Sequence record: MH221129.1
Direction: 5' to 3' (one strand)
Length of the DNA stretch: 64,000 bases
Part shown: positions 1 through 64,000 of the stretch, piece after piece
How the letters are laid out: each line of letters opens with the position of its first letter
Position numbering within the stretch: the first letter of the stretch is position 1
Position numbers and translations under genes: made by a program
The notes under the pieces: model-generated
What the model was told of the DNA's origin: nothing
The model's input: only the letters and a program-made list of their open reading frames with translations
The model's database searches: none

Positions 1-559
1 GGCCCGCGATATTCATCGTGGATTCCAGTCGCGATTTTACCGAAGCGTAGTCAGTACCGATGGCAGACAACGCATTATCGCGAATGTCCATCAGACTGCT
101 CCAGCCTTTACTTAACAGACTGCCTGCACCACCCGGTGATAGATAGCTAAGCGCATTCTGACCTTCCTGGTTAATTTTCTGGAAGGGTTCGGAGACGTCA
201 CGCTTTTGTGGGTCGAGTACCGGTAACGCGTTTTTGGTGTCGGATGCGAACGTCGGGATGCGCTGTGGAGGTGAAACCCCTGACGCGGCAGACCCTGCGG
301 TTTTAACACCGCTGACAGATGCCGTGTCGCTACCACCAAACAAGTTACCGATCTTCTCACCAAGACCACTACCAGTTTCGTAGAGTTTGTTAAACGTCTC
401 CCCGGCTTTAGATGCAAGGCTGCTGACAGTATCTTGCGCATTCTGAATGCCACGTTCAGCATCGGCAACCGTGCTTTGTACACGGTTTGCTGCATTGTTG
501 ACGGTATTCTGCGCATTACCAATTTGACTGGTGATCCCGTCAAGGTTGTTCAGTTTCAT
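1..559 (-). CDS. Hypothetical protein, runs off the window start (MKLNNLDGITSQIGNAQNTVNNAANRVQSTVADAERGIQ...); possibly virion-associated
   Basis: Translated by hand. ATG at 559 overlaps the end of the 540..1421 gene and there is no stop before base 1. Not in the ORF track; the track's 112..543 ORF is a different frame. Confidence 0.75.
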   Translation of the reverse strand, partial: MKLNNLDGITSQIGNAQNTVNNAANRVQSTVADAERGIQNAQDTVSSLASKAGETFNKLYETGSGLGEKIGNLFGGSDTASVSGVKTAGSAASGVSPPQRIPTFASDTKNALPVLDPQKRDVSEPFQKINQEGQNALSYLSPGGAGSLLSKGWSSLMDIRDNALSAIGTDYASVKSRLESTMNIAG

Positions 560-1421
560 TGGAACTCCAGAATCGATATGTTGTTAGATCCACTTTTTGC
601 GTGGCTTCATAGGACAGACCGTTACCGTGCCGAATTTTGAACGTAATTTCAAATTCACGAATGTCCATTGCCTGGAGGATGATTAAAAACCATCGCCAAG
701 TAATAGCCTCTGTGTGCCGGAGAGCCTGCTTCATGTTGTTCCGTCGGTCGCCTCGCTTTGACGACGTTCCCGGACACAACTTCGGATTGTTCACGTAGTT
801 GGTTGACCAACGTTCCCAGTTAGCTGGGGTGATTTTGTACGCCGCCATGAATCGATAAATCAACCTTAATAAAGGGTGCTTCATCACATGCGTGTACGTG
901 TGCACGGCATCTTCGATATAACGGTTAACATCACGAGATGCTGAGCTATCAAATTTTTCCTTGCGTTTGCGACGATTCTCGTCACGCAAGTTCTTCAGGA
1001 AATCAGGACGCACCCACGTCCCATCCTGCACCCATGCTTTCGAGCCAAAGTTCCCACGTTTAGCGTCAATGGTGATAGTCAGATGTTCCATCTGCATCAC
1101 CGCCAAGCCCTCGATAAAACGTTTCCAGGTTAAATCCGCTGGAAAGTCTGCAGAACTGCCCCCAGTAAGAGCCGTCATTAATCGACTGAGTCTGTCAATT
1201 TGTGTGGTCTTCTTACTGTCACGGAACTGTTTTAAGTACGCTTCGTTACTGATGTGCTCCCTCAATAACTCTCGCCAGGTAGACTCACTATAACCCTGCT
1301 GCGTAAACAGTTCCCAAAATGCGATGCGTAGCGGTTTCCCCGAAGGGTCCACAGCCGGCATCTTTCCCGAGAGGAGAACTTTGATATTACTTTCTCCTCG
1401 GGTTTTCTTTTCATCTTCCAT
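540..1421 (-). CDS. Hypothetical jumbo-phage protein with an internal two-fold repeat
   Basis: 293 aa ORF, SD (AAGGTG) upstream; LTWKRFIEGLAVMQMEHLTITI resembles ITWRWFLIILQAMDIREFEITF. Confidence 0.8.
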   Translation of the reverse strand: MEDEKKTRGESNIKVLLSGKMPAVDPSGKPLRIAFWELFTQQGYSESTWRELLREHISNEAYLKQFRDSKKTTQIDRLSRLMTALTGGSSADFPADLTWKRFIEGLAVMQMEHLTITIDAKRGNFGSKAWVQDGTWVRPDFLKNLRDENRRKRKEKFDSSASRDVNRYIEDAVHTYTHVMKHPLLRLIYRFMAAYKITPANWERWSTNYVNNPKLCPGTSSKRGDRRNNMKQALRHTEAITWRWFLIILQAMDIREFEITFKIRHGNGLSYEATQKVDLTTYRFWSSNETEQP

Positions 1422-1452
1422 ATATCACCTTGTTACAAGGGAGTGATGTCCG

Positions 1453-1983
1453 TTAGAGATAGTGTTCCACTATGGTCTCTAACTCGCGGAGGATGTGCGC
1501 GGTTTGATTGTACAAGGTATCCCTTTCGGGGGTTTGTTTATCGAACGCACACTGATACAAATCTAACATCGCGAAAACTGTGCGGAGTTTATCGCGTGCT
1601 ATTTCTGGATTCGGCGTACCGAAATATTGGTCGAGCCAACGACTAGCGACCTGTTCTCCTTTTCTGTCAATTGCTTCGGGTAAGTCCAGCCAACGTTGAT
1701 TGGGTAGATTGCTATTGGTTACACGATTATACTCAGAGATAAAAAACTCCAACCGCTCCACTAACGTATCAAAGTCCCCAATACGTAATTCGAGTTTACC
1801 ACGTAAACTCATGGGGCGATAAATATCCCCATTATATTCCAGAGGCTCTGTAATAAGCTCTAAGCCTACCATAACACGTTGTAAGGTATTATGGGTATTC
1901 TTATGAAACTCGGCCTCTAAATCGCGTCTGCGGCTCTTTACAGCCTTCTGACGCAGGAGTGTTGAAAGCCATTTGAAAAGCAT
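1453..1983 (-). CDS. Hypothetical protein
   Basis: 176 aa ORF, with a conserved promoter-like motif upstream at 2019-2036. Confidence 0.75.
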   Translation of the reverse strand: MLFKWLSTLLRQKAVKSRRRDLEAEFHKNTHNTLQRVMVGLELITEPLEYNGDIYRPMSLRGKLELRIGDFDTLVERLEFFISEYNRVTNSNLPNQRWLDLPEAIDRKGEQVASRWLDQYFGTPNPEIARDKLRTVFAMLDLYQCAFDKQTPERDTLYNQTAHILRELETIVEHYL

Positions 1984-2018
1984 AGGTGTTATCCTATAAT
2001 GAGAGGTTGTCTCGGATA

Positions 2019-2036
2019 GATAATATCTGTCTGAGT
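2019..2036 (-). promoter_or_regulatory. Putative phage promoter motif copy (ACTCAGACAGATATTATC)
   Basis: One of six similar 18-mers found upstream of minus-strand genes. Confidence 0.5.
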
Positions 2037-2059
2037 TCTTTTTGAGATGAGGTTATCCA

Positions 2060-2536
2060 ATGAGCAGCGAAGAAGTGAGATACCAAGCGTTCGACGGAGA
2101 TGTGGACAACGAAGATTCGCTTCTCCGCCAAACTCAACAACTGCGCATCAAGCTAGTCACCGATATTGTCAATGATGGTCAAGTCCATAAAGACTTAAAA
2201 GCCGTTGACCGGGTCGAGCGTTTAATTAACGGTATCGACAAACAGGTCATGACTAAGCGGAAAATCCAAGCTGCAGAGAAAGGCGCAGAAGCAACACAGG
2301 ATTTGGCGAACAGTCTGAACGGTTTCTTGATGCAACGCGCCGGCGTTCGCATCGCTCGTCACGACGATACCCCCGAGGATTTAAATGGCGGGTACCAACC
2401 CACTGTCCCTGAGATCGCCGCGAAGCGACCCGTAAAAGACGGTGAGTTGGCACCAGTGGGCGAAAAGATTGATGTTGATGCAATCATGTCTACGGCGTTT
2501 GCGAATCGTCGTCCCGCGGAGGACGACGAAGACTAA
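2060..2536 (+). CDS. Hypothetical protein
   Basis: 158 aa ORF with SD GAGGT; divergent from 1453..1983. Confidence 0.75.
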   Translation: MSSEEVRYQAFDGDVDNEDSLLRQTQQLRIKLVTDIVNDGQVHKDLKAVDRVERLINGIDKQVMTKRKIQAAEKGAEATQDLANSLNGFLMQRAGVRIARHDDTPEDLNGGYQPTVPEIAAKRPVKDGELAPVGEKIDVDAIMSTAFANRRPAEDDED

Positions 2537-3212
2537 ACATTGCCGTGTCCTTGACGTCGGTAGTAACGTATTGCGCGAGATAACGAGTGGACTCCTTAAA
2601 GGGGTTCGCTCCATCTCTTTTTATTAACGCAATTGTTTCTTCTGTCAACTCGCTGGTCAACAGACTAGGACGCGTGATGGTAAAAGACGGTATCGGTTTA
2701 GAAAATGCTTTCGCGTGTTCTTTAATCCAGGGGTACCAGTCATACATCACCCAACCATCCCAAGCAGCCGCTAAACGTCCAGGCGTTAGCTCGCTATGCG
2801 AGATGCAAACGATGTCTACTGGAACAGCACTGTAGTACGCCCGCAGGTTCTCCAGAAACTCTTGCCGTTCTTCATCGTCCAAATCCATATACGGCCACAG
2901 GTTAAACGTTAACTGCGGTCTCTCTATGGGCGAGTGCATCTGAATGCTTAGCAGCATCGCATGGATTTCGTTTTTCAACGTCAGTAAGAACTCGGTCGGT
3001 TGCGCATTCTTCAGTGCACGCTTATCGCGCTCTGCAAACCGCTTATCCCATTCCGTTATCCCCACCACTTCCGCCCACGAATCAGTAAACCTTCTTCGAT
3101 AAACTTCCAAATCCAGTTTTTCCAACACGTCAGGCTGCAACACCTCTGCCCACCCCAAACGGGTATCGAACAGTGTGTCGATATCGATTAAGAAACGGCG
3201 TCCTAGTCTCAT
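2490..3212 (-). CDS. Hypothetical protein with an N-terminal DxDT motif (possible HAD-like fold)
   Basis: 240 aa; FLIDIDTLFD near the N-terminus; ATGA overlap with the RNAP fragment gene. Confidence 0.7.
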   Translation of the reverse strand: MRLGRRFLIDIDTLFDTRLGWAEVLQPDVLEKLDLEVYRRRFTDSWAEVVGITEWDKRFAERDKRALKNAQPTEFLLTLKNEIHAMLLSIQMHSPIERPQLTFNLWPYMDLDDEERQEFLENLRAYYSAVPVDIVCISHSELTPGRLAAAWDGWVMYDWYPWIKEHAKAFSKPIPSFTITRPSLLTSELTEETIALIKRDGANPFKESTRYLAQYVTTDVKDTAMFSLRRPPRDDDSQTP

Positions 3213-3877
3213 TCCGGGCGTCCTATGTTGTTACCAATGTGCATGGCTTTAAAGTACGAAGACCATGTACGTGGAGCCTTCGAACTCGTACGCTCTGCAC
3301 CCTCGAGGTTAATACGGCCTTTACCCGTCTGTCTCAGTGACTGGTAGAACGCACGCTGTAATGTGTCGTTACCGCCACGACCCCACAGAAACTCTTGTAG
3401 GGTAGCATCGTGTCCGTCGGAGAACATGATGTATGCTTCCGGGAAAGAGACACCCGAAGCTTTAGATGGGCCTACAACCTGACCAGACAATTTATCGCGC
3501 ACTTTATCGTTCCGCGCTACGGCCATCTTCTTCTCCTGCATCTGCGTCTGACGACGTGCAGGCAGCTGGAAGACTAGATGGGGATAGCGGGTACGTTGTA
3601 GGATACCGGTTTTCGGTTCCGTGAGCCACAGGCGCTGGCATAAGCTCAGTCCCATCGCTTCGCAAATTTTGATGTTGCGCATATGGTCAATTTTGACCTT
3701 ACCGCCAGTCGGGTTGTAAATCGGGATACCATCCCGCAGACGATTAAAGTCGTCGTCTGACATGCTTGAAAAGGCGCGTTTAGCGGCTTCCGCATTAATC
3801 CCGGTCGGGTCAACCAACTTTAAAAAATCGATAGCATAAGCTTCTGCTTTTTTTCTCCGTGCCGGGTCCAATCTCAT
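3209..3877 (-). CDS. Virion RNA polymerase beta subunit, C-terminal fragment (phiKZ gp149-like)
   Basis: RRQTQMQEKKMAVARNDKVRDKLSGQVVGPSKASGVSFPEAYIMFSDGHDATLQEFLWGRGG aligns by eye with the RpoB C-terminus (DDKMHARS..YSLVTQQPLGG..GEMEVWAL.AYGA..TLQE.LT.KSD). Position near uvsX matches phiKZ-like synteny. Confidence 0.75.
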   Translation of the reverse strand: MRLDPARRKKAEAYAIDFLKLVDPTGINAEAAKRAFSSMSDDDFNRLRDGIPIYNPTGGKVKIDHMRNIKICEAMGLSLCQRLWLTEPKTGILQRTRYPHLVFQLPARRQTQMQEKKMAVARNDKVRDKLSGQVVGPSKASGVSFPEAYIMFSDGHDATLQEFLWGRGGNDTLQRAFYQSLRQTGKGRINLEGAERTSSKAPRTWSSYFKAMHIGNNIGRPE

Positions 3878-4149
3878 TGTTTCGCCCTCTCACGCAGAAT
3901 AGGCAGTGCAGCCCGTTCCAGATCTTCAATCCAATACGGAATATCGTCATAATGCTCAGGCACACCCACAGCATCAATTTTGGATTTGTTGTTAATCAGC
4001 TGCGCATAATGCGCATTAATCTCTTTACTGATTACACTTAAATCATGACGAGGTTCCGAGAACTTGTTACGGAACGTTTCGCTCAGGTTCTGGTCAATAC
4101 CAGCCAGACCCAGAGAAAGACGTTCGATAATCTCTTTCTGGTAACGCAT
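3874..4149 (-). CDS. Hypothetical protein
   Basis: 91 aa ORF coupled to 3209..3877 by an ATGA overlap. Confidence 0.7.
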   Translation of the reverse strand: MRYQKEIIERLSLGLAGIDQNLSETFRNKFSEPRHDLSVISKEINAHYAQLINNKSKIDAVGVPEHYDDIPYWIEDLERAALPILRERAKQ

Positions 4150-4191
4150 CTTGAGTCCTCGAGAAAGAAGGCGGGTTTCCCCGCCTACGTT

Positions 4192-5673
4192 TTATTTTTT
4201 CTTAGTCAGGAACTTCGGTTCCAAACCATCAACAGCCATCGCCAGAAGAGACATAGCAGTTAAGCAACGCTTACCACCTTTCACTTCCTGGTCTTTGAAC
4301 ATCCAGTATTCCACCGTGTTATCCAGAATTTCATTCCAGTCCCACTTCTCGTCGATAAGCTTATACAGCTCCTCCGGAGTGATATGGTATTTCATTTCCA
4401 GACGGTGGTAGTTGTTCTGCATGTACGCTAACGCCGAAGTGATTTCTAACGCACGACGAAGACGCGCATTATCATCACAAAGATCGCGGATGGTGGTACG
4501 CATGAACTTTGTCCCTGGCAGGAGATGCAGTTCATAGTTCGCGCCGGTACGAGTGTAACCCCATTCGTTTTTCAGCACTTCACTCAGGTAATACCACAGT
4601 GAGAGGTGGTACAGGAGACCCATCTCTTGTGAGAATACCATAGTGAACTTCACACCAGTGTGACCGCCCTTTGCACGGTACTGCGTGAAGACGATTTTCT
4701 TCAAATCGTTAACTGACGCGTTCATTGCACGCGAGCGTGCAGTCGGGTATTTCTCTTCGTTAACACCCGTTTTCGCGTTATACGAACCGTCTTCTTTCAA
4801 CTCGCCGGAACTGGTTGCAACCAGCAAGGAGTTAGTTAAGAATGACAGCTGGCGACGTGGGATACCTGCAAACTTCAGATCGTCGTTTGCATCGTCCAGC
4901 AGTTTCCCGTTTGCTTTCGGGCCACCACGACCTTGGCTCATCGCTTTACCGGCATCATCTGCCAGTTGAGCAACAAAGCCCATGTAGAAACCACCGCGCG
5001 CAAACGCAGACGGCCAACGACTCATCATGTTGGATTTCTGCAATGCGTCGTGGGCGTTCAGGATGTTCTGTTCGGAATCACCGACTTCTGACTTCGCGTG
5101 CTTATCTTCCAGCGAAGAGGTGTGCCACTCAGACAGGGAGTCAATGGAGTAGAGCCACGGGTCAAGGATTTTCTTCAGAGCACGACGAACTGGGTCAGGG
5201 AACGGTGTTTCACGCGCCTTGCCTTTCATGTACTCTTTGAATCGTCCCTCTACTTCATCACGAATATAGGTGGAGTAATATTCTTCACCTGGCATGATAT
5301 CCGAACCGACCATGTTGTAACGCTGTTCGTGGATCAGATCCAGCACGCTACCGCCTTCGAGGCCGTTAGCTTTCGCTGCAGAGATGTAGCCTGTTTCCAG
5401 ACGACTCAATGCTGCTGTGACTTCGGTGTCGTACTTAGACCCCCAAGCCGCATTATAACGTTGCAGTATCATGAAAATACAAAAGTCCATCAGTGTGGAC
5501 TTAAAGGTATTACCACGACCTGCGAAGCCCATGATGTGGGCAAATCCACCGTTCAGGTAGTAGAGACCATCTTCGCCCTTTTCGTAGTTCCCAAGGGCGT
5601 GATCCATGATGGTGTATACGTTAAAACGTGGGCGTATCACTTCACCCATAACTTGTTTAGCTGGACCTGCCAT
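4192..5673 (-). CDS. uvsX: UvsX/RecA-family recombinase (phiKZ-type)
   Basis: 493 aa; Walker A-like GFAGRGNTFKST, Walker B YSIDSLSE, RecA-like order of motifs; typical jumbo-phage length. Confidence 0.8.
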   Translation of the reverse strand: MAGPAKQVMGEVIRPRFNVYTIMDHALGNYEKGEDGLYYLNGGFAHIMGFAGRGNTFKSTLMDFCIFMILQRYNAAWGSKYDTEVTAALSRLETGYISAAKANGLEGGSVLDLIHEQRYNMVGSDIMPGEEYYSTYIRDEVEGRFKEYMKGKARETPFPDPVRRALKKILDPWLYSIDSLSEWHTSSLEDKHAKSEVGDSEQNILNAHDALQKSNMMSRWPSAFARGGFYMGFVAQLADDAGKAMSQGRGGPKANGKLLDDANDDLKFAGIPRRQLSFLTNSLLVATSSGELKEDGSYNAKTGVNEEKYPTARSRAMNASVNDLKKIVFTQYRAKGGHTGVKFTMVFSQEMGLLYHLSLWYYLSEVLKNEWGYTRTGANYELHLLPGTKFMRTTIRDLCDDNARLRRALEITSALAYMQNNYHRLEMKYHITPEELYKLIDEKWDWNEILDNTVEYWMFKDQEVKGGKRCLTAMSLLAMAVDGLEPKFLTKKK

Positions 5674-5688
5674 TTAGCGCTCCGTCAA

Positions 5689-6018
5689 TTAGCGTTTTTT
5701 CAGTGGAAGAAGCAGACGACGTTTATGCCAGTTATCGAAGTGCAGCTCCGCCCACTCAGTGACATCGTTGTCATCTTTCGGGTTCGGATTAGCTACATCC
5801 TTGAAACGGTTTTTGTTGCGGTCGTCAATTTCGATTTCCAACACGCGCTTGCCATCAGCACGCGTTGTAATGTTCACGATACGGCCAATGGTAACTGGGT
5901 TACCTGTGGCATCTTTTTTGGTCGGAGTGGTGTAGATTTCCGGCTCAACACGAGAAGTAAGTACACGAGTCAGGAGTTTGATTTTCATCACTTGATACCT
6001 TTGGCTGTTCTCGTTCAT
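5689..6018 (-). CDS. Hypothetical protein
   Basis: 109 aa ORF co-oriented with and directly upstream of uvsX. Confidence 0.7.
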   Translation of the reverse strand: MNENSQRYQVMKIKLLTRVLTSRVEPEIYTTPTKKDATGNPVTIGRIVNITTRADGKRVLEIEIDDRNKNRFKDVANPNPKDDNDVTEWAELHFDNWHKRRLLLPLKKR

Positions 6019-6084
6019 AAGGTTTGGGCAATACGTAAAAGACTTACTATGTAGCCCAATCCCTTATATTTCGAGGTTGATAGA

Positions 6085-6840
6085 ATGAATGTTAATCCAC
6101 TTGCAGCGTTGTCGGGCTTTGTTGCCAAAGCGTCCACGATTCTGCCTAAAGCCTTTGGTGGCCCTCAACAGGAACTCGCGCTGACCACTTATGACGACAT
6201 GTCTGATGTGTCCAAGTGGATGCAGCAAGAGAAGTTTTTAAACTTTACCGGGATGCTGGTGCCCGTCCCTCCGGGATTCAACACGTACGTGATGGACCAC
6301 ATAGAACGGTTGGAATCTGTATGGGATTCCCTGCAAAAAATTCAAGAGGGTGTTTTGTCCCCGATTGATAAACAGTTTGCAGCCCAGACTCATGACCTCG
6401 GTATGCTCTCTCTGCCGGTGGGCTTCCGTTTTAAAGATGTAAACTATCCACTGAAAAACATCAACCCGAAAGACCTGGTTGAGAAGCTTTCCAAGTCATA
6501 CACCAACTCTGTGATTGACCAACGTCCTATCGAAAAGACGTATCACAAAGCCGGTGAAATTGACGTAGCATTCAATCGTGCAAAAGCACTGAACCTGGAA
6601 ATCACCAAGAAGTTGAAGAACGGGATCGACCGTACCATTGAAAGTATCAATGCGTCAGTTGACATCATTGCCAATTCCAACGTTCACCCTAACTGCGCCG
6701 CCGAGCTGTCCAAGATGGCAGACGCTGGGGCTGATTGGGTAGAACTGTTCGGCCTGTTCATGAAACAGGTTAATGAGTTGACCGAGTGCCTGAACATCAC
6801 TGGTGACCGTCTGAAAGCGCTGAAAGCAAACAAAAAATAA
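6085..6840 (+). CDS. Hypothetical helical protein, possibly virion-associated
   Basis: 251 aa ORF with SD GAGGT, followed by a terminator. Confidence 0.75.
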   Translation: MNVNPLAALSGFVAKASTILPKAFGGPQQELALTTYDDMSDVSKWMQQEKFLNFTGMLVPVPPGFNTYVMDHIERLESVWDSLQKIQEGVLSPIDKQFAAQTHDLGMLSLPVGFRFKDVNYPLKNINPKDLVEKLSKSYTNSVIDQRPIEKTYHKAGEIDVAFNRAKALNLEITKKLKNGIDRTIESINASVDIIANSNVHPNCAAELSKMADAGADWVELFGLFMKQVNELTECLNITGDRLKALKANKK

Positions 6841-6851
6841 AAGTAGAAGCA

Positions 6852-6889
6852 CTGCCTACCCCAATGGGGTAGGCAGGCTTTATTTTTTT
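6852..6889. terminator. Bidirectional intrinsic terminator
   Basis: CTGCCTACCCC-AAT-GGGGTAGGCAG stem, T-tract on the right and A-tract on the left, between convergent genes. Confidence 0.85.
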
Positions 6890-6901
6890 AGCTAATGGCA
6901 T

Positions 6902-7444
6902 TCAGAACTTGCCTATGGCGATATTCTGCGTCGGCTCTACCACGATGAGGATTTCTTTCAGGCGAGAACAGATATGTTCCCAGACCTGAACTTCCAGTTC
7001 ACGGAAAGTCGTTTTCACTTCATACATGAACTGCGGCTTAAAGTCCTCACGTTTGAACGCCTCCCACGATTCGCTCAACGCTTTAGCATCTTCACCGCCC
7101 ATGCGAATGATGTGCTCGATATTGTTGTTGGTGTCGTACGCCTTATCAACTTTATCGATAGCTTCATCCACTTTCAGTTCAACCGTGAAGCGTCCCAGCT
7201 TGGCCTGGAGGAAGCCGTCTTGATTGTCTTCATCATTGTAGCTAAACTCTGCTACACGACGACTCAAGTCCATTGCTTCGTTGATGGCCAACTGAACGAT
7301 AGAAGACGCAATGAGACCTGCGTGGTGTGGGTAGTCCACCATTTTAGGCATCAGTAAGTCTTCAACCTTTCGTTTCAGTTTAAACATCGCTGCCGGGAAC
7401 GCTTCACGAAACTCATCATCCAACAAGTCAATATAAATCTTCAT
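6902..7444 (-). CDS. Hypothetical protein
   Basis: 180 aa acidic ORF, ATGA-coupled to the upstream gene. Confidence 0.75.
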   Translation of the reverse strand: MKIYIDLLDDEFREAFPAAMFKLKRKVEDLLMPKMVDYPHHAGLIASSIVQLAINEAMDLSRRVAEFSYNDEDNQDGFLQAKLGRFTVELKVDEAIDKVDKAYDTNNNIEHIIRMGGEDAKALSESWEAFKREDFKPQFMYEVKTTFRELEVQVWEHICSRLKEILIVVEPTQNIAIGKF

Positions 7445-7980
7445 AATGCTTGCTTCCCGTATTTCTCACCGAGGTAAAGCAGCTCACGTCGACAGATACC
7501 CAACACATTCATTTCAGCCGAACGGTAGAGCTGAGTGATTTTGTCGATGATGGACTGGTCAAGGATATCAGACCACGTAACCGTGTCAGTTACGTTGGCC
7601 GTACGGCCGTTAATGATAACCGCCACGTACGTTTCACCCAGGTTCTCTTGATGTAGCCCGGCCAATGATTCACCAACCTTATCAAACGCTTCGCTGAGCA
7701 AGTCAGTGATTTGGTCTGCACCTTCGACAAGTTCGAAACGGTGTGGGTAGTTCAAGATATTGCGCAGCCGTGTGAACATGCGTTCAATCAGCTGGTTTAC
7801 CATCGCATCAGTATCACTGATAGCCACATCTACACCGGAACCCATCTCATCAGAAAGACGATTCTCATGAACGGCCAAAGCGTCATGGAGTTCGAACTCC
7901 ACGTCTTTCTTTAGAGCCATGAGTATCTCGTCTAACTGACGGCGTGACTCCGACATTGCGAAGTCAATTACGATTTGCAT
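7441..7980 (-). CDS. Hypothetical protein (weak resemblance to 6902..7444)
   Basis: Start moved to ATG 7980 after SD AAGGGG. Confidence 0.75.
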   Translation of the reverse strand: MQIVIDFAMSESRRQLDEILMALKKDVEFELHDALAVHENRLSDEMGSGVDVAISDTDAMVNQLIERMFTRLRNILNYPHRFELVEGADQITDLLSEAFDKVGESLAGLHQENLGETYVAVIINGRTANVTDTVTWSDILDQSIIDKITQLYRSAEMNVLGICRRELLYLGEKYGKQAL

Positions 7981-7991
7981 TACGTTCCCCT

Positions 7992-8408
7992 TTACAAGTT
8001 GCTTGCCAGATGATTGGTCTTTTCTGTAAACCAATAGCGGCAAGCAACAAGGTCAACAATGTTGTACACCAGATCGTCGCCATGTAGACCGGTTTGCACA
8101 ATCTCGTTACCCAGCTTAATAATCAGGTCTTTGCGATTATCTAACAACAGCAACACGATGCGACGAACTTCTTCCCGGATAGCCACATCGCTTAGGCAGC
8201 GATAGCGATCGGTCAGGTTAAGCATGATGGTGTCGTATGCGCCTTTTTGAACAGGGCGTCCACCGTGACCTGCTTCTAGCGCAAGAAGGGAGACATTAAT
8301 TAAAACCTCGGTAACCACGGAATAAACCATCCCGCGATTACCGTGAATCTCCACACCCTTTAAGTAATCCTGCAAGTCCATCAATGACTCGCTGTACACC
8401 TTAATCAT
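7992..8408 (-). CDS. Hypothetical protein
   Basis: 138 aa ORF within a tight minus-strand run. Confidence 0.7.
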   Translation of the reverse strand: MIKVYSESLMDLQDYLKGVEIHGNRGMVYSVVTEVLINVSLLALEAGHGGRPVQKGAYDTIMLNLTDRYRCLSDVAIREEVRRIVLLLLDNRKDLIIKLGNEIVQTGLHGDDLVYNIVDLVACRYWFTEKTNHLASNL

Positions 8409-8418
8409 ACCGCCCCCG

Positions 8419-8790
8419 TTAATTGGTTAACGGCCAAACCCCCGGTGATGGAATCGATTCATGCCCACGCCATTTCTTAATTACAACGAGGCTAGAACCT
8501 GGGAAGCCGTTTAGGTCGAAACCGATTGTTGCAACCACATCAACCTCGGTTTCTAAGGTGGAGTGGCCGACCGGGGAGAGATGAGCGAAGCTAACCACCT
8601 TATTACCTTTAATGGCGGTATCGCGAACAATACGTGCCATCTGTCGTATTTCCGTCGAAACGGGACCGTGGAGAGTCGTTACCTGCGTCGACGGTGCTAA
8701 CCATTTATCGTGCTCAGGCGAGACTATGTAAAGAATAGTCCCTTCTTTAAAGAACTGCTTGACCAGTGTTTCAAATTCATCTTGAGTCAT
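8419..8790 (-). CDS. Hypothetical protein
   Basis: Start moved to ATG 8790 after SD AAGGAG. Confidence 0.7.
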   Translation of the reverse strand: MTQDEFETLVKQFFKEGTILYIVSPEHDKWLAPSTQVTTLHGPVSTEIRQMARIVRDTAIKGNKVVSFAHLSPVGHSTLETEVDVVATIGFDLNGFPGSSLVVIKKWRGHESIPSPGVWPLTN

Positions 8791-8803
8791 TTTAAATACT
8801 CCT

Positions 8804-9541
8804 TCAGTAGTTATTAAGTCGCTGTGCAACATCGCTGTGGATGCGACACATCGTGGTCATTGCCTTATCCGGGATTTGACTGACACAGTTGTCAGTGTAG
8901 AACAGGCCGTTAGAGAGATAGAACTCACAAGTCATGAGATCGGTAAGCTCGTGAAACGTGGTACCGAAACCGTATTGCCATGGCCCGTAGTAGAGGGCAT
9001 CGTAATCCCCGTCCTGAATACCGAAAGCCACGCTGGAACTCTGCCACAGTGTAGAGGATGTTGTATACGTATCGTACCAGTAACCGAGTAAGCGGTATCG
9101 TTGCATAACCTCTCGAAGTTCCTCGAAAACGGTTATGAGCACCCCTTCTACTTGTGTTACAAAATCTTCTTGCAGTAACCGCTCACTGTACCACTCAATG
9201 CAGTGAAAGACCTGCTCCTCGACATCACTCTGCGATAACCCAGTCTCTGAAATTCCCTCCTCGTAGGAGTAACCCTCATAGACGTCGGTGATGTTGCACT
9301 CGACGTGTTCAAGCGTAAACACACGCCGAGTATTTAAACAATCGTACATCTCTTGCAACCACGAAGTAAAGATTTCAATACAGACATTAACCGTTGTATA
9401 TTTGAATTCGTTCTCCATGGGATACCACTGTGGGTTATCGTGCAGCTCCTTCGTTAGATACCGATCCCAATGTTGATAAAACAACCCCTCGAAAAACTGA
9501 GGGGTTATCTTTAACAGTGCCGGCACCTCAATTTTCAACAT
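8804..9541 (-). CDS. Hypothetical acidic protein
   Basis: Start moved to ATG 9541 after SD AAGGAG; promoter motif at 9575-9592. Confidence 0.75.
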   Translation of the reverse strand: MLKIEVPALLKITPQFFEGLFYQHWDRYLTKELHDNPQWYPMENEFKYTTVNVCIEIFTSWLQEMYDCLNTRRVFTLEHVECNITDVYEGYSYEEGISETGLSQSDVEEQVFHCIEWYSERLLQEDFVTQVEGVLITVFEELREVMQRYRLLGYWYDTYTTSSTLWQSSSVAFGIQDGDYDALYYGPWQYGFGTTFHELTDLMTCEFYLSNGLFYTDNCVSQIPDKAMTTMCRIHSDVAQRLNNY

Positions 9542-9574
9542 GTAAATGCTCCTTAAGGTGGCGATGTTCATGCA

Positions 9575-9592
9575 GATAACATCTATCTGAAA
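9575..9592 (-). promoter_or_regulatory. Putative phage promoter motif copy (TTTCAGATAGATGTTATC)
   Basis: Repeated intergenic 18-mer. Confidence 0.55.
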
Positions 9593-9601
9593 ACCGTTGC
9601 G

Positions 9602-10336
9602 TTACGCCTTCGGTTTATAGACCTCGATTTCACCTAACATGTTGAGCGTGTAATAATCGATGCTGTCTGCTTCGTCGGAATGAATGTCTTCCGGGTCCAG
9701 TAAATACCCGCCGATATCGTCCGTAAGTACCCAGGCATCACCCTGACGGAAAATCCCCATTGGGTTTTCAACAACCGGCATGACCAGATCGGCATAGCTT
9801 TCACCAGTAGCACGCAGCGTCAGGTCGTCCCCATCGACAATGTAAAGTAAACAGAGAGAACGATCTTTGAGGGAACGGTGGAAGTCCGCACGGTCGTACC
9901 AAATAATCAGATGGTCACAGTCGTCATTGCCGGCAATATTAACCAGCTCCGTCCAGAAACGGTGCAGATACCAATTCAGGGCACCTGTGATTAACGCATT
10001 TGGTTTAAGCATCCGTACATGTTCATCGTACAGCTCCTGCATCCCCCAGATGCGGATGTCCTCAGCCACGATTTCTGGCAACTTCGGCATCTGCGGTTTA
10101 ACAGGTATCGGCATGGGTTCTAACGTGCGCGCATTGAAACGCGCAATAACATCGGTAATCAGTTCGGCGACTTTATCAATCGCTGCTTCAAAACCGACAT
10201 GTTTAATTTCATCGTAATGCTTGTAAAATCCACCGCCACGATGATAAGTGTTCCACGACATCCAGCCGTATTGCTCCAGACACTCGATAAGACTCTGTGT
10301 GTGGAGCGTGAGCATTTCACTCACGACTCGCTTCAT
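9602..10336 (-). CDS. Hypothetical protein
   Basis: 244 aa ORF with SD GAGGTG, directly after RNase H. Confidence 0.75.
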   Translation of the reverse strand: MKRVVSEMLTLHTQSLIECLEQYGWMSWNTYHRGGGFYKHYDEIKHVGFEAAIDKVAELITDVIARFNARTLEPMPIPVKPQMPKLPEIVAEDIRIWGMQELYDEHVRMLKPNALITGALNWYLHRFWTELVNIAGNDDCDHLIIWYDRADFHRSLKDRSLCLLYIVDGDDLTLRATGESYADLVMPVVENPMGIFRQGDAWVLTDDIGGYLLDPEDIHSDEADSIDYYTLNMLGEIEVYKPKA

Positions 10337-10337
10337 T

Positions 10338-11852
10338 TTACACCTCTTCTTCTCTCAGAATACGCCGGTTTGCGTAATAAGCGCACCATAGTCCGTGGTA
10401 TTCTTTACCGATATAAACCAGAGCATAACGGATGTAATATTTCTCCGGACGTTCAGCCACGATATAGAAACGCCCTTCGGGTTCTTTAATGCGGTTAATC
10501 TCCGTACGAGAAGGGATATCAATCCCGCGCGTCAGAATTACCGGAATGGGCTTTTTGCTCATCGGGAAATCGATACGCAAGTTAATCGCACGGTCAACGT
10601 TACGGTAATAATCCTTAACCGGTTTACCTTTGTCGTCAAACAACAAGTCGGTAATATCGTTCAACACCAAACGTTTCTCTTTGTTCAGCGTATCCTTTAA
10701 CCAGTGGCCGAGTTCTTCACGGATTTGCAACGCACGGTACGACAACAGCGGTGGACGTAACATCCGCGAGATAGCCAAATCCTCAAAGAACCACACATTA
10801 CGGTCTTCACTGAAATGCATCATCTGAACGGGTAGGCCGTTCTTCGCTTGCTCTGCAAACTTCTTACGTTTCACAAACTCGTTGTTAACAACCGCGATAG
10901 GATCATAACGGCGCATACGCGGAGTGTCTTTCCACGCTTCAATAGAATGCGAGTTCACGATAGTGTAAATGTTGTCCCACGGCTTCTCAGTAAACATTAC
11001 CGAGAAATGCGCATCCGGAATCATCTTGCCAATAAAGACCAAGTCGTCCTTGTTCTTTGCGTGGTTGCCACCAAACATGCAATAGTAGTTCTTACCGTCG
11101 GCTTCAACCTGCGGCGGCGTTTCATTAACCATCGGATAACAATACTTCACCGTACAGACGGCAGGATACGCAGCCAGGTCACTGCCTTCACCGATGATTT
11201 CTGGCTCTGCTGTTTCCGGTAGCTCGTCCTGCGACCAATACGCTTTGTACATGATTCCGTCATTGGTTGCAGAAATCGCAGAACCTTTACGCGCCAACTC
11301 ATCAACGCGGTCGTTACCGTAACGCCCAGAGTGCCCTTTAATCTTGATAACACGAACACCACGACCTTCCTTCTTCATGCGCTGTTTCACTTCCCACATG
11401 CGCTGAATCAGTTCTAGATTCGCAATAGGTGTACCGTCGGCACGCCGCCAGCCATTCTTCGCCCAACCGTCAATCCAACTGGTGTAGGTGTTCAGTACAT
11501 AGGTGGCGTCGACGTAGATAATGTAGTTCTTCGCGGTAAAAGGCGCATCCTCAAACAGAGTTAAGAACGCCACCAACTCACCTACGTCGGAATAGAACTC
11601 CTTAGGTACAGGTATAACCGCGTCGACAAACTGAACCTCTGCCGGAACGTCGGGACATTTAACGTCCTTCGGTAACTGCTTGTAGCCTACCGTTGTGATT
11701 CTTTCCGGAATCTCCGGATGCTGGTAGGCTTGCGATTCCTCCAGATCGTTTGTGTTAAACAGGTAGCCGTGAATGCCGGCCCCGGAACCTTTCGGGGCCT
11801 CAGTGTGACTACCGTCGGTGTAGATAACAGCTACGTCGACGTCTTTCATCAT
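10338..11852 (-). CDS. rnh: Ribonuclease HI with a long C-terminal extension (phiKZ gp155-like)
   Basis: IYTDGS, GEL(E), IYVDATYV, WAKNGW..DGTPIAN, KIKGHSG..GNDRVDELA are RNase HI catalytic motifs. Start at ATG 11852 after SD GAGGAG, ATGA overlap with the upstream gene. Confidence 0.9.
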   Translation of the reverse strand: MMKDVDVAVIYTDGSHTEAPKGSGAGIHGYLFNTNDLEESQAYQHPEIPERITTVGYKQLPKDVKCPDVPAEVQFVDAVIPVPKEFYSDVGELVAFLTLFEDAPFTAKNYIIYVDATYVLNTYTSWIDGWAKNGWRRADGTPIANLELIQRMWEVKQRMKKEGRGVRVIKIKGHSGRYGNDRVDELARKGSAISATNDGIMYKAYWSQDELPETAEPEIIGEGSDLAAYPAVCTVKYCYPMVNETPPQVEADGKNYYCMFGGNHAKNKDDLVFIGKMIPDAHFSVMFTEKPWDNIYTIVNSHSIEAWKDTPRMRRYDPIAVVNNEFVKRKKFAEQAKNGLPVQMMHFSEDRNVWFFEDLAISRMLRPPLLSYRALQIREELGHWLKDTLNKEKRLVLNDITDLLFDDKGKPVKDYYRNVDRAINLRIDFPMSKKPIPVILTRGIDIPSRTEINRIKEPEGRFYIVAERPEKYYIRYALVYIGKEYHGLWCAYYANRRILREEEV

Positions 11853-12568
11853 TCTCCTCGCAATTGCGGTGCAATATATTCCCCTGTGCACATCTCACGG
11901 TGCGCATCCAACATGCGTTCAAAACCGTAAGTGCGTGCGACCAGTGCCAAATGATAGAGGCGTGCTGTAGAATACGCTTCTTTTGCAGCATCAAAGTTGG
12001 CATTGTGTTCGTACGCTTCTTTACCGTGTGTCCAGTTCGGGGCTTCGATTTCCCAGTTCGGTTCCAAGCCGAACGCAGCGGCTAAGCGTTCAATGGTACG
12101 GTCTGAATCCAGGATAGAGAATTTGCGGTATTTGCCGGGGTGGACGTTACACTGTGCAAACGCGTTCATCAGAATAGGATGGTCGAATTCCGGGCCACGA
12201 CAAGTGATGACCATTTTGACATCACCGAGATCGTCGAGGAACTTCTTCATCGCCCATAACGCTTCCGGTAACGGTGTGGTGCCGGAGTAGGCTTCTTTAC
12301 GTGCTTCTTCACACGGCGCGTAGTCCGGGTTATCTTTACCTTCCCAGTAGCCCACAGTTTTTGGATCGATGTAGAAGACTTCTTTTGCCTTCTCATCATT
12401 CGGGTCTACTTTCTGGTAACACGAGCCGATCATTTTCATGGTCGGAACATCAAAGGCGACGTTTGCCATTGTCAGGATAAAGGCATCGCTGCGCAATGCC
12501 AGTGTTTCTAAATCCGTCCCGACCACAACGCTGGGGATGAACGGTATATACGGTTTTGGGTACGCCAT
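11849..12568 (-). CDS. DEDDh 3'-5' exonuclease (Rv2179c-like family)
   Basis: TDLETLA (ExoI), GPEFDHPIL (ExoII), HNANFDA (ExoIII). Confidence 0.8.
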   Translation of the reverse strand: MAYPKPYIPFIPSVVVGTDLETLALRSDAFILTMANVAFDVPTMKMIGSCYQKVDPNDEKAKEVFYIDPKTVGYWEGKDNPDYAPCEEARKEAYSGTTPLPEALWAMKKFLDDLGDVKMVITCRGPEFDHPILMNAFAQCNVHPGKYRKFSILDSDRTIERLAAAFGLEPNWEIEAPNWTHGKEAYEHNANFDAAKEAYSTARLYHLALVARTYGFERMLDAHREMCTGEYIAPQLRGE

Positions 12569-12616
12569 GGTTTAATTCTCCAGTAGACATTATATCACAG
12601 GATTGACTGTTAACGT

Positions 12617-12656
12617 AAAAAAGGACTTTCCCTCACACCCGAAGATGTGAGGGAAA
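12617..12656 (-). terminator. Intrinsic terminator with a cUUCGg loop
   Basis: TTTCCCTCACA..CTTCGG..TGTGAGGGAAA followed by a T-run on the minus strand. Confidence 0.85.
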
Positions 12657-12661
12657 ACCAC

Positions 12662-13135
12662 TTAGATTAAACAGCTACGTTTGTGTGCTTCATAAGCGTC
12701 TTCAAAAGACGCACGGTCTTCACGATAGCTGCGAATTAAAGCCAGAATTTGTCGAGACAAATCACGGCTAATTTCTTTGGCATCACGTGAGTTAGGGTCC
12801 AAAATAATCTTTTCAGGGATTGGATGGAGGGTAGGTACGATAAACTCTTCACACAACGGAGCTGTCATGGGTACACGCCATCCCTGGGAAAGTGCATAAT
12901 TGTTGACAGACTTCGCATACAGGTACACGTAGTACGCGTATGCGTTCACATCGGCAATATACATTTTGGATGACAACGCGGAGTTAGGCCCACGATTCGC
13001 TGGGTTGTATCGTGGGGGCTCCTCTAGAGGGCGAAAAGGCCAACCCTCTGTAGTTGAAGTTGTTACTGGCGTCGAGCGCTGGAACCCACTACAGCTCGTC
13101 AATACCAGTAACGCAACTACTAAAAATACCCTCAT
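12662..13135 (-). CDS. Lipoprotein, probable o-spanin (Rz1-like)
   Basis: Signal MRVFLVVALLVLTS-C (lipobox), Pro-rich mature region, directly downstream of a single-TM protein. Confidence 0.55.
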   Translation of the reverse strand: MRVFLVVALLVLTSCSGFQRSTPVTTSTTEGWPFRPLEEPPRYNPANRGPNSALSSKMYIADVNAYAYYVYLYAKSVNNYALSQGWRVPMTAPLCEEFIVPTLHPIPEKIILDPNSRDAKEISRDLSRQILALIRSYREDRASFEDAYEAHKRSCLI

Positions 13136-13144
13136 GATTGCTCC

Positions 13145-13663
13145 TTACGGGTTATTGAGCGTCTTGATAATCTCTTGACGGAATTCATTTGAGTCCTGAG
13201 TCCCCACCGGACGTGTGGCGGCTTGTTGCTTTTTAGCAGCAGGACTCGACGGATGTACCGGAGCAGGAGGTGTCACCGGTTTAGAATCGACAACATCAGC
13301 CCCAGATGTTAATGTGTCGGGTTTCATCGGCGTACGGTTTTCGACACCTTCATATGGCGGTCGAGAACCCAGGCAGGTAAAGAGACGATCGTAGAGCTTG
13401 GTGTTTTCCGTGCCCAACTTGTCTGCCTTCTCCTTAAGCTCCTTATAGGACAGGTCCATGTACTGATCGTGCGATTGCGTACTAATTAATGCGTGGTATT
13501 GAACAACATAGGCATATGAGACAAAAACCGAGAACGCGACCAATGCCACTATCACTAGTGTCATTATTTTCCCGGCTCGAGTTATTTTCTCCCCCTCGCC
13601 TGGCTTAAATGCTTCCCACAGCATCTGTAAGAAAGGAAGCAGTTTGATAATCGATGCTATCAT
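13145..13663 (-). CDS. Inner-membrane protein, probable i-spanin (Rz-like)
   Basis: TM helix IMTLVIVALVAFSVFVSYAYVV, then a coiled-coil and one Cys; paired with the lipoprotein gene. Confidence 0.5.
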   Translation of the reverse strand: MIASIIKLLPFLQMLWEAFKPGEGEKITRAGKIMTLVIVALVAFSVFVSYAYVVQYHALISTQSHDQYMDLSYKELKEKADKLGTENTKLYDRLFTCLGSRPPYEGVENRTPMKPDTLTSGADVVDSKPVTPPAPVHPSSPAAKKQQAATRPVGTQDSNEFRQEIIKTLNNP

Positions 13664-13687
13664 GCTCACCTCGGAGAGTTTTTAATT

Positions 13688-15067
13688 ATGTATGATTTAC
13701 AAGGCTTTATTCAAATTGCGGCTCTGATTGATAATGGCCCTGGCAACACCGCTCCGGTAGGTGAGTTGTCTGAGCTGTCATATTCGTTTGCTAAAAGCAA
13801 GCAGTATTTCACTAAAGAAAGTTTGCAGGTGGAGCTGGTTGCTTTTACGTCAAAACGTGACGATGTGTCTATTAAAGCCCCGGCCGTATTTACCGACCAC
13901 GTTCTCACGGTTTCCCAGTGGATTTACCAACAGGCAATTCTGGGCAACTTAAGAAACGATGAAGTTGAATTCCAGCGTTTGCTGTTAGGGCAATTTAATA
14001 GTGCCATCAGCGGTGTCCAGTCTGGTGCGATGGTCCAGACGAACAGCAACTGGTTCCCGCGTTGGGTCAGTTGGACGTACGAAACGACAGCAGATAAGGT
14101 CGAAGACCCGTCTGATGTAAAGAACCAGATTATTCTCTGGTTTGCTGATGAAGATTTCAATCAAGATTATACTGGGTTCGAAATCGAAGTCCAGATGCCG
14201 ATACTACCAGTTGATACGTTTTTGGCTGTGAAGTCTGTAGTCGAACAGGCGATGGAAGGATTTAACCTTCCGGATCACCATAATAAGATTAATGAGCTGG
14301 CTGACGGTTATCCGTACACCAATCTCATTACAAACATCTACACCTGGCACGATCAAGAAGACTTTGATTCGACGCTTCAGGTACCGATGTCGGTGATTAT
14401 TTATGGCCGTGCCGGTAGAAACCCCAGCCGGATTAAACAAGCATTACGTGATTACATTTTGAATAACTCCAGTTTTACTGTGGCGTTAGGTGTCAAAGTG
14501 TTCCCAGAAATCTTCACGACCACCAAGTTTACTATTGTACCGGGTTGGTCTATTCGGGGAATTCCGAATGAGGAAGACATCGCGGCGTTATACTCGCCGA
14601 TTCTCCCATATGATTTCTGGGTTAAAGCGATCACAAAATTCGGTGAATGGGCGACGCAAACCATCGCGGAAAAAAATAGTGGCGCAGTCTCTGTTCCGAC
14701 AACGGATGTGACTGATTTACCGTCCATCTATAAGTCGCTCAACGGCGTTTGCATTGCTGGCCCTGAAAACGATTCACGGAAAACAACTCTGCACGATATC
14801 ATTCCGGATTACGCGCTTATCGGCACTACAAACGCAGATATTGCACGTATGTCGAAGAACACAACCGATTGGTTGAATCTGTTCTTCCAGGCGCTGGTTG
14901 CCGCAGAAGAATATCATCCACATTCCACACCTCTGGACATCGTGAAGCTGGTTGACGATACCGACCCTAACATCTATTTCTGGGTGTTTGAGTTCGAGAA
15001 CGTCGAATACCGCATCCTGTCCCGTAAAGCGGTTTGGGATGTTCCCGCTACCGGTGAAGACGCCTAA
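13688..15067 (+). CDS. Probable virion structural protein
   Basis: 459 aa ORF in a plus-strand two-gene island; function inferred from jumbo-phage synteny. Confidence 0.6.
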   Translation: MYDLQGFIQIAALIDNGPGNTAPVGELSELSYSFAKSKQYFTKESLQVELVAFTSKRDDVSIKAPAVFTDHVLTVSQWIYQQAILGNLRNDEVEFQRLLLGQFNSAISGVQSGAMVQTNSNWFPRWVSWTYETTADKVEDPSDVKNQIILWFADEDFNQDYTGFEIEVQMPILPVDTFLAVKSVVEQAMEGFNLPDHHNKINELADGYPYTNLITNIYTWHDQEDFDSTLQVPMSVIIYGRAGRNPSRIKQALRDYILNNSSFTVALGVKVFPEIFTTTKFTIVPGWSIRGIPNEEDIAALYSPILPYDFWVKAITKFGEWATQTIAEKNSGAVSVPTTDVTDLPSIYKSLNGVCIAGPENDSRKTTLHDIIPDYALIGTTNADIARMSKNTTDWLNLFFQALVAAEEYHPHSTPLDIVKLVDDTDPNIYFWVFEFENVEYRILSRKAVWDVPATGEDA

Positions 15068-15077
15068 GGAGGCTTAA

Positions 15078-15701
15078 ATGGCACAGCTGCTGCCAAACAC
15101 GCCCCAGGTTAACCTTGAGGGTTTGTTCAAGGTCAAGACACCGTATTCGTTAAGCGAGAACGTCATCTATGTCGTGGATGCGGTTCGTAACTTCGTTGAC
15201 TTGCAACGTGGTAACAAAGACGTTTACAACGAGTTTTACAAACCCGTTGGCCTGACCCGTGAAGACTACGTGGCCGATGCAAATGTCGGCGCGTCTATCA
15301 TAACCCTTAAATCGCGTGATGGTCAAGTCTATTATATTCCGGATACCTACATTGAATCCTATCCGGGATTAAACGGACTGAATTATAAACGTAACGTGGT
15401 TGTTATCGACCTGACCTTAGTGCCAGAGTACGTCGATGTTTCATTGTTAACAGATGACTTAAAAAGCGTTTTAGAACGCGGCCTGGGGATTACTGCGAAC
15501 GTGGACATCACATCGATGGACTACGAGGGAACAGTGACGGAAGAGGAACACTTGCAAATGGAAGCGGTTCGTAAAGCCAAAATCCGTGAACAGGTACCTT
15601 TATCAGAACAAGTTGCCACGTTAACAGCACAGAATCAAGAACTGCAAGCGCTGAACGACGCGATGTTGCTGATTCTCAAGGATAACGGGTTGACAAATTA
15701 A
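15078..15701 (+). CDS. Probable virion structural protein
   Basis: 207 aa, strong SD AGGAGG, C-terminal coiled-coil. Confidence 0.6.
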   Translation: MAQLLPNTPQVNLEGLFKVKTPYSLSENVIYVVDAVRNFVDLQRGNKDVYNEFYKPVGLTREDYVADANVGASIITLKSRDGQVYYIPDTYIESYPGLNGLNYKRNVVVIDLTLVPEYVDVSLLTDDLKSVLERGLGITANVDITSMDYEGTVTEEEHLQMEAVRKAKIREQVPLSEQVATLTAQNQELQALNDAMLLILKDNGLTN

Positions 15702-15702
15702 A

Positions 15703-15753
15703 GAAAAAAAGAACTACCTACTCCCTAGGGAGTAGGTAGGCTTTTATTTATTT
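15703..15753. terminator. Bidirectional intrinsic terminator
   Basis: CTACCTACTCCC/GGGAGTAGGTAG stem, with A-run and T-run flanks, between convergent genes. Confidence 0.85.
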
Positions 15754-15756
15754 TGC

Positions 15757-16665
15757 TTACGCGACATACTGACGGATAATCTTCTTGAGATTAGCCACAG
15801 TACGTTTAGACTTCGGCAGTGCTCGGAAGTCTGCAGCGATCGCGTCGAAGTTCAGCGTTTTCAGAATCTTGCCATGGATTTCCAGGGCTTCTTCATCGAC
15901 GTCGACCTTCACGGTTTCAGCTTCAACATCTTTCAGACGTTGAATAAGCGCTGCAACTGAACTTGACGGCTGTGATGCTTTAACACCCATCGCTTCGAAA
16001 ATCTCGTCAGCGATGAACGTCGTTTCTGCGTCGTGTACAGTTTCCAGAATCATGTTATCATCGGCGGTTTCACCTGTGTCGTCCGCTTCTTCTGAATGTG
16101 ACTCGAAGCAACGTTGGAATTCGATGTTGTTCGGGGTAGAGTCGCCGAAGATAACAGAAACCGCTTGCCAGTTACGCAGCTGCCAGGTAACAAACGTGCC
16201 GTTGATGTAGCAGTGGCTGATGCGTACAGGGGCTGCCGGTGCGGGAACTTCACGAATCAGTTCACCTGGCTCGAAGAACTGCGTATCGGCATGGGCAACG
16301 ATATAGTGCTTACCGTCATCACATTCAACCACAACTGCCCAGTTAGGAATCGGTCCGAAGGCGATGCCTGGGAACAGCAGATCCCAACCGCAGTCATCGA
16401 CGATAGTCAGCTCAGGCAGATTTTCGAACTGCATCTTTTTCTTACTGCGGCACAGGCGCTGATTGTTATACGGCAGCGGCATGTACATTTCGATGTTCGA
16501 ATCGAGTAGCGCGTCGAAATGTTCTTCGCGCAGTACCGAAGTGCCAGCAACATTCTGCGCAATCAACGCTTCGCTGTATGCGGTAATGGCCGGGTATTGT
16601 GAAACATAATCGCGTCCACGGAGAGTACGCGCCAGGTCTTCGATTACTGATTTTGGAAATTGCAT
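15757..16665 (-). CDS. Hypothetical protein
   Basis: 302 aa ORF with SD AAGGA. Confidence 0.8.
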   Translation of the reverse strand: MQFPKSVIEDLARTLRGRDYVSQYPAITAYSEALIAQNVAGTSVLREEHFDALLDSNIEMYMPLPYNNQRLCRSKKKMQFENLPELTIVDDCGWDLLFPGIAFGPIPNWAVVVECDDGKHYIVAHADTQFFEPGELIREVPAPAAPVRISHCYINGTFVTWQLRNWQAVSVIFGDSTPNNIEFQRCFESHSEEADDTGETADDNMILETVHDAETTFIADEIFEAMGVKASQPSSSVAALIQRLKDVEAETVKVDVDEEALEIHGKILKTLNFDAIAADFRALPKSKRTVANLKKIIRQYVA

Positions 16666-16723
16666 GATAAATAATCCTTTAAGTAATAGTGGTATTCAGA
16701 TTAAAGCACAGTGATGTAAAAAA

Positions 16724-16990
16724 CTACTTGTGGTGAAAGACATGCCAACTGCTACGCCAGCGCCAGAAGCGCACCCACACACCTTTCATCCGCAGTGTCC
16801 AGAACCATGTCCAGATAAAGATAAAGAGGTGTGCGTATGGGAAGGTCATGCCGAGTATCTCAGCCACGACCCACCCCGCTAATAACACGAGGATGATGAA
16901 AACGCCCGCATACCAGGTATGTATCTGACCTGCGCAACGTTCCTCCATCCAGTAGAGTATAGAGATGAGCTTATTCATAAAGGGTTCCAT
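16724..16990 (-). CDS. Small two-TM membrane protein
   Basis: Two hydrophobic helices, Trp/Arg-rich tail; start may be ATG 16978. Confidence 0.65.
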   Translation of the reverse strand: MEPFMNKLISILYWMEERCAGQIHTWYAGVFIILVLLAGWVVAEILGMTFPYAHLFIFIWTWFWTLRMKGVWVRFWRWRSSWHVFHHK

Positions 16991-17053
16991 GCACGCCTAA
17001 TGATGTGGTTTTCAATAGGATGCTGTCGAATGTATTTTTTAATTACCCCAATT

Positions 17054-17087
17054 AAAATAAGAAAGTACCGAGCCCGGAGGCTCGGTA
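17054..17087 (-). terminator. Intrinsic terminator with a cUCCGg loop
   Basis: TACCGAGCC-TCCG-GGCTCGGTA plus a T-rich tail. Confidence 0.8.
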
Positions 17088-17091
17088 AACT

Positions 17092-17685
17092 TTACGCGTC
17101 GGCTTCGAAGAACGGTTCGTTAGGCACGACCGAAAATTCCAGCACGAACATGTGTTCTGGTGCATCTTCTGCACGCCACAGTTTGTGACACACAGCCAGC
17201 TTTTCCAGAATAGTCAGCCAGGACAGCTGACAGTAAGCACGCTCACCGAAGAACAGTTTCTGCAGCTCTACGGAGGCGTCCATATACGCTTGCTTAAAGC
17301 CGAGATCAACTTTATAGCCAGCAGACTGACGCCAGGTCAGCACTTTACCCGCTTCGGTATCGTCGATGTGTGGACGGAGCCCACAAATCCACAGCATAGC
17401 CAGGTTGGTGTTCCAGTCGAATTCAAGGAATTCTTCTTCATCATCACCAAACGCAGTTTTCAGTGCGTCGTAGAAGCCGTGGTTTTCAGCAAACCATTCT
17501 TCATAGCTGACGTAGACCGGCTTTTCAGCGTCGTCAGCCAGGGTTTCACCCACTGGCGGCTCAACGTACTTCGGATTGGTCTGAACAGTTTCAGCGCCGG
17601 CGCGAATAAGCTCGTATACGTCTTTGGCAGTAATCTGTGCTGCCAGTTTCAGGCCTGGATACCAGGAACGGGTAACAAGAGTCAA
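17092..17685 (-). CDS. Hypothetical protein
   Basis: 197 aa ORF starting at GTG after SD AGGAG, overlapping the SLT gene stop. Confidence 0.75.
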   Translation of the reverse strand: MTLVTRSWYPGLKLAAQITAKDVYELIRAGAETVQTNPKYVEPPVGETLADDAEKPVYVSYEEWFAENHGFYDALKTAFGDDEEEFLEFDWNTNLAMLWICGLRPHIDDTEAGKVLTWRQSAGYKVDLGFKQAYMDASVELQKLFFGERAYCQLSWLTILEKLAVCHKLWRAEDAPEHMFVLEFSVVPNEPFFEADA

Positions 17686-18410
17686 AGTGTGGCTCCTTTC
17701 GGGGTTATGTTAATTGCCAGCATCGTGATGCCAGCAGCAGGTGGAATCTTGGCGTACAGCGTATCCCAGATTTTCTGGAGTTCGGCGACACGATCGTCGT
17801 ACTCTCTCTTCGCAAAAGCAAGCTGAATCGTTTTCCCTTCTTTCGGTGGCGCTACCTTAGCCCCATAAAACGCTGCATCTTTGCGGTAGCTGGACATCCA
17901 GCGTTTCGCAACCGGTGATTTCTTTTTAATCATCGTGGTCGCAGCACCTTCACCGAAACGGTACCCGAGAGCGATCTCGGCTGTGGTCGGCTTGCGTTTG
18001 AGTTGTTTGGTCAGATGATCCTCAATGTAGTTCATGTATGCAGCAGCTAACGTCACTGCGTAACGGGGGTTTCTAAGATCGGCGTTCTTTGGAATACCGA
18101 GTTTCGCCCCATACAGTTTGAGCATTTGTCGCTTCGTGCCTGCGGTCATTTGGACCACGCTGTGGGCACTACTACGTTTATTCTTGCCGATGTTTTTATT
18201 GAAACGTGACTCTCTGTAAATCGTCGTGGTAAGCATCCCAGCATGGACGCCCTGCTTCTTTGCAGCAGACACGATGATAGGTTTCATCTCTTCGAAACGA
18301 TCCTGAATCAGAACGAATTCTTTTTGCTGTTTGGTACTATTAGACTGGTAAGACGCGCTTGCATTAAACGATGCCACAGCTACCAGAAGAAAGAAAAAGA
18401 TACGGAACAT
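17682..18410 (-). CDS. Lytic transglycosylase (SLT family) with a Sec signal peptide
   Basis: IYRESRFN (catalytic E-S), SSAHSVVQM (variant of GLMQ), AAAYM, ALGYRFGEG; signal MFRIFFFLLVAVASFNASA. Confidence 0.8.
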   Translation of the reverse strand: MFRIFFFLLVAVASFNASASYQSNSTKQQKEFVLIQDRFEEMKPIIVSAAKKQGVHAGMLTTTIYRESRFNKNIGKNKRSSAHSVVQMTAGTKRQMLKLYGAKLGIPKNADLRNPRYAVTLAAAYMNYIEDHLTKQLKRKPTTAEIALGYRFGEGAATTMIKKKSPVAKRWMSSYRKDAAFYGAKVAPPKEGKTIQLAFAKREYDDRVAELQKIWDTLYAKIPPAAGITMLAINITPKGATL

Positions 18411-18503
18411 GGAAATTTCTCCAATTGGATTTATACTTTTCCGTTCTCACTAAAGGGAGAATCGGCGCGGACAGCTACGTGCTCCTATGTTAAGTGCCCT
18501 GAT

Positions 18504-18521
18504 GATAAAATCTATTTGTAA
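18504..18521 (-). promoter_or_regulatory. Putative phage promoter motif copy (TTACAAATAGATTTTATC)
   Basis: 3 mismatches to the 9575 copy; about 95 nt upstream of the SLT gene. Confidence 0.4.
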
Positions 18522-19012
18522 CGATTTGGGATGACCCTCTGGGCTTCCCCTAGCAGCTGTGCTGGCAAATAGAATCGATAGTGTTTCTCCGTTGCGTGTA
18601 GTCGCTCGTGCAAATGCAAAAAGATTTCAACACGTTCATGATAGCGCAACCAACCGTTGGCCATCCCCAAGGGAGGTAATGCAATGTCTCCTTCTAAATC
18701 TTCTCCCAATCTCGCCAGGGCATCAATCCCGGACGTGACATAGTAAATTTGCGATTTAAAACGAAAATGAGTTTTAGTAGGAAGGAGAATCACCCCTTCC
18801 TCAGGATAAGGGTACACGTTACCGACGGTAATCTCTTCTCGGCGGCACCGTATACGATAGTCCTTATAAAGCTCTGGGAAGCGTTCTCTGCACGCTAATG
18901 CAATACCTCTTCCCATCGCCCCAACGCAGTTAACCGTGACGACCTTGAAGCGCTCAGGCGCGTTAAACAAGTCGTGGGAGATAACAGCCTCGTCGATCAG
19001 TTCGAGTGACAT
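18512..19012 (-). CDS. Macrodomain protein (Poa1p/DarG-like ADP-ribosyl hydrolase)
   Basis: VTVNCVGAMGRGIA, FPELYKDY, LPTKTHFR..SQI.YV..GI, IALPPLGMANGWL. Confidence 0.85.
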   Translation of the reverse strand: MSLELIDEAVISHDLFNAPERFKVVTVNCVGAMGRGIALACRERFPELYKDYRIRCRREEITVGNVYPYPEEGVILLPTKTHFRFKSQIYYVTSGIDALARLGEDLEGDIALPPLGMANGWLRYHERVEIFLHLHERLHATEKHYRFYLPAQLLGEAQRVIPNRYK

Positions 19013-19211
19013 CTAACGCCATACCCCATTGAGAGATAACCGGAGATTGAAGCAAAGATTCCAGCTCAGTAAGAACCTTGTATTTTGCTTCTTCACGTAG
19101 TTTGAAGACTTCTGGGTCAGGTTTACCTGCATTCAGATATTGGGGTTCTGTTCGTGGGGTAGGGAAACCACAGTAAGAACTAACCGTTATTCCGACTATC
19201 GTTTTTCTCAC
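18963..19211 (-). CDS. Hypothetical protein
   Basis: Likely GTG start at 19211 after SD GAGGA; overlaps both neighbours. Confidence 0.5.
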   Translation of the reverse strand: MRKTIVGITVSSYCGFPTPRTEPQYLNAGKPDPEVFKLREEAKYKVLTELESLLQSPVISQWGMALDVTRTDRRGCYLPRLV

Positions 19212-19371
19212 GACGGCAATCCTCGCATTCGCAATATGTTCTGAAAAATGGAAAGTAGTTATCCAACGCAATAAACCATTTGCGGTGACGAGGACAAATA
19301 AAGAACTCGTCTTCAACACTCCAGTAGTGTTTTACTGATAACCACTTAATAGGCAGGGAGGATGTTACCAT
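19180..19371 (-). CDS. Small Cys/His protein (possible Zn-binding)
   Basis: CPRH...CECEDC; ATG 19371 after GGGGA. Confidence 0.55.
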   Translation of the reverse strand: MVTSSLPIKWLSVKHYWSVEDEFFICPRHRKWFIALDNYFPFFRTYCECEDCRREKNDSRNNG

Positions 19372-19556
19372 TTCCCCCATCCCCATGGACTGTGACCGGG
19401 CAGATTAATCCCCACGCAATCCATAGCCGGGTTAGGCTTCATGCTGGTAACTAACCAAGCCTGATGGATACGTTTCTCTTCTTCAGTAGGCGGAAAGTAG
19501 AAGCCGACCAAGCGCCCGTCCTCAATCAATTCAACGACTTCGTGTTCTGTAGTCAT
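19365..19556 (-). CDS. Hypothetical protein
   Basis: 63 aa, TAATG coupling with the upstream gene. Confidence 0.65.
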   Translation of the reverse strand: MTTEHEVVELIEDGRLVGFYFPPTEEEKRIHQAWLVTSMKPNPAMDCVGINLPGHSPWGWGKW

Positions 19557-20098
19557 TAGCTGTTCCTCTTCACCCAGGCTTGCACTGCCGCTTCAAAGCC
19601 TTCGTGTTCGATACCGAGGCGTTTCATTGCTAACATAGTGTTTAGCGCATTCGTAATTTCTTCACGGAAGCGATGGTCATCCATCTTACGCCAAACCTTG
19701 TCAGGACTAATCCCGAACACCTGGAACAGATACGCTTCGCGCAGCATAGCAGTGCGATAATAGCGTGGCTTCATCAGTGCGATTTGAACAACGGGGGTTA
19801 AGTCGAGTAGATGGCAAACGATAGTGGTTGGCGTACCGTTAACTCTATCGCGGCCAAACAGCATGGAATACCAGTTGACGGAACGAAGTATCTCGTCCTT
19901 TTCATCCATCAGGCTACTCATGGCCGGCGAGTCAGCCGATGCCCACCAACTTGACATTGCCGGACGGGTCATACCACGATTCAGCGGTGCGATCGTGTTG
20001 ATGCTATTTAACGGGACGGTTTCAAAGACATGCCGATATTCTTTCGCTGTCTCATCCCAGGCGAATTCAATTTTTTGTTCGCGAATAGCTGTGGTCAT
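19556..20098 (-). CDS. Hypothetical protein
   Basis: 180 aa, SD AGGAG. Confidence 0.75.
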   Translation of the reverse strand: MTTAIREQKIEFAWDETAKEYRHVFETVPLNSINTIAPLNRGMTRPAMSSWWASADSPAMSSLMDEKDEILRSVNWYSMLFGRDRVNGTPTTIVCHLLDLTPVVQIALMKPRYYRTAMLREAYLFQVFGISPDKVWRKMDDHRFREEITNALNTMLAMKRLGIEHEGFEAAVQAWVKRNS

Positions 20099-20109
20099 TC
20101 TAATGCTCC

Positions 20110-20325
20110 TTAGGGTAAAATAGCCTCCCGTTCAAACGGTTGAGGCTCAGGCAACGTACCGAGTGCTGCCTTGATGCAGGTATTTAACGGTGTACCAGAG
20201 AAAGTCACACGACCAATGGTACCGACGTTTACATGTGCACGAACAGGAAGGAATTCCTTCACGCGCTCGTACTCAGCCCAACAGATATCTGTATTTAAAG
20301 CTGAAAACCCTGGGCGGTTAAACAT
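20110..20325 (-). CDS. Small protein containing the EF-Tu N-terminal G1-region motif HVNVGTIG
   Basis: 71 aa, SD GAGGAG; YERVK....[11 protein letters not shown] versus EF-Tu [16 protein letters not shown]. Confidence 0.7.
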   Translation of the reverse strand: [71 protein letters not shown]

Positions 20326-20394
20326 AAATAGCTCTCCTCACGTAAAATTACCCCGCTCATAGTGAGGTAATCTGGTGAGGAGAGCGAGTACGGG

Positions 20395-20889
20395 CTAAGC
20401 TACTTCAGCCCCTACGGCATCAGCCGTTTCAACGTTGGTTTGTACCAACTTGGTGAACTCCAACCACTGCCCATCAGGCGAGACGGTTTTGTTAAAGCCA
20501 CGCGCTGTAAAGAACGCCACGCCAGACTCTTGAGCAGCGTAGATTCCTCCGTATGCGCTGCTGAACTCTTCCCGAGTTTTAAGCACATCGAACAACTGAG
20601 TCATCACTTTGCGACGACGTGCCATTTCAGACACATACATCGAGCGAAACTTCAGTACCCCGCTAATTACACGATACAAACAATAGCCAACGGGGGTGTC
20701 ACCTTCTAAAGCAATCGCCGCACGATTACCAGCCAACAACTTCTCGATGGAGAGCATTGGTACTTCACCCTTCTCGATCTGCAGAACATTACGCTGATGG
20801 TTTAAGAACTTATAATGTAAAGCCAACAGCTGTTTGTTTTGTGCGTCGGTTAAATCAGAAGAGGAGGAAAGAATGACAATTTCGGCCAT
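20395..20889 (-). CDS. GNAT-family N-acetyltransferase
   Basis: PVGYCLY, MYVSEMARRRKVMTQL (motif A variant), GVAFFTARGF. Confidence 0.75.
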   Translation of the reverse strand: MAEIVILSSSSDLTDAQNKQLLALHYKFLNHQRNVLQIEKGEVPMLSIEKLLAGNRAAIALEGDTPVGYCLYRVISGVLKFRSMYVSEMARRRKVMTQLFDVLKTREEFSSAYGGIYAAQESGVAFFTARGFNKTVSPDGQWLEFTKLVQTNVETADAVGAEVA

Positions 20890-21032
20890 GAGGATATTCC
20901 TGAGATTTGCTTATTCATGCCACTGAATAAACGAGTTAACGAAAATGTGTATGTCTTAAGTCTACCGGTGTTGTTTGGCAGTAACGATAACTGCCGCAGG
21001 TGAGAATTCGTTCTCTTTACGGAACGATATTC

Positions 21033-21284
21033 TTAGCATCGTCGCTGAAAGCGACGTGATGCTGAGGTAACCTTTTGACGCCACATTCTCTCATGGCGGC
21101 GTTGATTACCACGCCAGTCTTCAATATCCAGGCGTGAAACTGCTTCTACATCCTGACACGGTTCGCTGTCAATAATTTCTGCCAGCGGGTAGGGCCTCCC
21201 TAACATCCCGATGGGAATACCACAACCAAGAACCCGTATCTTCGTTCTATCTTCTTCATCTGTCTTACACGTTGAATCTCCCAC
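21033..21284 (-). CDS. Hypothetical protein
   Basis: GTG start after SD GGAGG; 83 aa. Confidence 0.65.
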   Translation of the reverse strand: MGDSTCKTDEEDRTKIRVLGCGIPIGMLGRPYPLAEIIDSEPCQDVEAVSRLDIEDWRGNQRRHERMWRQKVTSASRRFQRRC

Positions 21285-21298
21285 TTATCCTCCCGTTG

Positions 21299-21400
21299 TT
21301 AAAACCAACCTTGCGTCAATGCAATGATTGCCCCAATACCGAACGATACTAATGATGCCACGACCAGCACCCCGTAAGCTATCGTTCGACCCACAAACAT
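21299..21400 (-). CDS. 33 aa single-TM micro-protein (MFVGRTIAYGVLVVASLVSFGIGAIIALTQGWF)
   Basis: Translated by hand; TAATG coupling to the upstream micro-ORF; not in the ORF track. Confidence 0.65.
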   Translation of the reverse strand: MFVGRTIAYGVLVVASLVSFGIGAIIALTQGWF

Positions 21401-21531
21401 TAAAAAAGCCATGCCGCTAATACCGCCCCTATCCCGCAGATAACCAGCGTAATAATAACATCAGTCCAGGACGCACCCTCGTACGCCCCAGTAGCAATCA
21501 AAACTGCATTAACTGTGTTCACGGTTGTCAT
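21400..21531 (-). CDS. 43 aa single-TM micro-protein (MTTVNTVNAVLIATGAYEGASWTDVIITLVICGIGAVLAAWLF)
   Basis: Translated by hand; SD GAGGG upstream; not in the ORF track. Confidence 0.65.
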   Translation of the reverse strand: MTTVNTVNAVLIATGAYEGASWTDVIITLVICGIGAVLAAWLF

Positions 21532-21715
21532 AGGCCGGGTCCCTCAATAACGGCGGCTGACAGCTTAGACGCCCGAAGTACATCCCTTCAAGGAAGACTA
21601 AGAACATTAAAAACCAAAACGGTGGCGTCGCCCGTGCCAGGAAAATTCCTAGCACCACAACAACGTGCAGGCACACAACCGCACAGAACTTTAATCGTGA
21701 CTTACGTTTTGCCAT
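21509..21715 (-). CDS. Small two-TM membrane protein
   Basis: MAKRKSRLKFCAVVCLHVVVVLGIFLA...; start moved to ATG 21715. Confidence 0.65.
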   Translation of the reverse strand: MAKRKSRLKFCAVVCLHVVVVLGIFLARATPPFWFLMFLVFLEGMYFGRLSCQPPLLRDPAYDNREHS

Positions 21716-21806
21716 GGAAAGCCCAACCTTTGGTTCGGATAATCCAGTTCCACCCGCCACGAATTAAATACAACGCGACACCTGTTAATACAACGCCTTC
21801 AATCAT
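21702..21806 (-). CDS. 34 aa micro-protein (MIEGVVLTGVALYLIRGGWNWIIRTKGWAFHGKT)
   Basis: Translated by hand; SD GGGGG; fills the gap between overlapping neighbours. Confidence 0.6.
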   Translation of the reverse strand: MIEGVVLTGVALYLIRGGWNWIIRTKGWAFHGKT

Positions 21807-21999
21807 GATTGCCCCCATAATCCCGCCACTCGCAACGGCCGTCGAACAAGCGGTCCCTAATCGCCGCTAATCCATAGACAATCGCTGCGAATGTCACGGT
21901 TACACAACAGAAAACTACGTAGCTAATTACGACCAAGAACTTAGCTACGTAGAATAACCAATAAAGCGCTAAGCGCCAACCCTTATGCTGCGTCTGCAT
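21799..21999 (-). CDS. Small membrane protein
   Basis: 66 aa with a long hydrophobic stretch; overlaps the sbcC stop. Confidence 0.6.
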   Translation of the reverse strand: MQTQHKGWRLALYWLFYVAKFLVVISYVVFCCVTVTFAAIVYGLAAIRDRLFDGRCEWRDYGGNHD

Positions 22000-24502
22000 A
22001 TTTGATTTTTACTCCTTCGTTATACACCGCTGGAAGTGTGACTCCCTCTGGTTCAATGACGCAGTATGTCGCTTCATTCAGCTTTGAGTGCACTTCAGCT
22101 TCGTGAGAAACGACCAACAACTGTGAGAATTCACCACTGTTCGCCAACGACTTAATAAAGCCGACCAAGCGATTACGGTGTTCCTCATCCATGCCTTCCG
22201 AGGGTTCATCCAATAACAAAGGGTATTGTTGTAAACCAAGTGCCTTATACGCTGTTAAACGGAACATCATGTTAAAGATAATGCGTTGAGCTTTAGACCC
22301 TTTCTTCACGTCCGGCACCAGTTCATCGTGGTCTTTCAGCCGTACAGGGAAGGTATAATCCATATCCCCTTCGGTTAAGTCACACGGAATCACTTGCATC
22401 GAATATGACCACACCAGCTCGATATAGTGGTTCATCAAATCGGTGATACGCATAATCGCCAAATAGAAGTAACGACGCAGAATCCCCTTTTCTGGAGACA
22501 AAGCGTTGATAATCAATTTGGTGTGTTGATGCTCGTTCATCAGCTCGTCTTGTTCTTTCTCTAACTCACCCAAGCGTGCGATTGCCGACTCCATCTGTCG
22601 AAAACGTTCGCGAGCCGATGTATACGCATCCAGCTTACCTTCACGCTGCTGCAACAGATTACGCACAACCACGTTATTTAACGAGGTGCCCATGTCAGCG
22701 GTCAACAGCCCGAAGTTGGTTTGGAACTGTTCGATGGCTTGCTTGGTTTTTGTCAGATAATCGATTTGACGTGCCACGGCATTTGCTTCGTTACGCGCCG
22801 TCGTCTGGTTTGCTTGTGCAGCATCGAGACGTTGTCGTACGTGGGCAATTTTCTGGCCTAGCGCCCCGTCAACATTCCCGATAGCCGCAACCGCATTTGC
22901 CCATTCCCGTTCAGCAGTGATTAGCTGTTCACGTTGACGCAAGCAACGAGGAGCTGCCTCTAACTCTTGACCAAACATCGCAGCCAGTGAGCCGTACAGA
23001 TGACGGTTGGTTGTAAAGACGTCACGTTCCTGGAGTTTACGGAAGAACAGGCCCAGAACTGGGTCTTTAGAGTACGTCATGATAATCTCACGAATAACCC
23101 GGAGACTACTGACGTCTTCTTCAACTTCTTTACGGTCACGCATCAAACCTTCTAACTCGGCAACCAGCTGACGTTTCCAGTCTTCGTTATCGTTAATGGC
23201 TTTTTCAATCTCTTGGAGAGACTTACGGACGCCTGGGCGAAAACGGAAGTTACATTTCGGACAATCCACTTCACTGGTGTCCATGAAATGTTGACGCTCA
23301 TGATACAAACCGTGAAGCACATTCTCACAGCGCTGTCGACGTTCAGCTAAGCCCGCAGACAATGCATCCATCTGCAAGAGTTTCTTTTCCAGTACCCCTA
23401 AACGCTCTGGGGACTTTACCTGATCAAGATGCTGCGTTAGTGGCAGATTCCAGTTACGCGCATCTGCACTGGCGGCGGCAATCATATCCGCGGTAATGCG
23501 AGTACCTTCAAACAGTTCAGGGAACAACCACTGCTGCGAATCAAACGCTGCAATCTCTTCCTTCAAACGTTCAATGGTTTCTTTTAGCCCGGTGTGATTT
23601 CGCATCAAATAATCTTGCCGGGTTTCTTCATCCAGTAAATGAGAGAGTTCTTTATTCAGCATCACCACTTCAGTTTCAGCCGAAGCGGCTTGTTCTCGCC
23701 AAACCATCTCAACGCGCTTCTGCGCGTCTATCATCACATCATCGGGTAACGCACCCTGGCGCTCCATAATGAGCTTCACAGCAGGCTGTAGCGCGTTTAA
23801 ACGGCGTTGGATGCTATCAAGCGAGACGCTGTTGTCTAAACGATTGCGAGACTCGATTTGTTTGTTCAAATCCTGCAACTCGCGGTCGAGTTCAACAAGT
23901 CGTTCCTCTAAACGGGTTTTATCGGCTTCATCTTCGACGACCCGCATTTTTGCTTCGGCAATTTTCTTCCCGACATGCTCAACAGCGCCGTTAAGACTAC
24001 TGGCGTGTTTGCGGAGCTTGCGATAGAGACCAACAGCGTACGTCAAATCGGACGCCGACATTAACGTAAACCATTTACGACGGACTTCGGTTGATGCATC
24101 AGTTAACAACACTTCACCGTTAATGAGTTCTTTGATTTCTTTGGTGATGCCTGTTAGTTGTTCAACCATCGAGTTGTAGACTTTGCTGTTTACAGCGTTA
24201 ACAACGATGGTGCCTTTAGAAAGGTTTTCAATGGTGCAAGATAACGATGAGCCCCGACGAAGGACTTCGAACTTAAAGCGGTCGTCCCCAACAACACAAA
24301 AGTTAGTGTACGATCCACCTTCACGAAATTCTGATTTTGCTGGTGCAAGAGGAAGGAAAACTGAGAGGAGGCTTGTCTTACCACAACCGTTACCACCGAG
24401 TATGATGGTAACTAAAGATTTCAGGGTAAAGTCGAAGGTCTCGATCTCATGCAACCCCATGCCGGTAAATCCTTTCAAAATGATACGTTCGACCTTGAGC
24501 AT
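21983..24502 (-). CDS. sbcC: SbcC/Rad50-like SMC ATPase
   Basis: Walker A GGNGCGKTS, long coiled-coil with central zinc hook CPKC, degenerate signature KGSKAQ, Walker B LLLDEP, H-loop VVSHE. Confidence 0.9.
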   Translation of the reverse strand: MLKVERIILKGFTGMGLHEIETFDFTLKSLVTIILGGNGCGKTSLLSVFLPLAPAKSEFREGGSYTNFCVVGDDRFKFEVLRRGSSLSCTIENLSKGTIVVNAVNSKVYNSMVEQLTGITKEIKELINGEVLLTDASTEVRRKWFTLMSASDLTYAVGLYRKLRKHASSLNGAVEHVGKKIAEAKMRVVEDEADKTRLEERLVELDRELQDLNKQIESRNRLDNSVSLDSIQRRLNALQPAVKLIMERQGALPDDVMIDAQKRVEMVWREQAASAETEVVMLNKELSHLLDEETRQDYLMRNHTGLKETIERLKEEIAAFDSQQWLFPELFEGTRITADMIAAASADARNWNLPLTQHLDQVKSPERLGVLEKKLLQMDALSAGLAERRQRCENVLHGLYHERQHFMDTSEVDCPKCNFRFRPGVRKSLQEIEKAINDNEDWKRQLVAELEGLMRDRKEVEEDVSSLRVIREIIMTYSKDPVLGLFFRKLQERDVFTTNRHLYGSLAAMFGQELEAAPRCLRQREQLITAEREWANAVAAIGNVDGALGQKIAHVRQRLDAAQANQTTARNEANAVARQIDYLTKTKQAIEQFQTNFGLLTADMGTSLNNVVVRNLLQQREGKLDAYTSARERFRQMESAIARLGELEKEQDELMNEHQHTKLIINALSPEKGILRRYFYLAIMRITDLMNHYIELVWSYSMQVIPCDLTEGDMDYTFPVRLKDHDELVPDVKKGSKAQRIIFNMMFRLTAYKALGLQQYPLLLDEPSEGMDEEHRNRLVGFIKSLANSGEFSQLLVVSHEAEVHSKLNEATYCVIEPEGVTLPAVYNEGVKIKYADAA

Positions 24503-24522
24503 GATTGCCTTCTAATGAAAAA

Positions 24523-24551
24523 GTATTAGTCATTCATATCCAAAAGGTCAA
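24523..24551 (-). promoter_or_regulatory. Sigma70-like promoter TTGACC-N17-TAATAC
   Basis: 5/6 match at -35, 3/6 at -10 (TAATAC; the conserved final T is missing), 17-nt spacer, 20 nt upstream of sbcC. Confidence 0.35.
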
Positions 24552-24555
24552 GCGT

Positions 24556-24587
24556 AAAAAATAGAGTTGGAACCCCGAAGGGTTCCA
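24556..24587 (-). terminator. Intrinsic terminator with a cUUCGg loop
   Basis: TGGAACCC-TTCG-GGGTTCCA plus a T-run. Confidence 0.85.
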
Positions 24588-24595
24588 GGTACTGA

Positions 24596-25222
24596 TTAGC
24601 GTGGGGTGTACTTCTGATGACCGATGGATTTCCAGAAGGCGTCGTTTTTCTCACGCGTCTTCTCAATCCATGCACGTCCAGCAGGTGAGTCGATAACTTT
24701 GGCGGTTTGTTCGAGGAGGAAGATGGTCAGCTCAGGGCTGCGGGCGGGTGCTACGTTGTCCAGATAGATAGGTACAAGGTAGTTAGTTTTGATTTCTTCG
24801 TACGGTTGTGATTGGTGTGTAGCAACCACCCAACCATCGGCGGTCTTACCAACAGCTAATGTTTCAACGGTCAGTTCTTCACCAATCCAGTTGACAACTT
24901 CGGCCATCATTTCGCCGTTGTTATCAAAGAAGAATACCAGACGTTTCGGCTGCTCGACCGTCCCAGCCAGATCTAATGCTGCCGTACCGGTGAATACGGT
25001 GTTGTTCAAGTTGCGTTCAGCGTACGGTGTTGCAAACCAGTCTTCGAGCTGCTCCCATGCACGCGGCATCACCCGTGCAAAGAAGTCTCTCAGGCGAGGG
25101 TATTCCAGGAAGCCTTCAACTTCTTCTTCCATCAGGTTAATGCGCAGCTTAGCGTCGTTGCGGTTAGCAGCTTGGCAGTTCGCCATGTCGCTGATGAAGC
25201 GCATCAGGGTAATTTCGTTCAT
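24596..25222 (-). CDS. Hypothetical protein
   Basis: 208 aa, SD AAGGA, flanked by terminators. Confidence 0.8.
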   Translation of the reverse strand: MNEITLMRFISDMANCQAANRNDAKLRINLMEEEVEGFLEYPRLRDFFARVMPRAWEQLEDWFATPYAERNLNNTVFTGTAALDLAGTVEQPKRLVFFFDNNGEMMAEVVNWIGEELTVETLAVGKTADGWVVATHQSQPYEEIKTNYLVPIYLDNVAPARSPELTIFLLEQTAKVIDSPAGRAWIEKTREKNDAFWKSIGHQKYTPR

Positions 25223-25240
25223 GGTTAATCCTTATTCAAC

Positions 25241-25270
25241 AAAAAAAGAAGGTAGCCCGTAGGCTACCTC
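25241..25270 (-). terminator. Intrinsic terminator with a cUACGg loop
   Basis: AGGTAGCC-TACG-GGCTACCT plus T7. Confidence 0.85.
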
Positions 25271-25276
25271 TTGTGA

Positions 25277-25777
25277 TTACAGCCCCATATGCATAAGAGA
25301 AATGATTGGGACGCGCTGTCCACGAATCGTTGCATACGGCTGATACATTTCGACGTTAGTAGAGAAGATGTCGTGGGCGGCAAATCGCTCACCTGTGGAC
25401 AACTCAAGCACTTCGATAGAGTCGCCCCAGAAGTTGTTCACCACGACGTGGTCGACCGTATTGTCTTCACGGCCTTCGGGGGTCTTGCAGTACGTAGCTG
25501 CAGCGTACCAATCTTTACGGTACACCTCGTAGCCCGCATGGAGCATACGGTAATAAGGACGCAGCTGAGGGGCGTTCAATGCATCATCACACCACTCGCT
25601 GTGAATGGTGTTAATCAGCTCAATTGCTTCGGCTGGGACATCAGCACGGTTCAGGGTCATTTCACCCAGCAGCTTCAGTTTCCAACCGGTAGATAAGATT
25701 GCGCGTGTACGTTCAGGATTCACAGCCATTTGGGTGAAGAAGGTTGAACGTACGTTGTCAAATGTAGTAGTGTTCAT
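25277..25777 (-). CDS. Hypothetical protein
   Basis: 166 aa, SD AAGGA. Confidence 0.8.
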   Translation of the reverse strand: MNTTTFDNVRSTFFTQMAVNPERTRAILSTGWKLKLLGEMTLNRADVPAEAIELINTIHSEWCDDALNAPQLRPYYRMLHAGYEVYRKDWYAAATYCKTPEGREDNTVDHVVVNNFWGDSIEVLELSTGERFAAHDIFSTNVEMYQPYATIRGQRVPIISLMHMGL

Positions 25778-25885
25778 TTAAATAATCCTTACGGTTAATA
25801 GTCGATTTAAAAAGGACCCCGCGGCGTGATTGTGTTGGGGAAGTTACCGCGGGGCCAAAGTGAGACGGGTCGTTCGTCTCATGTG

Positions 25886-25903
25886 GATAACATCTGTTTG
25901 AAA
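25886..25903 (-). promoter_or_regulatory. Putative phage promoter motif copy (TTTCAAACAGATGTTATC)
   Basis: Repeated intergenic 18-mer. Confidence 0.55.
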
Positions 25904-25915
25904 TCTTTTCGGTTG

Positions 25916-26299
25916 TTAGTCAAGTGAAACCGAACCCTGGATTTTACCTTCCTGTTCGATAACCAGTAACCGTTTCTTGGTTTTCTGATTATACGCCAGG
26001 CTGGCTTTCAGAGTTGGGTCACACGTCACTGTGTTAACAGGCAAGATTTCCTGTGCCTTCGAGTCCAGCACGAAGTAATAACCGGCTGGGCAAGTTTCAC
26101 CACCGTTCGCGTGAATCAGGATATATTCATCGTGACGCTGAATTTCTTCACAGGTGTTACTACCATTACTGCACACCTCGAAAGAAGGCGGGTTGTAATT
26201 GTACGTCGAACTTAACAACAAATCAGTTACATTAGTTGAAGCTACTGCAGACGCGGTGAAGAAGATTCCCGCAACAACGAAAGCCATGATTCCACGCAT
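25916..26299 (-). CDS. Exported disulfide-bonded protein (paralog 1)
   Basis: Signal peptide MRGIMAFVVAGIFFTASAVA; GGETCPAGYYFVLD motif; 4 Cys. Confidence 0.8.
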   Translation of the reverse strand: MRGIMAFVVAGIFFTASAVASTNVTDLLLSSTYNYNPPSFEVCSNGSNTCEEIQRHDEYILIHANGGETCPAGYYFVLDSKAQEILPVNTVTCDPTLKASLAYNQKTKKRLLVIEQEGKIQGSVSLD

Positions 26300-26311
26300 G
26301 GAGAGTGTCCC

Positions 26312-26722
26312 TTAGAAGTTGATTTTGTTCACACCTACGTTCTTTTTGTTCGTAGGGTCGTAGAGAATGACGGTCAGGGTTTTATCCCCTGGGTCACGTG
26401 TAAATTCGGCGACAGCCTCACCTTTGCAGGTTTGGTTGTTGTTGTAATTCATCATTTCTGCCTGCCCAGAGGTCAGATTGATAACGCCGTATTGTGGGTC
26501 AGGGCAAGCGACCCCGCCCAGGGTTTTCACCAGCGCATAGCGTGCATTATCGGAAAGTGAGACAATTGTACATAGTCCGTCTTTCACGTCACTGTTCTGG
26601 CACCAAAACTCGCCGCCGTACTGAGCATCGTTTACCTTGTTTGGTAATTGAATCTCAGCAGCTTTGACGAGGAAACTGATCGCAAACAATGCGATTGAAA
26701 ATGGCAGCATGAAGGATTTCAT
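26312..26722 (-). CDS. Exported disulfide-bonded protein (paralog 2)
   Basis: Signal MKSFMLPFSIALFAISFLVKA; GGVACPDPQYGVIN; 4 Cys. Confidence 0.8.
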   Translation of the reverse strand: MKSFMLPFSIALFAISFLVKAAEIQLPNKVNDAQYGGEFWCQNSDVKDGLCTIVSLSDNARYALVKTLGGVACPDPQYGVINLTSGQAEMMNYNNNQTCKGEAVAEFTRDPGDKTLTVILYDPTNKKNVGVNKINF

Positions 26723-26734
26723 GATACACCTCTT

Positions 26735-27232
26735 TTATAAACGGTTTAAATCTTCCAGTGTCTCCACTGTTTTGTTGTTGTAATAAACGGCCATAGCATA
26801 ACCGCCAAAGCTGGACTCGGAACGAACGAATCCTACTTTGAAGTTACCACGGCAGATTTGCTGTGCGTTCGCACTGCTTTTCTTTGGAATCACTGACAGT
26901 GAATTGCCGGTGTTCCGGTTGATGAGGCCGTACATGCCGTTAGGACATGTGCTATCACCAACGATGTGCACGAGAGCGTAGTTACCATCCGGACTAACGG
27001 ACGTAACACTGCAACGCTTGTGCAGCACCAAATACGCGTTACAGGAGAATAATTTCCCTGTAGCCACGTTACGCGTAACGGCAGGAACGCTGCCGTTAAG
27101 TGTTCCCTGGTATCCATCAAACTCATCTGCGTGCGCTTGCTGAATAGTGAAACTGCCGACGATAATCATCAGCAGCACGGTAAATAAGACGACTTTCACG
27201 AGGTAGCGGTTAACGGTGCGAATTGATTTCAT
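26735..27232 (-). CDS. Exported disulfide-bonded protein (paralog 3)
   Basis: Start moved to ATG 27232 (SD GGAG); signal ending QAHA; GDSTCPNGMYGLIN; 4 Cys. Confidence 0.8.
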   Translation of the reverse strand: MKSIRTVNRYLVKVVLFTVLLMIIVGSFTIQQAHADEFDGYQGTLNGSVPAVTRNVATGKLFSCNAYLVLHKRCSVTSVSPDGNYALVHIVGDSTCPNGMYGLINRNTGNSLSVIPKKSSANAQQICRGNFKVGFVRSESSFGGYAMAVYYNNKTVETLEDLNRL

Positions 27233-27620
27233 TTTTGACGTCTCCACGATTGAGAGTGATGCGACCAATCAGCTCCCCGTTGTGATAGAAATCAACGGCT
27301 ACCAGATTCGGTAGGGCCAATGGTGCGATGCTGACTGAACTAACGGTCGGTTGCGTACAACTAATGTCGTACAGGCGCTGATACATTTTCAGCTTTTTAT
27401 CGGCCAACACTAAACCCGTGCAGGTGTTCCCGTTCATGAGTTTGTAGACTTGAAGTTGTTCCACTTGTCGGAGAAGTACGGGCTTCTCATTTGGTGCGAT
27501 AGCGTAATCGCTATCTGCTGTGGTGTAACTCCGTACATCTGGTTTCTCGAAGGCGTATGTTACTGCTGCACCCAGAAAAGCCAGAACCGCTACTACTTTT
27601 AAGAACGTATTGATTTTCAT
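27210..27620 (-). CDS. Exported protein (diverged paralog 4)
   Basis: Signal MKINTFLKVVAVLAFLGAAVTYA; NGNTC and ISC Cys pair. Confidence 0.75.
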   Translation of the reverse strand: MKINTFLKVVAVLAFLGAAVTYAFEKPDVRSYTTADSDYAIAPNEKPVLLRQVEQLQVYKLMNGNTCTGLVLADKKLKMYQRLYDISCTQPTVSSVSIAPLALPNLVAVDFYHNGELIGRITLNRGDVKNEINSHR

Positions 27621-27638
27621 TTTGTACTCGATGGTCGA

Positions 27639-27878
27639 TTAGTGAATTACTTTAGAATGTTCTACTACGATGCGTTTAACTTCACCGGTGTTAACATGCG
27701 ACACCAGTAAAGAAGCATTGATAGGATGCGTGTGCGATTTCCACTGTTTCCGGGTTGGAATCACCATGTGGTCTGGATATACAACCAATTCCACAACATC
27801 CCCGAGTTCCTGACTGCAGCAGATAACTCGATAACGGTCGACGGTAGCACCGGCGTTGTTTGCGATAACTAGTTCCAT
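27639..27878 (-). CDS. Hypothetical protein
   Basis: Start moved to ATG 27878 after GGGGA. Confidence 0.65.
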   Translation of the reverse strand: MELVIANNAGATVDRYRVICCSQELGDVVELVVYPDHMVIPTRKQWKSHTHPINASLLVSHVNTGEVKRIVVEHSKVIH

Positions 27879-27956
27879 GTATCGTTCCCCAACGATAAAA
27901 AAGAAGAAGGCCACCCGAAGGTAGCCGACGTGAGTTAATTGCTCAACTCTCACTTA

Positions 27957-27974
27957 AGTAATATATATCTGAAA
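27957..27974 (-). promoter_or_regulatory. Putative phage promoter motif copy (TTTCAGATATATATTACT)
   Basis: Repeated intergenic 18-mer; contains TATTAC. Confidence 0.55.
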
Positions 27975-27978
27975 TAAT

Positions 27979-28557
27979 TTATAGTACGAATACGGTTGCA
28001 GACAGTTCAAACTTCAAAGCCCGGCACACTTTCTTCATATCCTCTTGTGAGAAATCCACCAACTTCAAACGCATCTCATTGAGCAATGGATTCTGTTTGA
28101 GGAGTTCAACCTTACGTTCCCAGTTGGACTTGTGGTGGAGTTCTACCGTTTCAGGGACAATACCCAACGGCATGAGTTTTGGAGAAACGTACCGATGGTG
28201 AACTTTACCCCGCATGTACTTGAAGTTGGTGTTCAGATACAATTTCGCGTCAATATACTTGCAGCGCTCTGCATATTCGACGAAGGTGTGCACGTTAACC
28301 TTTTCTTGACCCAGCGCAGTTGCCTGTATACCGTGAATGGTGCGACACTGGCTGTTTAGCTCATCGGGCCGGTCAACAAACACGGCGTGAACGATATCCA
28401 GTCCTGCGGTATGCAGTGTAATCATCCGGCTGTTGGGTCGCATGTGCTGTGCGATGGTCACCATGCTCGTCCCACTCGGCATTAACCCGGCGCGAAACCA
28501 ACGTTCAATTTGCTGCAAATCGTCGTGCGCCTGCAGCTGTAAAATGCGTTCTGTCAT
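27979..28557 (-). CDS. Hypothetical protein
   Basis: Start moved to ATG 28557 (SD GAGGT); the track start lies inside a terminator. Confidence 0.75.
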   Translation of the reverse strand: MTERILQLQAHDDLQQIERWFRAGLMPSGTSMVTIAQHMRPNSRMITLHTAGLDIVHAVFVDRPDELNSQCRTIHGIQATALGQEKVNVHTFVEYAERCKYIDAKLYLNTNFKYMRGKVHHRYVSPKLMPLGIVPETVELHHKSNWERKVELLKQNPLLNEMRLKLVDFSQEDMKKVCRALKFELSATVFVL

Positions 28558-28590
28558 AACGGATACCTCAAAATAATTTGAGTTAAGTGT

Positions 28591-28629
28591 AAAAAAAGAG
28601 GAAGTGCAGGAACCCGAAGGCTCCTGCAC
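28591..28629 (-). terminator. Intrinsic terminator with a cUUCGg loop
   Basis: GTGCAGGAGCC-TTCG-GGTTCCTGCAC plus a T-run. Confidence 0.85.
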
Positions 28630-28636
28630 AAATAAA

Positions 28637-29164
28637 TTACTCAGTCACATCCTCAATAAAGACGATGCGGGCCGGTTGGAAGGTGTGATAAGCAACACCT
28701 TCGCGTGGTCCGTGTACGGCATGAATCGCCCCATCGTAATGGTTTGCTTGCAATGCCAAACGTACTGACGTGGTAGTGTAAGCCTCTTCTGCCCACAGAG
28801 GGAGTTTATCAAACTCCTCCGGGAACTGGTTAAACACTTCCATTAAGGTCAGACCGGGGTGACGTTCCTGAATACGTTCCCATTCGTTAGTTTCTGTCAG
28901 CTCGACAGGATTAGATTGTGCCAGCTGGCGATAAAGATCGGCGGTTAACAGCGAACGGAATTTACCGATGTCCACAAACGGGTCTTTTTCATCATTGATA
29001 AACGGTTTATCGATGTCGATAGAAACTTTGCTGATATACGCTGGTGCGAACCAGTTACTACCTTCAGCCGCCGCTAACGCTTTATCAGCATACACAACCA
29101 CACTAGAAGGAATATTGGAATCGCCAAACGGTGCAGTAGTTACAATGTAGCCTTCGTATTTCAT
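28637..29164 (-). CDS. Possible ADP-ribosyltransferase-fold protein (ART-PolyVal-like)
   Basis: IDIDKPFIN...ALQANHYDGAIH...VAYHTFQPARI resembles the polyvalent-protein ART pattern (l.nP...GyDGii...yvvF.p.qI). Judged by eye only. Confidence 0.45.
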   Translation of the reverse strand: MKYEGYIVTTAPFGDSNIPSSVVVYADKALAAAEGSNWFAPAYISKVSIDIDKPFINDEKDPFVDIGKFRSLLTADLYRQLAQSNPVELTETNEWERIQERHPGLTLMEVFNQFPEEFDKLPLWAEEAYTTTSVRLALQANHYDGAIHAVHGPREGVAYHTFQPARIVFIEDVTE

Positions 29165-29727
29165 TATAATGCTCCTTTAAAATGGTATGTTTTGCTTTCT
29201 AACAAATGGCATGTAGCTGATTCAAATAGCTGGAGGACTTTATCCAGCGGGATACTGGTGAGATTGTTAATCATCACGTTCTCTTTTAAGCCCCGTTCTA
29301 TCGCGCATTCTACCAACCCAATCGCGTCCTCAACCCGCGGAGTGGTAATTGTGATTTCGGTATCGCCCTTGTCACTGACGCCCGACGCATCTTGTAATCG
29401 TACTAAGTTGGGCACCATCCCGCTGATACGCAGTTCTGGAGAAACACACACTGACAGTAACGGTGTATGCACCTTACGAGCGTTATAACCGACAAACATC
29501 TGCGGGTCTAACTCGCTCACACCACAACAGATACAGTTCAGCGTGGTTGCCCAGTTGGTGTGTGTACGTTCGAAGATACCCCGTACCACTTTCGCATCCC
29601 GGTCGTAGAGAAACACCAGCATTTGGTCTGGGTTGTTCGGCAAGTCTTCTTCGATGCCCGACCATTCCGGGTCGTCGCGAATACTGGATTGCCATACATC
29701 GTTACGAACTTCTAATAAGCTAAGCAT
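29164..29727 (-). CDS. Hypothetical protein
   Basis: 187 aa, TAATG coupling. Confidence 0.75.
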   Translation of the reverse strand: MLSLLEVRNDVWQSSIRDDPEWSGIEEDLPNNPDQMLVFLYDRDAKVVRGIFERTHTNWATTLNCICCGVSELDPQMFVGYNARKVHTPLLSVCVSPELRISGMVPNLVRLQDASGVSDKGDTEITITTPRVEDAIGLVECAIERGLKENVMINNLTSIPLDKVLQLFESATCHLLESKTYHFKGAL

Positions 29728-29736
29728 GGCACCCCC

Positions 29737-30321
29737 TTACGCAATGTAAACACAACGATGATTACGGAAGCCGTGTTCTTCGGTGATGTGACGAGAAATG
29801 GTGTGTTCGATAGACGGGTTATAACACACCACATGCAGTTCCTGTTCTTCATCCAGACCGGGAACCGTGAGGTCAATCCATGGCAGACCCCCCATCTGTG
29901 TAAAGGTGTCCTGCGTAACCGTAAACGGACGCATCGCGTGTACCGGTTGTGCTGCATCTTCTTCCAGACGCGTGAAACGAAGAATACCCGGTGCGCATCC
30001 ATCAACCATAATGGTGCGTGGCAGATCGTAAGCAACGATATGTGCTTTCTGCTCGTAGCAGTCTTTGTAGCGCCGCAGCAGTTTGATGTCAGCCTCTAAC
30101 GCGGTGGTAATCACGTTATAAAGCATCACCAAACGATTACCATGGTCGTCCGTAACGTGTTTCACAAAGACCATTGTCGGGATATGGTCTAGCTGGAAAA
30201 CCACGAACTCAGCTTCTTCGTATTTCTTACACGCCTCAACAACGCGTGGTGCCCGCGCCTGATAACGCTTTGTAAGTTCTTCGTAGTTCATTTCATGTTG
30301 TTCGATAATAACTTTACGCAT
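29737..30321 (-). CDS. Hypothetical protein
   Basis: 194 aa ORF. Confidence 0.75.
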   Translation of the reverse strand: MRKVIIEQHEMNYEELTKRYQARAPRVVEACKKYEEAEFVVFQLDHIPTMVFVKHVTDDHGNRLVMLYNVITTALEADIKLLRRYKDCYEQKAHIVAYDLPRTIMVDGCAPGILRFTRLEEDAAQPVHAMRPFTVTQDTFTQMGGLPWIDLTVPGLDEEQELHVVCYNPSIEHTISRHITEEHGFRNHRCVYIA

Positions 30322-30344
30322 GGATAAATACTCTTTACGATGAT

Positions 30345-30372
30345 AAAAATAGAAAGGGGAGCTTAACTCCCC
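30345..30372 (-). terminator. Intrinsic terminator
   Basis: GGGGAG..CTCCCC stem plus a T-rich tail. Confidence 0.65.
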
Positions 30373-30381
30373 GAATGATGA

Positions 30382-31383
30382 TTACAGCAGTTGTGGTTTG
30401 GCAATGAAGAGTAGCTGGCGACCGTATTTAATAACGTCGTTCCAACCGTTTTCGGTACCCCATTTGATAATGGCATCGTACTTCCAGTCTTCTAACTCAC
30501 CACCCCACGCGTCGCGTACCGCTTTGGCTGACATTAGGAATACAGGTTCAGCAACAGAACGCATCTCTGGGTCAGGCAAGCGCGCAACGACAGAGCTATC
30601 GACCCGGTGTATCGTACCGTTAGCTTCTAACCAGAATGACTCGTGTTTTTGCTGAGTGTTAACGATGGTCCGGAATTCGATGGCCCACTTCCCGGTGTTG
30701 TCGTGCGGCGACTGTTCGAAGTTATAGAAGTGAACGGTGGTTTCAACAGGTCCGTTGAATCTCGATTTGTAAAGATTCAACAGCGTGGCAGCAATCTCTT
30801 GATTCCACCCCTCGCCGTATAACGGTTCCCACTTAGTCGTGCGGATTACATCCGGTGTTGCGATATCAATGCGCCAGACGCTCGCCCCGAACAACTGACT
30901 GAAGCATTCTTCTACCAACGTGCTCGGACGGTAGAACGTGTTAGTAGGCTGCAGCCCTTCATCGAACATTTCGATTATGGCTTTCTGTGTGCGTTCGGAC
31001 AGTTCTGCTGGAGTTATTGCTTCGCTTCTGTTCACTTTCATTCCCGCCTCGTAACACGGCGAACAAAAGAAACAACGATCATACACTGGCTGTTGTTGGT
31101 TGGACTGGTTAAAAACTTGTATGTTGACGTACTCCGATCCTAACGGAAGACGTGTATGTCGAGCAAGACAATGGTAATCCTTAAGCGGGAGAACGTTTTT
31201 ATCTAACCACGACTCTAGCGCTGTAAATCTTCCCCACTCCCCAAGTGACCCGCACCACATATCGGATGGCTTAAATGTGGTATTGCTGTTAAGAGCCAAC
31301 GCTGCGTTGTTCAAGATATCTACGACGGCACTATCGTCGCCTCGCACCGCCGCATTATAAAAATCAGGTAAAAGCTTAACCAT
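30382..31383 (-). CDS. Hypothetical protein
   Basis: 333 aa, SD AAGGA. Confidence 0.8.
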   Translation of the reverse strand: MVKLLPDFYNAAVRGDDSAVVDILNNAALALNSNTTFKPSDMWCGSLGEWGRFTALESWLDKNVLPLKDYHCLARHTRLPLGSEYVNIQVFNQSNQQQPVYDRCFFCSPCYEAGMKVNRSEAITPAELSERTQKAIIEMFDEGLQPTNTFYRPSTLVEECFSQLFGASVWRIDIATPDVIRTTKWEPLYGEGWNQEIAATLLNLYKSRFNGPVETTVHFYNFEQSPHDNTGKWAIEFRTIVNTQQKHESFWLEANGTIHRVDSSVVARLPDPEMRSVAEPVFLMSAKAVRDAWGGELEDWKYDAIIKWGTENGWNDVIKYGRQLLFIAKPQLL

Positions 31384-31471
31384 TTTTCTTTCCTTTAAAG
31401 TACACTACATTGACCGAGAACATCGCTAAAGGATGTCCGGTGTATAAGTGATAAGGATTACCACTCATGAG

Positions 31472-31489
31472 AATGATATCTATCTGAAA
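31472..31489 (-). promoter_or_regulatory. Putative phage promoter motif copy (TTTCAGATAGATATCATT)
   Basis: Repeated intergenic 18-mer. Confidence 0.55.
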
Positions 31490-31490
31490 A

Positions 31491-31808
31491 TTAATGCACT
31501 ACGAGAACGATAACATCACCGATACGCAGGTTTAAAGTCGAGAAGTTGGAAATCAGTTGCTGATAACGTAGACCTTTTTCGAACTGGTCGAACGTTCCAT
31601 CCGCCATCATGTACACCGCGCTCTGTACCACACCCCCTAAAACATCTTCGTAGAAGTGGTCGACTTCACCGGGCTTGTAGAAGCGCATCTTCTGGTTATT
31701 GGCGAAGATGTAGTCGAGCTTACCGTCAGCGGCTTTCTGTAAAGCATCAAAGGCTGCGTCAGCATCCTGACGTTCTAATGCGTTCTTTAAGGTTTGGAAT
31801 AAGGACAT
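31491..31808 (-). CDS. Hypothetical protein
   Basis: 105 aa, SD AGGAG. Confidence 0.75.
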   Translation of the reverse strand: MSLFQTLKNALERQDADAAFDALQKAADGKLDYIFANNQKMRFYKPGEVDHFYEDVLGGVVQSAVYMMADGTFDQFEKGLRYQQLISNFSTLNLRIGDVIVLVVH

Positions 31809-31977
31809 AACTGTCTCCTAGTTGGATGAAAGAACAAGGTCAAGGGCGTGGATGTCGGTACTCTGTAGAGTACCTCCGCTCTGTAGATAGTTTCACACAG
31901 ATCCCCCTTTCCCCCAATACCCTACTGCAAATGAAAAGATCGAATCGTAAAAAAGAGTAGTATGAGAGGAGGGCGGT

Positions 31978-32934
31978 ATGGAAAAGTCGAAGTCGGCAGT
32001 TCATGTCTACTCGATTGGCATCGTGGCGGAAGATAAACCCCGAGGTACCGATCGGGTGAAGATTATCCCAATCGAAACGAACTTTATGCAGCCAACGGCA
32101 GTCAACGCAACCGAGACGCCGGTGGAGAAGCAACATGAAGCCGCAGGGGCTACAGATAACCTGACGGTGAAGACCGGTAATGCCATTACCGCAAAATGGT
32201 GGAAGTACAACTCCAACCGCGTTAACTCCCCCGATGTGAAAAGAGAAGACTACGTTCGTATCTGGCGTATCGGGGAAACCGACATGTATTTCTGGGAAGA
32301 CCTGAACATGTCAAACGTGAAGCGGTTAGAAGATGCGGTATACGCATGGTCTGCTGACCCAACAAACCAAATGGCTGACGACTTGTCAAATGCGTATGTG
32401 TTGAACATCTCGCCAATGGATGGACACATCACGCTCCGTACCAGTATGGCTAATGGTGAAAAGAATGCGTATTTGATGCAGCTTAACACCCGTGATGGAA
32501 TGTGGCAGCTAGTTGACGATAAAGGTCGTAAGTTCTACATGAACTCACCTGAAGATGATTTAGGCTTCGAGAACGCGATGCTCTCAAAAGTCAACATCAA
32601 TAAGGAAGACGCTTTTATCTTCACGAAGAAGTCTATTAACTTCGAAACGCAGACCATCAACGAAAAGTGTAAGGTGCGCATTTGTAATGCGAGTGAGTCT
32701 ATCACGAACACCACGCAAACGTATCTGACCACAGCCAAATCGAAAGCCACGTTCGACACACCGAAAGGACTGTTCACAAAAGACTTCGAAGTGGGCAAGG
32801 ACTTCAAATACGGTGGTATTGGCGAAGGTATTGGAACGTTCACGGTATCTGATGCAATTATTGCACACATTACGTTCAGTAAACACACCCACACTGAACA
32901 GGGTGATGGCAACGACGTGTCTACACCGCACTAA
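31978..32934 (+). CDS. Baseplate central spike (gp5/gpV/VgrG-like)
   Basis: N-terminal OB-fold-like segment, beta-rich repetitive C-terminal half, terminal HxH metal-binding apex SKHTHTEQGDG; SD GGAGGG. Confidence 0.75.
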   Translation: MEKSKSAVHVYSIGIVAEDKPRGTDRVKIIPIETNFMQPTAVNATETPVEKQHEAAGATDNLTVKTGNAITAKWWKYNSNRVNSPDVKREDYVRIWRIGETDMYFWEDLNMSNVKRLEDAVYAWSADPTNQMADDLSNAYVLNISPMDGHITLRTSMANGEKNAYLMQLNTRDGMWQLVDDKGRKFYMNSPEDDLGFENAMLSKVNINKEDAFIFTKKSINFETQTINEKCKVRICNASESITNTTQTYLTTAKSKATFDTPKGLFTKDFEVGKDFKYGGIGEGIGTFTVSDAIIAHITFSKHTHTEQGDGNDVSTPH

Positions 32935-33169
32935 GTAATTAATTTACAACCTTCACCGATAGTGTGACAACAAACCCTTAACCCACAAACGACTCATCTC
33001 GTCGCTTGTCCCGGTTAGCCACTTTTTTCGCACAAAAGCAAGGGATGTTGTTATCGGGGCTCCCGCATCTGCGACGAGCCCTGTAACTAATTTACGTTAC
33101 AGGGCAGTTACTATGCCTTGAAGTACCGTAAACAGACATAGGGTCTTTTTACTTAACTCAATTGGAGAT

Positions 33170-33385
33170 ATGGACATGAGCATTAAAGAATTTTCTTCTG
33201 CTGAGCAGATTCCTGAGAACTACAAAAAGATCGGCAACGTAACTGCTACTGGTAGCACCGTAGACGACGTAACCGCTAAACTGGCAGCCGAAGCTGAAAA
33301 GCTGGGCGGCGACGCGTTCAAAGTGATCGGCATTTCTGGTAACAACCAGCAGCACGGCAGTGCAATCGTTTACAAAGCAGAGTAA
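33170..33385 (+). CDS. DUF1471 (YdgH/BhsA/McbA-like) domain protein lacking a signal peptide
   Basis: KIGNVTATGSTVDDVTAKLAAEAEKLGGDAFKVIGISGNNQQHGSAIVYK matches the BhsA-type domain. In-frame TGA at 33119 leaves no room for an upstream signal peptide. Confidence 0.8.
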   Translation: MDMSIKEFSSAEQIPENYKKIGNVTATGSTVDDVTAKLAAEAEKLGGDAFKVIGISGNNQQHGSAIVYKAE

Positions 33386-33403
33386 GCGAAAAAACAAGCA
33401 GGT

Positions 33404-33443
33404 CTCCTACTCCCCATCGGGGAGTAGGAGTTTTACCTTTTTT
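33404..33443. terminator. Bidirectional intrinsic terminator
   Basis: CTCCTACTCCCC-ATC-GGGGAGTAGGAG plus a T-run. Confidence 0.85.
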
Positions 33444-34706
33444 TTATTTTTTGCGTGCTTTAAAGCGGTGCATCTCAACGAACGGTTTGCCGTATGACCC
33501 AAATGGCCCAACGATAGCTTGCGCATCGTTCACCAGGTTTTGGTTGTGCCATCGTGCATTACCCAGCAAATAGTTCTCCCGGTCAAAGAACGTGGTGTTG
33601 AACACCCACTCTCCCTCCTCCCAGGTCGGCCAGTAAGCGACACACTTCCCGTATCGATTAAACAGCGGGCCGAGTGGTTTCTCACCGTCGATGTCGTTAG
33701 GGTCTTTCAGATAGAACCGACCCCATACCGCGTTATGGTTAATCCCCACTTCTTCGCGTTCGATGTACGGGTTGTCCACAGTGAAGACAAAGGAAGACTC
33801 GTGCAGCAACAACGCTTTTAGTGTTTCCGAGTTACGAATACGCTGTACGCTGGTTGGACTACTCAAGTCGCCCACACCGATAGTATCCCAGTCGTAATAG
33901 CGACGGGTTTCCAGCACTAGCTTAGCGAGGTTCAGGTTAGGCATCGATATCATGATGGCTTTGTCGCTGAAATAACCGGCTGGCGGTAACCAGTGGAGAA
34001 TCCCCCCGATAACGTAACCCACCGTTTTACCCGTAATGGAATCAGGCAACGTCAACATCAACGAAGAATAATAGTCGCGGGTGGTATCGAGCTTGTTCAT
34101 GGTCAGGTTGGCAATAGGGTAAGTTTTCACATTGCCCAACTCAGAGAACACCATGCAGCCGATATCTGGTGTGTTTGCAGTACGAACGATGTTTCCCGCA
34201 CCGTTTAATCGCACACCAACAGAATCGGACTGGTGAGAAACCCATTGACCGTTAACGTTGTAAAGCACGCCGTTACGATACTTGTCTTTCCACTTGTCCT
34301 CACAGACGATAACTACGTCGTGTGCATCGGCCATGTCGAAATCCTGCGTGTAATGGTACCCAGGAGGGCACAGATGCGTCTCTACGGGCACGTCGGCATT
34401 AATCGACTGGTAATGTGCGTTGGTGAACTCGAGCTTCGGTAAGCCCTTCCCAAGCGTTGGAATGACCACGCCGGCTTTGCTGGTTAACCAGTCCTGCAGG
34501 GTGTCGGTTCGGTTCTGCAGTTCAGCCAGATGGTATTGGCTAAAAAAGGTGTAGTCCACCCCGAGCGCAGAGACGCCCACTTCGAAGAAATGGTAGTTCG
34601 CACAGAGGGTATTTAAGGGCTGCGTGACGTCGATGGTTCCCCAAGTCCGGGTGTCTCGAGAGAAGCCAAAAGCGCTGTCGGCCCGCACTTGATAAGCAGT
34701 AGTCAC
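33444..34706 (-). CDS. Probable virion structural/baseplate-associated protein
   Basis: 420 aa beta-rich ORF, GTG start after SD GAGGA, divergent from the fibre operon; function inferred from context. Confidence 0.6.
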   Translation of the reverse strand: MTTAYQVRADSAFGFSRDTRTWGTIDVTQPLNTLCANYHFFEVGVSALGVDYTFFSQYHLAELQNRTDTLQDWLTSKAGVVIPTLGKGLPKLEFTNAHYQSINADVPVETHLCPPGYHYTQDFDMADAHDVVIVCEDKWKDKYRNGVLYNVNGQWVSHQSDSVGVRLNGAGNIVRTANTPDIGCMVFSELGNVKTYPIANLTMNKLDTTRDYYSSLMLTLPDSITGKTVGYVIGGILHWLPPAGYFSDKAIMISMPNLNLAKLVLETRRYYDWDTIGVGDLSSPTSVQRIRNSETLKALLLHESSFVFTVDNPYIEREEVGINHNAVWGRFYLKDPNDIDGEKPLGPLFNRYGKCVAYWPTWEEGEWVFNTTFFDRENYLLGNARWHNQNLVNDAQAIVGPFGSYGKPFVEMHRFKARKK

Positions 34707-34774
34707 AGGCGAATTCCTCTAAGGGTTCAGGTCATAGTATGAACTCGACGACCCTCGGAGAAAAGGAGTATAAA

Positions 34775-37700
34775 ATGGCTGTCGTTCCTGATCCGCATTT
34801 CAATATACCGGGGAATAAGCAGACCGGTGAAGCGGTGACACCTGTCGGTACTAAGTACCGTATGTTGTTCCCCGTGCACGCCCCCTTTTTTACCACATCC
34901 CTGGTGGTCAAGAGCGGCGGCAAGACGCTAAAACTCGGTGACGATTACGTCATTACCCATCCTTACATGACGGGGATGGAACGTACCGGTTATCTGTGCC
35001 ATGGCGCAGTCTGGATTACGAATGACAAATACGTCAGTAACTTCACGATGGACTATCACCCAATTGGTATTGCCGAGGCGACTCCTGCGCAGGTGACAGC
35101 AGAACGTGAACTGAATAAAGATAAGTTCCCCACTGATAATGCGTGTCAGTGGGACGTGGTCGTTGGCACAGTATACTTCCCGCCTGTCGATATCCTGTTT
35201 GACTGGGAGAACTGGCGTGGTGAGTTGGAACTGATGCAGGCAATTGCCGACATCGGTACCAAGATTGGCCAGTTGCCGCCAATTCCCGACCCGTACATCG
35301 GCAATATCTACGCACCGGCATTCCCTAACGACATCATGATGAATGGCAGTCGCCAGTACGTCACGTACGACGATCAAGGTGGCTATGTCGCGAAAGGTAA
35401 TAGTGGAACATGCGTAGTTTACTTATCTTCCAATGATTACCTGTTAAAGAACTACCAAGCGGACACGACGTACGCGTTAGCAGGCTACGCGACAAACGTC
35501 AACGCAAAACAGTGGTGGTCAGCGCCACTGGGTTATTTGGGATCTGGGTACAATTTGGCATTAGAGTGGGACAGTACCTCACTCGTTATGAAATTCCACA
35601 TTACGATTAAAAATGTTTCGTATATTCTCGCGTCTTTTGCAGCGCCAAAGGCGTGGATGGGCGGTGGTTTCCGCGTTCAATTTGATCGTAGTTACGATGC
35701 CGATACCATAGCTGTTAAAGTTATGGGTAAAGACGGCACAGTCAAGATGGATTATAAGCTCGACTTCCATAATCCGCCATCTGAACTGACCGCTGCGCTA
35801 GTAGGTATTGACATTATTAAGCTTGTCCACAAAGGCGTTGACTTTCGAAATAGCTGGTACGTAGTTAAAGGTGACAGTTGGCGACACACTACCTTCCCTG
35901 GCATGACCGTACCAGACGGCAGCGACGTCTTGACGTTGTTGAAACAGTATCAGCTTATCGTCGACAAACTATACCGCGACGCCCCTGCACACACCCACAT
36001 TCCACGCAAGGATAATCCGCATCGTGATACTTGGGGTCCGATTCGTGCACTTGAGCTGAACGGGATCGCCAGTGATGCTACTTTGGCGTATGGTAAAACG
36101 CAGCCGCAGTTAGCGGATTACGTTAATAACCTGTTGCCGAAGCTTTCCTCACTGGCGAATAAGCTGTTGCGAATGCCAACAGCTGCGCAGGCCATTAATG
36201 GGACTTTTGGTACGAAGCCAGGTCTAACCTCAGTTACGTCGGCTGTCGGTACTGATGAGTCCGGCGGAGTAGGTGCACAGTTTACGGTAGACCCGCGGGT
36301 TATCCGTTTCTTAGGCCGAGACTCCGCCACTGTTAACGCCGGCAATAACGCCATCACGTTCCAGGGCGGTACTAACCAGCTGGTTCTGTATCCCGACTCC
36401 CGTGGTCTGTTATGGAACGGTAAGAAACTGCTCGATCCGACGACTGTTGGTCCGTACTTGCCCGGTAATGAAGGGGGCGGTGATAACCTGTTCTACGGAA
36501 CAACCACTGCCACGGTGACCATCAACGGTAACGGTATCCAGTCGGTTCCGTTCATCTGTACGTTCGTACCACCAACGTCCGAAGACCTCGGTTTGATGGC
36601 GGTTCGAATGTTGGCGAACGATTTCGGTAACGCTGAGAATCTGGCAGCCACACCAGCATTGATTGCGAAACTGGATGCACTGTTCACCGGGAAACTGGTT
36701 GGGGCGAAGTCGTATGTTAATGACATGCCGTTGACGGGTTCTATCTACATCGATAAAACCAACTTCAACCTGAACGACGTGCAGGACATTCCTGATACCC
36801 AGCTGCCCATCTCCACGCTGCAACAAGCAGAACTCGACAAATACGCCGTGGTAGGCCACAGTCACAATGCCGATGCGTTCGGTATTAAGGCTGCGACCAC
36901 CACAACGTTCGGTCTGGTTCAGTTCGGGTTGGCAGTTGACGATGCGACATTGGCTCTTGACGGTAGCGAGGTTATTCGCCAAACTACCACTATCACGGAT
37001 ATCGAAACTGTCGCGAAGACGGTTGACTCCGGCGCGGCTATCAACATTATCCGCTACGGTCGTCCGGGTACCGAAACCATCGAGAACGGCATCACGTACA
37101 CAGGTTGGATGGCGACCATCAAAGCGAACACGTATTTTGTAGGTTTGGAATATGATGCACCGCTGGCGACATTTAACTTGGCAGAGGTCTTCCCTGACAC
37201 CCACGAAGATAATGAGTTTGGTGTTTTCGTTGACGTTCAAGGTAACGATGCGAAGTATTTGGTGTTAGAAAATCCAAACACGGCAGAAACGGAAACGATG
37301 ACCAAGATTGGTACTATCGTGACCAGTGAAGATGGAATCGTCGCGGTGGAAATCCACAACGTGACACGTCTGGGTGAATTCCGTGAACTGGAAGATCACA
37401 TCGCTAACGACAACGCGCACATCAAGCGTAAGATGACGCAGGAACAATTCGGCTTTACGTACGGTTCAGGTGGTCCGGTGTGGGCGTCGGGTGTTCCAGG
37501 ATTAACGCGTTTTGAGGGGGATTGGCGGTACGCTACTGCCTCTAATTATCGTCCAATGAGTAAAGTTACGTTGGACGATAAAGCCAGTAAGTGGACATTC
37601 CAGAAAACGGGGATTGGGGCAGGAAACTACGGTTTCATTCACCACGCGTTCCCGATGTTCACTAACAACGGTATTACCCATACCTGGCTCTCTTCTGTCG

Positions 37701-38485
37701 CCGCGGCAGACAGTGTGTTTGAAAGCCTCATTGGTGCGTGGCACGACAGTAAGACGTTTATGAAGCGCATCTCCATTGTCTTTGCACGTACCGCGGGTCG
37801 TATCACCACTACCTCCGCTCAAAGCAGTTATGCAGGATTGGCGGTGAACTACGGTAACACCCAGCAGGTGCTGATTGGCTTTGAAGGGTTGGTCGGTTCC
37901 GGTGCGAACTGGGATGTTATCAATCCGAGTGTGCAGTTTAGTCATAGTCGCCAGGCTGACGGTATCCTGTTTAAGGGCACCGTAACCGCGAATGGTGGTA
38001 TTGTTGACTTTGAACTGTTGCTTAGCAGCACCGCGATGACGCTTAAACACACACTTCGTTCAACGGGTCAAACGTGGACGGTGGATTTATCCACTCGCTT
38101 ACGTCCAGACTATATCGATGTGACGAAGCTGATTAATGATCCTAACGTTCCGGTGTATCAAGGGATGGGCGGGTTGTTTGGTGAAGATGCCAGCGTGCTT
38201 TTGAACTACACAAACGTGAATAACCTTACTGTGAAAAACCGGTACTACGCGACGTTCTTGGACTATGCGTTGAACTACTCTGCACTTTATCGGGCACGGT
38301 ATTTCGAAGGGATGGTGGCTAATGGTTCGAATATTAGCGCGATGAACAACTATGTCTTCAACCAGGTTACTTCAGCTGATAAACCTGCTGACCCGGCTAA
38401 GATGTTTTTCCCAGTACATCCGTGCAACATGCTGACGTACGATATGCCTGGCGCTAGTTCGCGTACAGTAATTATTCGCGATTAA
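34775..38485 (+). CDS. Large tail fibre/baseplate fibre protein 1
   Basis: Start ATG 34775 after SD AAGGAG. Shared N-terminal PFF..L.V..G.DY domain, DNPH motif, ATTTTFGLVQF fibre repeat and HSH motif. Confidence 0.8.
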   Translation: MAVVPDPHFNIPGNKQTGEAVTPVGTKYRMLFPVHAPFFTTSLVVKSGGKTLKLGDDYVITHPYMTGMERTGYLCHGAVWITNDKYVSNFTMDYHPIGIAEATPAQVTAERELNKDKFPTDNACQWDVVVGTVYFPPVDILFDWENWRGELELMQAIADIGTKIGQLPPIPDPYIGNIYAPAFPNDIMMNGSRQYVTYDDQGGYVAKGNSGTCVVYLSSNDYLLKNYQADTTYALAGYATNVNAKQWWSAPLGYLGSGYNLALEWDSTSLVMKFHITIKNVSYILASFAAPKAWMGGGFRVQFDRSYDADTIAVKVMGKDGTVKMDYKLDFHNPPSELTAALVGIDIIKLVHKGVDFRNSWYVVKGDSWRHTTFPGMTVPDGSDVLTLLKQYQLIVDKLYRDAPAHTHIPRKDNPHRDTWGPIRALELNGIASDATLAYGKTQPQLADYVNNLLPKLSSLANKLLRMPTAAQAINGTFGTKPGLTSVTSAVGTDESGGVGAQFTVDPRVIRFLGRDSATVNAGNNAITFQGGTNQLVLYPDSRGLLWNGKKLLDPTTVGPYLPGNEGGGDNLFYGTTTATVTINGNGIQSVPFICTFVPPTSEDLGLMAVRMLANDFGNAENLAATPALIAKLDALFTGKLVGAKSYVNDMPLTGSIYIDKTNFNLNDVQDIPDTQLPISTLQQAELDKYAVVGHSHNADAFGIKAATTTTFGLVQFGLAVDDATLALDGSEVIRQTTTITDIETVAKTVDSGAAINIIRYGRPGTETIENGITYTGWMATIKANTYFVGLEYDAPLATFNLAEVFPDTHEDNEFGVFVDVQGNDAKYLVLENPNTAETETMTKIGTIVTSEDGIVAVEIHNVTRLGEFRELEDHIANDNAHIKRKMTQEQFGFTYGSGGPVWASGVPGLTRFEGDWRYATASNYRPMSKVTLDDKASKWTFQKTGIGAGNYGFIHHAFPMFTNNGITHTWLSSVAAADSVFESLIGAWHDSKTFMKRISIVFARTAGRITTTSAQSSYAGLAVNYGNTQQVLIGFEGLVGSGANWDVINPSVQFSHSRQADGILFKGTVTANGGIVDFELLLSSTAMTLKHTLRSTGQTWTVDLSTRLRPDYIDVTKLINDPNVPVYQGMGGLFGEDASVLLNYTNVNNLTVKNRYYATFLDYALNYSALYRARYFEGMVANGSNISAMNNYVFNQVTSADKPADPAKMFFPVHPCNMLTYDMPGASSRTVIIRD

Positions 38486-38497
38486 GGAGAACTCTGA

Positions 38498-41400
38498 ATG
38501 AAAACGTATCCTTACGATCCTCGGGGCATTAATCCCGAGTGTCAATTCACTGAGGAACGTATCATCGACTCCGACGATCCTAAAGACCGGGTGGTGATGC
38601 TTGATCATCGCCCGTTTTTTGAAGGTCTCGAGGTAAAGCTCGCCGGTGCATCCATTCCGTTGACACGCGGAAAGGACTATGAACTGGAATACGCGCTGAC
38701 ACCGTTGGATGATTCGGTGACGACCCCCGTGTTTTGTGGGGTGCAACTTATTAACCCTGATTTACGCGGGGCAGTGGTCTTTACAGGCCAGATGCTCGGG
38801 GGTACGTTTTACAGCGGCTTAATTGAAATGCTTGACGAGTTGGTCAAAGCATTGAACAACCCAACGTCTGCGGATTGGCTGCTGTTGGATGGACGACCAT
38901 CGCTATATCCGGCGACTCCATCTGCCACCTCTTGGGCGGATATGCTCAACAAAAAGTACGTCGCTTCTGCGGTGCATGATGTTGAGTTAGATGCCGGTGC
39001 GGCTAACGACGCCATCCGTGAAAAATTAGCCGCGTTGAAAGACGAAGTTATTGCGTTGGGTGTGGAGATTGAAGCCTTCAACTACCCAGCGCATATTGCG
39101 GCGACCAATCCGCACGATACCACTGTCGCGCAGAATGGTGCTCACCCTGTAGACCTGAAAACCCCGGATACGTTCCTGGCTTACGGGAAGAATCTCCGTA
39201 CATTAACCGCTGAGATTCGGGCGCTCGGGTTACAGCAGTCTGATATCGACAAGTACATCTCTAAATGGGTATCGAAAGAATCCAAAGGGGTGTTCACTGC
39301 CGCGATTAGTGGCACGCGCGCGCTGTTCCGTTCACCGAATGGGGAATCGGAGATTACGTTCTCGACCGACGCGTTTACGTTGAAGTCTAACGGATCGATT
39401 ATCCTCGCTACCGGGTATATGCCTGGCGATACGGTTACACGGTTCATGGAGTGGAAAGCGGGCGTCAATACCCTGCGTATCGAATCCACGGGTTCTGCGT
39501 TGGGAATGGACCGTTTGACACTCAACGGGACGACGCTGCTGACAACCACCGCGTTGATGGGGTATCAGCAAGACCCTGGTACTGGCGGTGGTACAGTCGA
39601 CCCTGACGATAATAAGCTGTATATCGAAGGGCGTAACGGCATCACCTTTACTGGTAAAGGGTCAAAAGCTGACCCTGTAACCGGCACGGTGACTGCGACG
39701 AAGGCAACCACTACTGCAGCGGGTGTGGTGAAACTGAAGAAGGGGCCGGGTACTGAAACGTCCGGCGTTGCGGCGACCCCTGATTCGCTGACTACGTACG
39801 AAGGTGACTTGTCATCCTACGTGTTAAAAGCCACCCTGTTAAACAACAAAGCGATGACCGACGGTTCTCGTGTGTTAACGAAAACTGACCTGGGCCTGGG
39901 TAACGCGGATAATACCGCCGACCTTGATAAGCCTCTGTCGGATGCGCTGGCTGAAGCGGTAACTGGTCTTAGCCCGAAAGGGCACCACCACGATTGGTCG
40001 GAGCTTGCAATTCCAACCGCCTCACAAACCACTCTGGGTATTGCTCGTTACTCAAACAACCAAGCTGGCTTAGCCGCAGGTCGTGGGGTAACTCCTAACG
40101 TACTCAACGAGCTGGTTAAGCGTCTGGACGTGGTGGCAGGTATGCTGGCCAGTGCGAAGGAAAATACAGTTACTGAGTTTGCTGCTGTACGTGGCAAGAC
40201 CTGGACTGTGGGGGCTTCGAGAACCACTTTAGCGGTCACTGACCTGAACTACTTTTATCTGTTCGATGGGCAGAGAAAAGAAGGGACGGTGTCGGGGTCG
40301 ATTGATCTGCAAACCACACCAATGTTCCAATGGTTCTCTCCGGATAACCAGATGGAGCGTACGTGGCAGAATGCAGTAATCAACTCCGGGGCGGGGGTGA
40401 GCTATACCGGGTTTGAAGCGCCCTTCCCGTTCAATACCCCCAGAGGCTCTCAGATTGGCTTGACACTCAACGGCATGGGCAACCTGTCCGTTGTAACGGT
40501 GTTGGCGAAAACACGCTTACATTGCGTTACAGGCAAGCTGAAGATATGGGTAAGCGGTGGTGGGGCAGTAACCGTATACGTAGATGGGGAAATCGTAGGG
40601 GCTGGGTTAACTCAACCTGCTTATCTCGAGGTGAACGTAACGGCAGGATGGGAAGAACATTGCTTAGCGATTAAAGCGGAATGTAACGATGCAGCAAAAG
40701 CAGCAGCGGTTCGTTTCGAAGTCAGCGACGGCGATTACCCACTGTACGCCTCCGGAACACACACCAAGGTTGCTGTGTTGCAAGAGTTCGTTACGCCGAT
40801 GACCAATCTGCGTCACTACCTCTACGTAAACATGATTACCAGTGCGCTGTATTCACGTGCGGAACCTATCCTTGACCCACTGATGAACCTGGAGCGTGGT
40901 TACATCGGTTATATCGATGTGCCGAGTACCGGGTTAGTGGCTGGAGATACGTATACGTTCGACACCACTTTTGACTACGGACCTTCATCCGAGTTGAATG
41001 CGCATTTCGATGTTAGAAAAGCGCACGGTGTGGTGAAAAGCGATTGGTCATTAACCGATAACCTTCGGATGCTCCCACTCAACAAACTCGACCCGTTGCC
41101 TACGCAGTGGGTGTTTGCTAAGACACGTTCGAATACGTCGGGTAGCCATCTGTCTCGTCTTGACCGCGGGTTGTTCAGTTACCACTTCGTTTCTGACACA
41201 CAAGCCACGCTGGATGTCCAGTTGTTCGTTGCCAACAAATACAAAACACCGTATTGCTGGTTTACGCCGTACAACCCAAAAGAGGGTAACCAAGCGACCT
41301 TCGAAGGGTCGATAGTAGTCGACGTCGAGAGCACCGAGCAGCTGACCGATAACAATCGTCAGATTACGTTCATGGCGCTGGCAAAAGCGAACAGCAACAC

Positions 41401-42628
41401 TGCCGCTCACCGGGTACTCGGTTGGCAGAGTGCGGATAACGCTTTAACGTACGGGGTAATCGATAACCTGGCCACGGGCTCAGTGGGGCACAACAGTAAG
41501 CGGCTGACTACAACCACGTCACCAATTGCGATTACGCCTACGGTCATTAAAGACACAACCGTCACAAATGCCGCTGCACTGGATTATTATCTTGACAACT
41601 ATGCATTACCTGCGTATATCACGCCGGGATGTCGTTGGTTGCTGAGATACCGTTACATTGTGGAAACAAGAACGCTCCGCTTGTCGGTGCTGTCTACGGC
41701 TCCAGACGTGGCAACTATCCGTGTGCAGGAGCTGGAATATGTCTTACCGTTTGATGCGGTGGACTATTTCGATGGTGAAGCGTTGGGTGTGGAAGTGCAA
41801 GGTATCGGGGTCAATGAATACGTGACGGTTAACCACGGTTTAGTAGAACCTAAAACGACCGAGGTAGACATCTCACGTTTCCATTACCTGCGTTCGTTGT
41901 TAGAGTCGTACATCGATCGTAGAACCGATACAACGGCGAGTGGGTTCGAAGACTACACCTCGAAACTGGTGAGCGTCAAGAACTTTGGTGACAACCTCGA
42001 TTACCCGGTTACGGAGTATATTGTGTTGCCGTCAACCGGTGAAGGTTATCCTGACATCTCGCATCGTGGTCAACTGCCACTACCTTTCCATCGTCGGATG
42101 GTTAATCGTGGTGCAGCAATGCCGGGAATGCCGTCAGGCTACACCTGGAAAGGGGGTGTGTGGAAGAATGGGTTGATATTATCTTATCGTCCAACGCGTA
42201 GTGACGAGTATGTCACCAGAGTTAATGTGACGATGAATTCTAACTACCCAGGCTACATCGTCGTCGGTTCAGTGGCTGACCCGAAAAATACGGTGGCCTT
42301 TAATGGCACCGGTACGGACGAGGTTAACTACGTTGAACTCGGCGCGAAAAAACCACAGCAGCGTGTTTTCATTGTCTTTACACCGCCTGCAGGTGAAGTA
42401 CCACCACTGAACGCTACGTTCACCGTGACGGGTATTAACCAGCTAGGTAACACCACCTTTATCATGCGTGACACAGTTTCCCTGGACATGCGTTGCGGTG
42501 GGGATGTATTGCAGTTGGAGAAACGCAACCCGTACCACATCACGAGCGCGGTGTGGACATGGCTGTTGAGTGTATTGGCAACGGAACGCCAAAGTGCAGG
42601 CAACAACTCGGGTGAGTGGGCCTCTTAG
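38498..42628 (+). CDS. Large tail fibre protein 2
   Basis: 1376 aa; YPYDPRG N-terminus, HIAATNPH, ATTTAAGVVKL, KTDLGLGNADNTADLDKP and HHH fibre motifs. Confidence 0.8.
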   Translation: MKTYPYDPRGINPECQFTEERIIDSDDPKDRVVMLDHRPFFEGLEVKLAGASIPLTRGKDYELEYALTPLDDSVTTPVFCGVQLINPDLRGAVVFTGQMLGGTFYSGLIEMLDELVKALNNPTSADWLLLDGRPSLYPATPSATSWADMLNKKYVASAVHDVELDAGAANDAIREKLAALKDEVIALGVEIEAFNYPAHIAATNPHDTTVAQNGAHPVDLKTPDTFLAYGKNLRTLTAEIRALGLQQSDIDKYISKWVSKESKGVFTAAISGTRALFRSPNGESEITFSTDAFTLKSNGSIILATGYMPGDTVTRFMEWKAGVNTLRIESTGSALGMDRLTLNGTTLLTTTALMGYQQDPGTGGGTVDPDDNKLYIEGRNGITFTGKGSKADPVTGTVTATKATTTAAGVVKLKKGPGTETSGVAATPDSLTTYEGDLSSYVLKATLLNNKAMTDGSRVLTKTDLGLGNADNTADLDKPLSDALAEAVTGLSPKGHHHDWSELAIPTASQTTLGIARYSNNQAGLAAGRGVTPNVLNELVKRLDVVAGMLASAKENTVTEFAAVRGKTWTVGASRTTLAVTDLNYFYLFDGQRKEGTVSGSIDLQTTPMFQWFSPDNQMERTWQNAVINSGAGVSYTGFEAPFPFNTPRGSQIGLTLNGMGNLSVVTVLAKTRLHCVTGKLKIWVSGGGAVTVYVDGEIVGAGLTQPAYLEVNVTAGWEEHCLAIKAECNDAAKAAAVRFEVSDGDYPLYASGTHTKVAVLQEFVTPMTNLRHYLYVNMITSALYSRAEPILDPLMNLERGYIGYIDVPSTGLVAGDTYTFDTTFDYGPSSELNAHFDVRKAHGVVKSDWSLTDNLRMLPLNKLDPLPTQWVFAKTRSNTSGSHLSRLDRGLFSYHFVSDTQATLDVQLFVANKYKTPYCWFTPYNPKEGNQATFEGSIVVDVESTEQLTDNNRQITFMALAKANSNTAAHRVLGWQSADNALTYGVIDNLATGSVGHNSKRLTTTTSPIAITPTVIKDTTVTNAAALDYYLDNYALPAYITPGCRWLLRYRYIVETRTLRLSVLSTAPDVATIRVQELEYVLPFDAVDYFDGEALGVEVQGIGVNEYVTVNHGLVEPKTTEVDISRFHYLRSLLESYIDRRTDTTASGFEDYTSKLVSVKNFGDNLDYPVTEYIVLPSTGEGYPDISHRGQLPLPFHRRMVNRGAAMPGMPSGYTWKGGVWKNGLILSYRPTRSDEYVTRVNVTMNSNYPGYIVVGSVADPKNTVAFNGTGTDEVNYVELGAKKPQQRVFIVFTPPAGEVPPLNATFTVTGINQLGNTTFIMRDTVSLDMRCGGDVLQLEKRNPYHITSAVWTWLLSVLATERQSAGNNSGEWAS

Positions 42629-42662
42629 GACGGACTGTCTACGGACAGTAGTCCGTAGGTAA

Positions 42663-42700
42663 ACCGCCCTTCCTTTTGGGAGGGCGGTCTCCGTTTTATT
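42663..42700 (+). terminator. Terminator-like hairpin between fibre genes 2 and 3
   Basis: ACCGCCCTTCC-TTTT-GGGAGGGCGGT followed by a T-rich stretch. Confidence 0.65.
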
Positions 42701-42720
42701 ACAGATTAGGAGTGTTTGCA

Positions 42721-45700
42721 ATGCCGAGAGAAGATGCGGCGCAGTTTAATGGTACACTAAGTACCCTTACTTACCCGAACAAATATTCGGCGGTGATTCC
42801 TGTAGAGGCACCGTTCTATCGTATCGGTTTAACTTTAACCGTAACCGACCCAGCAACAAACACGAAACGTAAGTTGATTGAAGGTCTCGACTATTACCTG
42901 GGGCATTATTTTAAAGACCAGGCAGAAGCCGAGCAGGATGCAATTTACGGCAGCATCATGTTGCTGAACGCAACCAATATTGAGTACGAACTGCTGGCTG
43001 TTGGCCGTCAGTATCGTATTCCGGCATCAGAAATCGGCAAGGCGTTGGTTAAGACCGACCTGAAAGACCCGCGTAACAGCGATTGGGCCGATTTGATGAA
43101 ATACCCGCCTATCATCGCGCCTATCGATCCTCCGAAGGATTTGGACGAAGCTATCCTGCGTGATGAAGTTGTTAAGGCATTGAATGATATCCGTCTGGGG
43201 ATTATTGCTCGTGCAAGTGAACTGGACGAAGCGTTTACCGACGTTACTAACCTGATTTTCGAAAACGGGAAGAAGGTTTTTGACGATGAGATGTATCAGC
43301 ACCACCTGAACATGAACGCGCACCATTACACTTGTGCTGATATCCGCGCATTGCCGGTATTAGGTAAAGCCGTAGATGCGACGAAAGCGTTTGGCCGTAC
43401 CCTGGCTGAGCTGGTTGACTTGATGTCGACGTCTGGCATTCAACAAAAACACGTTGACATGTTGCTGGACAACACACTCGGTGATTTGCTGGGGCGTATG
43501 CGTGTGCTGAATAACGACGCTATTACGTTCCAGACAACCACAGGTCACGTCATCAGTGTGAAGGGTGAGAAGTTCATCATCACTTCACCACAACCGATGT
43601 TTTTGAAAGCCGACCAGGATAATAACGATCCGGGGATTGCGACGGAGTTTAGTGCGGGGTTGAACACACTGTACGTCCACTCTGGGACAGCGGCTAACGT
43701 GAAAGCGCCGGTGTATAATGGGGTGTATCTGGTAACCCCGGATATGGTTGGGTTGTATTTAACCTCAGTAAAAATCCTGCCCGCAAACGCCTATTTTAAA
43801 TCCAGCGATACGCTGAAGATTTATGGCTCGGGTAAGCAGACCAACCGCGTGTACATGAACGCCGAGTTACCAGGCGCAACCACTACGGTAGAAGGGCTGT
43901 TTGCAATTACCAATCTGTCCACGTCCGTAGCAGCATCCACCGCTATCTCGCAGAAAGCGGTAACCGACCTGAAAGAGTTACTGGATAACTACGTCGATGA
44001 CACGTACACCATTAACGGTAAAGCGTTCATTAAAGACAGTAACGGTGAAATGCATCTGACGTTAACGGCTGCCGATTTTGGCGTTGACAAGATGAACAAC
44101 ACCACGCCGTTGGCTAAGCCGGTAACAAACGCACTGAAAACGGTGCTGGCCGGGAAGGTGGCGTCTGACCACACCCACACCATTGCCGACTTGGACAACG
44201 TGCCGTATGCTTCGACGTCGACGACAGGTCTGGCGAAACTGTGGGACGCAATCGACACAACCGCAGATAAGATGGTGACGTCGCGTCAGGGTTTCCTGCT
44301 TGACGAGCGCATCAACGAGATGAACGAGAAAATCAGCACACTGCTTCCTGCGTGGACGGTGGGTGGTGCCCAGTACGGGAACCAGAGTTTCTTGCCAATT
44401 CCAACCGTCAGTAACTTCGCTGGTTTCGGATTTAACCGTGCTAATCCGTGGGGTGCAGCACGCTATGAAGCGGGTAATGTCTACATGCTTCGTAACGGCT
44501 CTGACGGCCCGGAAGACACTCGGCGTGTTTATTACTGGTACGGCAATGTCGACGCGAACAACAAGTTCACCAACACATACCCGACCGCGTTTCCTTATCA
44601 TCCAGCTGGGATGTCGAAGTTCCCTGGTGTAACGCTGTTGCGGGTATTAACGGCCAGTGAAGACGTCGGCCTGTTTGAGGGCAGCGACGGGGCGAAGTAT
44701 TTGGTATTGTTCAACGGTACCATGAACTACGCCAAACATTCGGAAGTCTATAAAGTCACCTTCCCGGATCTCACCAGAACTACGGGTGGTGCGCTGACCT
44801 ATGATTCAGTGATGTCTTTCATCACTGTGGCACTGGCGAAGACACACGTTGTCTTCATGATGACACACGTTACTAGCGATAGCTTTAAAGTGGGCGGGTG
44901 GTCTGTTGCGTTGAACGCATTAAAAGGGACAGACCCGATTGCCTTCTCCGTGATACCTCTCAGTTACGCGAAAATGAACGGTGATGTTGCCCAAATTGTT
45001 GATGATGGCGCGCCTGAAAACGACAACACCGCAACTACTCGTTTAGCGTACGTGACCCAGGGTGCCCGTGATAAATGGACTCGAACCCGCACGCCGGTTA
45101 ACTACCGCCCGTCGTTCTTTAGCGCGGCGAAACTGAATAACGTTCGTGTGCGTTCTGAGATGCACTCGTATTTCGCGGACGATAAAAGCGCTTCGTGGTC
45201 GGATGCCTGGTCTGTCGTGTACAACGTGGATATCGACACGGGTGTATTAACTGTTGAGAACCCACTCTTCCCAGTAGCCATCACCGAGAATAAAATCGAG
45301 TTCCCGAACGGAACGCGTTATAAGTCAGTCACTAACCGTAACATCGGTGTGGCAATTTACGCAAACTTGTTCGCTAACGCCGACTTCATGATTGACTCTT
45401 GGAGCGACGTTTACTCGAATAACCCGACGAACATCTCAATCACACCGTTAGCAGGTACCGAGTTCTACGACCTGTTAGGAAGTGACACTACGTTGAACGA
45501 GTCCAGCAACGTACAGGTGATTGGGGCAGTAGGTTCGGTCTACAAGCAATACATGCGGGGAATTATCCATTTAGGTGGTGCAGAACGCACGATGTTGTTG
45601 CGCTATCTTGCGACCAGCACCTGCATTTCCATGCGTTACGACTTGACCAATAAATACTTCCCTGATGCAGTTGGCTACGGCCCTGATAACTTGCGTGTCG

Positions 45701-47763
45701 CGCAGGACATCAGTACCTACAACGAGTTCGCTTTGACGCCGAATGTCTGGAAAGGCAACAAGCTGTACCTGAACGGGCGGGTGATTAATGCGGCGGGAAG
45801 TTATCCTTACAAGAATGTCGACGGTACAACCACTTTCACCGCAGACCGGATTACCGTGTCTGACGCATTGTGGGCGAGCCTCGAAACCGCGATCGGTGCA
45901 GCACTCCCTCTGTGGAATGATGCTGAGACCATCGATAAGCAGTTCAACGTACACACCTTCGATATCGGAGGTCTGAACGCTGCGTTCTTGGTAGCGACCT
46001 GTCGTACCTGGGAAAACGCTGACCATATCCGCGCTTATTGCCGCACCACTGTCTGGAAAATTCCGATGACGGTGAATAGCGGTAATGTGTCGTTTGGTAC
46101 AACGGGTTGGGTCGTGGCTGTGCCGGAATGGCGGGATGGTGAGGCAGCAATCTCACTGATGCGCGATCAAGTGGTGAACTCGAAGTTGGTTGCGCGAGAC
46201 GACGGGTATGTCATTCAGTTGGGTGCTATATACCGCAGCGGTGTCGTTGGGGATTCACGTTGGCGTACGTACGTGATGACCTGCGATCAGTCGTTTGACA
46301 ACTGGACAAACACCATGCGGGCGTTTAATCCGGGGATTGCTGAGGCTGATTTGTATATTCAGCCAGAAACGGGTTATATCGGCTACACCAAGTGGTTGTA
46401 TCTGGGCCTGTACGTGGCTGCTGATATTTATCAGAACACTTCTCGAACGTTCGCAACTGGAACACCGGTTGAAACGTATCTGGCGGGTGTAAAAACTGCG
46501 GAAGGCTGGAACCTGTACATCACCGAGGAAGAGTTGCTGTCGTTTGGCTCGTCACGTTATACCATCCCGACCTACGGTGTGGACATTCGTGACTTGTATC
46601 CAACGAACTACAAGAATCGGACGTTGTACATGCACGCGGTGCTTAACAACGGTAATCCGGAATACCAACTGCTGGAACAACAGATGCCCGATACGTCAAC
46701 GCGACTGTACATCGGGTATATGACCAGTGACTCAGAGCGCATCACGTTCAGTAACTTTGATCGTGTGAAACGTCTGGGTGCAGTTAAACAGCTTCTTGAG
46801 CACGAATCTGTTGCCTATCGTCACGATATGGACGTGGGTCGTGACCAGAAACTGGGCAGACTGGGGCCGTTGTATAAGGAACCTATCGGGGCCATCGCTA
46901 CGGACTCCTCTCACGGGTATCTCGACAGTCAACAGCTCTCGAGCGTGGTGGCGGGACAGAAGCGCACCAGAAAAGGCGTCAGCCAGGTGTTTAGCGGATT
47001 GTCGCAGGCTTTGATTACTACACAGTCGAATACTGCGTACAAATACTGGAAGAAGCCAACGAACATCGTGTCGGTTACGGCGGATGAGAGTGCAGAAGGG
47101 GCCGCGTACGGAATGCAGTGGATAGGTGTCCCTCAACCGGCTGTTGTACCTGCAACAACCGACATGGGCATCCTCGTGCGTGGCAAGTACATTATCCCTG
47201 GCACGGTTGGTGATTCCACCGCGTTCGACGTTCGGGTTCTGCTTCCGTTTGGTTCTTCTGGTACGATCATTAATACCGAAGAGCCTGGGGTCGATGTCGA
47301 CATGGACAACGATCCTAACGCTCTGGAGACGCCGGCAGATGGCAGCGTTGTAACGTTACGACGTTACTCCCCCGCTGGGATTGCGTGTACGATTACGATT
47401 CTGGTGGCTATCCCGAAAGACCCGTTAACGGACTTTGGTCTGCGTGACGTTGCATGGCAAATCGTCGACCTCGGCGGTAATGTGGTGGCGCAAGGTGACG
47501 AGTCCAGCTATATCGGGATCGTGCCGTTGGGTACCGCAACGCTGGGTACGCCTGTCGTGTTTAATGCTCGCACTTATACCTTTACGGACGTTGATGGTGC
47601 TATTCCGTTTGTGACAACTGGCGCAGAAGGGATCGCACCTGCACTGGTTTCCACTCCACTCGGAAACGGTGATACTGAAATCACGGTCGCTCATCACTTC
47701 ATGAATGAACGTGGCGAACAAAAGCTTGACGAGGTGCAGGTCAATCTTATGTTCCGTACCTAA
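42721..47763 (+). CDS. Large tail fibre protein 3
   Basis: Start ATG 42721 after SD GGAG (1680 aa); same N-terminal domain, ATTTVEGLFAI, ASTSTTGLAKL, HTH motif. Confidence 0.8.
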   Translation: MPREDAAQFNGTLSTLTYPNKYSAVIPVEAPFYRIGLTLTVTDPATNTKRKLIEGLDYYLGHYFKDQAEAEQDAIYGSIMLLNATNIEYELLAVGRQYRIPASEIGKALVKTDLKDPRNSDWADLMKYPPIIAPIDPPKDLDEAILRDEVVKALNDIRLGIIARASELDEAFTDVTNLIFENGKKVFDDEMYQHHLNMNAHHYTCADIRALPVLGKAVDATKAFGRTLAELVDLMSTSGIQQKHVDMLLDNTLGDLLGRMRVLNNDAITFQTTTGHVISVKGEKFIITSPQPMFLKADQDNNDPGIATEFSAGLNTLYVHSGTAANVKAPVYNGVYLVTPDMVGLYLTSVKILPANAYFKSSDTLKIYGSGKQTNRVYMNAELPGATTTVEGLFAITNLSTSVAASTAISQKAVTDLKELLDNYVDDTYTINGKAFIKDSNGEMHLTLTAADFGVDKMNNTTPLAKPVTNALKTVLAGKVASDHTHTIADLDNVPYASTSTTGLAKLWDAIDTTADKMVTSRQGFLLDERINEMNEKISTLLPAWTVGGAQYGNQSFLPIPTVSNFAGFGFNRANPWGAARYEAGNVYMLRNGSDGPEDTRRVYYWYGNVDANNKFTNTYPTAFPYHPAGMSKFPGVTLLRVLTASEDVGLFEGSDGAKYLVLFNGTMNYAKHSEVYKVTFPDLTRTTGGALTYDSVMSFITVALAKTHVVFMMTHVTSDSFKVGGWSVALNALKGTDPIAFSVIPLSYAKMNGDVAQIVDDGAPENDNTATTRLAYVTQGARDKWTRTRTPVNYRPSFFSAAKLNNVRVRSEMHSYFADDKSASWSDAWSVVYNVDIDTGVLTVENPLFPVAITENKIEFPNGTRYKSVTNRNIGVAIYANLFANADFMIDSWSDVYSNNPTNISITPLAGTEFYDLLGSDTTLNESSNVQVIGAVGSVYKQYMRGIIHLGGAERTMLLRYLATSTCISMRYDLTNKYFPDAVGYGPDNLRVAQDISTYNEFALTPNVWKGNKLYLNGRVINAAGSYPYKNVDGTTTFTADRITVSDALWASLETAIGAALPLWNDAETIDKQFNVHTFDIGGLNAAFLVATCRTWENADHIRAYCRTTVWKIPMTVNSGNVSFGTTGWVVAVPEWRDGEAAISLMRDQVVNSKLVARDDGYVIQLGAIYRSGVVGDSRWRTYVMTCDQSFDNWTNTMRAFNPGIAEADLYIQPETGYIGYTKWLYLGLYVAADIYQNTSRTFATGTPVETYLAGVKTAEGWNLYITEEELLSFGSSRYTIPTYGVDIRDLYPTNYKNRTLYMHAVLNNGNPEYQLLEQQMPDTSTRLYIGYMTSDSERITFSNFDRVKRLGAVKQLLEHESVAYRHDMDVGRDQKLGRLGPLYKEPIGAIATDSSHGYLDSQQLSSVVAGQKRTRKGVSQVFSGLSQALITTQSNTAYKYWKKPTNIVSVTADESAEGAAYGMQWIGVPQPAVVPATTDMGILVRGKYIIPGTVGDSTAFDVRVLLPFGSSGTIINTEEPGVDVDMDNDPNALETPADGSVVTLRRYSPAGIACTITILVAIPKDPLTDFGLRDVAWQIVDLGGNVVAQGDESSYIGIVPLGTATLGTPVVFNARTYTFTDVDGAIPFVTTGAEGIAPALVSTPLGNGDTEITVAHHFMNERGEQKLDEVQVNLMFRT

Positions 47764-47810
47764 CAGACAGCGCTATGGGGCATGGACGCCCCAATCAAAG
47801 GAGTTTGGCA

Positions 47811-49013
47811 ATGGCCGAAATCATTTATCAGTACCCGCTTGACCTTACCGGGACATTAACGTCGAACGCCGTTACGCGGCGCATTACGTTAGGTTCTGGT
47901 AAAGTTAACCGGGCATTTGCTTTTCCCGACGGGGCTTTCTACGCGGACACCTTTCGCTTAGCGGCTTCGAACAAACCAGGAGTCTATCCGTGGAAGCGCG
48001 GCACAGACTACGAACTGGTCTTTGCACATACCGCCTATCAGAAAATGACCAAGAACCGCGAAGTGGTCATGGGTGTGGTGGTAACGAACTCGGCCATTCC
48101 TACCGACATTGAATGCTTTGCACAAGTCGTCGGGGGTATGCAGTCAGCAAACGTCGAGGGGATTCGTCAGGTCATCGCATCGCTGAAAATTGAAGACCGC
48201 GTCGTCGACTTCAAAGACCTGCGCAACGTGCCTGATACCTTCCCGTCAGCACCAACGTATAAAGACCTTGGTGACATCTACGGTTTTGAATACATCATTA
48301 CCGTGTTGGCGGGCATTAAGGATGCCATCAACTCCGGCTCTGCAGTACAGCTGGAACAGATTAAAGGTATCCTGGACGGACTGAAGAACGACTTCATGTC
48401 TGCTCTGACTGCGCACATTAACGCCGAAGGTAACGTCCACCATTTGGACATCCACCAGGCGAATGGTTTAACCGAAACCGAAATTCGTGCCCTTATTCAA
48501 AGCGTGCAGACTGCTATCGATGCTACGATTAAAGACATCGGTGATTTAAAAGCAGCAGATACCGCGTTAGGGCAACGTATTGATGCGATTGTTGCATCTT
48601 TGGCCGCGTGGAATGACCAGCTGAACGCTGTAGCTCAGAACTACCAGAAAGCGATGTTGGCGTTAGCCAACCTCAATGACCTGGTGTTACAGCTGCAGAA
48701 AGCCGTCAATGATCTCCGTAACGAGTTGAATGAAACCAACCAACGTGTGGACGATCTCGAGAGCCAGGGCAAAGACTTCCAACAGCAAATTGATAACCTG
48801 CAGACTCAGATTAACAATCTGAAAACCCAGGTCACCAATAACACCAACGCGATTTCTCAGGCGAACCAAAACCTGGCAAACCACGTTGCTGCGGATAACC
48901 CGCATCCGAACTACCTGCACAAACAGTATGGTGGTGTGGTACAAGCAGCTGTCCACATCAACAACAACCTCACGACACGTGATGATGTTCAGGCGGAAGC
49001 CGGTACTAAGTAA
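47811..49013 (+). CDS. Fibre-family protein with a long coiled-coil
   Basis: Start ATG 47811 after SD AAGGAG (400 aa); YPLDLTG N-terminus like fibre 2, heptad region, HVAADNPH. Confidence 0.8.
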   Translation: MAEIIYQYPLDLTGTLTSNAVTRRITLGSGKVNRAFAFPDGAFYADTFRLAASNKPGVYPWKRGTDYELVFAHTAYQKMTKNREVVMGVVVTNSAIPTDIECFAQVVGGMQSANVEGIRQVIASLKIEDRVVDFKDLRNVPDTFPSAPTYKDLGDIYGFEYIITVLAGIKDAINSGSAVQLEQIKGILDGLKNDFMSALTAHINAEGNVHHLDIHQANGLTETEIRALIQSVQTAIDATIKDIGDLKAADTALGQRIDAIVASLAAWNDQLNAVAQNYQKAMLALANLNDLVLQLQKAVNDLRNELNETNQRVDDLESQGKDFQQQIDNLQTQINNLKTQVTNNTNAISQANQNLANHVAADNPHPNYLHKQYGGVVQAAVHINNNLTTRDDVQAEAGTK

Positions 49014-49020
49014 TTTATTT

Positions 49021-49069
49021 ACGAGCGGGGTCATGTTTATGGAACATGACCCTCTCGTTCTTACTTTTT
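49021..49069 (+). terminator. Long hairpin/terminator between the fibre gene and the Cys-repeat peptide genes
   Basis: ACGAGCGGGGTCATGTT-TATGG-AACATGACCCTCTCGT followed by TCTTACTTTTT. Confidence 0.6.
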
Positions 49070-49080
49070 AAGGAAGCGTA

Positions 49081-49473
49081 ATGGCGATATCGATTAAAAA
49101 CGTCCGTGACCGCTTGACCAACGTGGAAAACAATATGGCAACACAACCGCGTGTTGACCCACAAGTCGCGACGAAGGCGTATAACGCCGCAGACCGATTT
49201 GCAGGGTGGACGCCAGCGCAGCTGGATTGCGGGGGTACGTGCTCTTGGACGTGTTCCAACGGATGCTCACACGGGTGTTCGAGTTGTTCTGGTAGTTGCT
49301 CGGCCTCATGTATTGGTAGCTGTTCCTCTACATGCGGTGGTAACTGTTCCGGTTGTTCTGGTTGTTCCGGTGGCTGTAGTTCTAGCTGTACAGGTAACTG
49401 CTCAGGTGGGTGCGGTGGTTCTTGTTCATCGAACTGTTCAGGGGCTTGTTCGGGTGGCTGCTCTGGCCGATAG
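49081..49473 (+). CDS. CXXX-repeat Cys/Ser/Gly-rich peptide 1 (putative radical SAM substrate), 130 aa, 21 Cys
   Basis: 49 aa Cys-free leader, then CGGT-CSWT-CSNG-CSHG-CSS-CSGS...CSGR; SD AAGGA. Confidence 0.9.
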   Translation: MAISIKNVRDRLTNVENNMATQPRVDPQVATKAYNAADRFAGWTPAQLDCGGTCSWTCSNGCSHGCSSCSGSCSASCIGSCSSTCGGNCSGCSGCSGGCSSSCTGNCSGGCGGSCSSNCSGACSGGCSGR

Positions 49474-49481
49474 GGGGAATA

Positions 49482-49883
49482 ATGGCAATCGGATTAAAAG
49501 CACTTAAATCTCGACTCGATGTAGTCGATGCTAATGCTTTAAAGAATACCACGAACGTGCAGAACTACATTCGTAACAAGGCAACGAATAACACTGATTT
49601 ATTCGGCGGGCAACCGCGTGCGCATTACGACTGTGGCGGCACCTGTTCGTTTAGCTGCTCAAGCTGCTCCGGTGGATGTACCGGTTCTGCTTCGGGTGGC
49701 TGTGGCTCTACTTGTTCTGCAAACTGTGTCTCTGGTTGCTCCAGTAGTTGTACAGGTTGTAGTTCATCATGTTCGGGCGGTTGCTCCGGCAGCTGTACAG
49801 GTAACTGTTCAGGCGGCTGTGGTAAATCGTGCTCGGCAAACTGTTCTGGTTCTTGCTCTGGCGGATGTTCTGGCCCGATGTAA
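49482..49883 (+). CDS. CXXX-repeat Cys/Ser/Gly-rich peptide 2, 133 aa, 20 Cys
   Basis: Start moved to ATG 49482 after SD GGGGGA; leader MAIGLKALKSRL..., core CGGT-CSFS-CSS-...-CSGPM. Confidence 0.9.
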   Translation: MAIGLKALKSRLDVVDANALKNTTNVQNYIRNKATNNTDLFGGQPRAHYDCGGTCSFSCSSCSGGCTGSASGGCGSTCSANCVSGCSSSCTGCSSSCSGGCSGSCTGNCSGGCGKSCSANCSGSCSGGCSGPM

Positions 49884-49895
49884 TGGAGGTTACCC

Positions 49896-50102
49896 GTGAT
49901 AAGTCTCAAGAACGTTCGAGACCGCCTCGTCACTGCAGAGGGTTATCTCACCACCGCTCAAGCAAACAGCTACATCGCTAACCAGGGAACTGTGTCCACC
50001 ACGAATAACCTGGCGTCTTTACCCTTGTCCCACTATAACTGTAATGGTGGGTGTAGCTGGTCATGTAGCGGAAGCTGCAGCCGTGGCGCAGGAAATCGAT
50101 AA
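49896..50102 (+). CDS. Short CXXX-repeat peptide 3, 68 aa, 4 Cys
   Basis: GTG start after SD GGAGGT; leader MISLKNVRDRL as in peptide 1; core HYN-CNGG-CSWS-CSGS-CSRG. Confidence 0.85.
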   Translation: MISLKNVRDRLVTAEGYLTTAQANSYIANQGTVSTTNNLASLPLSHYNCNGGCSWSCSGSCSRGAGNR

Positions 50103-50129
50103 TGGCGCTTTAAAAGTTTGGAGTATTAA

Positions 50130-51017
50130 ATGAAGAACGATTTGCATCTTGCGTATAAAACCACGTTTAACCACCCACTGCATTTGTCATCACCCGACTC
50201 GGTTCGTGCACATCTTGCCGATCAGGTACGCTTGATTGCACAGATTCCTGGCGAGTGGCCAAAGGTACGTGGACGTTTTCTTACCAATCCGGAAAACTAT
50301 ACCGTTGAAAATACGTTTAAGATCCGTGATATGGAAGCCCAAAGCATTGTTATCTTCAACGGCGATGGTAACTCTCGTGGGGTGTTGGTTGGCGGGAAGT
50401 ATTTCTTCAGTGAAGGGATTTTGAATAACAGTGTGGACTTAGAATTAATGTTCACACCGTTTGATGAACTGGAAGCGAAACCGATGGCACGCCGTTGGTG
50501 GAGTCCGGATTATCTCGGTTCTTTCCCGTACTACTTTGTGCTGGTTCCAGTAGAAACTGAAACCTACTTTGATACCGAGCCGTATATCGATATCGAAGGC
50601 TACAAAGAGTTAGGCATCACCTGTCTCGCGGATATGATGGCGTATAGCTATAAGTTCGTCTGGGACAAACGTCGTTCGGTCTGGTACGCACTGACTGATG
50701 AGTTTGAAATCACTAAACGTATCCGCAAACCGTGGATGCAGCATTTAGTGCAGACCCGTCACGGTGATTATCCAGCAACCGAAGCCGACTTAAGTAAGCT
50801 GGTCAGTTTCTTACTGACGAAAGTTGACCTTACCGACGAAGAAGCGGAAGCGGTCTCTGAGTTCCGTTCCCGTGCTGTAACGTTGGCCGACTTAAAACGT
50901 CTGAACGAACGCCAGTACGACCTGAACAAAATCCTGGCCGCCTATCACTCGCCAATGCTGCTTGTGCCGGGGGCTAATGTAAACGAAGATCCTTTATTCG
51001 CTATTGACTATATTTAA
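50130..51017 (+). CDS. Hypothetical protein in the Cys-repeat/rSAM cluster
   Basis: 295 aa, SD GGAG; no recognisable family. Confidence 0.8.
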   Translation: MKNDLHLAYKTTFNHPLHLSSPDSVRAHLADQVRLIAQIPGEWPKVRGRFLTNPENYTVENTFKIRDMEAQSIVIFNGDGNSRGVLVGGKYFFSEGILNNSVDLELMFTPFDELEAKPMARRWWSPDYLGSFPYYFVLVPVETETYFDTEPYIDIEGYKELGITCLADMMAYSYKFVWDKRRSVWYALTDEFEITKRIRKPWMQHLVQTRHGDYPATEADLSKLVSFLLTKVDLTDEEAEAVSEFRSRAVTLADLKRLNERQYDLNKILAAYHSPMLLVPGANVNEDPLFAIDYI

Positions 51018-51038
51018 AAAATACTGGAGCAACCTGCA

Positions 51039-51956
51039 ATGACAGACAAAGTAGAATCCAGGATCTCGTCTGAACTGTATGACAAACCGTCAATCCTGTC
51101 GGTTGTCACAACGTCTAAGTGTAACTTAGACTGTAGCTTCTGTGGAGGAGCCTATTACATGGATCGCGAGGACACTTCTCGTGAATTTCAACGCAGCCAG
51201 ATTATGGAACAGCTTGAGCTGAACCCTGGCATTCAGGAGATTCACTGGACGGGCGGTGAGCCGTTACTGGCACAGCGTAAAATTGAAGATTTCTTCTTCG
51301 AGCTTAAAGAATCACACCCGCACCTCAAACATCAGATGTACACCAACGGTTTAAAGATGCGTAAGTCGCATCTGCCGATGCTGAAACAGTTCGACGTCAT
51401 TTTCGTGTCTATCGACGGCTACACCAAGTCGGAACGTCCGTTTATGAACTTCATTAACGGCGGTAACCACGAAGCGTTGGAAACGCTGTATGAGCTGGAC
51501 AACTATTACAGTTGGGGTGTCATGACCCGCGACCAGCTTGGTGACAAGCGTTGGTACGAAGACTTCATCGAGTTGCACCGTGCGCTGTATCACTACCGTC
51601 CAGGTGGTGTGTCGTTGCTGTTCGATGCGATGATGCCTAAACCGCTCTCGCCAGACCACGTCATGAACTTCATGTACGGATACTGGAAGATTCTGGATAA
51701 TATCGAACGTCTGAATATGCAGAATGACACGGAATGTGGCTTGGCTATCAGCAAAATGTTTGATACCGAGTGTAACATCTGTAGCGAAGTGCTGTGGTTA
51801 AATGCCGATGGTGCCATCGAGCAAAACCAAAACGCTCCAGAGATTGTGAGTGTGGGCTGTAACCGACTGGCACGTTCCATCGGGGTTGAAGCTTACAATT
51901 ACATCAACCGTGTTATTTCTGCTAAACGTATTCGGGCGGCTAAAAATGAGCAATGA
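51039..51956 (+). CDS. Radical SAM enzyme 1 (short C-terminal Cys cluster, Twitch-like)
   Basis: CNLDCSFC (CX3CX2C), TGGEPLL, YTNG, VSIDG; extra Cys in ECG, CNIC and GCNR. Confidence 0.92.
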   Translation: MTDKVESRISSELYDKPSILSVVTTSKCNLDCSFCGGAYYMDREDTSREFQRSQIMEQLELNPGIQEIHWTGGEPLLAQRKIEDFFFELKESHPHLKHQMYTNGLKMRKSHLPMLKQFDVIFVSIDGYTKSERPFMNFINGGNHEALETLYELDNYYSWGVMTRDQLGDKRWYEDFIELHRALYHYRPGGVSLLFDAMMPKPLSPDHVMNFMYGYWKILDNIERLNMQNDTECGLAISKMFDTECNICSEVLWLNADGAIEQNQNAPEIVSVGCNRLARSIGVEAYNYINRVISAKRIRAAKNEQ

Positions 51957-53274
51957 CCAACCCATCCAGTATACCCCTCGCACTTATCAGGTCGTAACTA
52001 ACCTGTCGTGCAACCTCGACTGCGAATATTGCTACGAGCGTAAATACCCGCGTAACAACAAAGCTGCTGACGTCATCGACTTTATCCACGCCTGTTTTGA
52101 GCGTGATAAAGATATCGAAAACGTAGAAGTCATCATCGATATCATCGGTGGTGAGCCGTTCATGCAGCCGAAGTTGCTGATTGCTGCTTTTGAAACCGCA
52201 GAAGAGTTGTGCAAAATTCACAGCCGTCCGTACATGTTCAGTATTTCCACGAACGGTACGCTGCTCGATCGCCCACTGAACCGTGAGATTATCGACCGCT
52301 GGAAAGACAAGCTGTCTATCGGTGTGTCTATCGATGGTCTGCCGGAAGTACACGACAAATACCGTATCTTTACAACTACCCGTGAAGGGTCGTATGAAGC
52401 TGCGGTGAAAGGGTACAACTACCTGAAAGAAGTCGGTATCGCAGAACTGGGCGTTAAAGCAACCTTCACCATCGACACATTGCCGCATTACGGCGCGAGC
52501 ATGAAGTCGCTGATTGACATGGCGGGCGGTGGTACTATCTCCGGTAACGTAACGTACGAAGACATTCTGCCTCGTTCGATGGCGTTGGATATCGCTGCGC
52601 AGATGATGGACGTGATGGACTACTGGGTGGAAAAAGGTTTACACACCAACCCGCGTAACATCATCACCCACATCATTCCCGATGGCCTGGACTTCATGCA
52701 AATCTGGGACCCTGACTGGCGTGATAAACTGCTGCACGACGACACGGTACGTCTGAACCCAGACCGCCTGCGTCCTTACTGCGGTACGCTGACGCACATG
52801 ACTTGCTTAGGTTTCGACCGTAAGATTTATGGTTGTAACCGATTCATGTCGACAGTTACTACACGTTCTGCTGTTGCGGAGCTGGTTGGCCGTGAGTTCG
52901 TTAGCCTGGATGGCGGTGCGCTGCTGGAAGAAATTCAGACTCAGTACACCAACTACCCGGAAACCTGCCTGGGTTGCCCAATGAAACACAGCTGCGGTAG
53001 CTGCGCCGCTGCGTCTTACGAGAACGGCGAAGGGACACTGGAAGACCGTAAAGCATACCACGCTGAGCGTCGCCAGTGTGGTTGGACCACCGCTAAGCTG
53101 ATGGCTGCGGAATACTGGTTCCAGAAAATGGGCAGCACCAAAGGTTCTGACTTCCATGACAAGTCAGTCTGCTATTGTGCACGTTGTGTGCGCCAACGCA
53201 AAGAAGCGAATATAAAACAACTATCCGGAGTTCAGAATGAAGTCGATACTGATTCACAATTTTACGAAGCGTAA
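51946..53274 (+). CDS. Radical SAM/SPASM peptide maturase (CXXX-repeat target type)
   Basis: Start moved to ATG 51946. CNLDCEYC, IGGEPF, ISTNG, VSIDG; SPASM Cys pattern YCGTLTHMTC..IYGC..CLGCPMKHSCGSC..QC; extra CYCARC. Confidence 0.92.
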   Translation: MSNDQPIQYTPRTYQVVTNLSCNLDCEYCYERKYPRNNKAADVIDFIHACFERDKDIENVEVIIDIIGGEPFMQPKLLIAAFETAEELCKIHSRPYMFSISTNGTLLDRPLNREIIDRWKDKLSIGVSIDGLPEVHDKYRIFTTTREGSYEAAVKGYNYLKEVGIAELGVKATFTIDTLPHYGASMKSLIDMAGGGTISGNVTYEDILPRSMALDIAAQMMDVMDYWVEKGLHTNPRNIITHIIPDGLDFMQIWDPDWRDKLLHDDTVRLNPDRLRPYCGTLTHMTCLGFDRKIYGCNRFMSTVTTRSAVAELVGREFVSLDGGALLEEIQTQYTNYPETCLGCPMKHSCGSCAAASYENGEGTLEDRKAYHAERRQCGWTTAKLMAAEYWFQKMGSTKGSDFHDKSVCYCARCVRQRKEANIKQLSGVQNEVDTDSQFYEA

Positions 53275-53803
53275 ACTACATCTGGTAGATCGTTTCTTGC
53301 GTAAGAAGAAACTCTACAACGTTCACGCTATCGTGTCCGGTGAAGACTTCACGGACGAGATTCAGGGCTTGCTGGTGAAGTACGGCCTGAATGTTATTAT
53401 CCCTGTTACGTGTGTTGAACAGGGCCACGAATCGGTAGCGGAAATCGAGAAGCGTAACCCAGGTTTCGAAGCGCGTGTGTTGGCGTACCCTCGCCACAAA
53501 ATCGAACTGCTTCGTCACTCGGGTTTGGAGCCTAGCCCGGAGAGTATTATTGCTCTCGGCCTGTCTTTCCCGCGCTTGCGCATTCGCAACCTGCGTAACA
53601 CTACGCCGGTAGATGCCTACTACACTGAGCGTCAGATGTTTGAAGAATTCCTTTTCCCGCAGCTGGAAGAGGAAGAACAACATCAGATTTCGGTGCTGTG
53701 GGGCGGCGACCTCGATCAGAGCTTCTCATTGCTGGACTTCGGTTTGCTATTTGAACTTGACCTGATTGAGGAGGACGAATGTCTGCTTCTGACAAAAGCC
53801 TGA
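53237..53803 (+). CDS. Hypothetical protein in the rSAM cluster
   Basis: 188 aa, SD GGAG, overlaps the rSAM2 3' end. Confidence 0.75.
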   Translation: MKSILIHNFTKRKLHLVDRFLRKKKLYNVHAIVSGEDFTDEIQGLLVKYGLNVIIPVTCVEQGHESVAEIEKRNPGFEARVLAYPRHKIELLRHSGLEPSPESIIALGLSFPRLRIRNLRNTTPVDAYYTERQMFEEFLFPQLEEEEQHQISVLWGGDLDQSFSLLDFGLLFELDLIEEDECLLLTKA

Positions 53804-54450
53804 CGAAAGATGAAATTCGCGCTCGTTATTTTGAGCGCGATTTACCTATCGACCGGCACGGTAACTACATGGAGCGTATCGGGGCACAAGACCAGGGTCG
53901 TACCGGGTTCTGTGCGCTGTTGCATTACCATTTGATCGAAGGTATGTCCGACAAAGACGCACTGGCCAAGATGAAACTGTACGAAATGTCAGCCATCGAA
54001 GCCAACTTCACACTGAAACGTGCAAAAGAGTTCATTTCCGATGTTCTGGAAATCGACCTGGACGACATTCGTAAGAACATGAAGTCCACCGCACGTTACA
54101 TCTACGAAGATGTGCAGAAGATGCTGCAGGAGTTAGACCACCGCTACGAAGACCAACGTCACGGATTCATCGAGTTCGAAGGGTGTCATTTCCAGGCGGA
54201 TGAAAACTCCCGTTCTATCCTCGGGCAATACATCCAGGCGAACCATGCTCCGGAATACTGGCTTGACACCACCAATACACGCATTGAGCCGTTTAGCGTG
54301 GAACAGTGTCAGGCGCTGTTAGCTGCCATTGTACAGCGTGACCAGGAACTCCACGCGACGATGTCAGACGCGAAGAAACAGATTCGTGTACTGGCAGAAG
54401 CGCGGGACTTCACCGGCCTGAAAGCGTTGCAAGAACAGCTTGGCATGTAA
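53779..54450 (+). CDS. Protein with a C-terminal DUF4376-like (tail-fibre assembly-associated) domain
   Basis: FEGCHFQADENSRSILG..YWLDTTNTRIEPFSVEQCQALLAAI..AKKQIR pattern; SD GAGGAGG. Confidence 0.65.
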   Translation: MSASDKSLTKDEIRARYFERDLPIDRHGNYMERIGAQDQGRTGFCALLHYHLIEGMSDKDALAKMKLYEMSAIEANFTLKRAKEFISDVLEIDLDDIRKNMKSTARYIYEDVQKMLQELDHRYEDQRHGFIEFEGCHFQADENSRSILGQYIQANHAPEYWLDTTNTRIEPFSVEQCQALLAAIVQRDQELHATMSDAKKQIRVLAEARDFTGLKALQEQLGM

Positions 54451-54452
54451 AT

Positions 54453-54497
54453 AAAAAAGAAAGTCCTCTCTACCCTAGGGTAGAGAGGTGCTTTTAT
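54453..54497. terminator. Bidirectional intrinsic terminator ending the fibre/rSAM unit
   Basis: CCTCTCTACCC/GGGTAGAGAGG stem with A-run and T-run flanks. Confidence 0.85.
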
Positions 54498-55007
54498 TTA
54501 ATTGAACCCATCGAGGTCGCCGTACTTGGTCTGCAGATTATCCTTACCATCGTAAACACGGTACACCATTGCGCCCGTCCACTTTAGATGCTCAGAATCA
54601 ATCTTAACTTTGAATTCCGTCCAATCTTTCCCATCGTTCCCCGAACCCATCACCGTCAAAGTGATTTCGTCCAGGGTAAGTTTATGATCAGGTAAGAACT
54701 GATTAAAGTTGTACAAAACAAATTTGGGATCTGACCAGTAAGCTACCACATCGCCCATCGCTACGGTATAAACGTCTTCACCGTTCGGATGGGTGAAATC
54801 AAATCTTCGATAGTGGTATTCTTTACTTCCTGCGAATGGACTGGCCGACTTTGCCGTCAACGTGAGCGCGGTATTACGCACATCGCCTTCCGTAGACGAA
54901 GCGTGTTTTGCCGGGCTACTGAAATCTACATCAGCCAACGTCAGACCCAACCCTGGGTTCTTGGCATTCACTAAATCAATGATTTCTTCTTGCAAAGTCT
55001 TAGCCAT
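54498..55007 (-). CDS. Virion paralog family A member (C-terminal GDLDGF motif)
   Basis: NPGL..L..DV, RNTALTLTAKSASPFAGSKEYHYRR, ends KYGDLDGFN; start ATG 55007. Confidence 0.8.
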   Translation of the reverse strand: MAKTLQEEIIDLVNAKNPGLGLTLADVDFSSPAKHASSTEGDVRNTALTLTAKSASPFAGSKEYHYRRFDFTHPNGEDVYTVAMGDVVAYWSDPKFVLYNFNQFLPDHKLTLDEITLTVMGSGNDGKDWTEFKVKIDSEHLKWTGAMVYRVYDGKDNLQTKYGDLDGFN

Positions 55008-55024
55008 CTGCAATCTCCAGGGGG

Positions 55025-55540
55025 TTAGTTAAAACCGTCCAATTCGCCATCAAGGCGACCGAGGTCTCTGACTTTTGGTGTTATCGTGTAGGTGAACCCC
55101 AGATGTCCGTTATCTGGCGGTAAGAACTTAATGCTGTTGGCGATGGAAACCATTACCACCAGGCGTCCATCTTCTGTCTCACTCCGACCGATGGTGAGTT
55201 CTTGCGCAGTAAATGCGTCGTCCGGCCAGGTTTGCTGTAGCCGCGCATTCATTTGGTCGAGCACGTAAGCGTCGTCATCCCAACGTTCCGGATTGCTTGA
55301 GTTCCAGGCGTCGTCGGTAATTCCCGATGGAACACGGTTATAGTAGATAGTCATCGACCCAGCGAAATAGAGCGATTCTTCTTTCGCTGTGAGATACGAC
55401 ATCGTATTCCATTTGTTGGGATCTGGACTACCCATCATCGGGTTGTCGTAAATCTCGATATCATCTAAAGTTGCCGGATGGGGTAAATTGGGATTGGCTG
55501 CATTATACAGCGCGAGGAGTTGCTCTTTTGAAGATGCCAT
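55025..55540 (-). CDS. Virion paralog family A member
   Basis: NAANPNLPHP, NTMSYLTAKEESLYFAG..YYNR, ends DGELDGFN. Confidence 0.8.
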   Translation of the reverse strand: MASSKEQLLALYNAANPNLPHPATLDDIEIYDNPMMGSPDPNKWNTMSYLTAKEESLYFAGSMTIYYNRVPSGITDDAWNSSNPERWDDDAYVLDQMNARLQQTWPDDAFTAQELTIGRSETEDGRLVVMVSIANSIKFLPPDNGHLGFTYTITPKVRDLGRLDGELDGFN

Positions 55541-55629
55541 GATGGGCTCCTTGTGTTGCGAAAAGAAAGTCCATGTGGTTCGCCATCTAAGCGTGGTGAT
55601 ACCCGTGCAGGTGAATTATTTTAGAGTAA

Positions 55630-56169
55630 TTAGTTAGGGACACCAAAGCCGTCTAACTCGCCGTTCGTCGTGGAAAGATCAGTTTTCACAACAGCTTCAT
55701 AGATCGAGTAGACGATAACCGCATCTTCAAATTTCATGTGGTTACGAATAGTGATGGTGATATCCAACGTTTGTGCGTTCTCACCTTCAGCACGACTAAT
55801 GGAGAAACTTCCGTTCTCACCGCTGTCGTCTGGCCCCAGTTCATCAATAGGGTACTGACGTTGTAAGTCGGCGTTCAGCTGGGTGAGAACTGCACTGTCT
55901 TCAGCCCAATCGCTGTGATTACCGTCGATGGTTTCACCTGTGAAACCAACAGGTAAACGACGATACACGAGCGAGATATCGCCAGTGAAATACTGACTTT
56001 CTGCTTTGGCTGAGATGTTCAGAATAAAATTAGCAAGACTCTCACCTTCGGGAGTCTTGCTACTGCGTGAACCCGCAGAGAAGTCATTAACCGTTAATGG
56101 GTGTGGTAGGGTAGGGTTAGCCGCGTTGTACAAATCACACAGTTGCTGTTTGGTCGAAATCGTTGCCAT
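55630..56169 (-). CDS. Virion paralog family A member
   Basis: NAANPTLPHP, SAKAESQYFTG..YRR, ends VKTDLSTTNGELDGFGVPN. Confidence 0.8.
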   Translation of the reverse strand: MATISTKQQLCDLYNAANPTLPHPLTVNDFSAGSRSSKTPEGESLANFILNISAKAESQYFTGDISLVYRRLPVGFTGETIDGNHSDWAEDSAVLTQLNADLQRQYPIDELGPDDSGENGSFSISRAEGENAQTLDITITIRNHMKFEDAVIVYSIYEAVVKTDLSTTNGELDGFGVPN

Positions 56170-56190
56170 GGTTACTCCTTAGTGGCAATT

Positions 56191-56220
56191 AAAAAATAAA
56201 AGAGGGGCCGTAGCCCCTCT
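56191..56220 (-). terminator. Intrinsic terminator with a cUACGg loop
   Basis: AGAGGGGC-TACG-GCCCCTCT plus a T-run. Confidence 0.8.
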
Positions 56221-56227
56221 GGCTTAT

Positions 56228-56761
56228 TTAGTTAGGAACGCCGAAACCGTCCAGTTCACCGTTAGTGGTGCTCAGGTCAGTCTTCACGATCTCCTGGGTG
56301 ATGGTGTAGACCGCAATAGTGCCTTCCTGGTATTTGATGTGACCATCTTTTACCAGTACGGTAATCACTTTCGCACCGTCCTGACCATCAGTACGTTCGA
56401 AAGTCAGTTCACTGACCGCGAAAGCATCATCGGGGCGACCTTTGGCTTGCAAGTCGGTGTTAACAAAAGCCAGCACTTCTTCGTCGGTGTCCCAGTCCGC
56501 CTGATCGGCAGTAACGGCTTTGTTACCGATGAGGTTAGCAGAAGCCATGCGGGTGTAGTGTAATTCTTTCTCGCCGGTGAAATACTGAGACCCACCGACT
56601 GCGGTGATCGTGAGTTTGGTATTACGGCCATCGACCGGGTCAGCAACATAGTCACTTGCCGTGCCGAAGGTAACATCCGCAGAGGTTAACGCTTGCGCCA
56701 GACCGGAGTTTTTGGTGTTGAACAAAGCAACGAGTTGATCTTGAAATGAAACAATAGCCAT
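56228..56761 (-). CDS. Virion paralog family A member
   Basis: GRNTKLTITA..SQYFTGEKELHYTR, ends VKTDLSTTNGELDGFGVPN. Confidence 0.8.
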   Translation of the reverse strand: MAIVSFQDQLVALFNTKNSGLAQALTSADVTFGTASDYVADPVDGRNTKLTITAVGGSQYFTGEKELHYTRMASANLIGNKAVTADQADWDTDEEVLAFVNTDLQAKGRPDDAFAVSELTFERTDGQDGAKVITVLVKDGHIKYQEGTIAVYTITQEIVKTDLSTTNGELDGFGVPN

Positions 56762-56886
56762 GTTTGTTTCCTCTTAACAGCTATGGGCAGGGTGCATATT
56801 ATCGAGTTCTTAATTACGTATACGGGGATTATATGACAGTGCTCAAGGCTGTTAAACAATAAAGTTTCAACCACTAAAGGTGAACC

Positions 56887-57399
56887 ATGAAACATTTACT
56901 TTTCGTCTTTGCATTTATTAGCCTATTGACAGGCTGTGCCATGGCACCCGATAGCAAGGGTCAGTTCAGCACTGTCCCAGTAACCAACCATGACATGGTT
57001 ATCTATACCTGTACCGGGGCTAACGAAACTTTCTCTGACTTCCGTCCAGAGTTAAGCAATTTACAATTGTTACCTCGCGCCGTTACAGTTATCGACGTAG
57101 GTGCTAATTGGGTGGCAACCTGGAAAGGCAACAAGCTGGAATCGCCCCAACTGTATAAAGACCTGCTCGGTAAAGTCGATGGGAATATTGATCCTATTAC
57201 CGGTCAACGTTTCTATAGACTGAATGCTGTTCTGTCAGGTTCGCCAACATTCTCGTATTCTACGGTGAACCCGACAACTGGTTCAGGCAAGGGGATGACG
57301 TTCTTCCGTTGTACAATCGGGTCAATTGATGAGCCGGCCACACCGATGCTGATTACACCCTCGCCAGACCAAAGCGCCGATAAAGTCGACGCGAAATAA
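56887..57399 (+). CDS. Lipoprotein of unknown function
   Basis: MKHLLFVFAFISLLTG-C lipobox; lone plus-strand gene with its own terminator. Confidence 0.8.
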   Translation: MKHLLFVFAFISLLTGCAMAPDSKGQFSTVPVTNHDMVIYTCTGANETFSDFRPELSNLQLLPRAVTVIDVGANWVATWKGNKLESPQLYKDLLGKVDGNIDPITGQRFYRLNAVLSGSPTFSYSTVNPTTGSGKGMTFFRCTIGSIDEPATPMLITPSPDQSADKVDAK

Positions 57400-57406
57400 A
57401 CAAGCT

Positions 57407-57448
57407 CTACCCACTCCCGATAGGAGTGGGTAGGCTTTTATTTATTTT
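57407..57448 (+). terminator. Intrinsic terminator
   Basis: CTACCCACTCC-CGATA-GGAGTGGGTAG plus GCTTTTATTTATTTTG. Confidence 0.85.
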
Positions 57449-57530
57449 GCCCTCGCAGAGCGTCTGTAACGCTCCCTAAGAGACTTTCATCGTTAAGACG
57501 ATAAATGGTGCTGTCTTTCAAAAGGGTGCT

Positions 57531-58046
57531 TTAGATGTTGACTAAGCGGCTCCAATCGATAGGCTTCTGTTTCACCACTTTAACGGTGCCACGGGACGGT
57601 GACCAGTAAGTAATGTCGGGCTGGTTACGCACATCAACGTGAAGCCAGGTGATGTCACATTCAATAAAGTGAATGAACGGGAACTCATCTGGATGATCCG
57701 CGATATAGTCGTGCACCTGTTGCAATGGGGTGTCCAACATCGTGGCATCGAACGCATTACCGAACTTGTGCATACTGCCTGAATCAGAATACGCTTTGTA
57801 AGCCCGTGTCTGATAATCGCCGCCCTTTGGTTTCTCCTGGTTAATGAAGAACTGCAGGGTACGCAGACTGCGTTGTTGTTGCGCACTGGTGAGAATCACC
57901 ATACGACCGAAGCGGTTACGAATCTGTTGCAGCGAAATTAACAGCAGCGGGTTTAAGAAGCGGATAGCCCCTTCACCGTATTTGCTGATGTACTCTTGCG
58001 GCACCAGTTCTTTTAAAGAAAAGTTCGAAGGGTTGGGATGGTACAT
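57531..58046 (-). CDS. Peptidase M15-family zinc peptidase (peptidoglycan hydrolase)
   Basis: NFSLKEL, LQQIRNRFG, SMHKFGNAFD (H-x6-D), WLHVDVR. Confidence 0.85.
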   Translation of the reverse strand: MYHPNPSNFSLKELVPQEYISKYGEGAIRFLNPLLLISLQQIRNRFGRMVILTSAQQQRSLRTLQFFINQEKPKGGDYQTRAYKAYSDSGSMHKFGNAFDATMLDTPLQQVHDYIADHPDEFPFIHFIECDITWLHVDVRNQPDITYWSPSRGTVKVVKQKPIDWSRLVNI

Positions 58047-58055
58047 GGTATCTCC

Positions 58056-58697
58056 TTACGGGACCGTCAGAAATGCACGCTTGATGTTCAAGTATTGTGC
58101 GTTTACCGGCTGGCCGTTGGTGATGTCGATACGTTCATGGTCAGGAATACCTGGTTCAACATGTTCACGGAAGAACAGGTAGTTACGATTATAATCCAGG
58201 GTCTTCTCAACCGGGCGGCTATATTTCACCTTCTGGTTATCGTCAACATACGACGGCCAACCAAACTGATGAACTGCCTCGTAGAACGACTTGCGAATGA
58301 AGGCATCGACGTTGAGTGCTTCCATGATGCGCAAGAACATCAGGTCAGCAAAAGATTTATCACAAGCACGGGATAAGTTCCCGCAGTCGGTGTCCGGGTA
58401 GTTGCCCACTGTCGAGCGCTTCTGATAAAACAAATCGTGGATACACGCAGCAGGACCCCACGGACCGTCCGGATGAAGAATCGGTTGGAGTGCTGGCGGG
58501 ATACTTGCCATATCCGTTACAAAACCTTTCGGCGCAGTCACAAAAAGTTCCTTGTCGGGCAAAACGCCTGACAGATAAACCATTTTGTCAAGCCCTTCAA
58601 CACCCCTGTATAAGCTGCGCAGCGTGAAGGCAAAATGGAAATCGTCCGTGAGAACAAACCACGGTTTCTCTAAGAGCTTATAATTTAATGTTTGCAT
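58056..58697 (-). CDS. DUF1353 family protein
   Basis: APKGFVTDMASIP, AACIHDLFY, ADLMFLRIM, FYEAVHQFG. Confidence 0.85.
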   Translation of the reverse strand: MQTLNYKLLEKPWFVLTDDFHFAFTLRSLYRGVEGLDKMVYLSGVLPDKELFVTAPKGFVTDMASIPPALQPILHPDGPWGPAACIHDLFYQKRSTVGNYPDTDCGNLSRACDKSFADLMFLRIMEALNVDAFIRKSFYEAVHQFGWPSYVDDNQKVKYSRPVEKTLDYNRNYLFFREHVEPGIPDHERIDITNGQPVNAQYLNIKRAFLTVP

Positions 58698-58704
58698 AAC
58701 TTCC

Positions 58705-58797
58705 TCAAGCCAGGTATTTGACTAGCGCAAGAATACCCATCAGACCAAACAGAAGCGGCATAAGTCCCTTTGGCCAATCGTCGTTGTCGTGTGTCAT
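58705..58797 (-). CDS. 30 aa micro-protein with a C-terminal hydrophobic helix (MTHDNDDWPKGLMPLLFGLMGILALVKYLA)
   Basis: Translated by hand; SD GGAGA, ATGA overlap; not in the ORF track. Confidence 0.65.
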   Translation of the reverse strand: MTHDNDDWPKGLMPLLFGLMGILALVKYLA

Positions 58798-58889
58798 GGG
58801 GCTACTCTCCGAAAGAAGATTGCGCGAAGCATTTTAAAGAAACCGGAGTCCTCAGTCTTGTTCTCCGAGGCGGGTGTTGGGCTTGTCAT
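58794..58889 (-). CDS. 31 aa micro-protein with an amphipathic cationic C-terminus (MTSPTPASENKTEDSGFFKMLRAIFFRRVAP)
   Basis: Translated by hand; strong SD GAGGAG. Confidence 0.65.
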   Translation of the reverse strand: MTSPTPASENKTEDSGFFKMLRAIFFRRVAP

Positions 58890-58965
58890 GACGTTTTCTC
58901 CTCATGGCAAAGACTAAAGCGCGCCATATGGCGCGCATCAGGGTTACAAACCAGTTTGACTTCAC
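58852..58965 (-). CDS. 37 aa cationic amphipathic micro-protein (MKSNWFVTLMRAIWRALVFAMRRKRHDKPNTRLGEQD)
   Basis: Translated by hand; GTG start overlaps the GH108 stop (GTGA). Confidence 0.5.
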   Translation of the reverse strand: MKSNWFVTLMRAIWRALVFAMRRKRHDKPNTRLGEQD

Positions 58966-59552
58966 TTGCATATCCCCAGTTTAACCGCGTAGTCAGGCAG
59001 TTCTTGATAAATACGGTCATACCAGCCGTACGTGAACTCTTCATTCTTTTCACGCTTCTCGCTGATATCCGTGTAGTAGTAACATTGATGACAACCCAAT
59101 GCGAAAACCAGACGTTTCACCCCTTCTGCCCCACGTGCTTTAATAAAGCCGTTGAGCGCAGTTAGCGTCAGCGTACCGATACCACCGTCGGCATCGATAT
59201 CCCCGTAAAGCTTTTGTTGGCGGTTGAGCACATTCAGAATGCGCTGCAACTCACGAATACAGTTTGCACGACCGGCGTTGATACCAAAGTCAAACATTCT
59301 GTCCGCCAGCGCTGGCGAGACAGCCATGATTTGGTCCAGACGCATACGCTGCCACCAGAGCTTATCGTAGATAGCAAAAGCGGTAGACTGCGGCATGTCT
59401 TTCATTGCACCTTTATAGCCGTACTCATCGGCTGTGGCTTTAGTGACACCCCAGATGGTTTCTTTACCGAGGTCATTTGGGTTATTGGTGTAACCAGCCT
59501 CAATGTTTACTTTGGCACGAATAATGCCCTCTTTACTCCAACGATCGACCAC
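58962..59552 (-). CDS. Glycoside hydrolase family 108 lysozyme with a C-terminal peptidoglycan-binding domain
   Basis: IEAGYTNNPNDLGKETIWGVT (EGGY motif variant), MFDFGINAG, LQRILN..DGGIGTLTL, FTYGW; start moved to GTG 59552 after SD AGGAGG. Confidence 0.88.
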   Translation of the reverse strand: MVDRWSKEGIIRAKVNIEAGYTNNPNDLGKETIWGVTKATADEYGYKGAMKDMPQSTAFAIYDKLWWQRMRLDQIMAVSPALADRMFDFGINAGRANCIRELQRILNVLNRQQKLYGDIDADGGIGTLTLTALNGFIKARGAEGVKRLVFALGCHQCYYYTDISEKREKNEEFTYGWYDRIYQELPDYAVKLGICK

Positions 59553-59579
59553 GATAACCTCCTGAGTTGATAGGGTCAT

Positions 59580-59611
59580 AAAAAGAAAGCCTCTCCCCCG
59601 AAGGAGAGAGG
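59580..59611 (-). terminator. Intrinsic terminator with a cUUCGg loop
   Basis: CCTCTCTCC-TTCG-GGGGAGAGG plus a T-rich tail. Confidence 0.8.
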
Positions 59612-59617
59612 ACAGTG

Positions 59618-60505
59618 TTACGGTTGCACAAGTTCTAACACAAGCATCACTGTGGCGCGGGTGCCTATTGCAATCCCAGCACCCAACACTTCGTTGTTAG
59701 CAGCTACGACGTTAGACGCGGTATTTTCTTTGGTCCAGTGTGGACTGATAGTAATCCAGCCGGATGTGGTGTCAAAGAGACGTGTACGCGCGGACGGGTC
59801 ATTACTGATAGTAGAAGAGTTCAGGCGACTGATAACGTCTTTCCATTCACTTCCCTGCATGTCGGCAGTTCCCGTGATGTACTCGCTCGTCGGCTTAGCT
59901 GAAATGCGTGGCAGTCGAAGTATATATTCCAACCCGTTGATTTCAATGACAGTGCGTTGGTTCACCGCCCCAGCGTCACCAAGCGGTGTTTTACCGAAGT
60001 CATTCGTTCCGTAAACCAGTCCAGCATTATACAGCTCGTTCCAGGTTGCAGTCACGATGTTACTGTCAGGAACATAAATGATATTACCGTTATGCACCAT
60101 CTTGAACCAATAAGACGGATTCCAGGCGCTACCCCATGTCCCCAATGCAGGAACCTTTAATCGCAAATCGGGACCTGTGATAAAGTCGGCAACAGGCAGC
60201 ATTTCCATAAAGCCAGCAGCCCACGTACCACGTAAAGGCGTATCGCGCCCTGGTCCGGTTTCCGAGAAATACCCACCAACCTGATCTTCACCCCATGCGC
60301 GTTCTTCGCCTTTGACTGCCGCTAAACGGTAATGCCAGAGTTCTTTGTTACGCACGTCGGTGTCTTCGAACTCAACTGCGGTTCCAGCAAGCGTTTTGTA
60401 AGGCGCACCGGGATTGCTGATATCGATGACGTTGGCAGAACGGTATATCTCAATCGCGTCAAGCTGTTGCGCAGACTGATCGTTCCAACGCAGTTTAATG
60501 CCCAT
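59618..60505 (-). CDS. Virion paralog family B member (FN3-like N-terminus plus conserved GPG domain)
   Basis: LRW..IEIYR..FEDT..YRL; TGPG..L.G..GF; WFKMVHNGNIIYVP; YILRLP; VLELV. Confidence 0.75.
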   Translation of the reverse strand: MGIKLRWNDQSAQQLDAIEIYRSANVIDISNPGAPYKTLAGTAVEFEDTDVRNKELWHYRLAAVKGEERAWGEDQVGGYFSETGPGRDTPLRGTWAAGFMEMLPVADFITGPDLRLKVPALGTWGSAWNPSYWFKMVHNGNIIYVPDSNIVTATWNELYNAGLVYGTNDFGKTPLGDAGAVNQRTVIEINGLEYILRLPRISAKPTSEYITGTADMQGSEWKDVISRLNSSTISNDPSARTRLFDTTSGWITISPHWTKENTASNVVAANNEVLGAGIAIGTRATVMLVLELVQP

Positions 60506-60514
60506 AAATTCTCC

Positions 60515-61558
60515 TTACAGTGTTACGTCTGCGGTTGTTTCGACCAGTTCCAGGATAGGGACCCATTGCGAGTTTGCCGTGACACCCTGAATTGTCAGTT
60601 TTTGAGGATGACCTTTTGTATCAGCCGTGGTACTACTATTGTAAGAATAAATGTAGTTACGCTGGCCGCGTGTCAAACAGTTGCCGTTAGCTACACGCTC
60701 TTGCACAGCAATACGTCCACGTGCGGCTTCCACCCCAGCGCTGCTGCTATTGCTCGTTGCGCCACTGCTTAACAACCATTGCTGGAAATTAAGTTCCGCA
60801 AAGTTTTCAGTACGTTGTTTGAGAGGTACCCAACGTAGCAACGAATAGAACAGGTCGTTATACTCGTTATCTTGCGCAACAGCCAATGTGTCGTGATCAA
60901 CGGTAGCGGTGTTCCAGTCGCCGATGTCGGCGAAGCTGCCGTCGTTATATCCGCGCATCAAACGGATTTTGTAGGTTGAGCCTTTGAACTCAAACGTGGT
61001 TAACTGATTAGTTGGTGTTAACCCGGTGGTTGATAGAATCCCTTCCGGGAATTCAGCATCAATACCGTGAACGAATCCAGCGTGGTATAAGTTCGTGTAG
61101 GAAACATCACCGAGGGTGGTAGATGGCATGTAAAGAATTTTTCCATTGCGAACGAACTTATGCCAAACAAAGGTTGCCAGTGACGACGGCAGCCCATTGG
61201 TTGATTTTCCGGCAGCCACAACATCCAGGTTAGTGACAAAGTCCGCAGTTAAAACCGTGCCGTAATAACCGATGTTATCATCGCCGTACATCAGTGTAGA
61301 AGGCCCGACGCCCCGGTTATCGGCTACTAACACTTGTTGATTCGGCGTAAGAACCAGATCGTTGGCGGTCTTTACGCCAAAGACGTAGTAGTACGTGTTA
61401 CCAAATGCGGCATCTTCATCTATCCAAGAGGTTTCTCCTCCAGTTAATTCAACCAGGGGTTCAGGTAACGCAGACGAATCGAGCGGCGCGTCCCCACGAT
61501 AAATCACCACGCTGTTTGCAACAACGTTGGTGTTTTTCCAGGATAATTTCAAGGCCAT
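60515..61558 (-). CDS. Virion paralog family B member
   Basis: LSWK..VIYR..WIDE..YYV; GVGP..LMYG..GYYG; WHKFVRNGKILYMP; YKIRL; PILELV. Confidence 0.75.
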   Translation of the reverse strand: MALKLSWKNTNVVANSVVIYRGDAPLDSSALPEPLVELTGGETSWIDEDAAFGNTYYYVFGVKTANDLVLTPNQQVLVADNRGVGPSTLMYGDDNIGYYGTVLTADFVTNLDVVAAGKSTNGLPSSLATFVWHKFVRNGKILYMPSTTLGDVSYTNLYHAGFVHGIDAEFPEGILSTTGLTPTNQLTTFEFKGSTYKIRLMRGYNDGSFADIGDWNTATVDHDTLAVAQDNEYNDLFYSLLRWVPLKQRTENFAELNFQQWLLSSGATSNSSSAGVEAARGRIAVQERVANGNCLTRGQRNYIYSYNSSTTADTKGHPQKLTIQGVTANSQWVPILELVETTADVTL

Positions 61559-61567
61559 GTTAATTCC

Positions 61568-63085
61568 TTATTGAAAACCATTGAGTTCGCCATCGCAGTT
61601 CGCGAGGTCAACTGCCACGTGTGCAACAGATTCGAAACGGACGCCGAACGGAGAAACTAAAGAAGAGAAGTTCAAATCACCGACGTTACGCGGTGGTGCA
61701 AGCTCAAGCCCGTAACTCGTAAATCCATTAACCGTACTAGAGAAATCGATATCCGTGACTTTCACCACCGGGTTACCCACAGGGTGTGCCATCAGTGGCG
61801 GCTGTATGGTACGCTGATACGTACTCTGAATATCGGTGAGACGTACGACCATGTCCGCATCGCGAGTTTGGTCAATGTTTAGGAGCGGAGGAAGAATCTT
61901 TCCAACAACCCGACCACTGATTCCCTCAACCGGCAAAGTAACGTCTTCACCGTCGGTTAGAATCAACAGCACGCGACCATTCGTTCTTGCGGTTCTGGCC
62001 ACACTTTCAACGCTGCCTTCGTTGGGTGATGTGTATATCACGTTCCCATCGACATCAGCTCGTCCATTGACCCAGACGTGTGCAGTAGACGCATCAAAGT
62101 CGGAGACCGTTAATAAGTCCCAGGTTCCCGTTCCGTAAGATTGCCTGTGTACTTTGTTAAAGAGTCTGGCCGGCTCACCGGTTGGGTCACCGCGCGACGG
62201 AGTTATCGGGTCAGTTGTCGAAACCTTCGGTAAGCGCACCCGGAAAAATTGTCTTCCTTCGCCTGTTTCCAATACGACATACTTCCGCTGTTTTACAGGT
62301 TCGTTCGTAACAAATTCTGACCCACTGTCGTCACGATCGTATACTGCGCCAAGCGCATAATAGTCATTCCATGCAACTTTCGTAAACAGGTTTTGACAAG
62401 GGAAATAAACAATCTCGCCATCCAGTGCAAATTTCAACCAGGTTAATGCGTCAGTGACAGAAACTGCCCCTTGAGTACCTTGTCCCGCCAAGAGTGCTTG
62501 ATAGATTTCTCTACCCCCGACCAACTCGGTAGAAGACACCACGCCAAAGTATCCCTCATCCATGGTACCCATCAGCATGTATTTTGAACCTGGTCCGGAG
62601 TCAGGATAGTACCCTGCGTAACCGCGTTGCCATTTAAACTTCAAAGTGCCGGTAAATGATAAACAGCTGGTGTTAATAGCCAAGGAAACTTCTGTAGGAC
62701 TTCGACCCAGACCCAATGCTGTGTTTGGGGATACCAGGTCGTCGGCTGTTAAGGTTATCCCCAGCGCGTCCTTGATCGTTGGTAACAAGTCAGCATTGGT
62801 GACTACGTCGTTAGGCACCGTCAACACTAACTTATCTGGTAACCCGTTATAAAGTGTCCCCACATTGATTCGATCGTAAAAGAAATCCCGCTTACCTACG
62901 AAACCCGCGCCTGTTCGACCGTTCAGCACTACGCGGGTATTTCGCCCGCTAGTACCCAATCCGTTAGTCGCGGGACCTTCGAGTACAATAATTGTCTCTC
63001 CGCTCAAGACGTAAGGTAAGTCGGGGTTATCACGCATAATTTGCTGGCATAACAAACCCAGCGCATTTTTATCGTACAACCCCAT
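61568..63085 (-). CDS. Chimeric virion paralog (family A N-terminus and tail, family B core)
   Basis: NPDLP..GRNTRVVL..FVGKRDFFYDR, then SGPG..LMG..GYFG..WLKFALDGEIVYFP..RVRLP; ends DGELNGFQ. Confidence 0.75.
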   Translation of the reverse strand: MGLYDKNALGLLCQQIMRDNPDLPYVLSGETIIVLEGPATNGLGTSGRNTRVVLNGRTGAGFVGKRDFFYDRINVGTLYNGLPDKLVLTVPNDVVTNADLLPTIKDALGITLTADDLVSPNTALGLGRSPTEVSLAINTSCLSFTGTLKFKWQRGYAGYYPDSGPGSKYMLMGTMDEGYFGVVSSTELVGGREIYQALLAGQGTQGAVSVTDALTWLKFALDGEIVYFPCQNLFTKVAWNDYYALGAVYDRDDSGSEFVTNEPVKQRKYVVLETGEGRQFFRVRLPKVSTTDPITPSRGDPTGEPARLFNKVHRQSYGTGTWDLLTVSDFDASTAHVWVNGRADVDGNVIYTSPNEGSVESVARTARTNGRVLLILTDGEDVTLPVEGISGRVVGKILPPLLNIDQTRDADMVVRLTDIQSTYQRTIQPPLMAHPVGNPVVKVTDIDFSSTVNGFTSYGLELAPPRNVGDLNFSSLVSPFGVRFESVAHVAVDLANCDGELNGFQ

Positions 63086-63098
63086 TCTAATATCCTCG

Positions 63099-64000
63099 TT
63101 AATTAAGAACTAATTCAATGACGTGTTGAACGAAGCAGGCTGTATCCATATTCACATATGTCGGAGACATCGGTGATGCCGCTAAGAATACCATACCGTA
63201 TAGATTGCTGTAACCATTAGCAAACAAGGTCACACCCTGTACGTTTGTCCCTGAGCCGCTCGCAGGACGTTCGACGTGATCAAAACGACGGACCCATCCA
63301 TTGTAACGGTAGATACTATCGATGGTGTTCCACCACTCGCCTTCCTGTGCGTATGAAGCAGGGGAGCCATAGTAGTTAGTGTTGTCAGCATTCTGCGTAT
63401 AATCCACCATCCTCGGCAACCGTAACACGTATTCGAATCCGTTTTTATTAAACGTTTTACGTTGATTCACCCCGGTGACGTTATTTGGAATACGCTGCCC
63501 GGTATCATCAGTGCCCCACATCAGTCCCTGATTGTATTGTTCTCGCCAGGTTGTACTGACCTTCGTGCCGCTGTCAGGGATAAAGAGAATACGACCTTTA
63601 AACACGAACTTATGGAACAGCGTGACGTTTTGGTTCCAGGCGGTGAAACCGATTAGGCCATTTAGTTCCGCAGCATTGAGAATAAACTCGGTATTGGAAA
63701 GTGTGCCGAAATAACCACGCCACCAATCGCCACGAATAAGTTCCTGTGGCCCTGGACCAGTGTAGGGAAAGTCACCCTGCACAATTGGCATCCCCATGAC
63801 CTTGTCGTTGCCCTTAACTGAAACGATACGGTATTGGTAAGTAGTCCACGGAGCTGTGGTGGTGTCTTCGTACGTGGTTGCATTCCCTGGCAATACCACA
63901 AGTGGCGACCCTGGACTATTTGGGTTAACGCTTTGTCGTGGATTGACGTAGCGATAAATTTCGATAGAGTCCAGCGTTTGACCAGGCTGCTGTTTCCAAT
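63099..64000 (-). CDS. Virion paralog family B member, 5' end beyond the window
   Basis: Frame stays open to base 64000 (WKQQPGQTLDSIEIYRYV...); TGPGPQELIRG..GYFG..FHKFVFKGRILFIP..YVLRLP..IELVLN. Confidence 0.8.
   Translation of the reverse strand, partial: WKQQPGQTLDSIEIYRYVNPRQSVNPNSPGSPLVVLPGNATTYEDTTTAPWTTYQYRIVSVKGNDKVMGMPIVQGDFPYTGPGPQELIRGDWWRGYFGTLSNTEFILNAAELNGLIGFTAWNQNVTLFHKFVFKGRILFIPDSGTKVSTTWREQYNQGLMWGTDDTGQRIPNNVTGVNQRKTFNKNGFEYVLRLPRMVDYTQNADNTNYYGSPASYAQEGEWWNTIDSIYRYNGWVRRFDHVERPASGSGTNVQGVTLFANGYSNLYGMVFLAASPMSPTYVNMDTACFVQHVIELVLN

Follow-up and report, generated by a model that had tools for sequence, protein, structure and literature searches.

Profile comparisons show bacterial EF-Tu to be the source of the central 26 to 30 or so residues of a 71-residue protein encoded by Salmonella jumbo phages; these residues come from its N-terminal segment with strand 1, the P-loop, and helix 1. 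To this EF-Tu-derived core, the protein adds an N-terminal helix specific to the phages and a tail that varies. The stretch of DNA analyzed here, referred to as the window, comprises 64,000 nucleotides of sequence record MH221129.1 and is 100% identical to the Salmonella jumbo phages SPAsTU and STsAS; its next, more distant relatives are the SPN3US-like phages (Seoulvirus) and the Erwinia jumbo phages. In SPAsTU, the mini-protein is MLDJOKPK_00247, annotated as a hypothetical protein. Its sequence is 100% identical in STsAS, and it is the orthologue of SPN3US gp192. The features of the gene and its surroundings are given in Table 1.

Table 1. Positions of the mini-protein gene, its parts, and neighboring features (window coordinates unless another phage is named)
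Feature	Position	Strand	Description or basis
71-aa EF-Tu-derived mini-protein, CDS	20110..20325	-	ATG start; ORF list
EF-Tu-homologous module (EF-Tu residues 11-36: strand 1, remnant of the P-loop, helix 1)	20161..20238	-	Residues 30-55; hhalign and PDB profile
HVNVGTIG	20212..20235	-	Residues 31-38; identical to EF-Tu strand 1
Degenerate P-loop	20191..20214	-	Residues 38-45; GRVTFSGT replacing GHVDHGKT; alignments
N-terminal helix	20248..20292	-	Residues 12-26; C-W-x-E-Y-x-R-V-x-x-F-L; family specific, not EF-Tu-like
Conserved leader hairpin, GNAT-mini-protein junction	20320..20400	-	Outer stem 20331-20385
Shine-Dalgarno AGGAG	20334-20338		In 3' arm of hairpin
GNAT acetyltransferase, 164 aa	20395..20889	-	PHROG 3810 (E = 4e-37); weak Pfam GNAT matches
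Four tiny ORFs (37, 43, 83, and 66 aa)	21299-21999	-	Between the SMC-like gene and the GNAT
180-aa downstream gene	19556..20098	-	PHROG 11720; different gene there in other lineages
63-aa ORF	19365-19556	-	PHROG 26041 (E = 8e-45)
Macro-domain protein, 166 aa	18512-19012	-	NCBIfam NF048014 (E = 2e-29); PADLOC DarG (E = 5.5e-31)
Split ORFs, Erwinia phage Wellington (L028)	3066-3254 and 3172-3471		
Split ORFs, pEa_SNUABM_11 (L029)	3059-3235 and 3165-3494		

An earlier note on this DNA had pointed out an exact copy of the EF-Tu segment HVNVGTIG in a 71-residue ORF that had lost the GKT of the P-loop and lay next to an acetyltransferase gene, and these observations hold. The ORF is present, with the motif at residues 31 to 38; all eight residues are those of E. 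coli TufA residues 12 to 19 (initiator counted), and the downstream valine that was also said to match is in register (G-x-V). GHVDHGKT of EF-Tu is replaced by GRVTFSGT, and the GNAT gene is indeed directly upstream. The upstream "ER.K" that had been counted as part of the match fares less well, as it lies 6 residues out of register with the ERTK of EF-Tu and may be coincidental for that reason; HMMER pairs EFLPVRA with KFERTKP here.

Taken alone, the 71-residue protein is only marginally similar to EF-Tu, with E values of 0.02 to 0.5 against PDB chains and of 0.014 against the NCBIfam EF-Tu models (14 bits, compared to cut-offs of 449 to 522), and a Pfam search with it gave no match. A single long form from an Erwinia phage reaches EF-Tu chains in the PDB at an E value of 5e-5, and a profile of the whole family finds EF-Tu chains only (6e-7 to 2e-5). 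When the family was aligned with E. coli TufA by hhalign, 26 columns were matched with 95% probability and an E value of 3.4e-8, and a profile made only from the long forms gave 96.4% and 1.4e-9; the PDB matches of this long-form profile were also confined to EF-Tu (best E value, 1e-7). The best PDB matches were chains 5i4r_C and 2hcj_A, which are EF-Tu fragments of residues 1 to 44. The long forms of the Erwinia phages (Erskinevirus and Machinavirus; 109 to 110 residues) contain 12 consecutive residues identical to EF-Tu, and the helix-1 pattern of EF-Tu is retained in the mini-protein in both the alignment and the hhalign comparison. The view that the match is too good to be due to chance is thus borne out by the significance of the family profiles against EF-Tu (1e-9 to 3e-8 with hhalign and 1e-7 against the PDB), and the idea of a captured EF-Tu fragment gains support from the 12-residue identity in the intermediate homologues and from profile matches that are to EF-Tu only.

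The region with supported homology corresponds to TufA residues 8 to 37, which in the structure of EF-Tu form strand 1, the P-loop, and helix 1. Past helix 1, further likenesses are visible by eye, with A-A-Q-P-F-D resembling A-A-R-A-F-D of EF-Tu and H-V-E-V-H-H-P resembling H-V-E-Y-D-T-P, but the profile comparisons do not support homology there, even in the long forms, and we do not extend it to this part. Residues 30 to 55 of the mini-protein thus align with TufA residues 11 to 36, with HVNVGTIG identical, while in other respects the two proteins differ greatly: the phage protein has 71 residues versus 394, its GK[ST] is gone, and it has no supported switch I, no G3 to G5, and no domains II and III. 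Two of its parts have no counterpart in EF-Tu, namely the N-terminal 29 residues and the A-L-G-T-L-P cap.

Homologues from ChrisDB, Huxley, Machina, Parshik, pEa_SNUABM_8, and pSal-SNUABM-04 are labeled "putative elongation factor Tu" or "putative GTPase" in GenBank, which would fit a working small GTPase or elongation factor. The sequences already refute this, and we give it virtually no credence. The proteins have 71 to 110 residues compared to 394 in EF-Tu; the G3 (DxxG), G4 (NKxD), and G5 motifs and domains II and III are absent, with the mini-protein ending after helix 1; and GK[ST] is intact in no lineage and is broken differently in each. At this position, most long forms have SRS or SRT, Caitlin has GRS, and Wellingtonvirus has GMS; GKP occurs in one metagenomic lineage and AQS in another, and the short forms have SGT, DDT, or similar. 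Against Pfam GTP_EFTU (PF00009), the long forms score 12 to 15 bits, below the cut-off of 26.5, and the window protein has no match, so the P-loop, the missing G3 to G5 motifs and domains, and the family cut-off all place the protein outside the EF-Tu and translational GTPase families (PF00009 and TIGR00485). Because GK[ST] is destroyed in every lineage, we conclude from these motifs that the mini-protein is not a GTPase or an elongation factor; the GenBank names reflect a resemblance and are wrong as functional names. We also rejected a split GTPase completed by the downstream gene, as this neighbor lacks G motifs and is not the same gene in every lineage. When the EF-Tu protein was searched against the SPAsTU, ChrisDB, and EaH2 genomes, either this gene or nothing was found, with no other EF-Tu-like segment.

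The window protein belongs to PHROG 28329 (E = 8e-36 over residues 1 to 65) and PHROG 12626 (E = 4e-16). Members of these groups, including SPN3US gp192, ChrisDB gp215, Asesino gp213, and pSal-SNUABM-04 gp195, share the genomic position and the leader hairpin of the window gene. The window protein is one of their short forms, and erosion of the P-loop has gone furthest in it; the long forms of the Erwinia phages are nearer to EF-Tu. By tblastn, family members were located in 58 phage records, which without exception belong to jumbo phages of Salmonella, Escherichia, Proteus, or Erwinia; the family is limited to SPN3US-like phages and jumbo phages of Erwinia. Among 1.84 billion representative proteins, an exhaustive profile search gave only about 10 family clusters; the additional members came from contigs of jumbo-phage size with the same gene order, and the lower-ranked matches were genuine pieces of EF-Tu.

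Between lineages, synonymous divergence has reached saturation, and pairwise dN/dS values within the family are 0.08 to 0.3 (0.11 for the window protein versus SPN3US). The eight codons of the motif differ at third positions, both between phage lineages and from tufA. With the motif codons differing synonymously and dN/dS at this level, codon comparisons indicate that purifying selection acts on the protein rather than on the RNA; the same synonymous differences rule out RNA-level mimicry of tuf mRNA. Judged by the saturation of synonymous sites between lineages, the capture of the EF-Tu piece is old. N33, V34, and G38 are invariant in 15 members, with H31, G35, and I37 nearly so; near invariance is also found among the family-specific residues C15, E18, Y19, R21, F25, and L26, and the A-L-G-T-L-P cap after helix 1 is conserved as well. 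The earlier note had been ready to abandon its reading if the motif were not conserved among homologues; it is conserved and under purifying selection. The marginal E values of the window protein alone (0.02 to 0.5) would be consistent with a chance similarity in a spurious ORF or with the remnant of a decaying pseudogene, but the family profiles are significant, the ORF is intact in all lineages with the low dN/dS values given above, and the seemingly broken copies in the SPFM phages are scrambled assemblies. Family profiles and dN/dS together already refute this explanation, which has hardly any probability left.

In the SPFM records concerned (SPFM1, 5 to 10, 14, 15, and 20), short blocks stand in the wrong order and all genes of the region look broken; the description of the SPFM14 record (LR535912.1) reads "XXX". 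The scrambling looks like an artifact of assembly or submission and not like gene decay. Another unusual copy is an 83-residue "hypothetical protein HAY58_003097 [Salmonella enterica]", with a C terminus that diverges after A-L-G. It sits on 241-kb contigs filed as Salmonella enterica, and an SPN3US-like phage genome has thus been deposited inside bacterial assemblies.

A different arrangement is found in Wellingtonvirus, where the family gene has been divided between two ORFs that overlap and use different frames (Table 1). The first carries the N-terminal helix motif and lies behind the conserved hairpin, and the second, with a separate AGGAG and ATG, carries NVGTIGHV and the EF-Tu-like helix. 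This helix reads P-L-T-A-A, which is even nearer to T-L-T-A-A of EF-Tu. GenBank annotates only the second ORF of the pair.

The mini-protein gene is part of a co-directional block that in the window consists of an SMC/SbcC-like gene, tiny hydrophobic ORFs, the GNAT, the mini-protein, the 180-residue and 63-residue proteins, a macro-domain gene, and an SLT endolysin. The order of SMC gene, small ORFs, GNAT, and mini-protein gene, followed by macro domain and endolysin, is common to all lineages. Directly upstream of the mini-protein gene, the GNAT was found in all 13 lineages examined, and the downstream gene varies. The records that carry the two genes are also nearly the same, 61 for the GNAT and 58 for the mini-protein, and the three extra records are Wellingtonviruses, which carry the split gene. 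A tRNA search of the window found none.

Several of the other genes in the block deserve mention in their own right. The four tiny ORFs that separate the SMC-like gene from the GNAT have strongly hydrophobic products that look like transmembrane proteins, and similar ORFs are found at the same place in related phages. The 63-residue ORF is highly conserved in Erskinevirus (Asesino-like phages and EaH2). The macro-domain protein matches the macrodomain of the DarG antitoxin, lacks the C-terminal half of DarG, and has the same position in the block in all related phages. The macrodomain of DarG is a DNA ADP-ribosyl glycohydrolase, and by its sequence similarity the phage protein is a plausible counter to DarT-type DNA ADP-ribosylation.

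The GNAT itself gave a confident AF2 model (pLDDT of 86), and the best Foldseek matches of this model were small protein acetyltransferases, including RimI of E. coli and Salmonella, NatC, NatD, and Ard1. The model shares the fold of RimI and the small N-alpha-acetyltransferases with TM scores of 0.6 to 0.7, which are generic for GNATs, and the sequence identity to the window GNAT is just 11 to 21%. RimI acetylates EF-Tu at its N terminus (PMC9079301), and a link from this modeled similarity to the neighboring GNAT is suggestive, no more. In the acetyl-coenzyme A motif A (residues 91 to 96), SPAsTU has R-R-R-K-V-M and SPN3US has R-R-R-K-T-M, whereas all other lineages have R-x-x-G-x-M; the Seoulvirus branch has swapped the usual G for K.

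The spacer of 66 to 82 nucleotides between the GNAT and the mini-protein gene is occupied by a two-tier hairpin. The 3' arm contains the Shine-Dalgarno sequence, and a U-rich tract and the ATG follow; the tract is invariant, and the ATG lies within it, 6 to 7 nucleotides past the stem. In the window, the minimum free energy of the hairpin is -34.1 kcal/mol (z = -6.1), and folding energies of -30 to -41 kcal/mol were found in 13 of 13 lineages, with compensatory changes at 9 of the 16 consensus pairs. In several lineages, the region of the GNAT stop codon pairs with that of the mini-protein start codon. A covariance model built on the leader locates a single site in each locus, even in the Wellingtonvirus loci left out of its training, and no second site in the 64-kb window; an Rfam search of the leader gave no match. 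From this arrangement we infer that production of the mini-protein is linked to that of the GNAT or held back relative to it, which could come about through translational coupling or through termination or attenuation.

Structure prediction for the mini-protein was of low confidence. The AF2 monomer, made from a shallow alignment of 9 sequences, has a pLDDT of 49 and shows a helix at residues 12 to 25, a short strand pair at about residues 36 to 41, and a helix at residues 46 to 54. The best score in an ESM Atlas feature search was 0.81, which is below the meaningful level. A predicted complex of GNAT and mini-protein scored 0.02 compared to a mark of 0.32, with the partner at a pLDDT of only 35, a result that speaks neither for nor against binding. 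Since it is a piece of a domain that in the AF2 monomer, made from a shallow alignment, has no confident fold alone, the mini-protein probably works bound to a partner.

The explanation that we tentatively prefer, without considering it probable in absolute terms, is that the mini-protein and the RimI-like GNAT encoded immediately upstream work together as a functional pair. The hairpin hides the ribosome-binding site and start region of the mini-protein gene, which would tie or throttle its synthesis relative to that of the GNAT, and the EF-Tu-like piece might then be the bait, regulator, or specificity subunit of an acetyltransferase aimed at the translation apparatus. The constant position of the GNAT in front of differing downstream genes, the near-identical record sets, the conserved and covarying hairpin that is unique to this junction, and the resemblance of the GNAT model to N-alpha-acetyltransferases, including one that acetylates EF-Tu, all point in this direction. 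However, these phages are broadly syntenic, so that adjacency alone is a weak argument, the fold matches of the GNAT are generic, the window GNAT has K for the usual G in motif A, and the hairpin could be a mere terminator or attenuator. Moreover, the family has no invariant lysine and its N terminus (MFN or MLN) is unlike that of EF-Tu, and the mini-protein is therefore no obvious substrate for acetylation.

Other roles have to be weighed against a pairing with the GNAT. The strand-loop-helix of EF-Tu could be an exapted scaffold that now serves as a compact folding or self-assembling element, possibly binding phosphate or nucleic acid, in a role unrelated to EF-Tu or to the GNAT. It would then be understandable that the demonstrable likeness to EF-Tu is confined to some 26 to 30 residues, that the remainder is family specific and equally conserved (C-W-x-E-Y-x-R-V and A-L-G-T-L-P), that the P-loop drifts freely, and that Wellingtonvirus has split the gene in two with a start for each part. 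Such a role is nevertheless doubtful, since strand 1 has stayed almost letter for letter that of EF-Tu despite saturated synonymous divergence, which is tighter than a generic beta-strand needs, and the monomer model, with its shallow alignment, gives no sign of an autonomous fold. We consider it unlikely that the protein is an anti-defense decoy or pseudosubstrate, an imitation of EF-Tu that absorbs or blocks host immunity cutting, sensing, or using EF-Tu (such as Lit, the type IV Thoeris caspase, or Avs7), in the manner of poxvirus K3L. The fragment is host derived and catalytically dead, and selection maintains it; at least three defense systems, one of them from Salmonella, are documented to target EF-Tu or to have it as a component; the accessory block also holds the DarG-like macrodomain, a likely counter-defense gene; and tryptic and caspase cleavage frees an N-terminal EF-Tu piece of about 44 residues, a stretch comparable to the EF-Tu-like part of the phage protein. 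However, the cleavage sites in EF-Tu are G59-I60 for Lit and the positions after R45 and R59 for the type IV Thoeris caspase, and the mini-protein does not present the region with these sites: supported homology ends at EF-Tu residue 37 or so, and the short forms stop before the switch-I loop. In EF-Tu, strand 1 and helix 1 make up the core of the G domain, and the switch-I loop is exposed. The use as a Lit-type decoy that the earlier note had suggested is not favored for this reason, as the residues conserved here belong to the buried core and not to the loop cut by the protease. Avs7 contacts domains II and III of EF-Tu, which the mini-protein lacks, and PADLOC gave no match for the mini-protein or the GNAT.

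The conserved part of the protein is exactly what packs against the remaining G domain in EF-Tu, and the phage piece might accordingly replace the N-terminal segment of host EF-Tu, during folding or after a protease cut, to give a P-loop-dead hybrid that alters or caps EF-Tu. Trypsin-cut EF-Tu keeps its 1-44 piece noncovalently bound, as seen in the PDB entries that were our best matches (5i4r_C and 2hcj_A), and the piece also stays on EF-Tu cut by the caspase. That piece is the same stretch of EF-Tu, and type IV Thoeris cuts at the same arginines, but it is cut from folded EF-Tu and stays bound, whereas the phage protein is made separately and has a dead P-loop. With no second EF-Tu-like piece in the three phage genomes searched, any EF-Tu-type partner would be supplied by the host. 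We find such complementation improbable, as the phage depends on host translation and would be harmed by a dominant-negative EF-Tu, and as intact EF-Tu offers no free slot. A comparison with poxviruses suggests a related possibility. K3L is a truncated viral homologue of host eIF2-alpha and a pseudosubstrate of PKR; like the mini-protein, it is a small viral protein that goes back to the N-terminal portion of a host translation factor and lacks the activity of its parent, but it keeps a whole, autonomously folding domain with an exposed recognition surface, whereas the phage protein is part of a domain and mostly buried core. By this analogy, the mini-protein could be a phage counterpart in which a dead EF-Tu piece engages a handler of the EF-Tu N-terminal segment and protects translation during infection. 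It may do so by swapping into or capping EF-Tu that has been cut in switch I by Lit or the Thoeris caspase, or as a pseudosubstrate of an enzyme directed at EF-Tu. We rate this analogy below a decoy role in general and above complementation. In all, we place the pairing with the GNAT first, followed by the scaffold, the decoy, and then complementation, because the buried core is kept, the cleavage loop and the domains contacted by Avs7 are absent, and the gene has its constant GNAT neighbor and shared leader.

A literature search found no paper on SPN3US gp192 or on the EF-Tu-like protein of the Erwinia jumbo phages, and a search of sequencing runs gave DNA and metagenome runs but none of RNA. 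It is already known that some long forms resemble EF-Tu, which annotators had spotted, but the membership of the short Seoulvirus forms in the same family, the universal loss of GK[ST], and the purifying selection appear to be undescribed, as do the split of the gene in Wellingtonvirus and the leader hairpin.

EF-Tu is among the most abundant and most attacked proteins in the conflict between phages and bacteria, and it is also borrowed by the replicase of Q-beta. Avs7 builds EF-Tu into its complex. In the phages studied here, strand 1 has been kept letter perfect for a very long time while the catalytic residues were discarded, which suggests that some partner still reads the EF-Tu strand-1 segment. 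The mini-protein would also be a natural example of a P-loop strand-loop-helix unit outside a G domain. Since SPN3US has an amber-mutant genetic system (PMC5105663), the function of the protein is directly testable, and once its partner is found, a new means by which phages manipulate or shield translation could come to light.

Follow-up and report, generated by a model that had tools for sequence, protein, structure and literature searches.

A giant Salmonella phage encodes, directly after its tail-fibre genes, three small proteins built of Cys-x-x-x repeats and two radical-SAM enzymes that probably cross-link them. In several unrelated phages and one prophage, the same repeat is the C-terminal end of proteins that match tail-fibre families. 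We analysed a 64,000-nucleotide stretch (called the window here) of sequence record MH221129.1, which belongs to the SPN3US-like jumbo phage SPAsTU/STsAS. Eight genes lie on one strand between 49081 and 54450: three Cys-repeat proteins (pep1, pep2 and pep3), a 295-aa accessory protein, a small radical-SAM enzyme (rSAM1), a SPASM-type radical-SAM enzyme (rSAM2), a 188-aa protein and a DUF4376 protein (Table 1). The last four genes overlap by 11, 38 and 25 nt. An earlier note, made from the sequence alone, had inferred a RiPP-like modification system whose products are virion or fibre parts rather than secreted bacteriocins. Both inferences are supported, although the thioether chemistry and the presence of the products in virions are inferred. 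We found no paper on this system.

Table 1. Features of the Cys-repeat module and its surroundings in the window.
Feature	Coordinates	Strand	Product	Description
Fibre-candidate genes	34739-49013			Homologues of SPN3US gp170, gp169 and gp168, plus gp167
gp167 homologue	47775-49013	+		Coiled-coil virion (non-head) protein; start annotated at 47811 in the SPAsTU record
Hairpin	49027-49053	+		12-bp hairpin followed by a T-rich tail; looks like a terminator or attenuator
pep1	49081-49473	+	130 aa	Cys-x-x-x repeat protein, 21 Cys
pep2	49482-49883	+	133 aa	Paralogue, 20 Cys
pep3	49896-50102	+	68 aa	Short paralogue, 4 Cys; GTG start
Accessory protein	50130-51017	+	295 aa	Proposed substrate-handling partner (inferred)
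rSAM1	51039-51956	+	305 aa	Radical-SAM enzyme without a SPASM domain
rSAM2	51946-53274	+	442 aa (from the annotated ATG)	Radical-SAM enzyme with a SPASM-type C-terminal domain; probable cross-linking enzyme
188-aa protein	53237-53803	+	188 aa	Unknown role; conserved in the SPN3US-like clade
DUF4376 protein	53779-54450	+	223 aa	Possible fibre-assembly helper (inferred)
Hairpin	54465-54488			Palindromic, 10-bp stem, T tracts on both sides; two-way terminator-like site closing the module and the convergent genes

The genes upstream of the module include homologues of SPN3US gp170, gp169 and gp168, which have been called baseplate/tail-fibre candidates (PMC5694885). The gp167 homologue is the last fibre-region gene before the module and shows coiled-coil Pfam hits over residues ~200-370. 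The gp167 protein was detected in SPN3US virions (PMC5694885), and it is a possible attachment partner. Both hairpins were identified by a scan for terminator consensus features only. The earlier note had placed the two-way terminator at 54453, which we correct here.

The first protein, pep1, has a 49-aa N-terminal region and an 81-aa core. The core is made of Ser, Gly and Cys, with no acidic residue. The Cys residues are spaced by 4 residues in 17 of 20 gaps in pep1 and in 16 of 19 gaps in pep2. The short paralogue pep3 has the same N-terminal region and junction but only three Cys-x3-Cys units. The same Cys-run criterion, when applied to all six frames of the 64-kb window, found only pep1 and pep2. 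A 157-aa ORF that starts at GTG 49410 is only the mechanical upstream extension of pep2. The homologue of pep3 in pEa_SNUABM_29 starts with ATG at the same place as the GTG start here. All three proteins match phrog_6085, a phage protein family of unknown function, over the full profile (E=6e-42, 8e-42 and 1.5e-23 for pep1, pep2 and pep3, respectively). Against TIGR04114, the Cys-rich repeat target family, they scored 18.9, 15.1 and 13.6 bits, below the cut-off of 20, and a search of a local Pfam copy gave no hit; the repeat is also Pfam family PF27846.

Public records miss these genes or annotate them in the wrong frame. Substitution patterns show that the Cys frame is the coding frame. Compared with SPN3US, 69 of 91 differences in pep1 fall at third codon positions. 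The ratio of synonymous to non-synonymous codon changes is 60:15 in the Cys frame, against 9:71 and 7:72 in the other forward frames. The ratio for pep3 is 24:6, and the substitution pattern of pep2 also supports the Cys frame. The pep1 core differs from SPN3US at 2 of 81 aa but at 49 of 243 nt, while the N-terminal region differs at 13 of 49 aa. Thus, the core is under strong purifying selection. This is the reverse of the usual RiPP pattern, in which the leader is more conserved than the core, and it fits a structural constraint.

The larger enzyme, rSAM2, was compared with 64 profile families. The best hit was TIGR04115, the radical SAM maturase of the CXXX-repeat target family (121.8 bits, E=4e-35), followed by PapB, the freyrasin ranthipeptide maturase (NF047865; 108.5 bits). 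Both scores are far below the respective cut-offs of 350 and 340 bits. The note had named TIGR04114 and TIGR04115, and these are indeed the best hits, albeit below their cut-offs. The radical-SAM CX3CX2C motif (C23, C27 and C30) is conserved, and seven C-terminal Cys residues (C280, C298, C342, C345, C351, C354 and C379) are invariant in 29 sequences. The SPASM model TIGR04085 gave 25.7 bits against a cut-off of 27, so the domain is borderline by profile but complete by motif. The best solved relative is the SCIFF/thermocellin maturase CteB (PDB ID: 5wgg; E=8e-10 over the radical-SAM core), with the SPASM Cys motif aligning weakly. CteB acts on a six-Cys peptide and has an N-terminal recognition domain of about 100 residues, with its cluster motif at residue ~106. 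In rSAM2, the motif is at residue ~22, and only ~20 residues precede it, leaving no N-terminal recognition domain.

The smaller enzyme, rSAM1, matches PF04055 (E=1e-14). It carries the cluster motif CNLDCSFC and two to three conserved C-terminal Cys residues (C245 and C274, with C248 in most sequences). The accessory protein belongs to phrog_8030 and has 38 representatives among 1.84 billion proteins. Its AF2 model is confident (pLDDT 88), but no Foldseek hit was obtained at E<=0.001. The 188-aa protein belongs to phrog_7988 and is predicted to be an alpha/beta partial barrel (AF2 pLDDT 89.5). Only weak Foldseek matches were found, none at E<=0.001; the best TM-score was to the SkfB core (TMq 0.54), and there was no profile similarity to the radical-SAM enzymes. 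These structure searches found no recognition-element fold in either model, though a novel one cannot be excluded. Residues 121-207 of the DUF4376 protein match PF14301 with 41.1 bits against a cut-off of 25. This domain is common in phage tail proteins, and the protein also matches phrog_2837, annotated as 'tail protein' (E=2e-7).

The cluster is syntenic in Seoulvirus, Erskinevirus, Derbicusvirus and Wellingtonvirus. The Cys count is kept at 20-23 in these four genera, and pep3 is present in all of them. The module is confined to the SPN3US-like clade and does not extend to Chimalliviridae at large. We then examined 79 viral contigs encoding a relative of rSAM2. Of these, 78 carry a Cys-repeat ORF on the same strand, and none was found on the opposite strand. 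In the window, the three repeat proteins lie 1.8-2.9 kb upstream of rSAM2. Relatives on viral contigs score 155-513 bits against TIGR04115, and the true members (434-513 bits) lie in head and tail gene modules. An alternative is that the Cys residues stay as free thiolates that bind metal ions along a fibre or in the cell, like a metallothionein, or that they hold iron-sulfur clusters, while the radical-SAM enzymes act on something else, for example the large fibre proteins. The core is about 25% Cys with small neighbouring residues, metal ions probably occur on the fibre axes of some other phages, and the metal-loaded option raised in the note is not excluded by any test here. However, the near-universal same-strand linkage argues that the repeats are the substrate, and the characterised relatives of this enzyme clade consume the thiol to form thioethers (PMC13692751). 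We consider the metal-binding alternative unlikely.

A link to fibres comes from loci in other phages and a Deferribacter prophage (numbered with the prefix L here). Proteins in L028 and L033 match tail-fibre PHROGs (2e-40 and 1.4e-31, respectively). In L028 this match lies ahead of the Cys-repeat end, and the L033 protein also matches phrog_6085 at its C-terminal end. The fibre-like proteins of L008, L009, L029 and L034 match phrog_6085 from inside the 'leader' onwards, and PF27846 is recorded for that of L009. L011 has a coiled-coil protein with a Cys-repeat tail. The pre-core segment of pep2 (NKATNNTDLFGGQPRAHYDCGGTCSFSC) resembles the pre-repeat segment of fibre proteins in other phages, as in L008 (DKATNADQLGGQAGSYYRCSDCSWTC). 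In four of these loci the small radical-SAM enzyme is also present, and three also carry the accessory protein. The accessory protein is homologous to proteins of 250 aa in L008 (E=7e-12), 241 aa in L033 (95.7%) and 257 aa in L011 (97.5%). rSAM1 is homologous to a 263-aa protein in L008 (E=4e-12) and is fused to an rSAM2-like domain in L033.

The layout formally resembles a RiPP cluster, with an N-terminal region, a Cys-rich core and a SPASM enzyme, and genome-mining tools would label it so. It is nevertheless very unlikely that the peptides are cut from their leaders and freed at lysis as bacteriocin-like or signalling molecules. None of the eight genes matches a protease, transporter or immunity family in the profile searches. 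The core is more conserved than the 'leader', and in other phages the 'leader' is a whole tail-fibre protein. The cluster also lies inside the late structural region, between fibre and head genes.

The published SPN3US virion proteome (PMC5694885) lists gp167-173 but none of gp161-166. The absence of the enzymes and helper proteins is as expected for maturation factors. That search could not have found pep1-3, because two of them are unannotated and gp166 is in the wrong frame; moreover, the cores have no tryptic sites. There is no direct evidence that the peptides are in virions. The Cys-repeat proteins could instead be chaperone-like caps or scaffolds that help the large fibre proteins trimerise and are then shed, with the modification only stabilising this helper. 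In other phages the module sits at the extreme C-terminus of fibre proteins, where removable intramolecular chaperone domains appear to be usual, and here it is encoded separately, next to a DUF4376 tail-associated protein. On the other hand, two radical-SAM enzymes and about 20 modifications per chain are costly for a discarded helper. The core is almost invariant with a conserved Cys count, and some relatives carry up to 92 consecutive repeats (L041), which looks like a structure with length rather than a cap. We regard a transient assembly factor as improbable, although it is the strongest of the alternatives.

We favour, somewhat more than not, a late, tail-region module that makes covalently modified Cys-repeat proteins for the fibre or baseplate periphery. 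In this view, pep1-3 are split-off versions of a domain that in other phages forms the C-terminal end of tail-fibre proteins. Their N-terminal ~50 residues are therefore more likely a structural or docking segment than a leader that is cut off. Judging from its family, rSAM2 most likely turns the ~20 regularly spaced Cys residues of pep1 and pep2 into a ladder of thioether cross-links. We infer that rSAM1 works with it, either on a subset of sites or on the invariant junction just before the repeats, and that the 295-aa protein would present the substrate, because rSAM2 has no recognition domain of its own; these roles, like that of the 188-aa protein, are guesses. A plausible rationale is that disulfides cannot form in the reducing cytoplasm where virions are built, whereas thioethers can. 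The result would be a thin, rigid rod resistant to proteases and redox changes.

The TIGR04114/TIGR04115 family, on which we found no experimental work, likewise pairs a radical-SAM/SPASM enzyme with proteins that have Cys at every fourth residue. The subgroup described here adds a second, small radical-SAM enzyme and a 250-295-aa accessory protein, and its junction carries an invariant Cys/Gly/Cys/Ser set plus a near-invariant Trp. PapB is also a SPASM enzyme without a long N-terminal domain, and it probably makes many small thioether rings on a repeat-type precursor, but it acts on a short bacterial peptide and not on a phage structural module. PapB appears to link Cys to an acidic residue; the phage cores contain no Asp or Glu, so the acceptor must differ. 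CrpC of Methanococcus voltae, a SPASM radical-SAM enzyme, installs ranthionine thioethers on CrpA, a large, repeat-containing Cys-rich protein with a leader-like N-terminal region (PMC13692751), showing that such enzymes modify proteins as well as short peptides. That system is archaeal and cellular, with a possible role in iron-sulfur mineral use; it has a 17-residue repeat with a Cys-x-x-Gln/Asp motif, and the enzyme has its own recognition element. In the maturation of quinohemoprotein amine dehydrogenase (QhpD/QhpC), a radical-SAM/SPASM enzyme makes thioether cross-links in a protein that stays part of a larger assembly (PMC13692751). There, three Cys-Asp/Glu links are made in an enzyme subunit without a repeat, and rSAM2 scores far below the cut-off of TIGR03906 (55 against 453 bits).

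A more speculative possibility, which we consider doubtful but which remains compatible with the data, is that pep1, pep2 and pep3 form a heterotrimer, matching the three-fold symmetry of phage fibres. The two radical-SAM enzymes would staple their Cys repeats, within and perhaps between chains, into a thioether 'ladder' rod. This would be a protein fibre architecture not yet described, serving as the distal or receptor-contacting end of a baseplate fibre. More broadly, the whole TIGR04114/TIGR04115 'RiPP' family would not be a natural-product pathway. It would be a widespread phage virion-maturation system (more than 400 viral loci) and the first case of radical-SAM post-translational modification of virus structural proteins.

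The 5.4-kb region is 100 % identical to Salmonella phages SPAsTU and STsAS and about 80 % identical in DNA to SPN3US and its relatives (Seoulvirus, a nucleus-forming jumbo-phage group). It lies after four large genes whose SPN3US homologues are gp170, gp169 and gp168, which have been called baseplate/tail-fibre candidates, and gp167. All four were detected in virions (PMC5694885). The earlier note had described three Cys-repeat peptides, two radical-SAM enzymes and further genes directly after the fibre genes, and this observation was confirmed: three Cys-rich ORFs (pep1, pep2 and pep3) are followed by five more genes, of which the last four overlap by 11-38 nt. Shine-Dalgarno-like purine runs precede pep1, pep2, pep3 and the 295-aa gene. 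The hairpin between the gp167 homologue and pep1 may set the ratio of fibre-gene to module transcripts. A scan for sigma-70 promoters was at chance level (6 found, 7.0 expected), as expected for this kind of phage. The features are collected in the table.

Coordinates of the features in the window and in the related records
Record	Coordinates	Strand	Feature
Window	34739-49013	+	Four large genes preceding the module
Window	49027-49053	+	12-bp hairpin with a T-rich tail, between the gp167 homologue and pep1
Window	49081-49473		pep1, 21 Cys
Window	49482-49883		pep2, 20 Cys
Window	49896-50102		pep3, 4 Cys
Window			Accessory protein, 295 aa
Window			rSAM1, 305 aa
Window	ATG at 51946		rSAM2, 442 aa
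Window			188-aa protein
Window			DUF4376 protein, 223 aa
Window	54465-54488	both	Palindromic hairpin with T tracts on both strands
Window	54498-56761 and 57531-58046	-	Four tandem paralogues of 171-179 aa, plus a fifth nearby
Window	56887-57399	+	170-aa ORF with a lipoprotein-like N-terminus, homologue of SPN3US gp159
L003 (SPN3US)	3477-3812		ORF annotated across the Cys-repeat genes in the wrong frame or on the wrong strand
L004 (public phage record)	3099-3311 and 3546-3818		ORFs annotated across the Cys-repeat genes in the wrong frame or on the wrong strand
L006 (CR5)	3377-3589		ORF annotated across the Cys-repeat genes in the wrong frame or on the wrong strand
L003 (SPN3US)	5082-5876		SPN3US_0164, small radical-SAM gene as annotated; full ORF 4962-5876
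L006 (CR5)	5202-5981		CR5_154, small radical-SAM gene as annotated; full ORF 5106-5981
L033 (284-kb viral contig)	7137-9197		686-aa ORF, fused small and SPASM-type radical-SAM enzymes
L041 (viral contig)	5756-7198		Very long Cys-repeat protein

The Cys residues of pep1, pep2 and pep3 are spaced four residues apart in 17 of 20, 16 of 19 and 3 of 3 gaps, respectively. The residues between them are almost only Ser, Gly, Thr, Asn and Ala, with no acidic residue. Such repetitive DNA is open in several frames, and public records disagree about it. SPAsTU annotates none of the three genes, SPN3US annotates one ORF (gp166) in a different frame, and pEa_SNUABM_29 and CR5 annotate reverse-strand ORFs across them. 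The three genes are missing or mis-framed in dozens of jumbo-phage records. The substitution pattern settles the question. For pep1 against SPN3US, 69 of 91 differences are at third codon positions, and synonymous to non-synonymous codon changes are 60:15 in the Cys frame, against 9:71 and 7:72 in the other forward frames. pep2 and pep3 behave the same way. Selection is strongest on the core: pep1 differs from SPN3US at 49 of 243 core bases but only 2 of 81 core residues, while its N-terminal region differs at 13 of 49 residues.

Both enzymes match the Pfam Radical_SAM family. The best NCBIfam hits of rSAM2 are TIGR04115 (121.8 bits, cut-off 350) and PapB (108.5 bits, cut-off 340), both below their cut-offs. 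An alignment of 29 homologues keeps the CX3CX2C motif and seven C-terminal Cys invariant, and the SPASM model reaches 25.7 bits against a cut-off of 27. The best solved-structure relative is CteB. Unlike CteB, rSAM2 has only about 20 residues before its cluster motif, so it has no N-terminal recognition domain. rSAM1 has the cluster motif and two to three conserved C-terminal Cys, but no SPASM domain. In SPN3US and CR5 it is annotated from an internal Met, which removes the CX3CX2C cluster motif; the full ORFs contain it.

Pfam gave no family for the peptides, the 295-aa protein or the 188-aa protein, and NCBIfam gave none for the 295-aa and DUF4376 proteins. The AlphaFold model of the 295-aa protein is confident (pLDDT 88), but a Foldseek search against the PDB gave no hit at E<=0.001. 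For the 188-aa model, the same search gave only weak partial TIM-barrel or radical-SAM-core-like hits. Profile comparison with hhalign did not support the 188-aa protein being a degenerate radical-SAM domain, or matching the C-terminal extension of the enzyme at locus L009 (on a 213-kb contig), as the probabilities were only 0.2-9 %.

Using tblastn, we found rSAM2 in 80 phage records and the pep2 N-terminal region in 71. These are essentially the same SPN3US-like set, which infects Salmonella, Escherichia, Proteus, Erwinia and Cronobacter; other Chimalliviridae were not among the hits. In about ten SPFM records (LR5359xx; SPFM1, 5, 6, 8, 9, 10, 12, 14), the rSAM2 match comes back in 2-6 pieces at 42-62 % identity, unlike their sister records (one piece, 90 %), which looks like a sequence-quality problem in those records rather than biology. 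The eight-gene order is kept in Seoulvirus, Erskinevirus, Derbicusvirus and Wellingtonvirus. The Cys counts are nearly constant, with 21 for pep1 and 20-23 for pep2. All twelve paralogues compared share invariant C50, G52, C54 and S55 and a near-invariant W56 at the junction.

More distant rSAM2 homologues (25-40 % identity) are almost all on viral or prophage DNA. Of 79 IMG/VR loci returned for the enzyme profile, 78 carry a Cys-repeat ORF on the strand of the enzyme and none on the other strand. In several lineages (loci given here by their L numbers), this ORF is a large protein with the repeats at its C-terminal end. It has 568 aa in L009/L010, where it is precomputed as PF27846, and 302 aa in L008, a Deferribacter abyssi prophage, where it follows a gpJ-like tail gene. 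The corresponding proteins have 469 aa in L028, 437 aa in L033 (a 284-kb viral contig), 401 aa in L034 and about 250 aa in L029 and L032. In L011, it is a 271-aa coiled coil with a Cys-repeat tail. L028 and L033 match many tail-fibre PHROGs (E down to 2e-40 and 1.4e-31). The C-terminal parts of L008, L009, L029, L033 and L034 match phrog_6085, the family of the window's peptides, and in L008, L009, L029 and L034 the match starts inside what would be the 'leader'. The segments before the repeats are visibly alike: window pep2 reads NKATNNTDLFGGQPRAHYDCGGTCSFSC and L008 reads DKATNADQLGGQAGSYYRCSDCSWTC. We found no significant similarity between the gp167 homologue and the N-terminal parts of the Cys-repeat fibre proteins of L008, L009 and L011, and no split-gene origin from gp167 can therefore be claimed.

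The partner proteins travel together. The 295-aa protein is homologous to the gene directly upstream of the enzymes in L008 (E=7e-12), L033 (95.7 %) and L011 (97.5 %), whereas the 224-aa gene of L009 is not a detectable homologue. rSAM1 is homologous to the small enzyme of L008. In L033, the two enzymes are a single ORF, which lies directly after a 241-aa accessory homologue and a tail-fibre protein with a Cys-repeat end. The accessory family is very small, with 38 representatives among 1.84 billion proteins.

Enzymes of other viral loci score from 155 to 513 bits on TIGR04115. True members (L041, L058 and L063) therefore also lie on viral contigs, next to proteins with up to 92 consecutive repeats, and their neighbours include major-head, virion-structural and tail-fibre genes. 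Some relatives, in L041 and in L091-L093 (Termititenax and Margulisiibacteriota contigs), have very long Cys-repeat proteins, with 87 to 110 Cys-x3-Cys units in proteins of 480-670 aa. The window's enzyme belongs to a divergent branch that has acquired a second enzyme and the accessory protein.

The 86-protein SPN3US virion list contains gp167-173, gp160 and gp157, but none of gp161-166. This fits the enzymes and helper proteins being non-structural. It says nothing about the peptides, which were absent from the annotated protein set and whose cores have no tryptic sites; proteomic searches against the annotated protein sets could therefore not have detected them. On the far side of the module, one of the tandem paralogues on the minus strand was scanned and matches PF25613 (DUF7941). 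SPN3US has fewer copies here (gp160 and gp158), and gp160 is an abundant head protein of 'paralog family B'. This phage has therefore expanded the family locally. The 170-aa ORF among these convergent head-protein paralogues begins with a hydrophobic stretch ending in a Cys and has no Pfam hit.

The best reading of these data, with moderate confidence, is a fibre-associated, enzyme-cross-linked Cys-repeat protein set, whose presence in the virion is inferred. The earlier note had inferred a RiPP-like modification system whose products are more plausibly virion parts than secreted bacteriocins, and this interpretation is supported by distribution and domain architecture, but not yet by chemistry. 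A secreted RiPP is argued against by the lack of a protease, exporter or immunity gene, by a core that is more conserved than the leader, and by a 'leader' that is a fibre protein elsewhere. A shed assembly helper, or metal binding by free thiols, is not excluded. The chemistry is inferred from family membership and from the 2026 demonstration that a SPASM enzyme installs ranthionine links on a large Cys-rich archaeal protein (PMC13692751). The acceptor cannot be the acidic residue used by PapB or QhpD. Full-text literature searches found no paper on a phage Cys-repeat/radical-SAM system.

If the products are fibre parts, phages use radical-SAM chemistry to build covalently cross-linked virion structures inside the reducing cytoplasm, a kind of virus maturation that, as far as we could find, has not been described. 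It would also give enzymologists a new substrate class, namely about 20 to more than 90 tandem Cys-x3 units without acidic acceptors, handled by a two-enzyme system with an accessory protein of unknown fold. It would change how 'ranthipeptide/RiPP-like' clusters found by genome mining in prophages and viral contigs are read; many may be structural modules rather than antibiotics.
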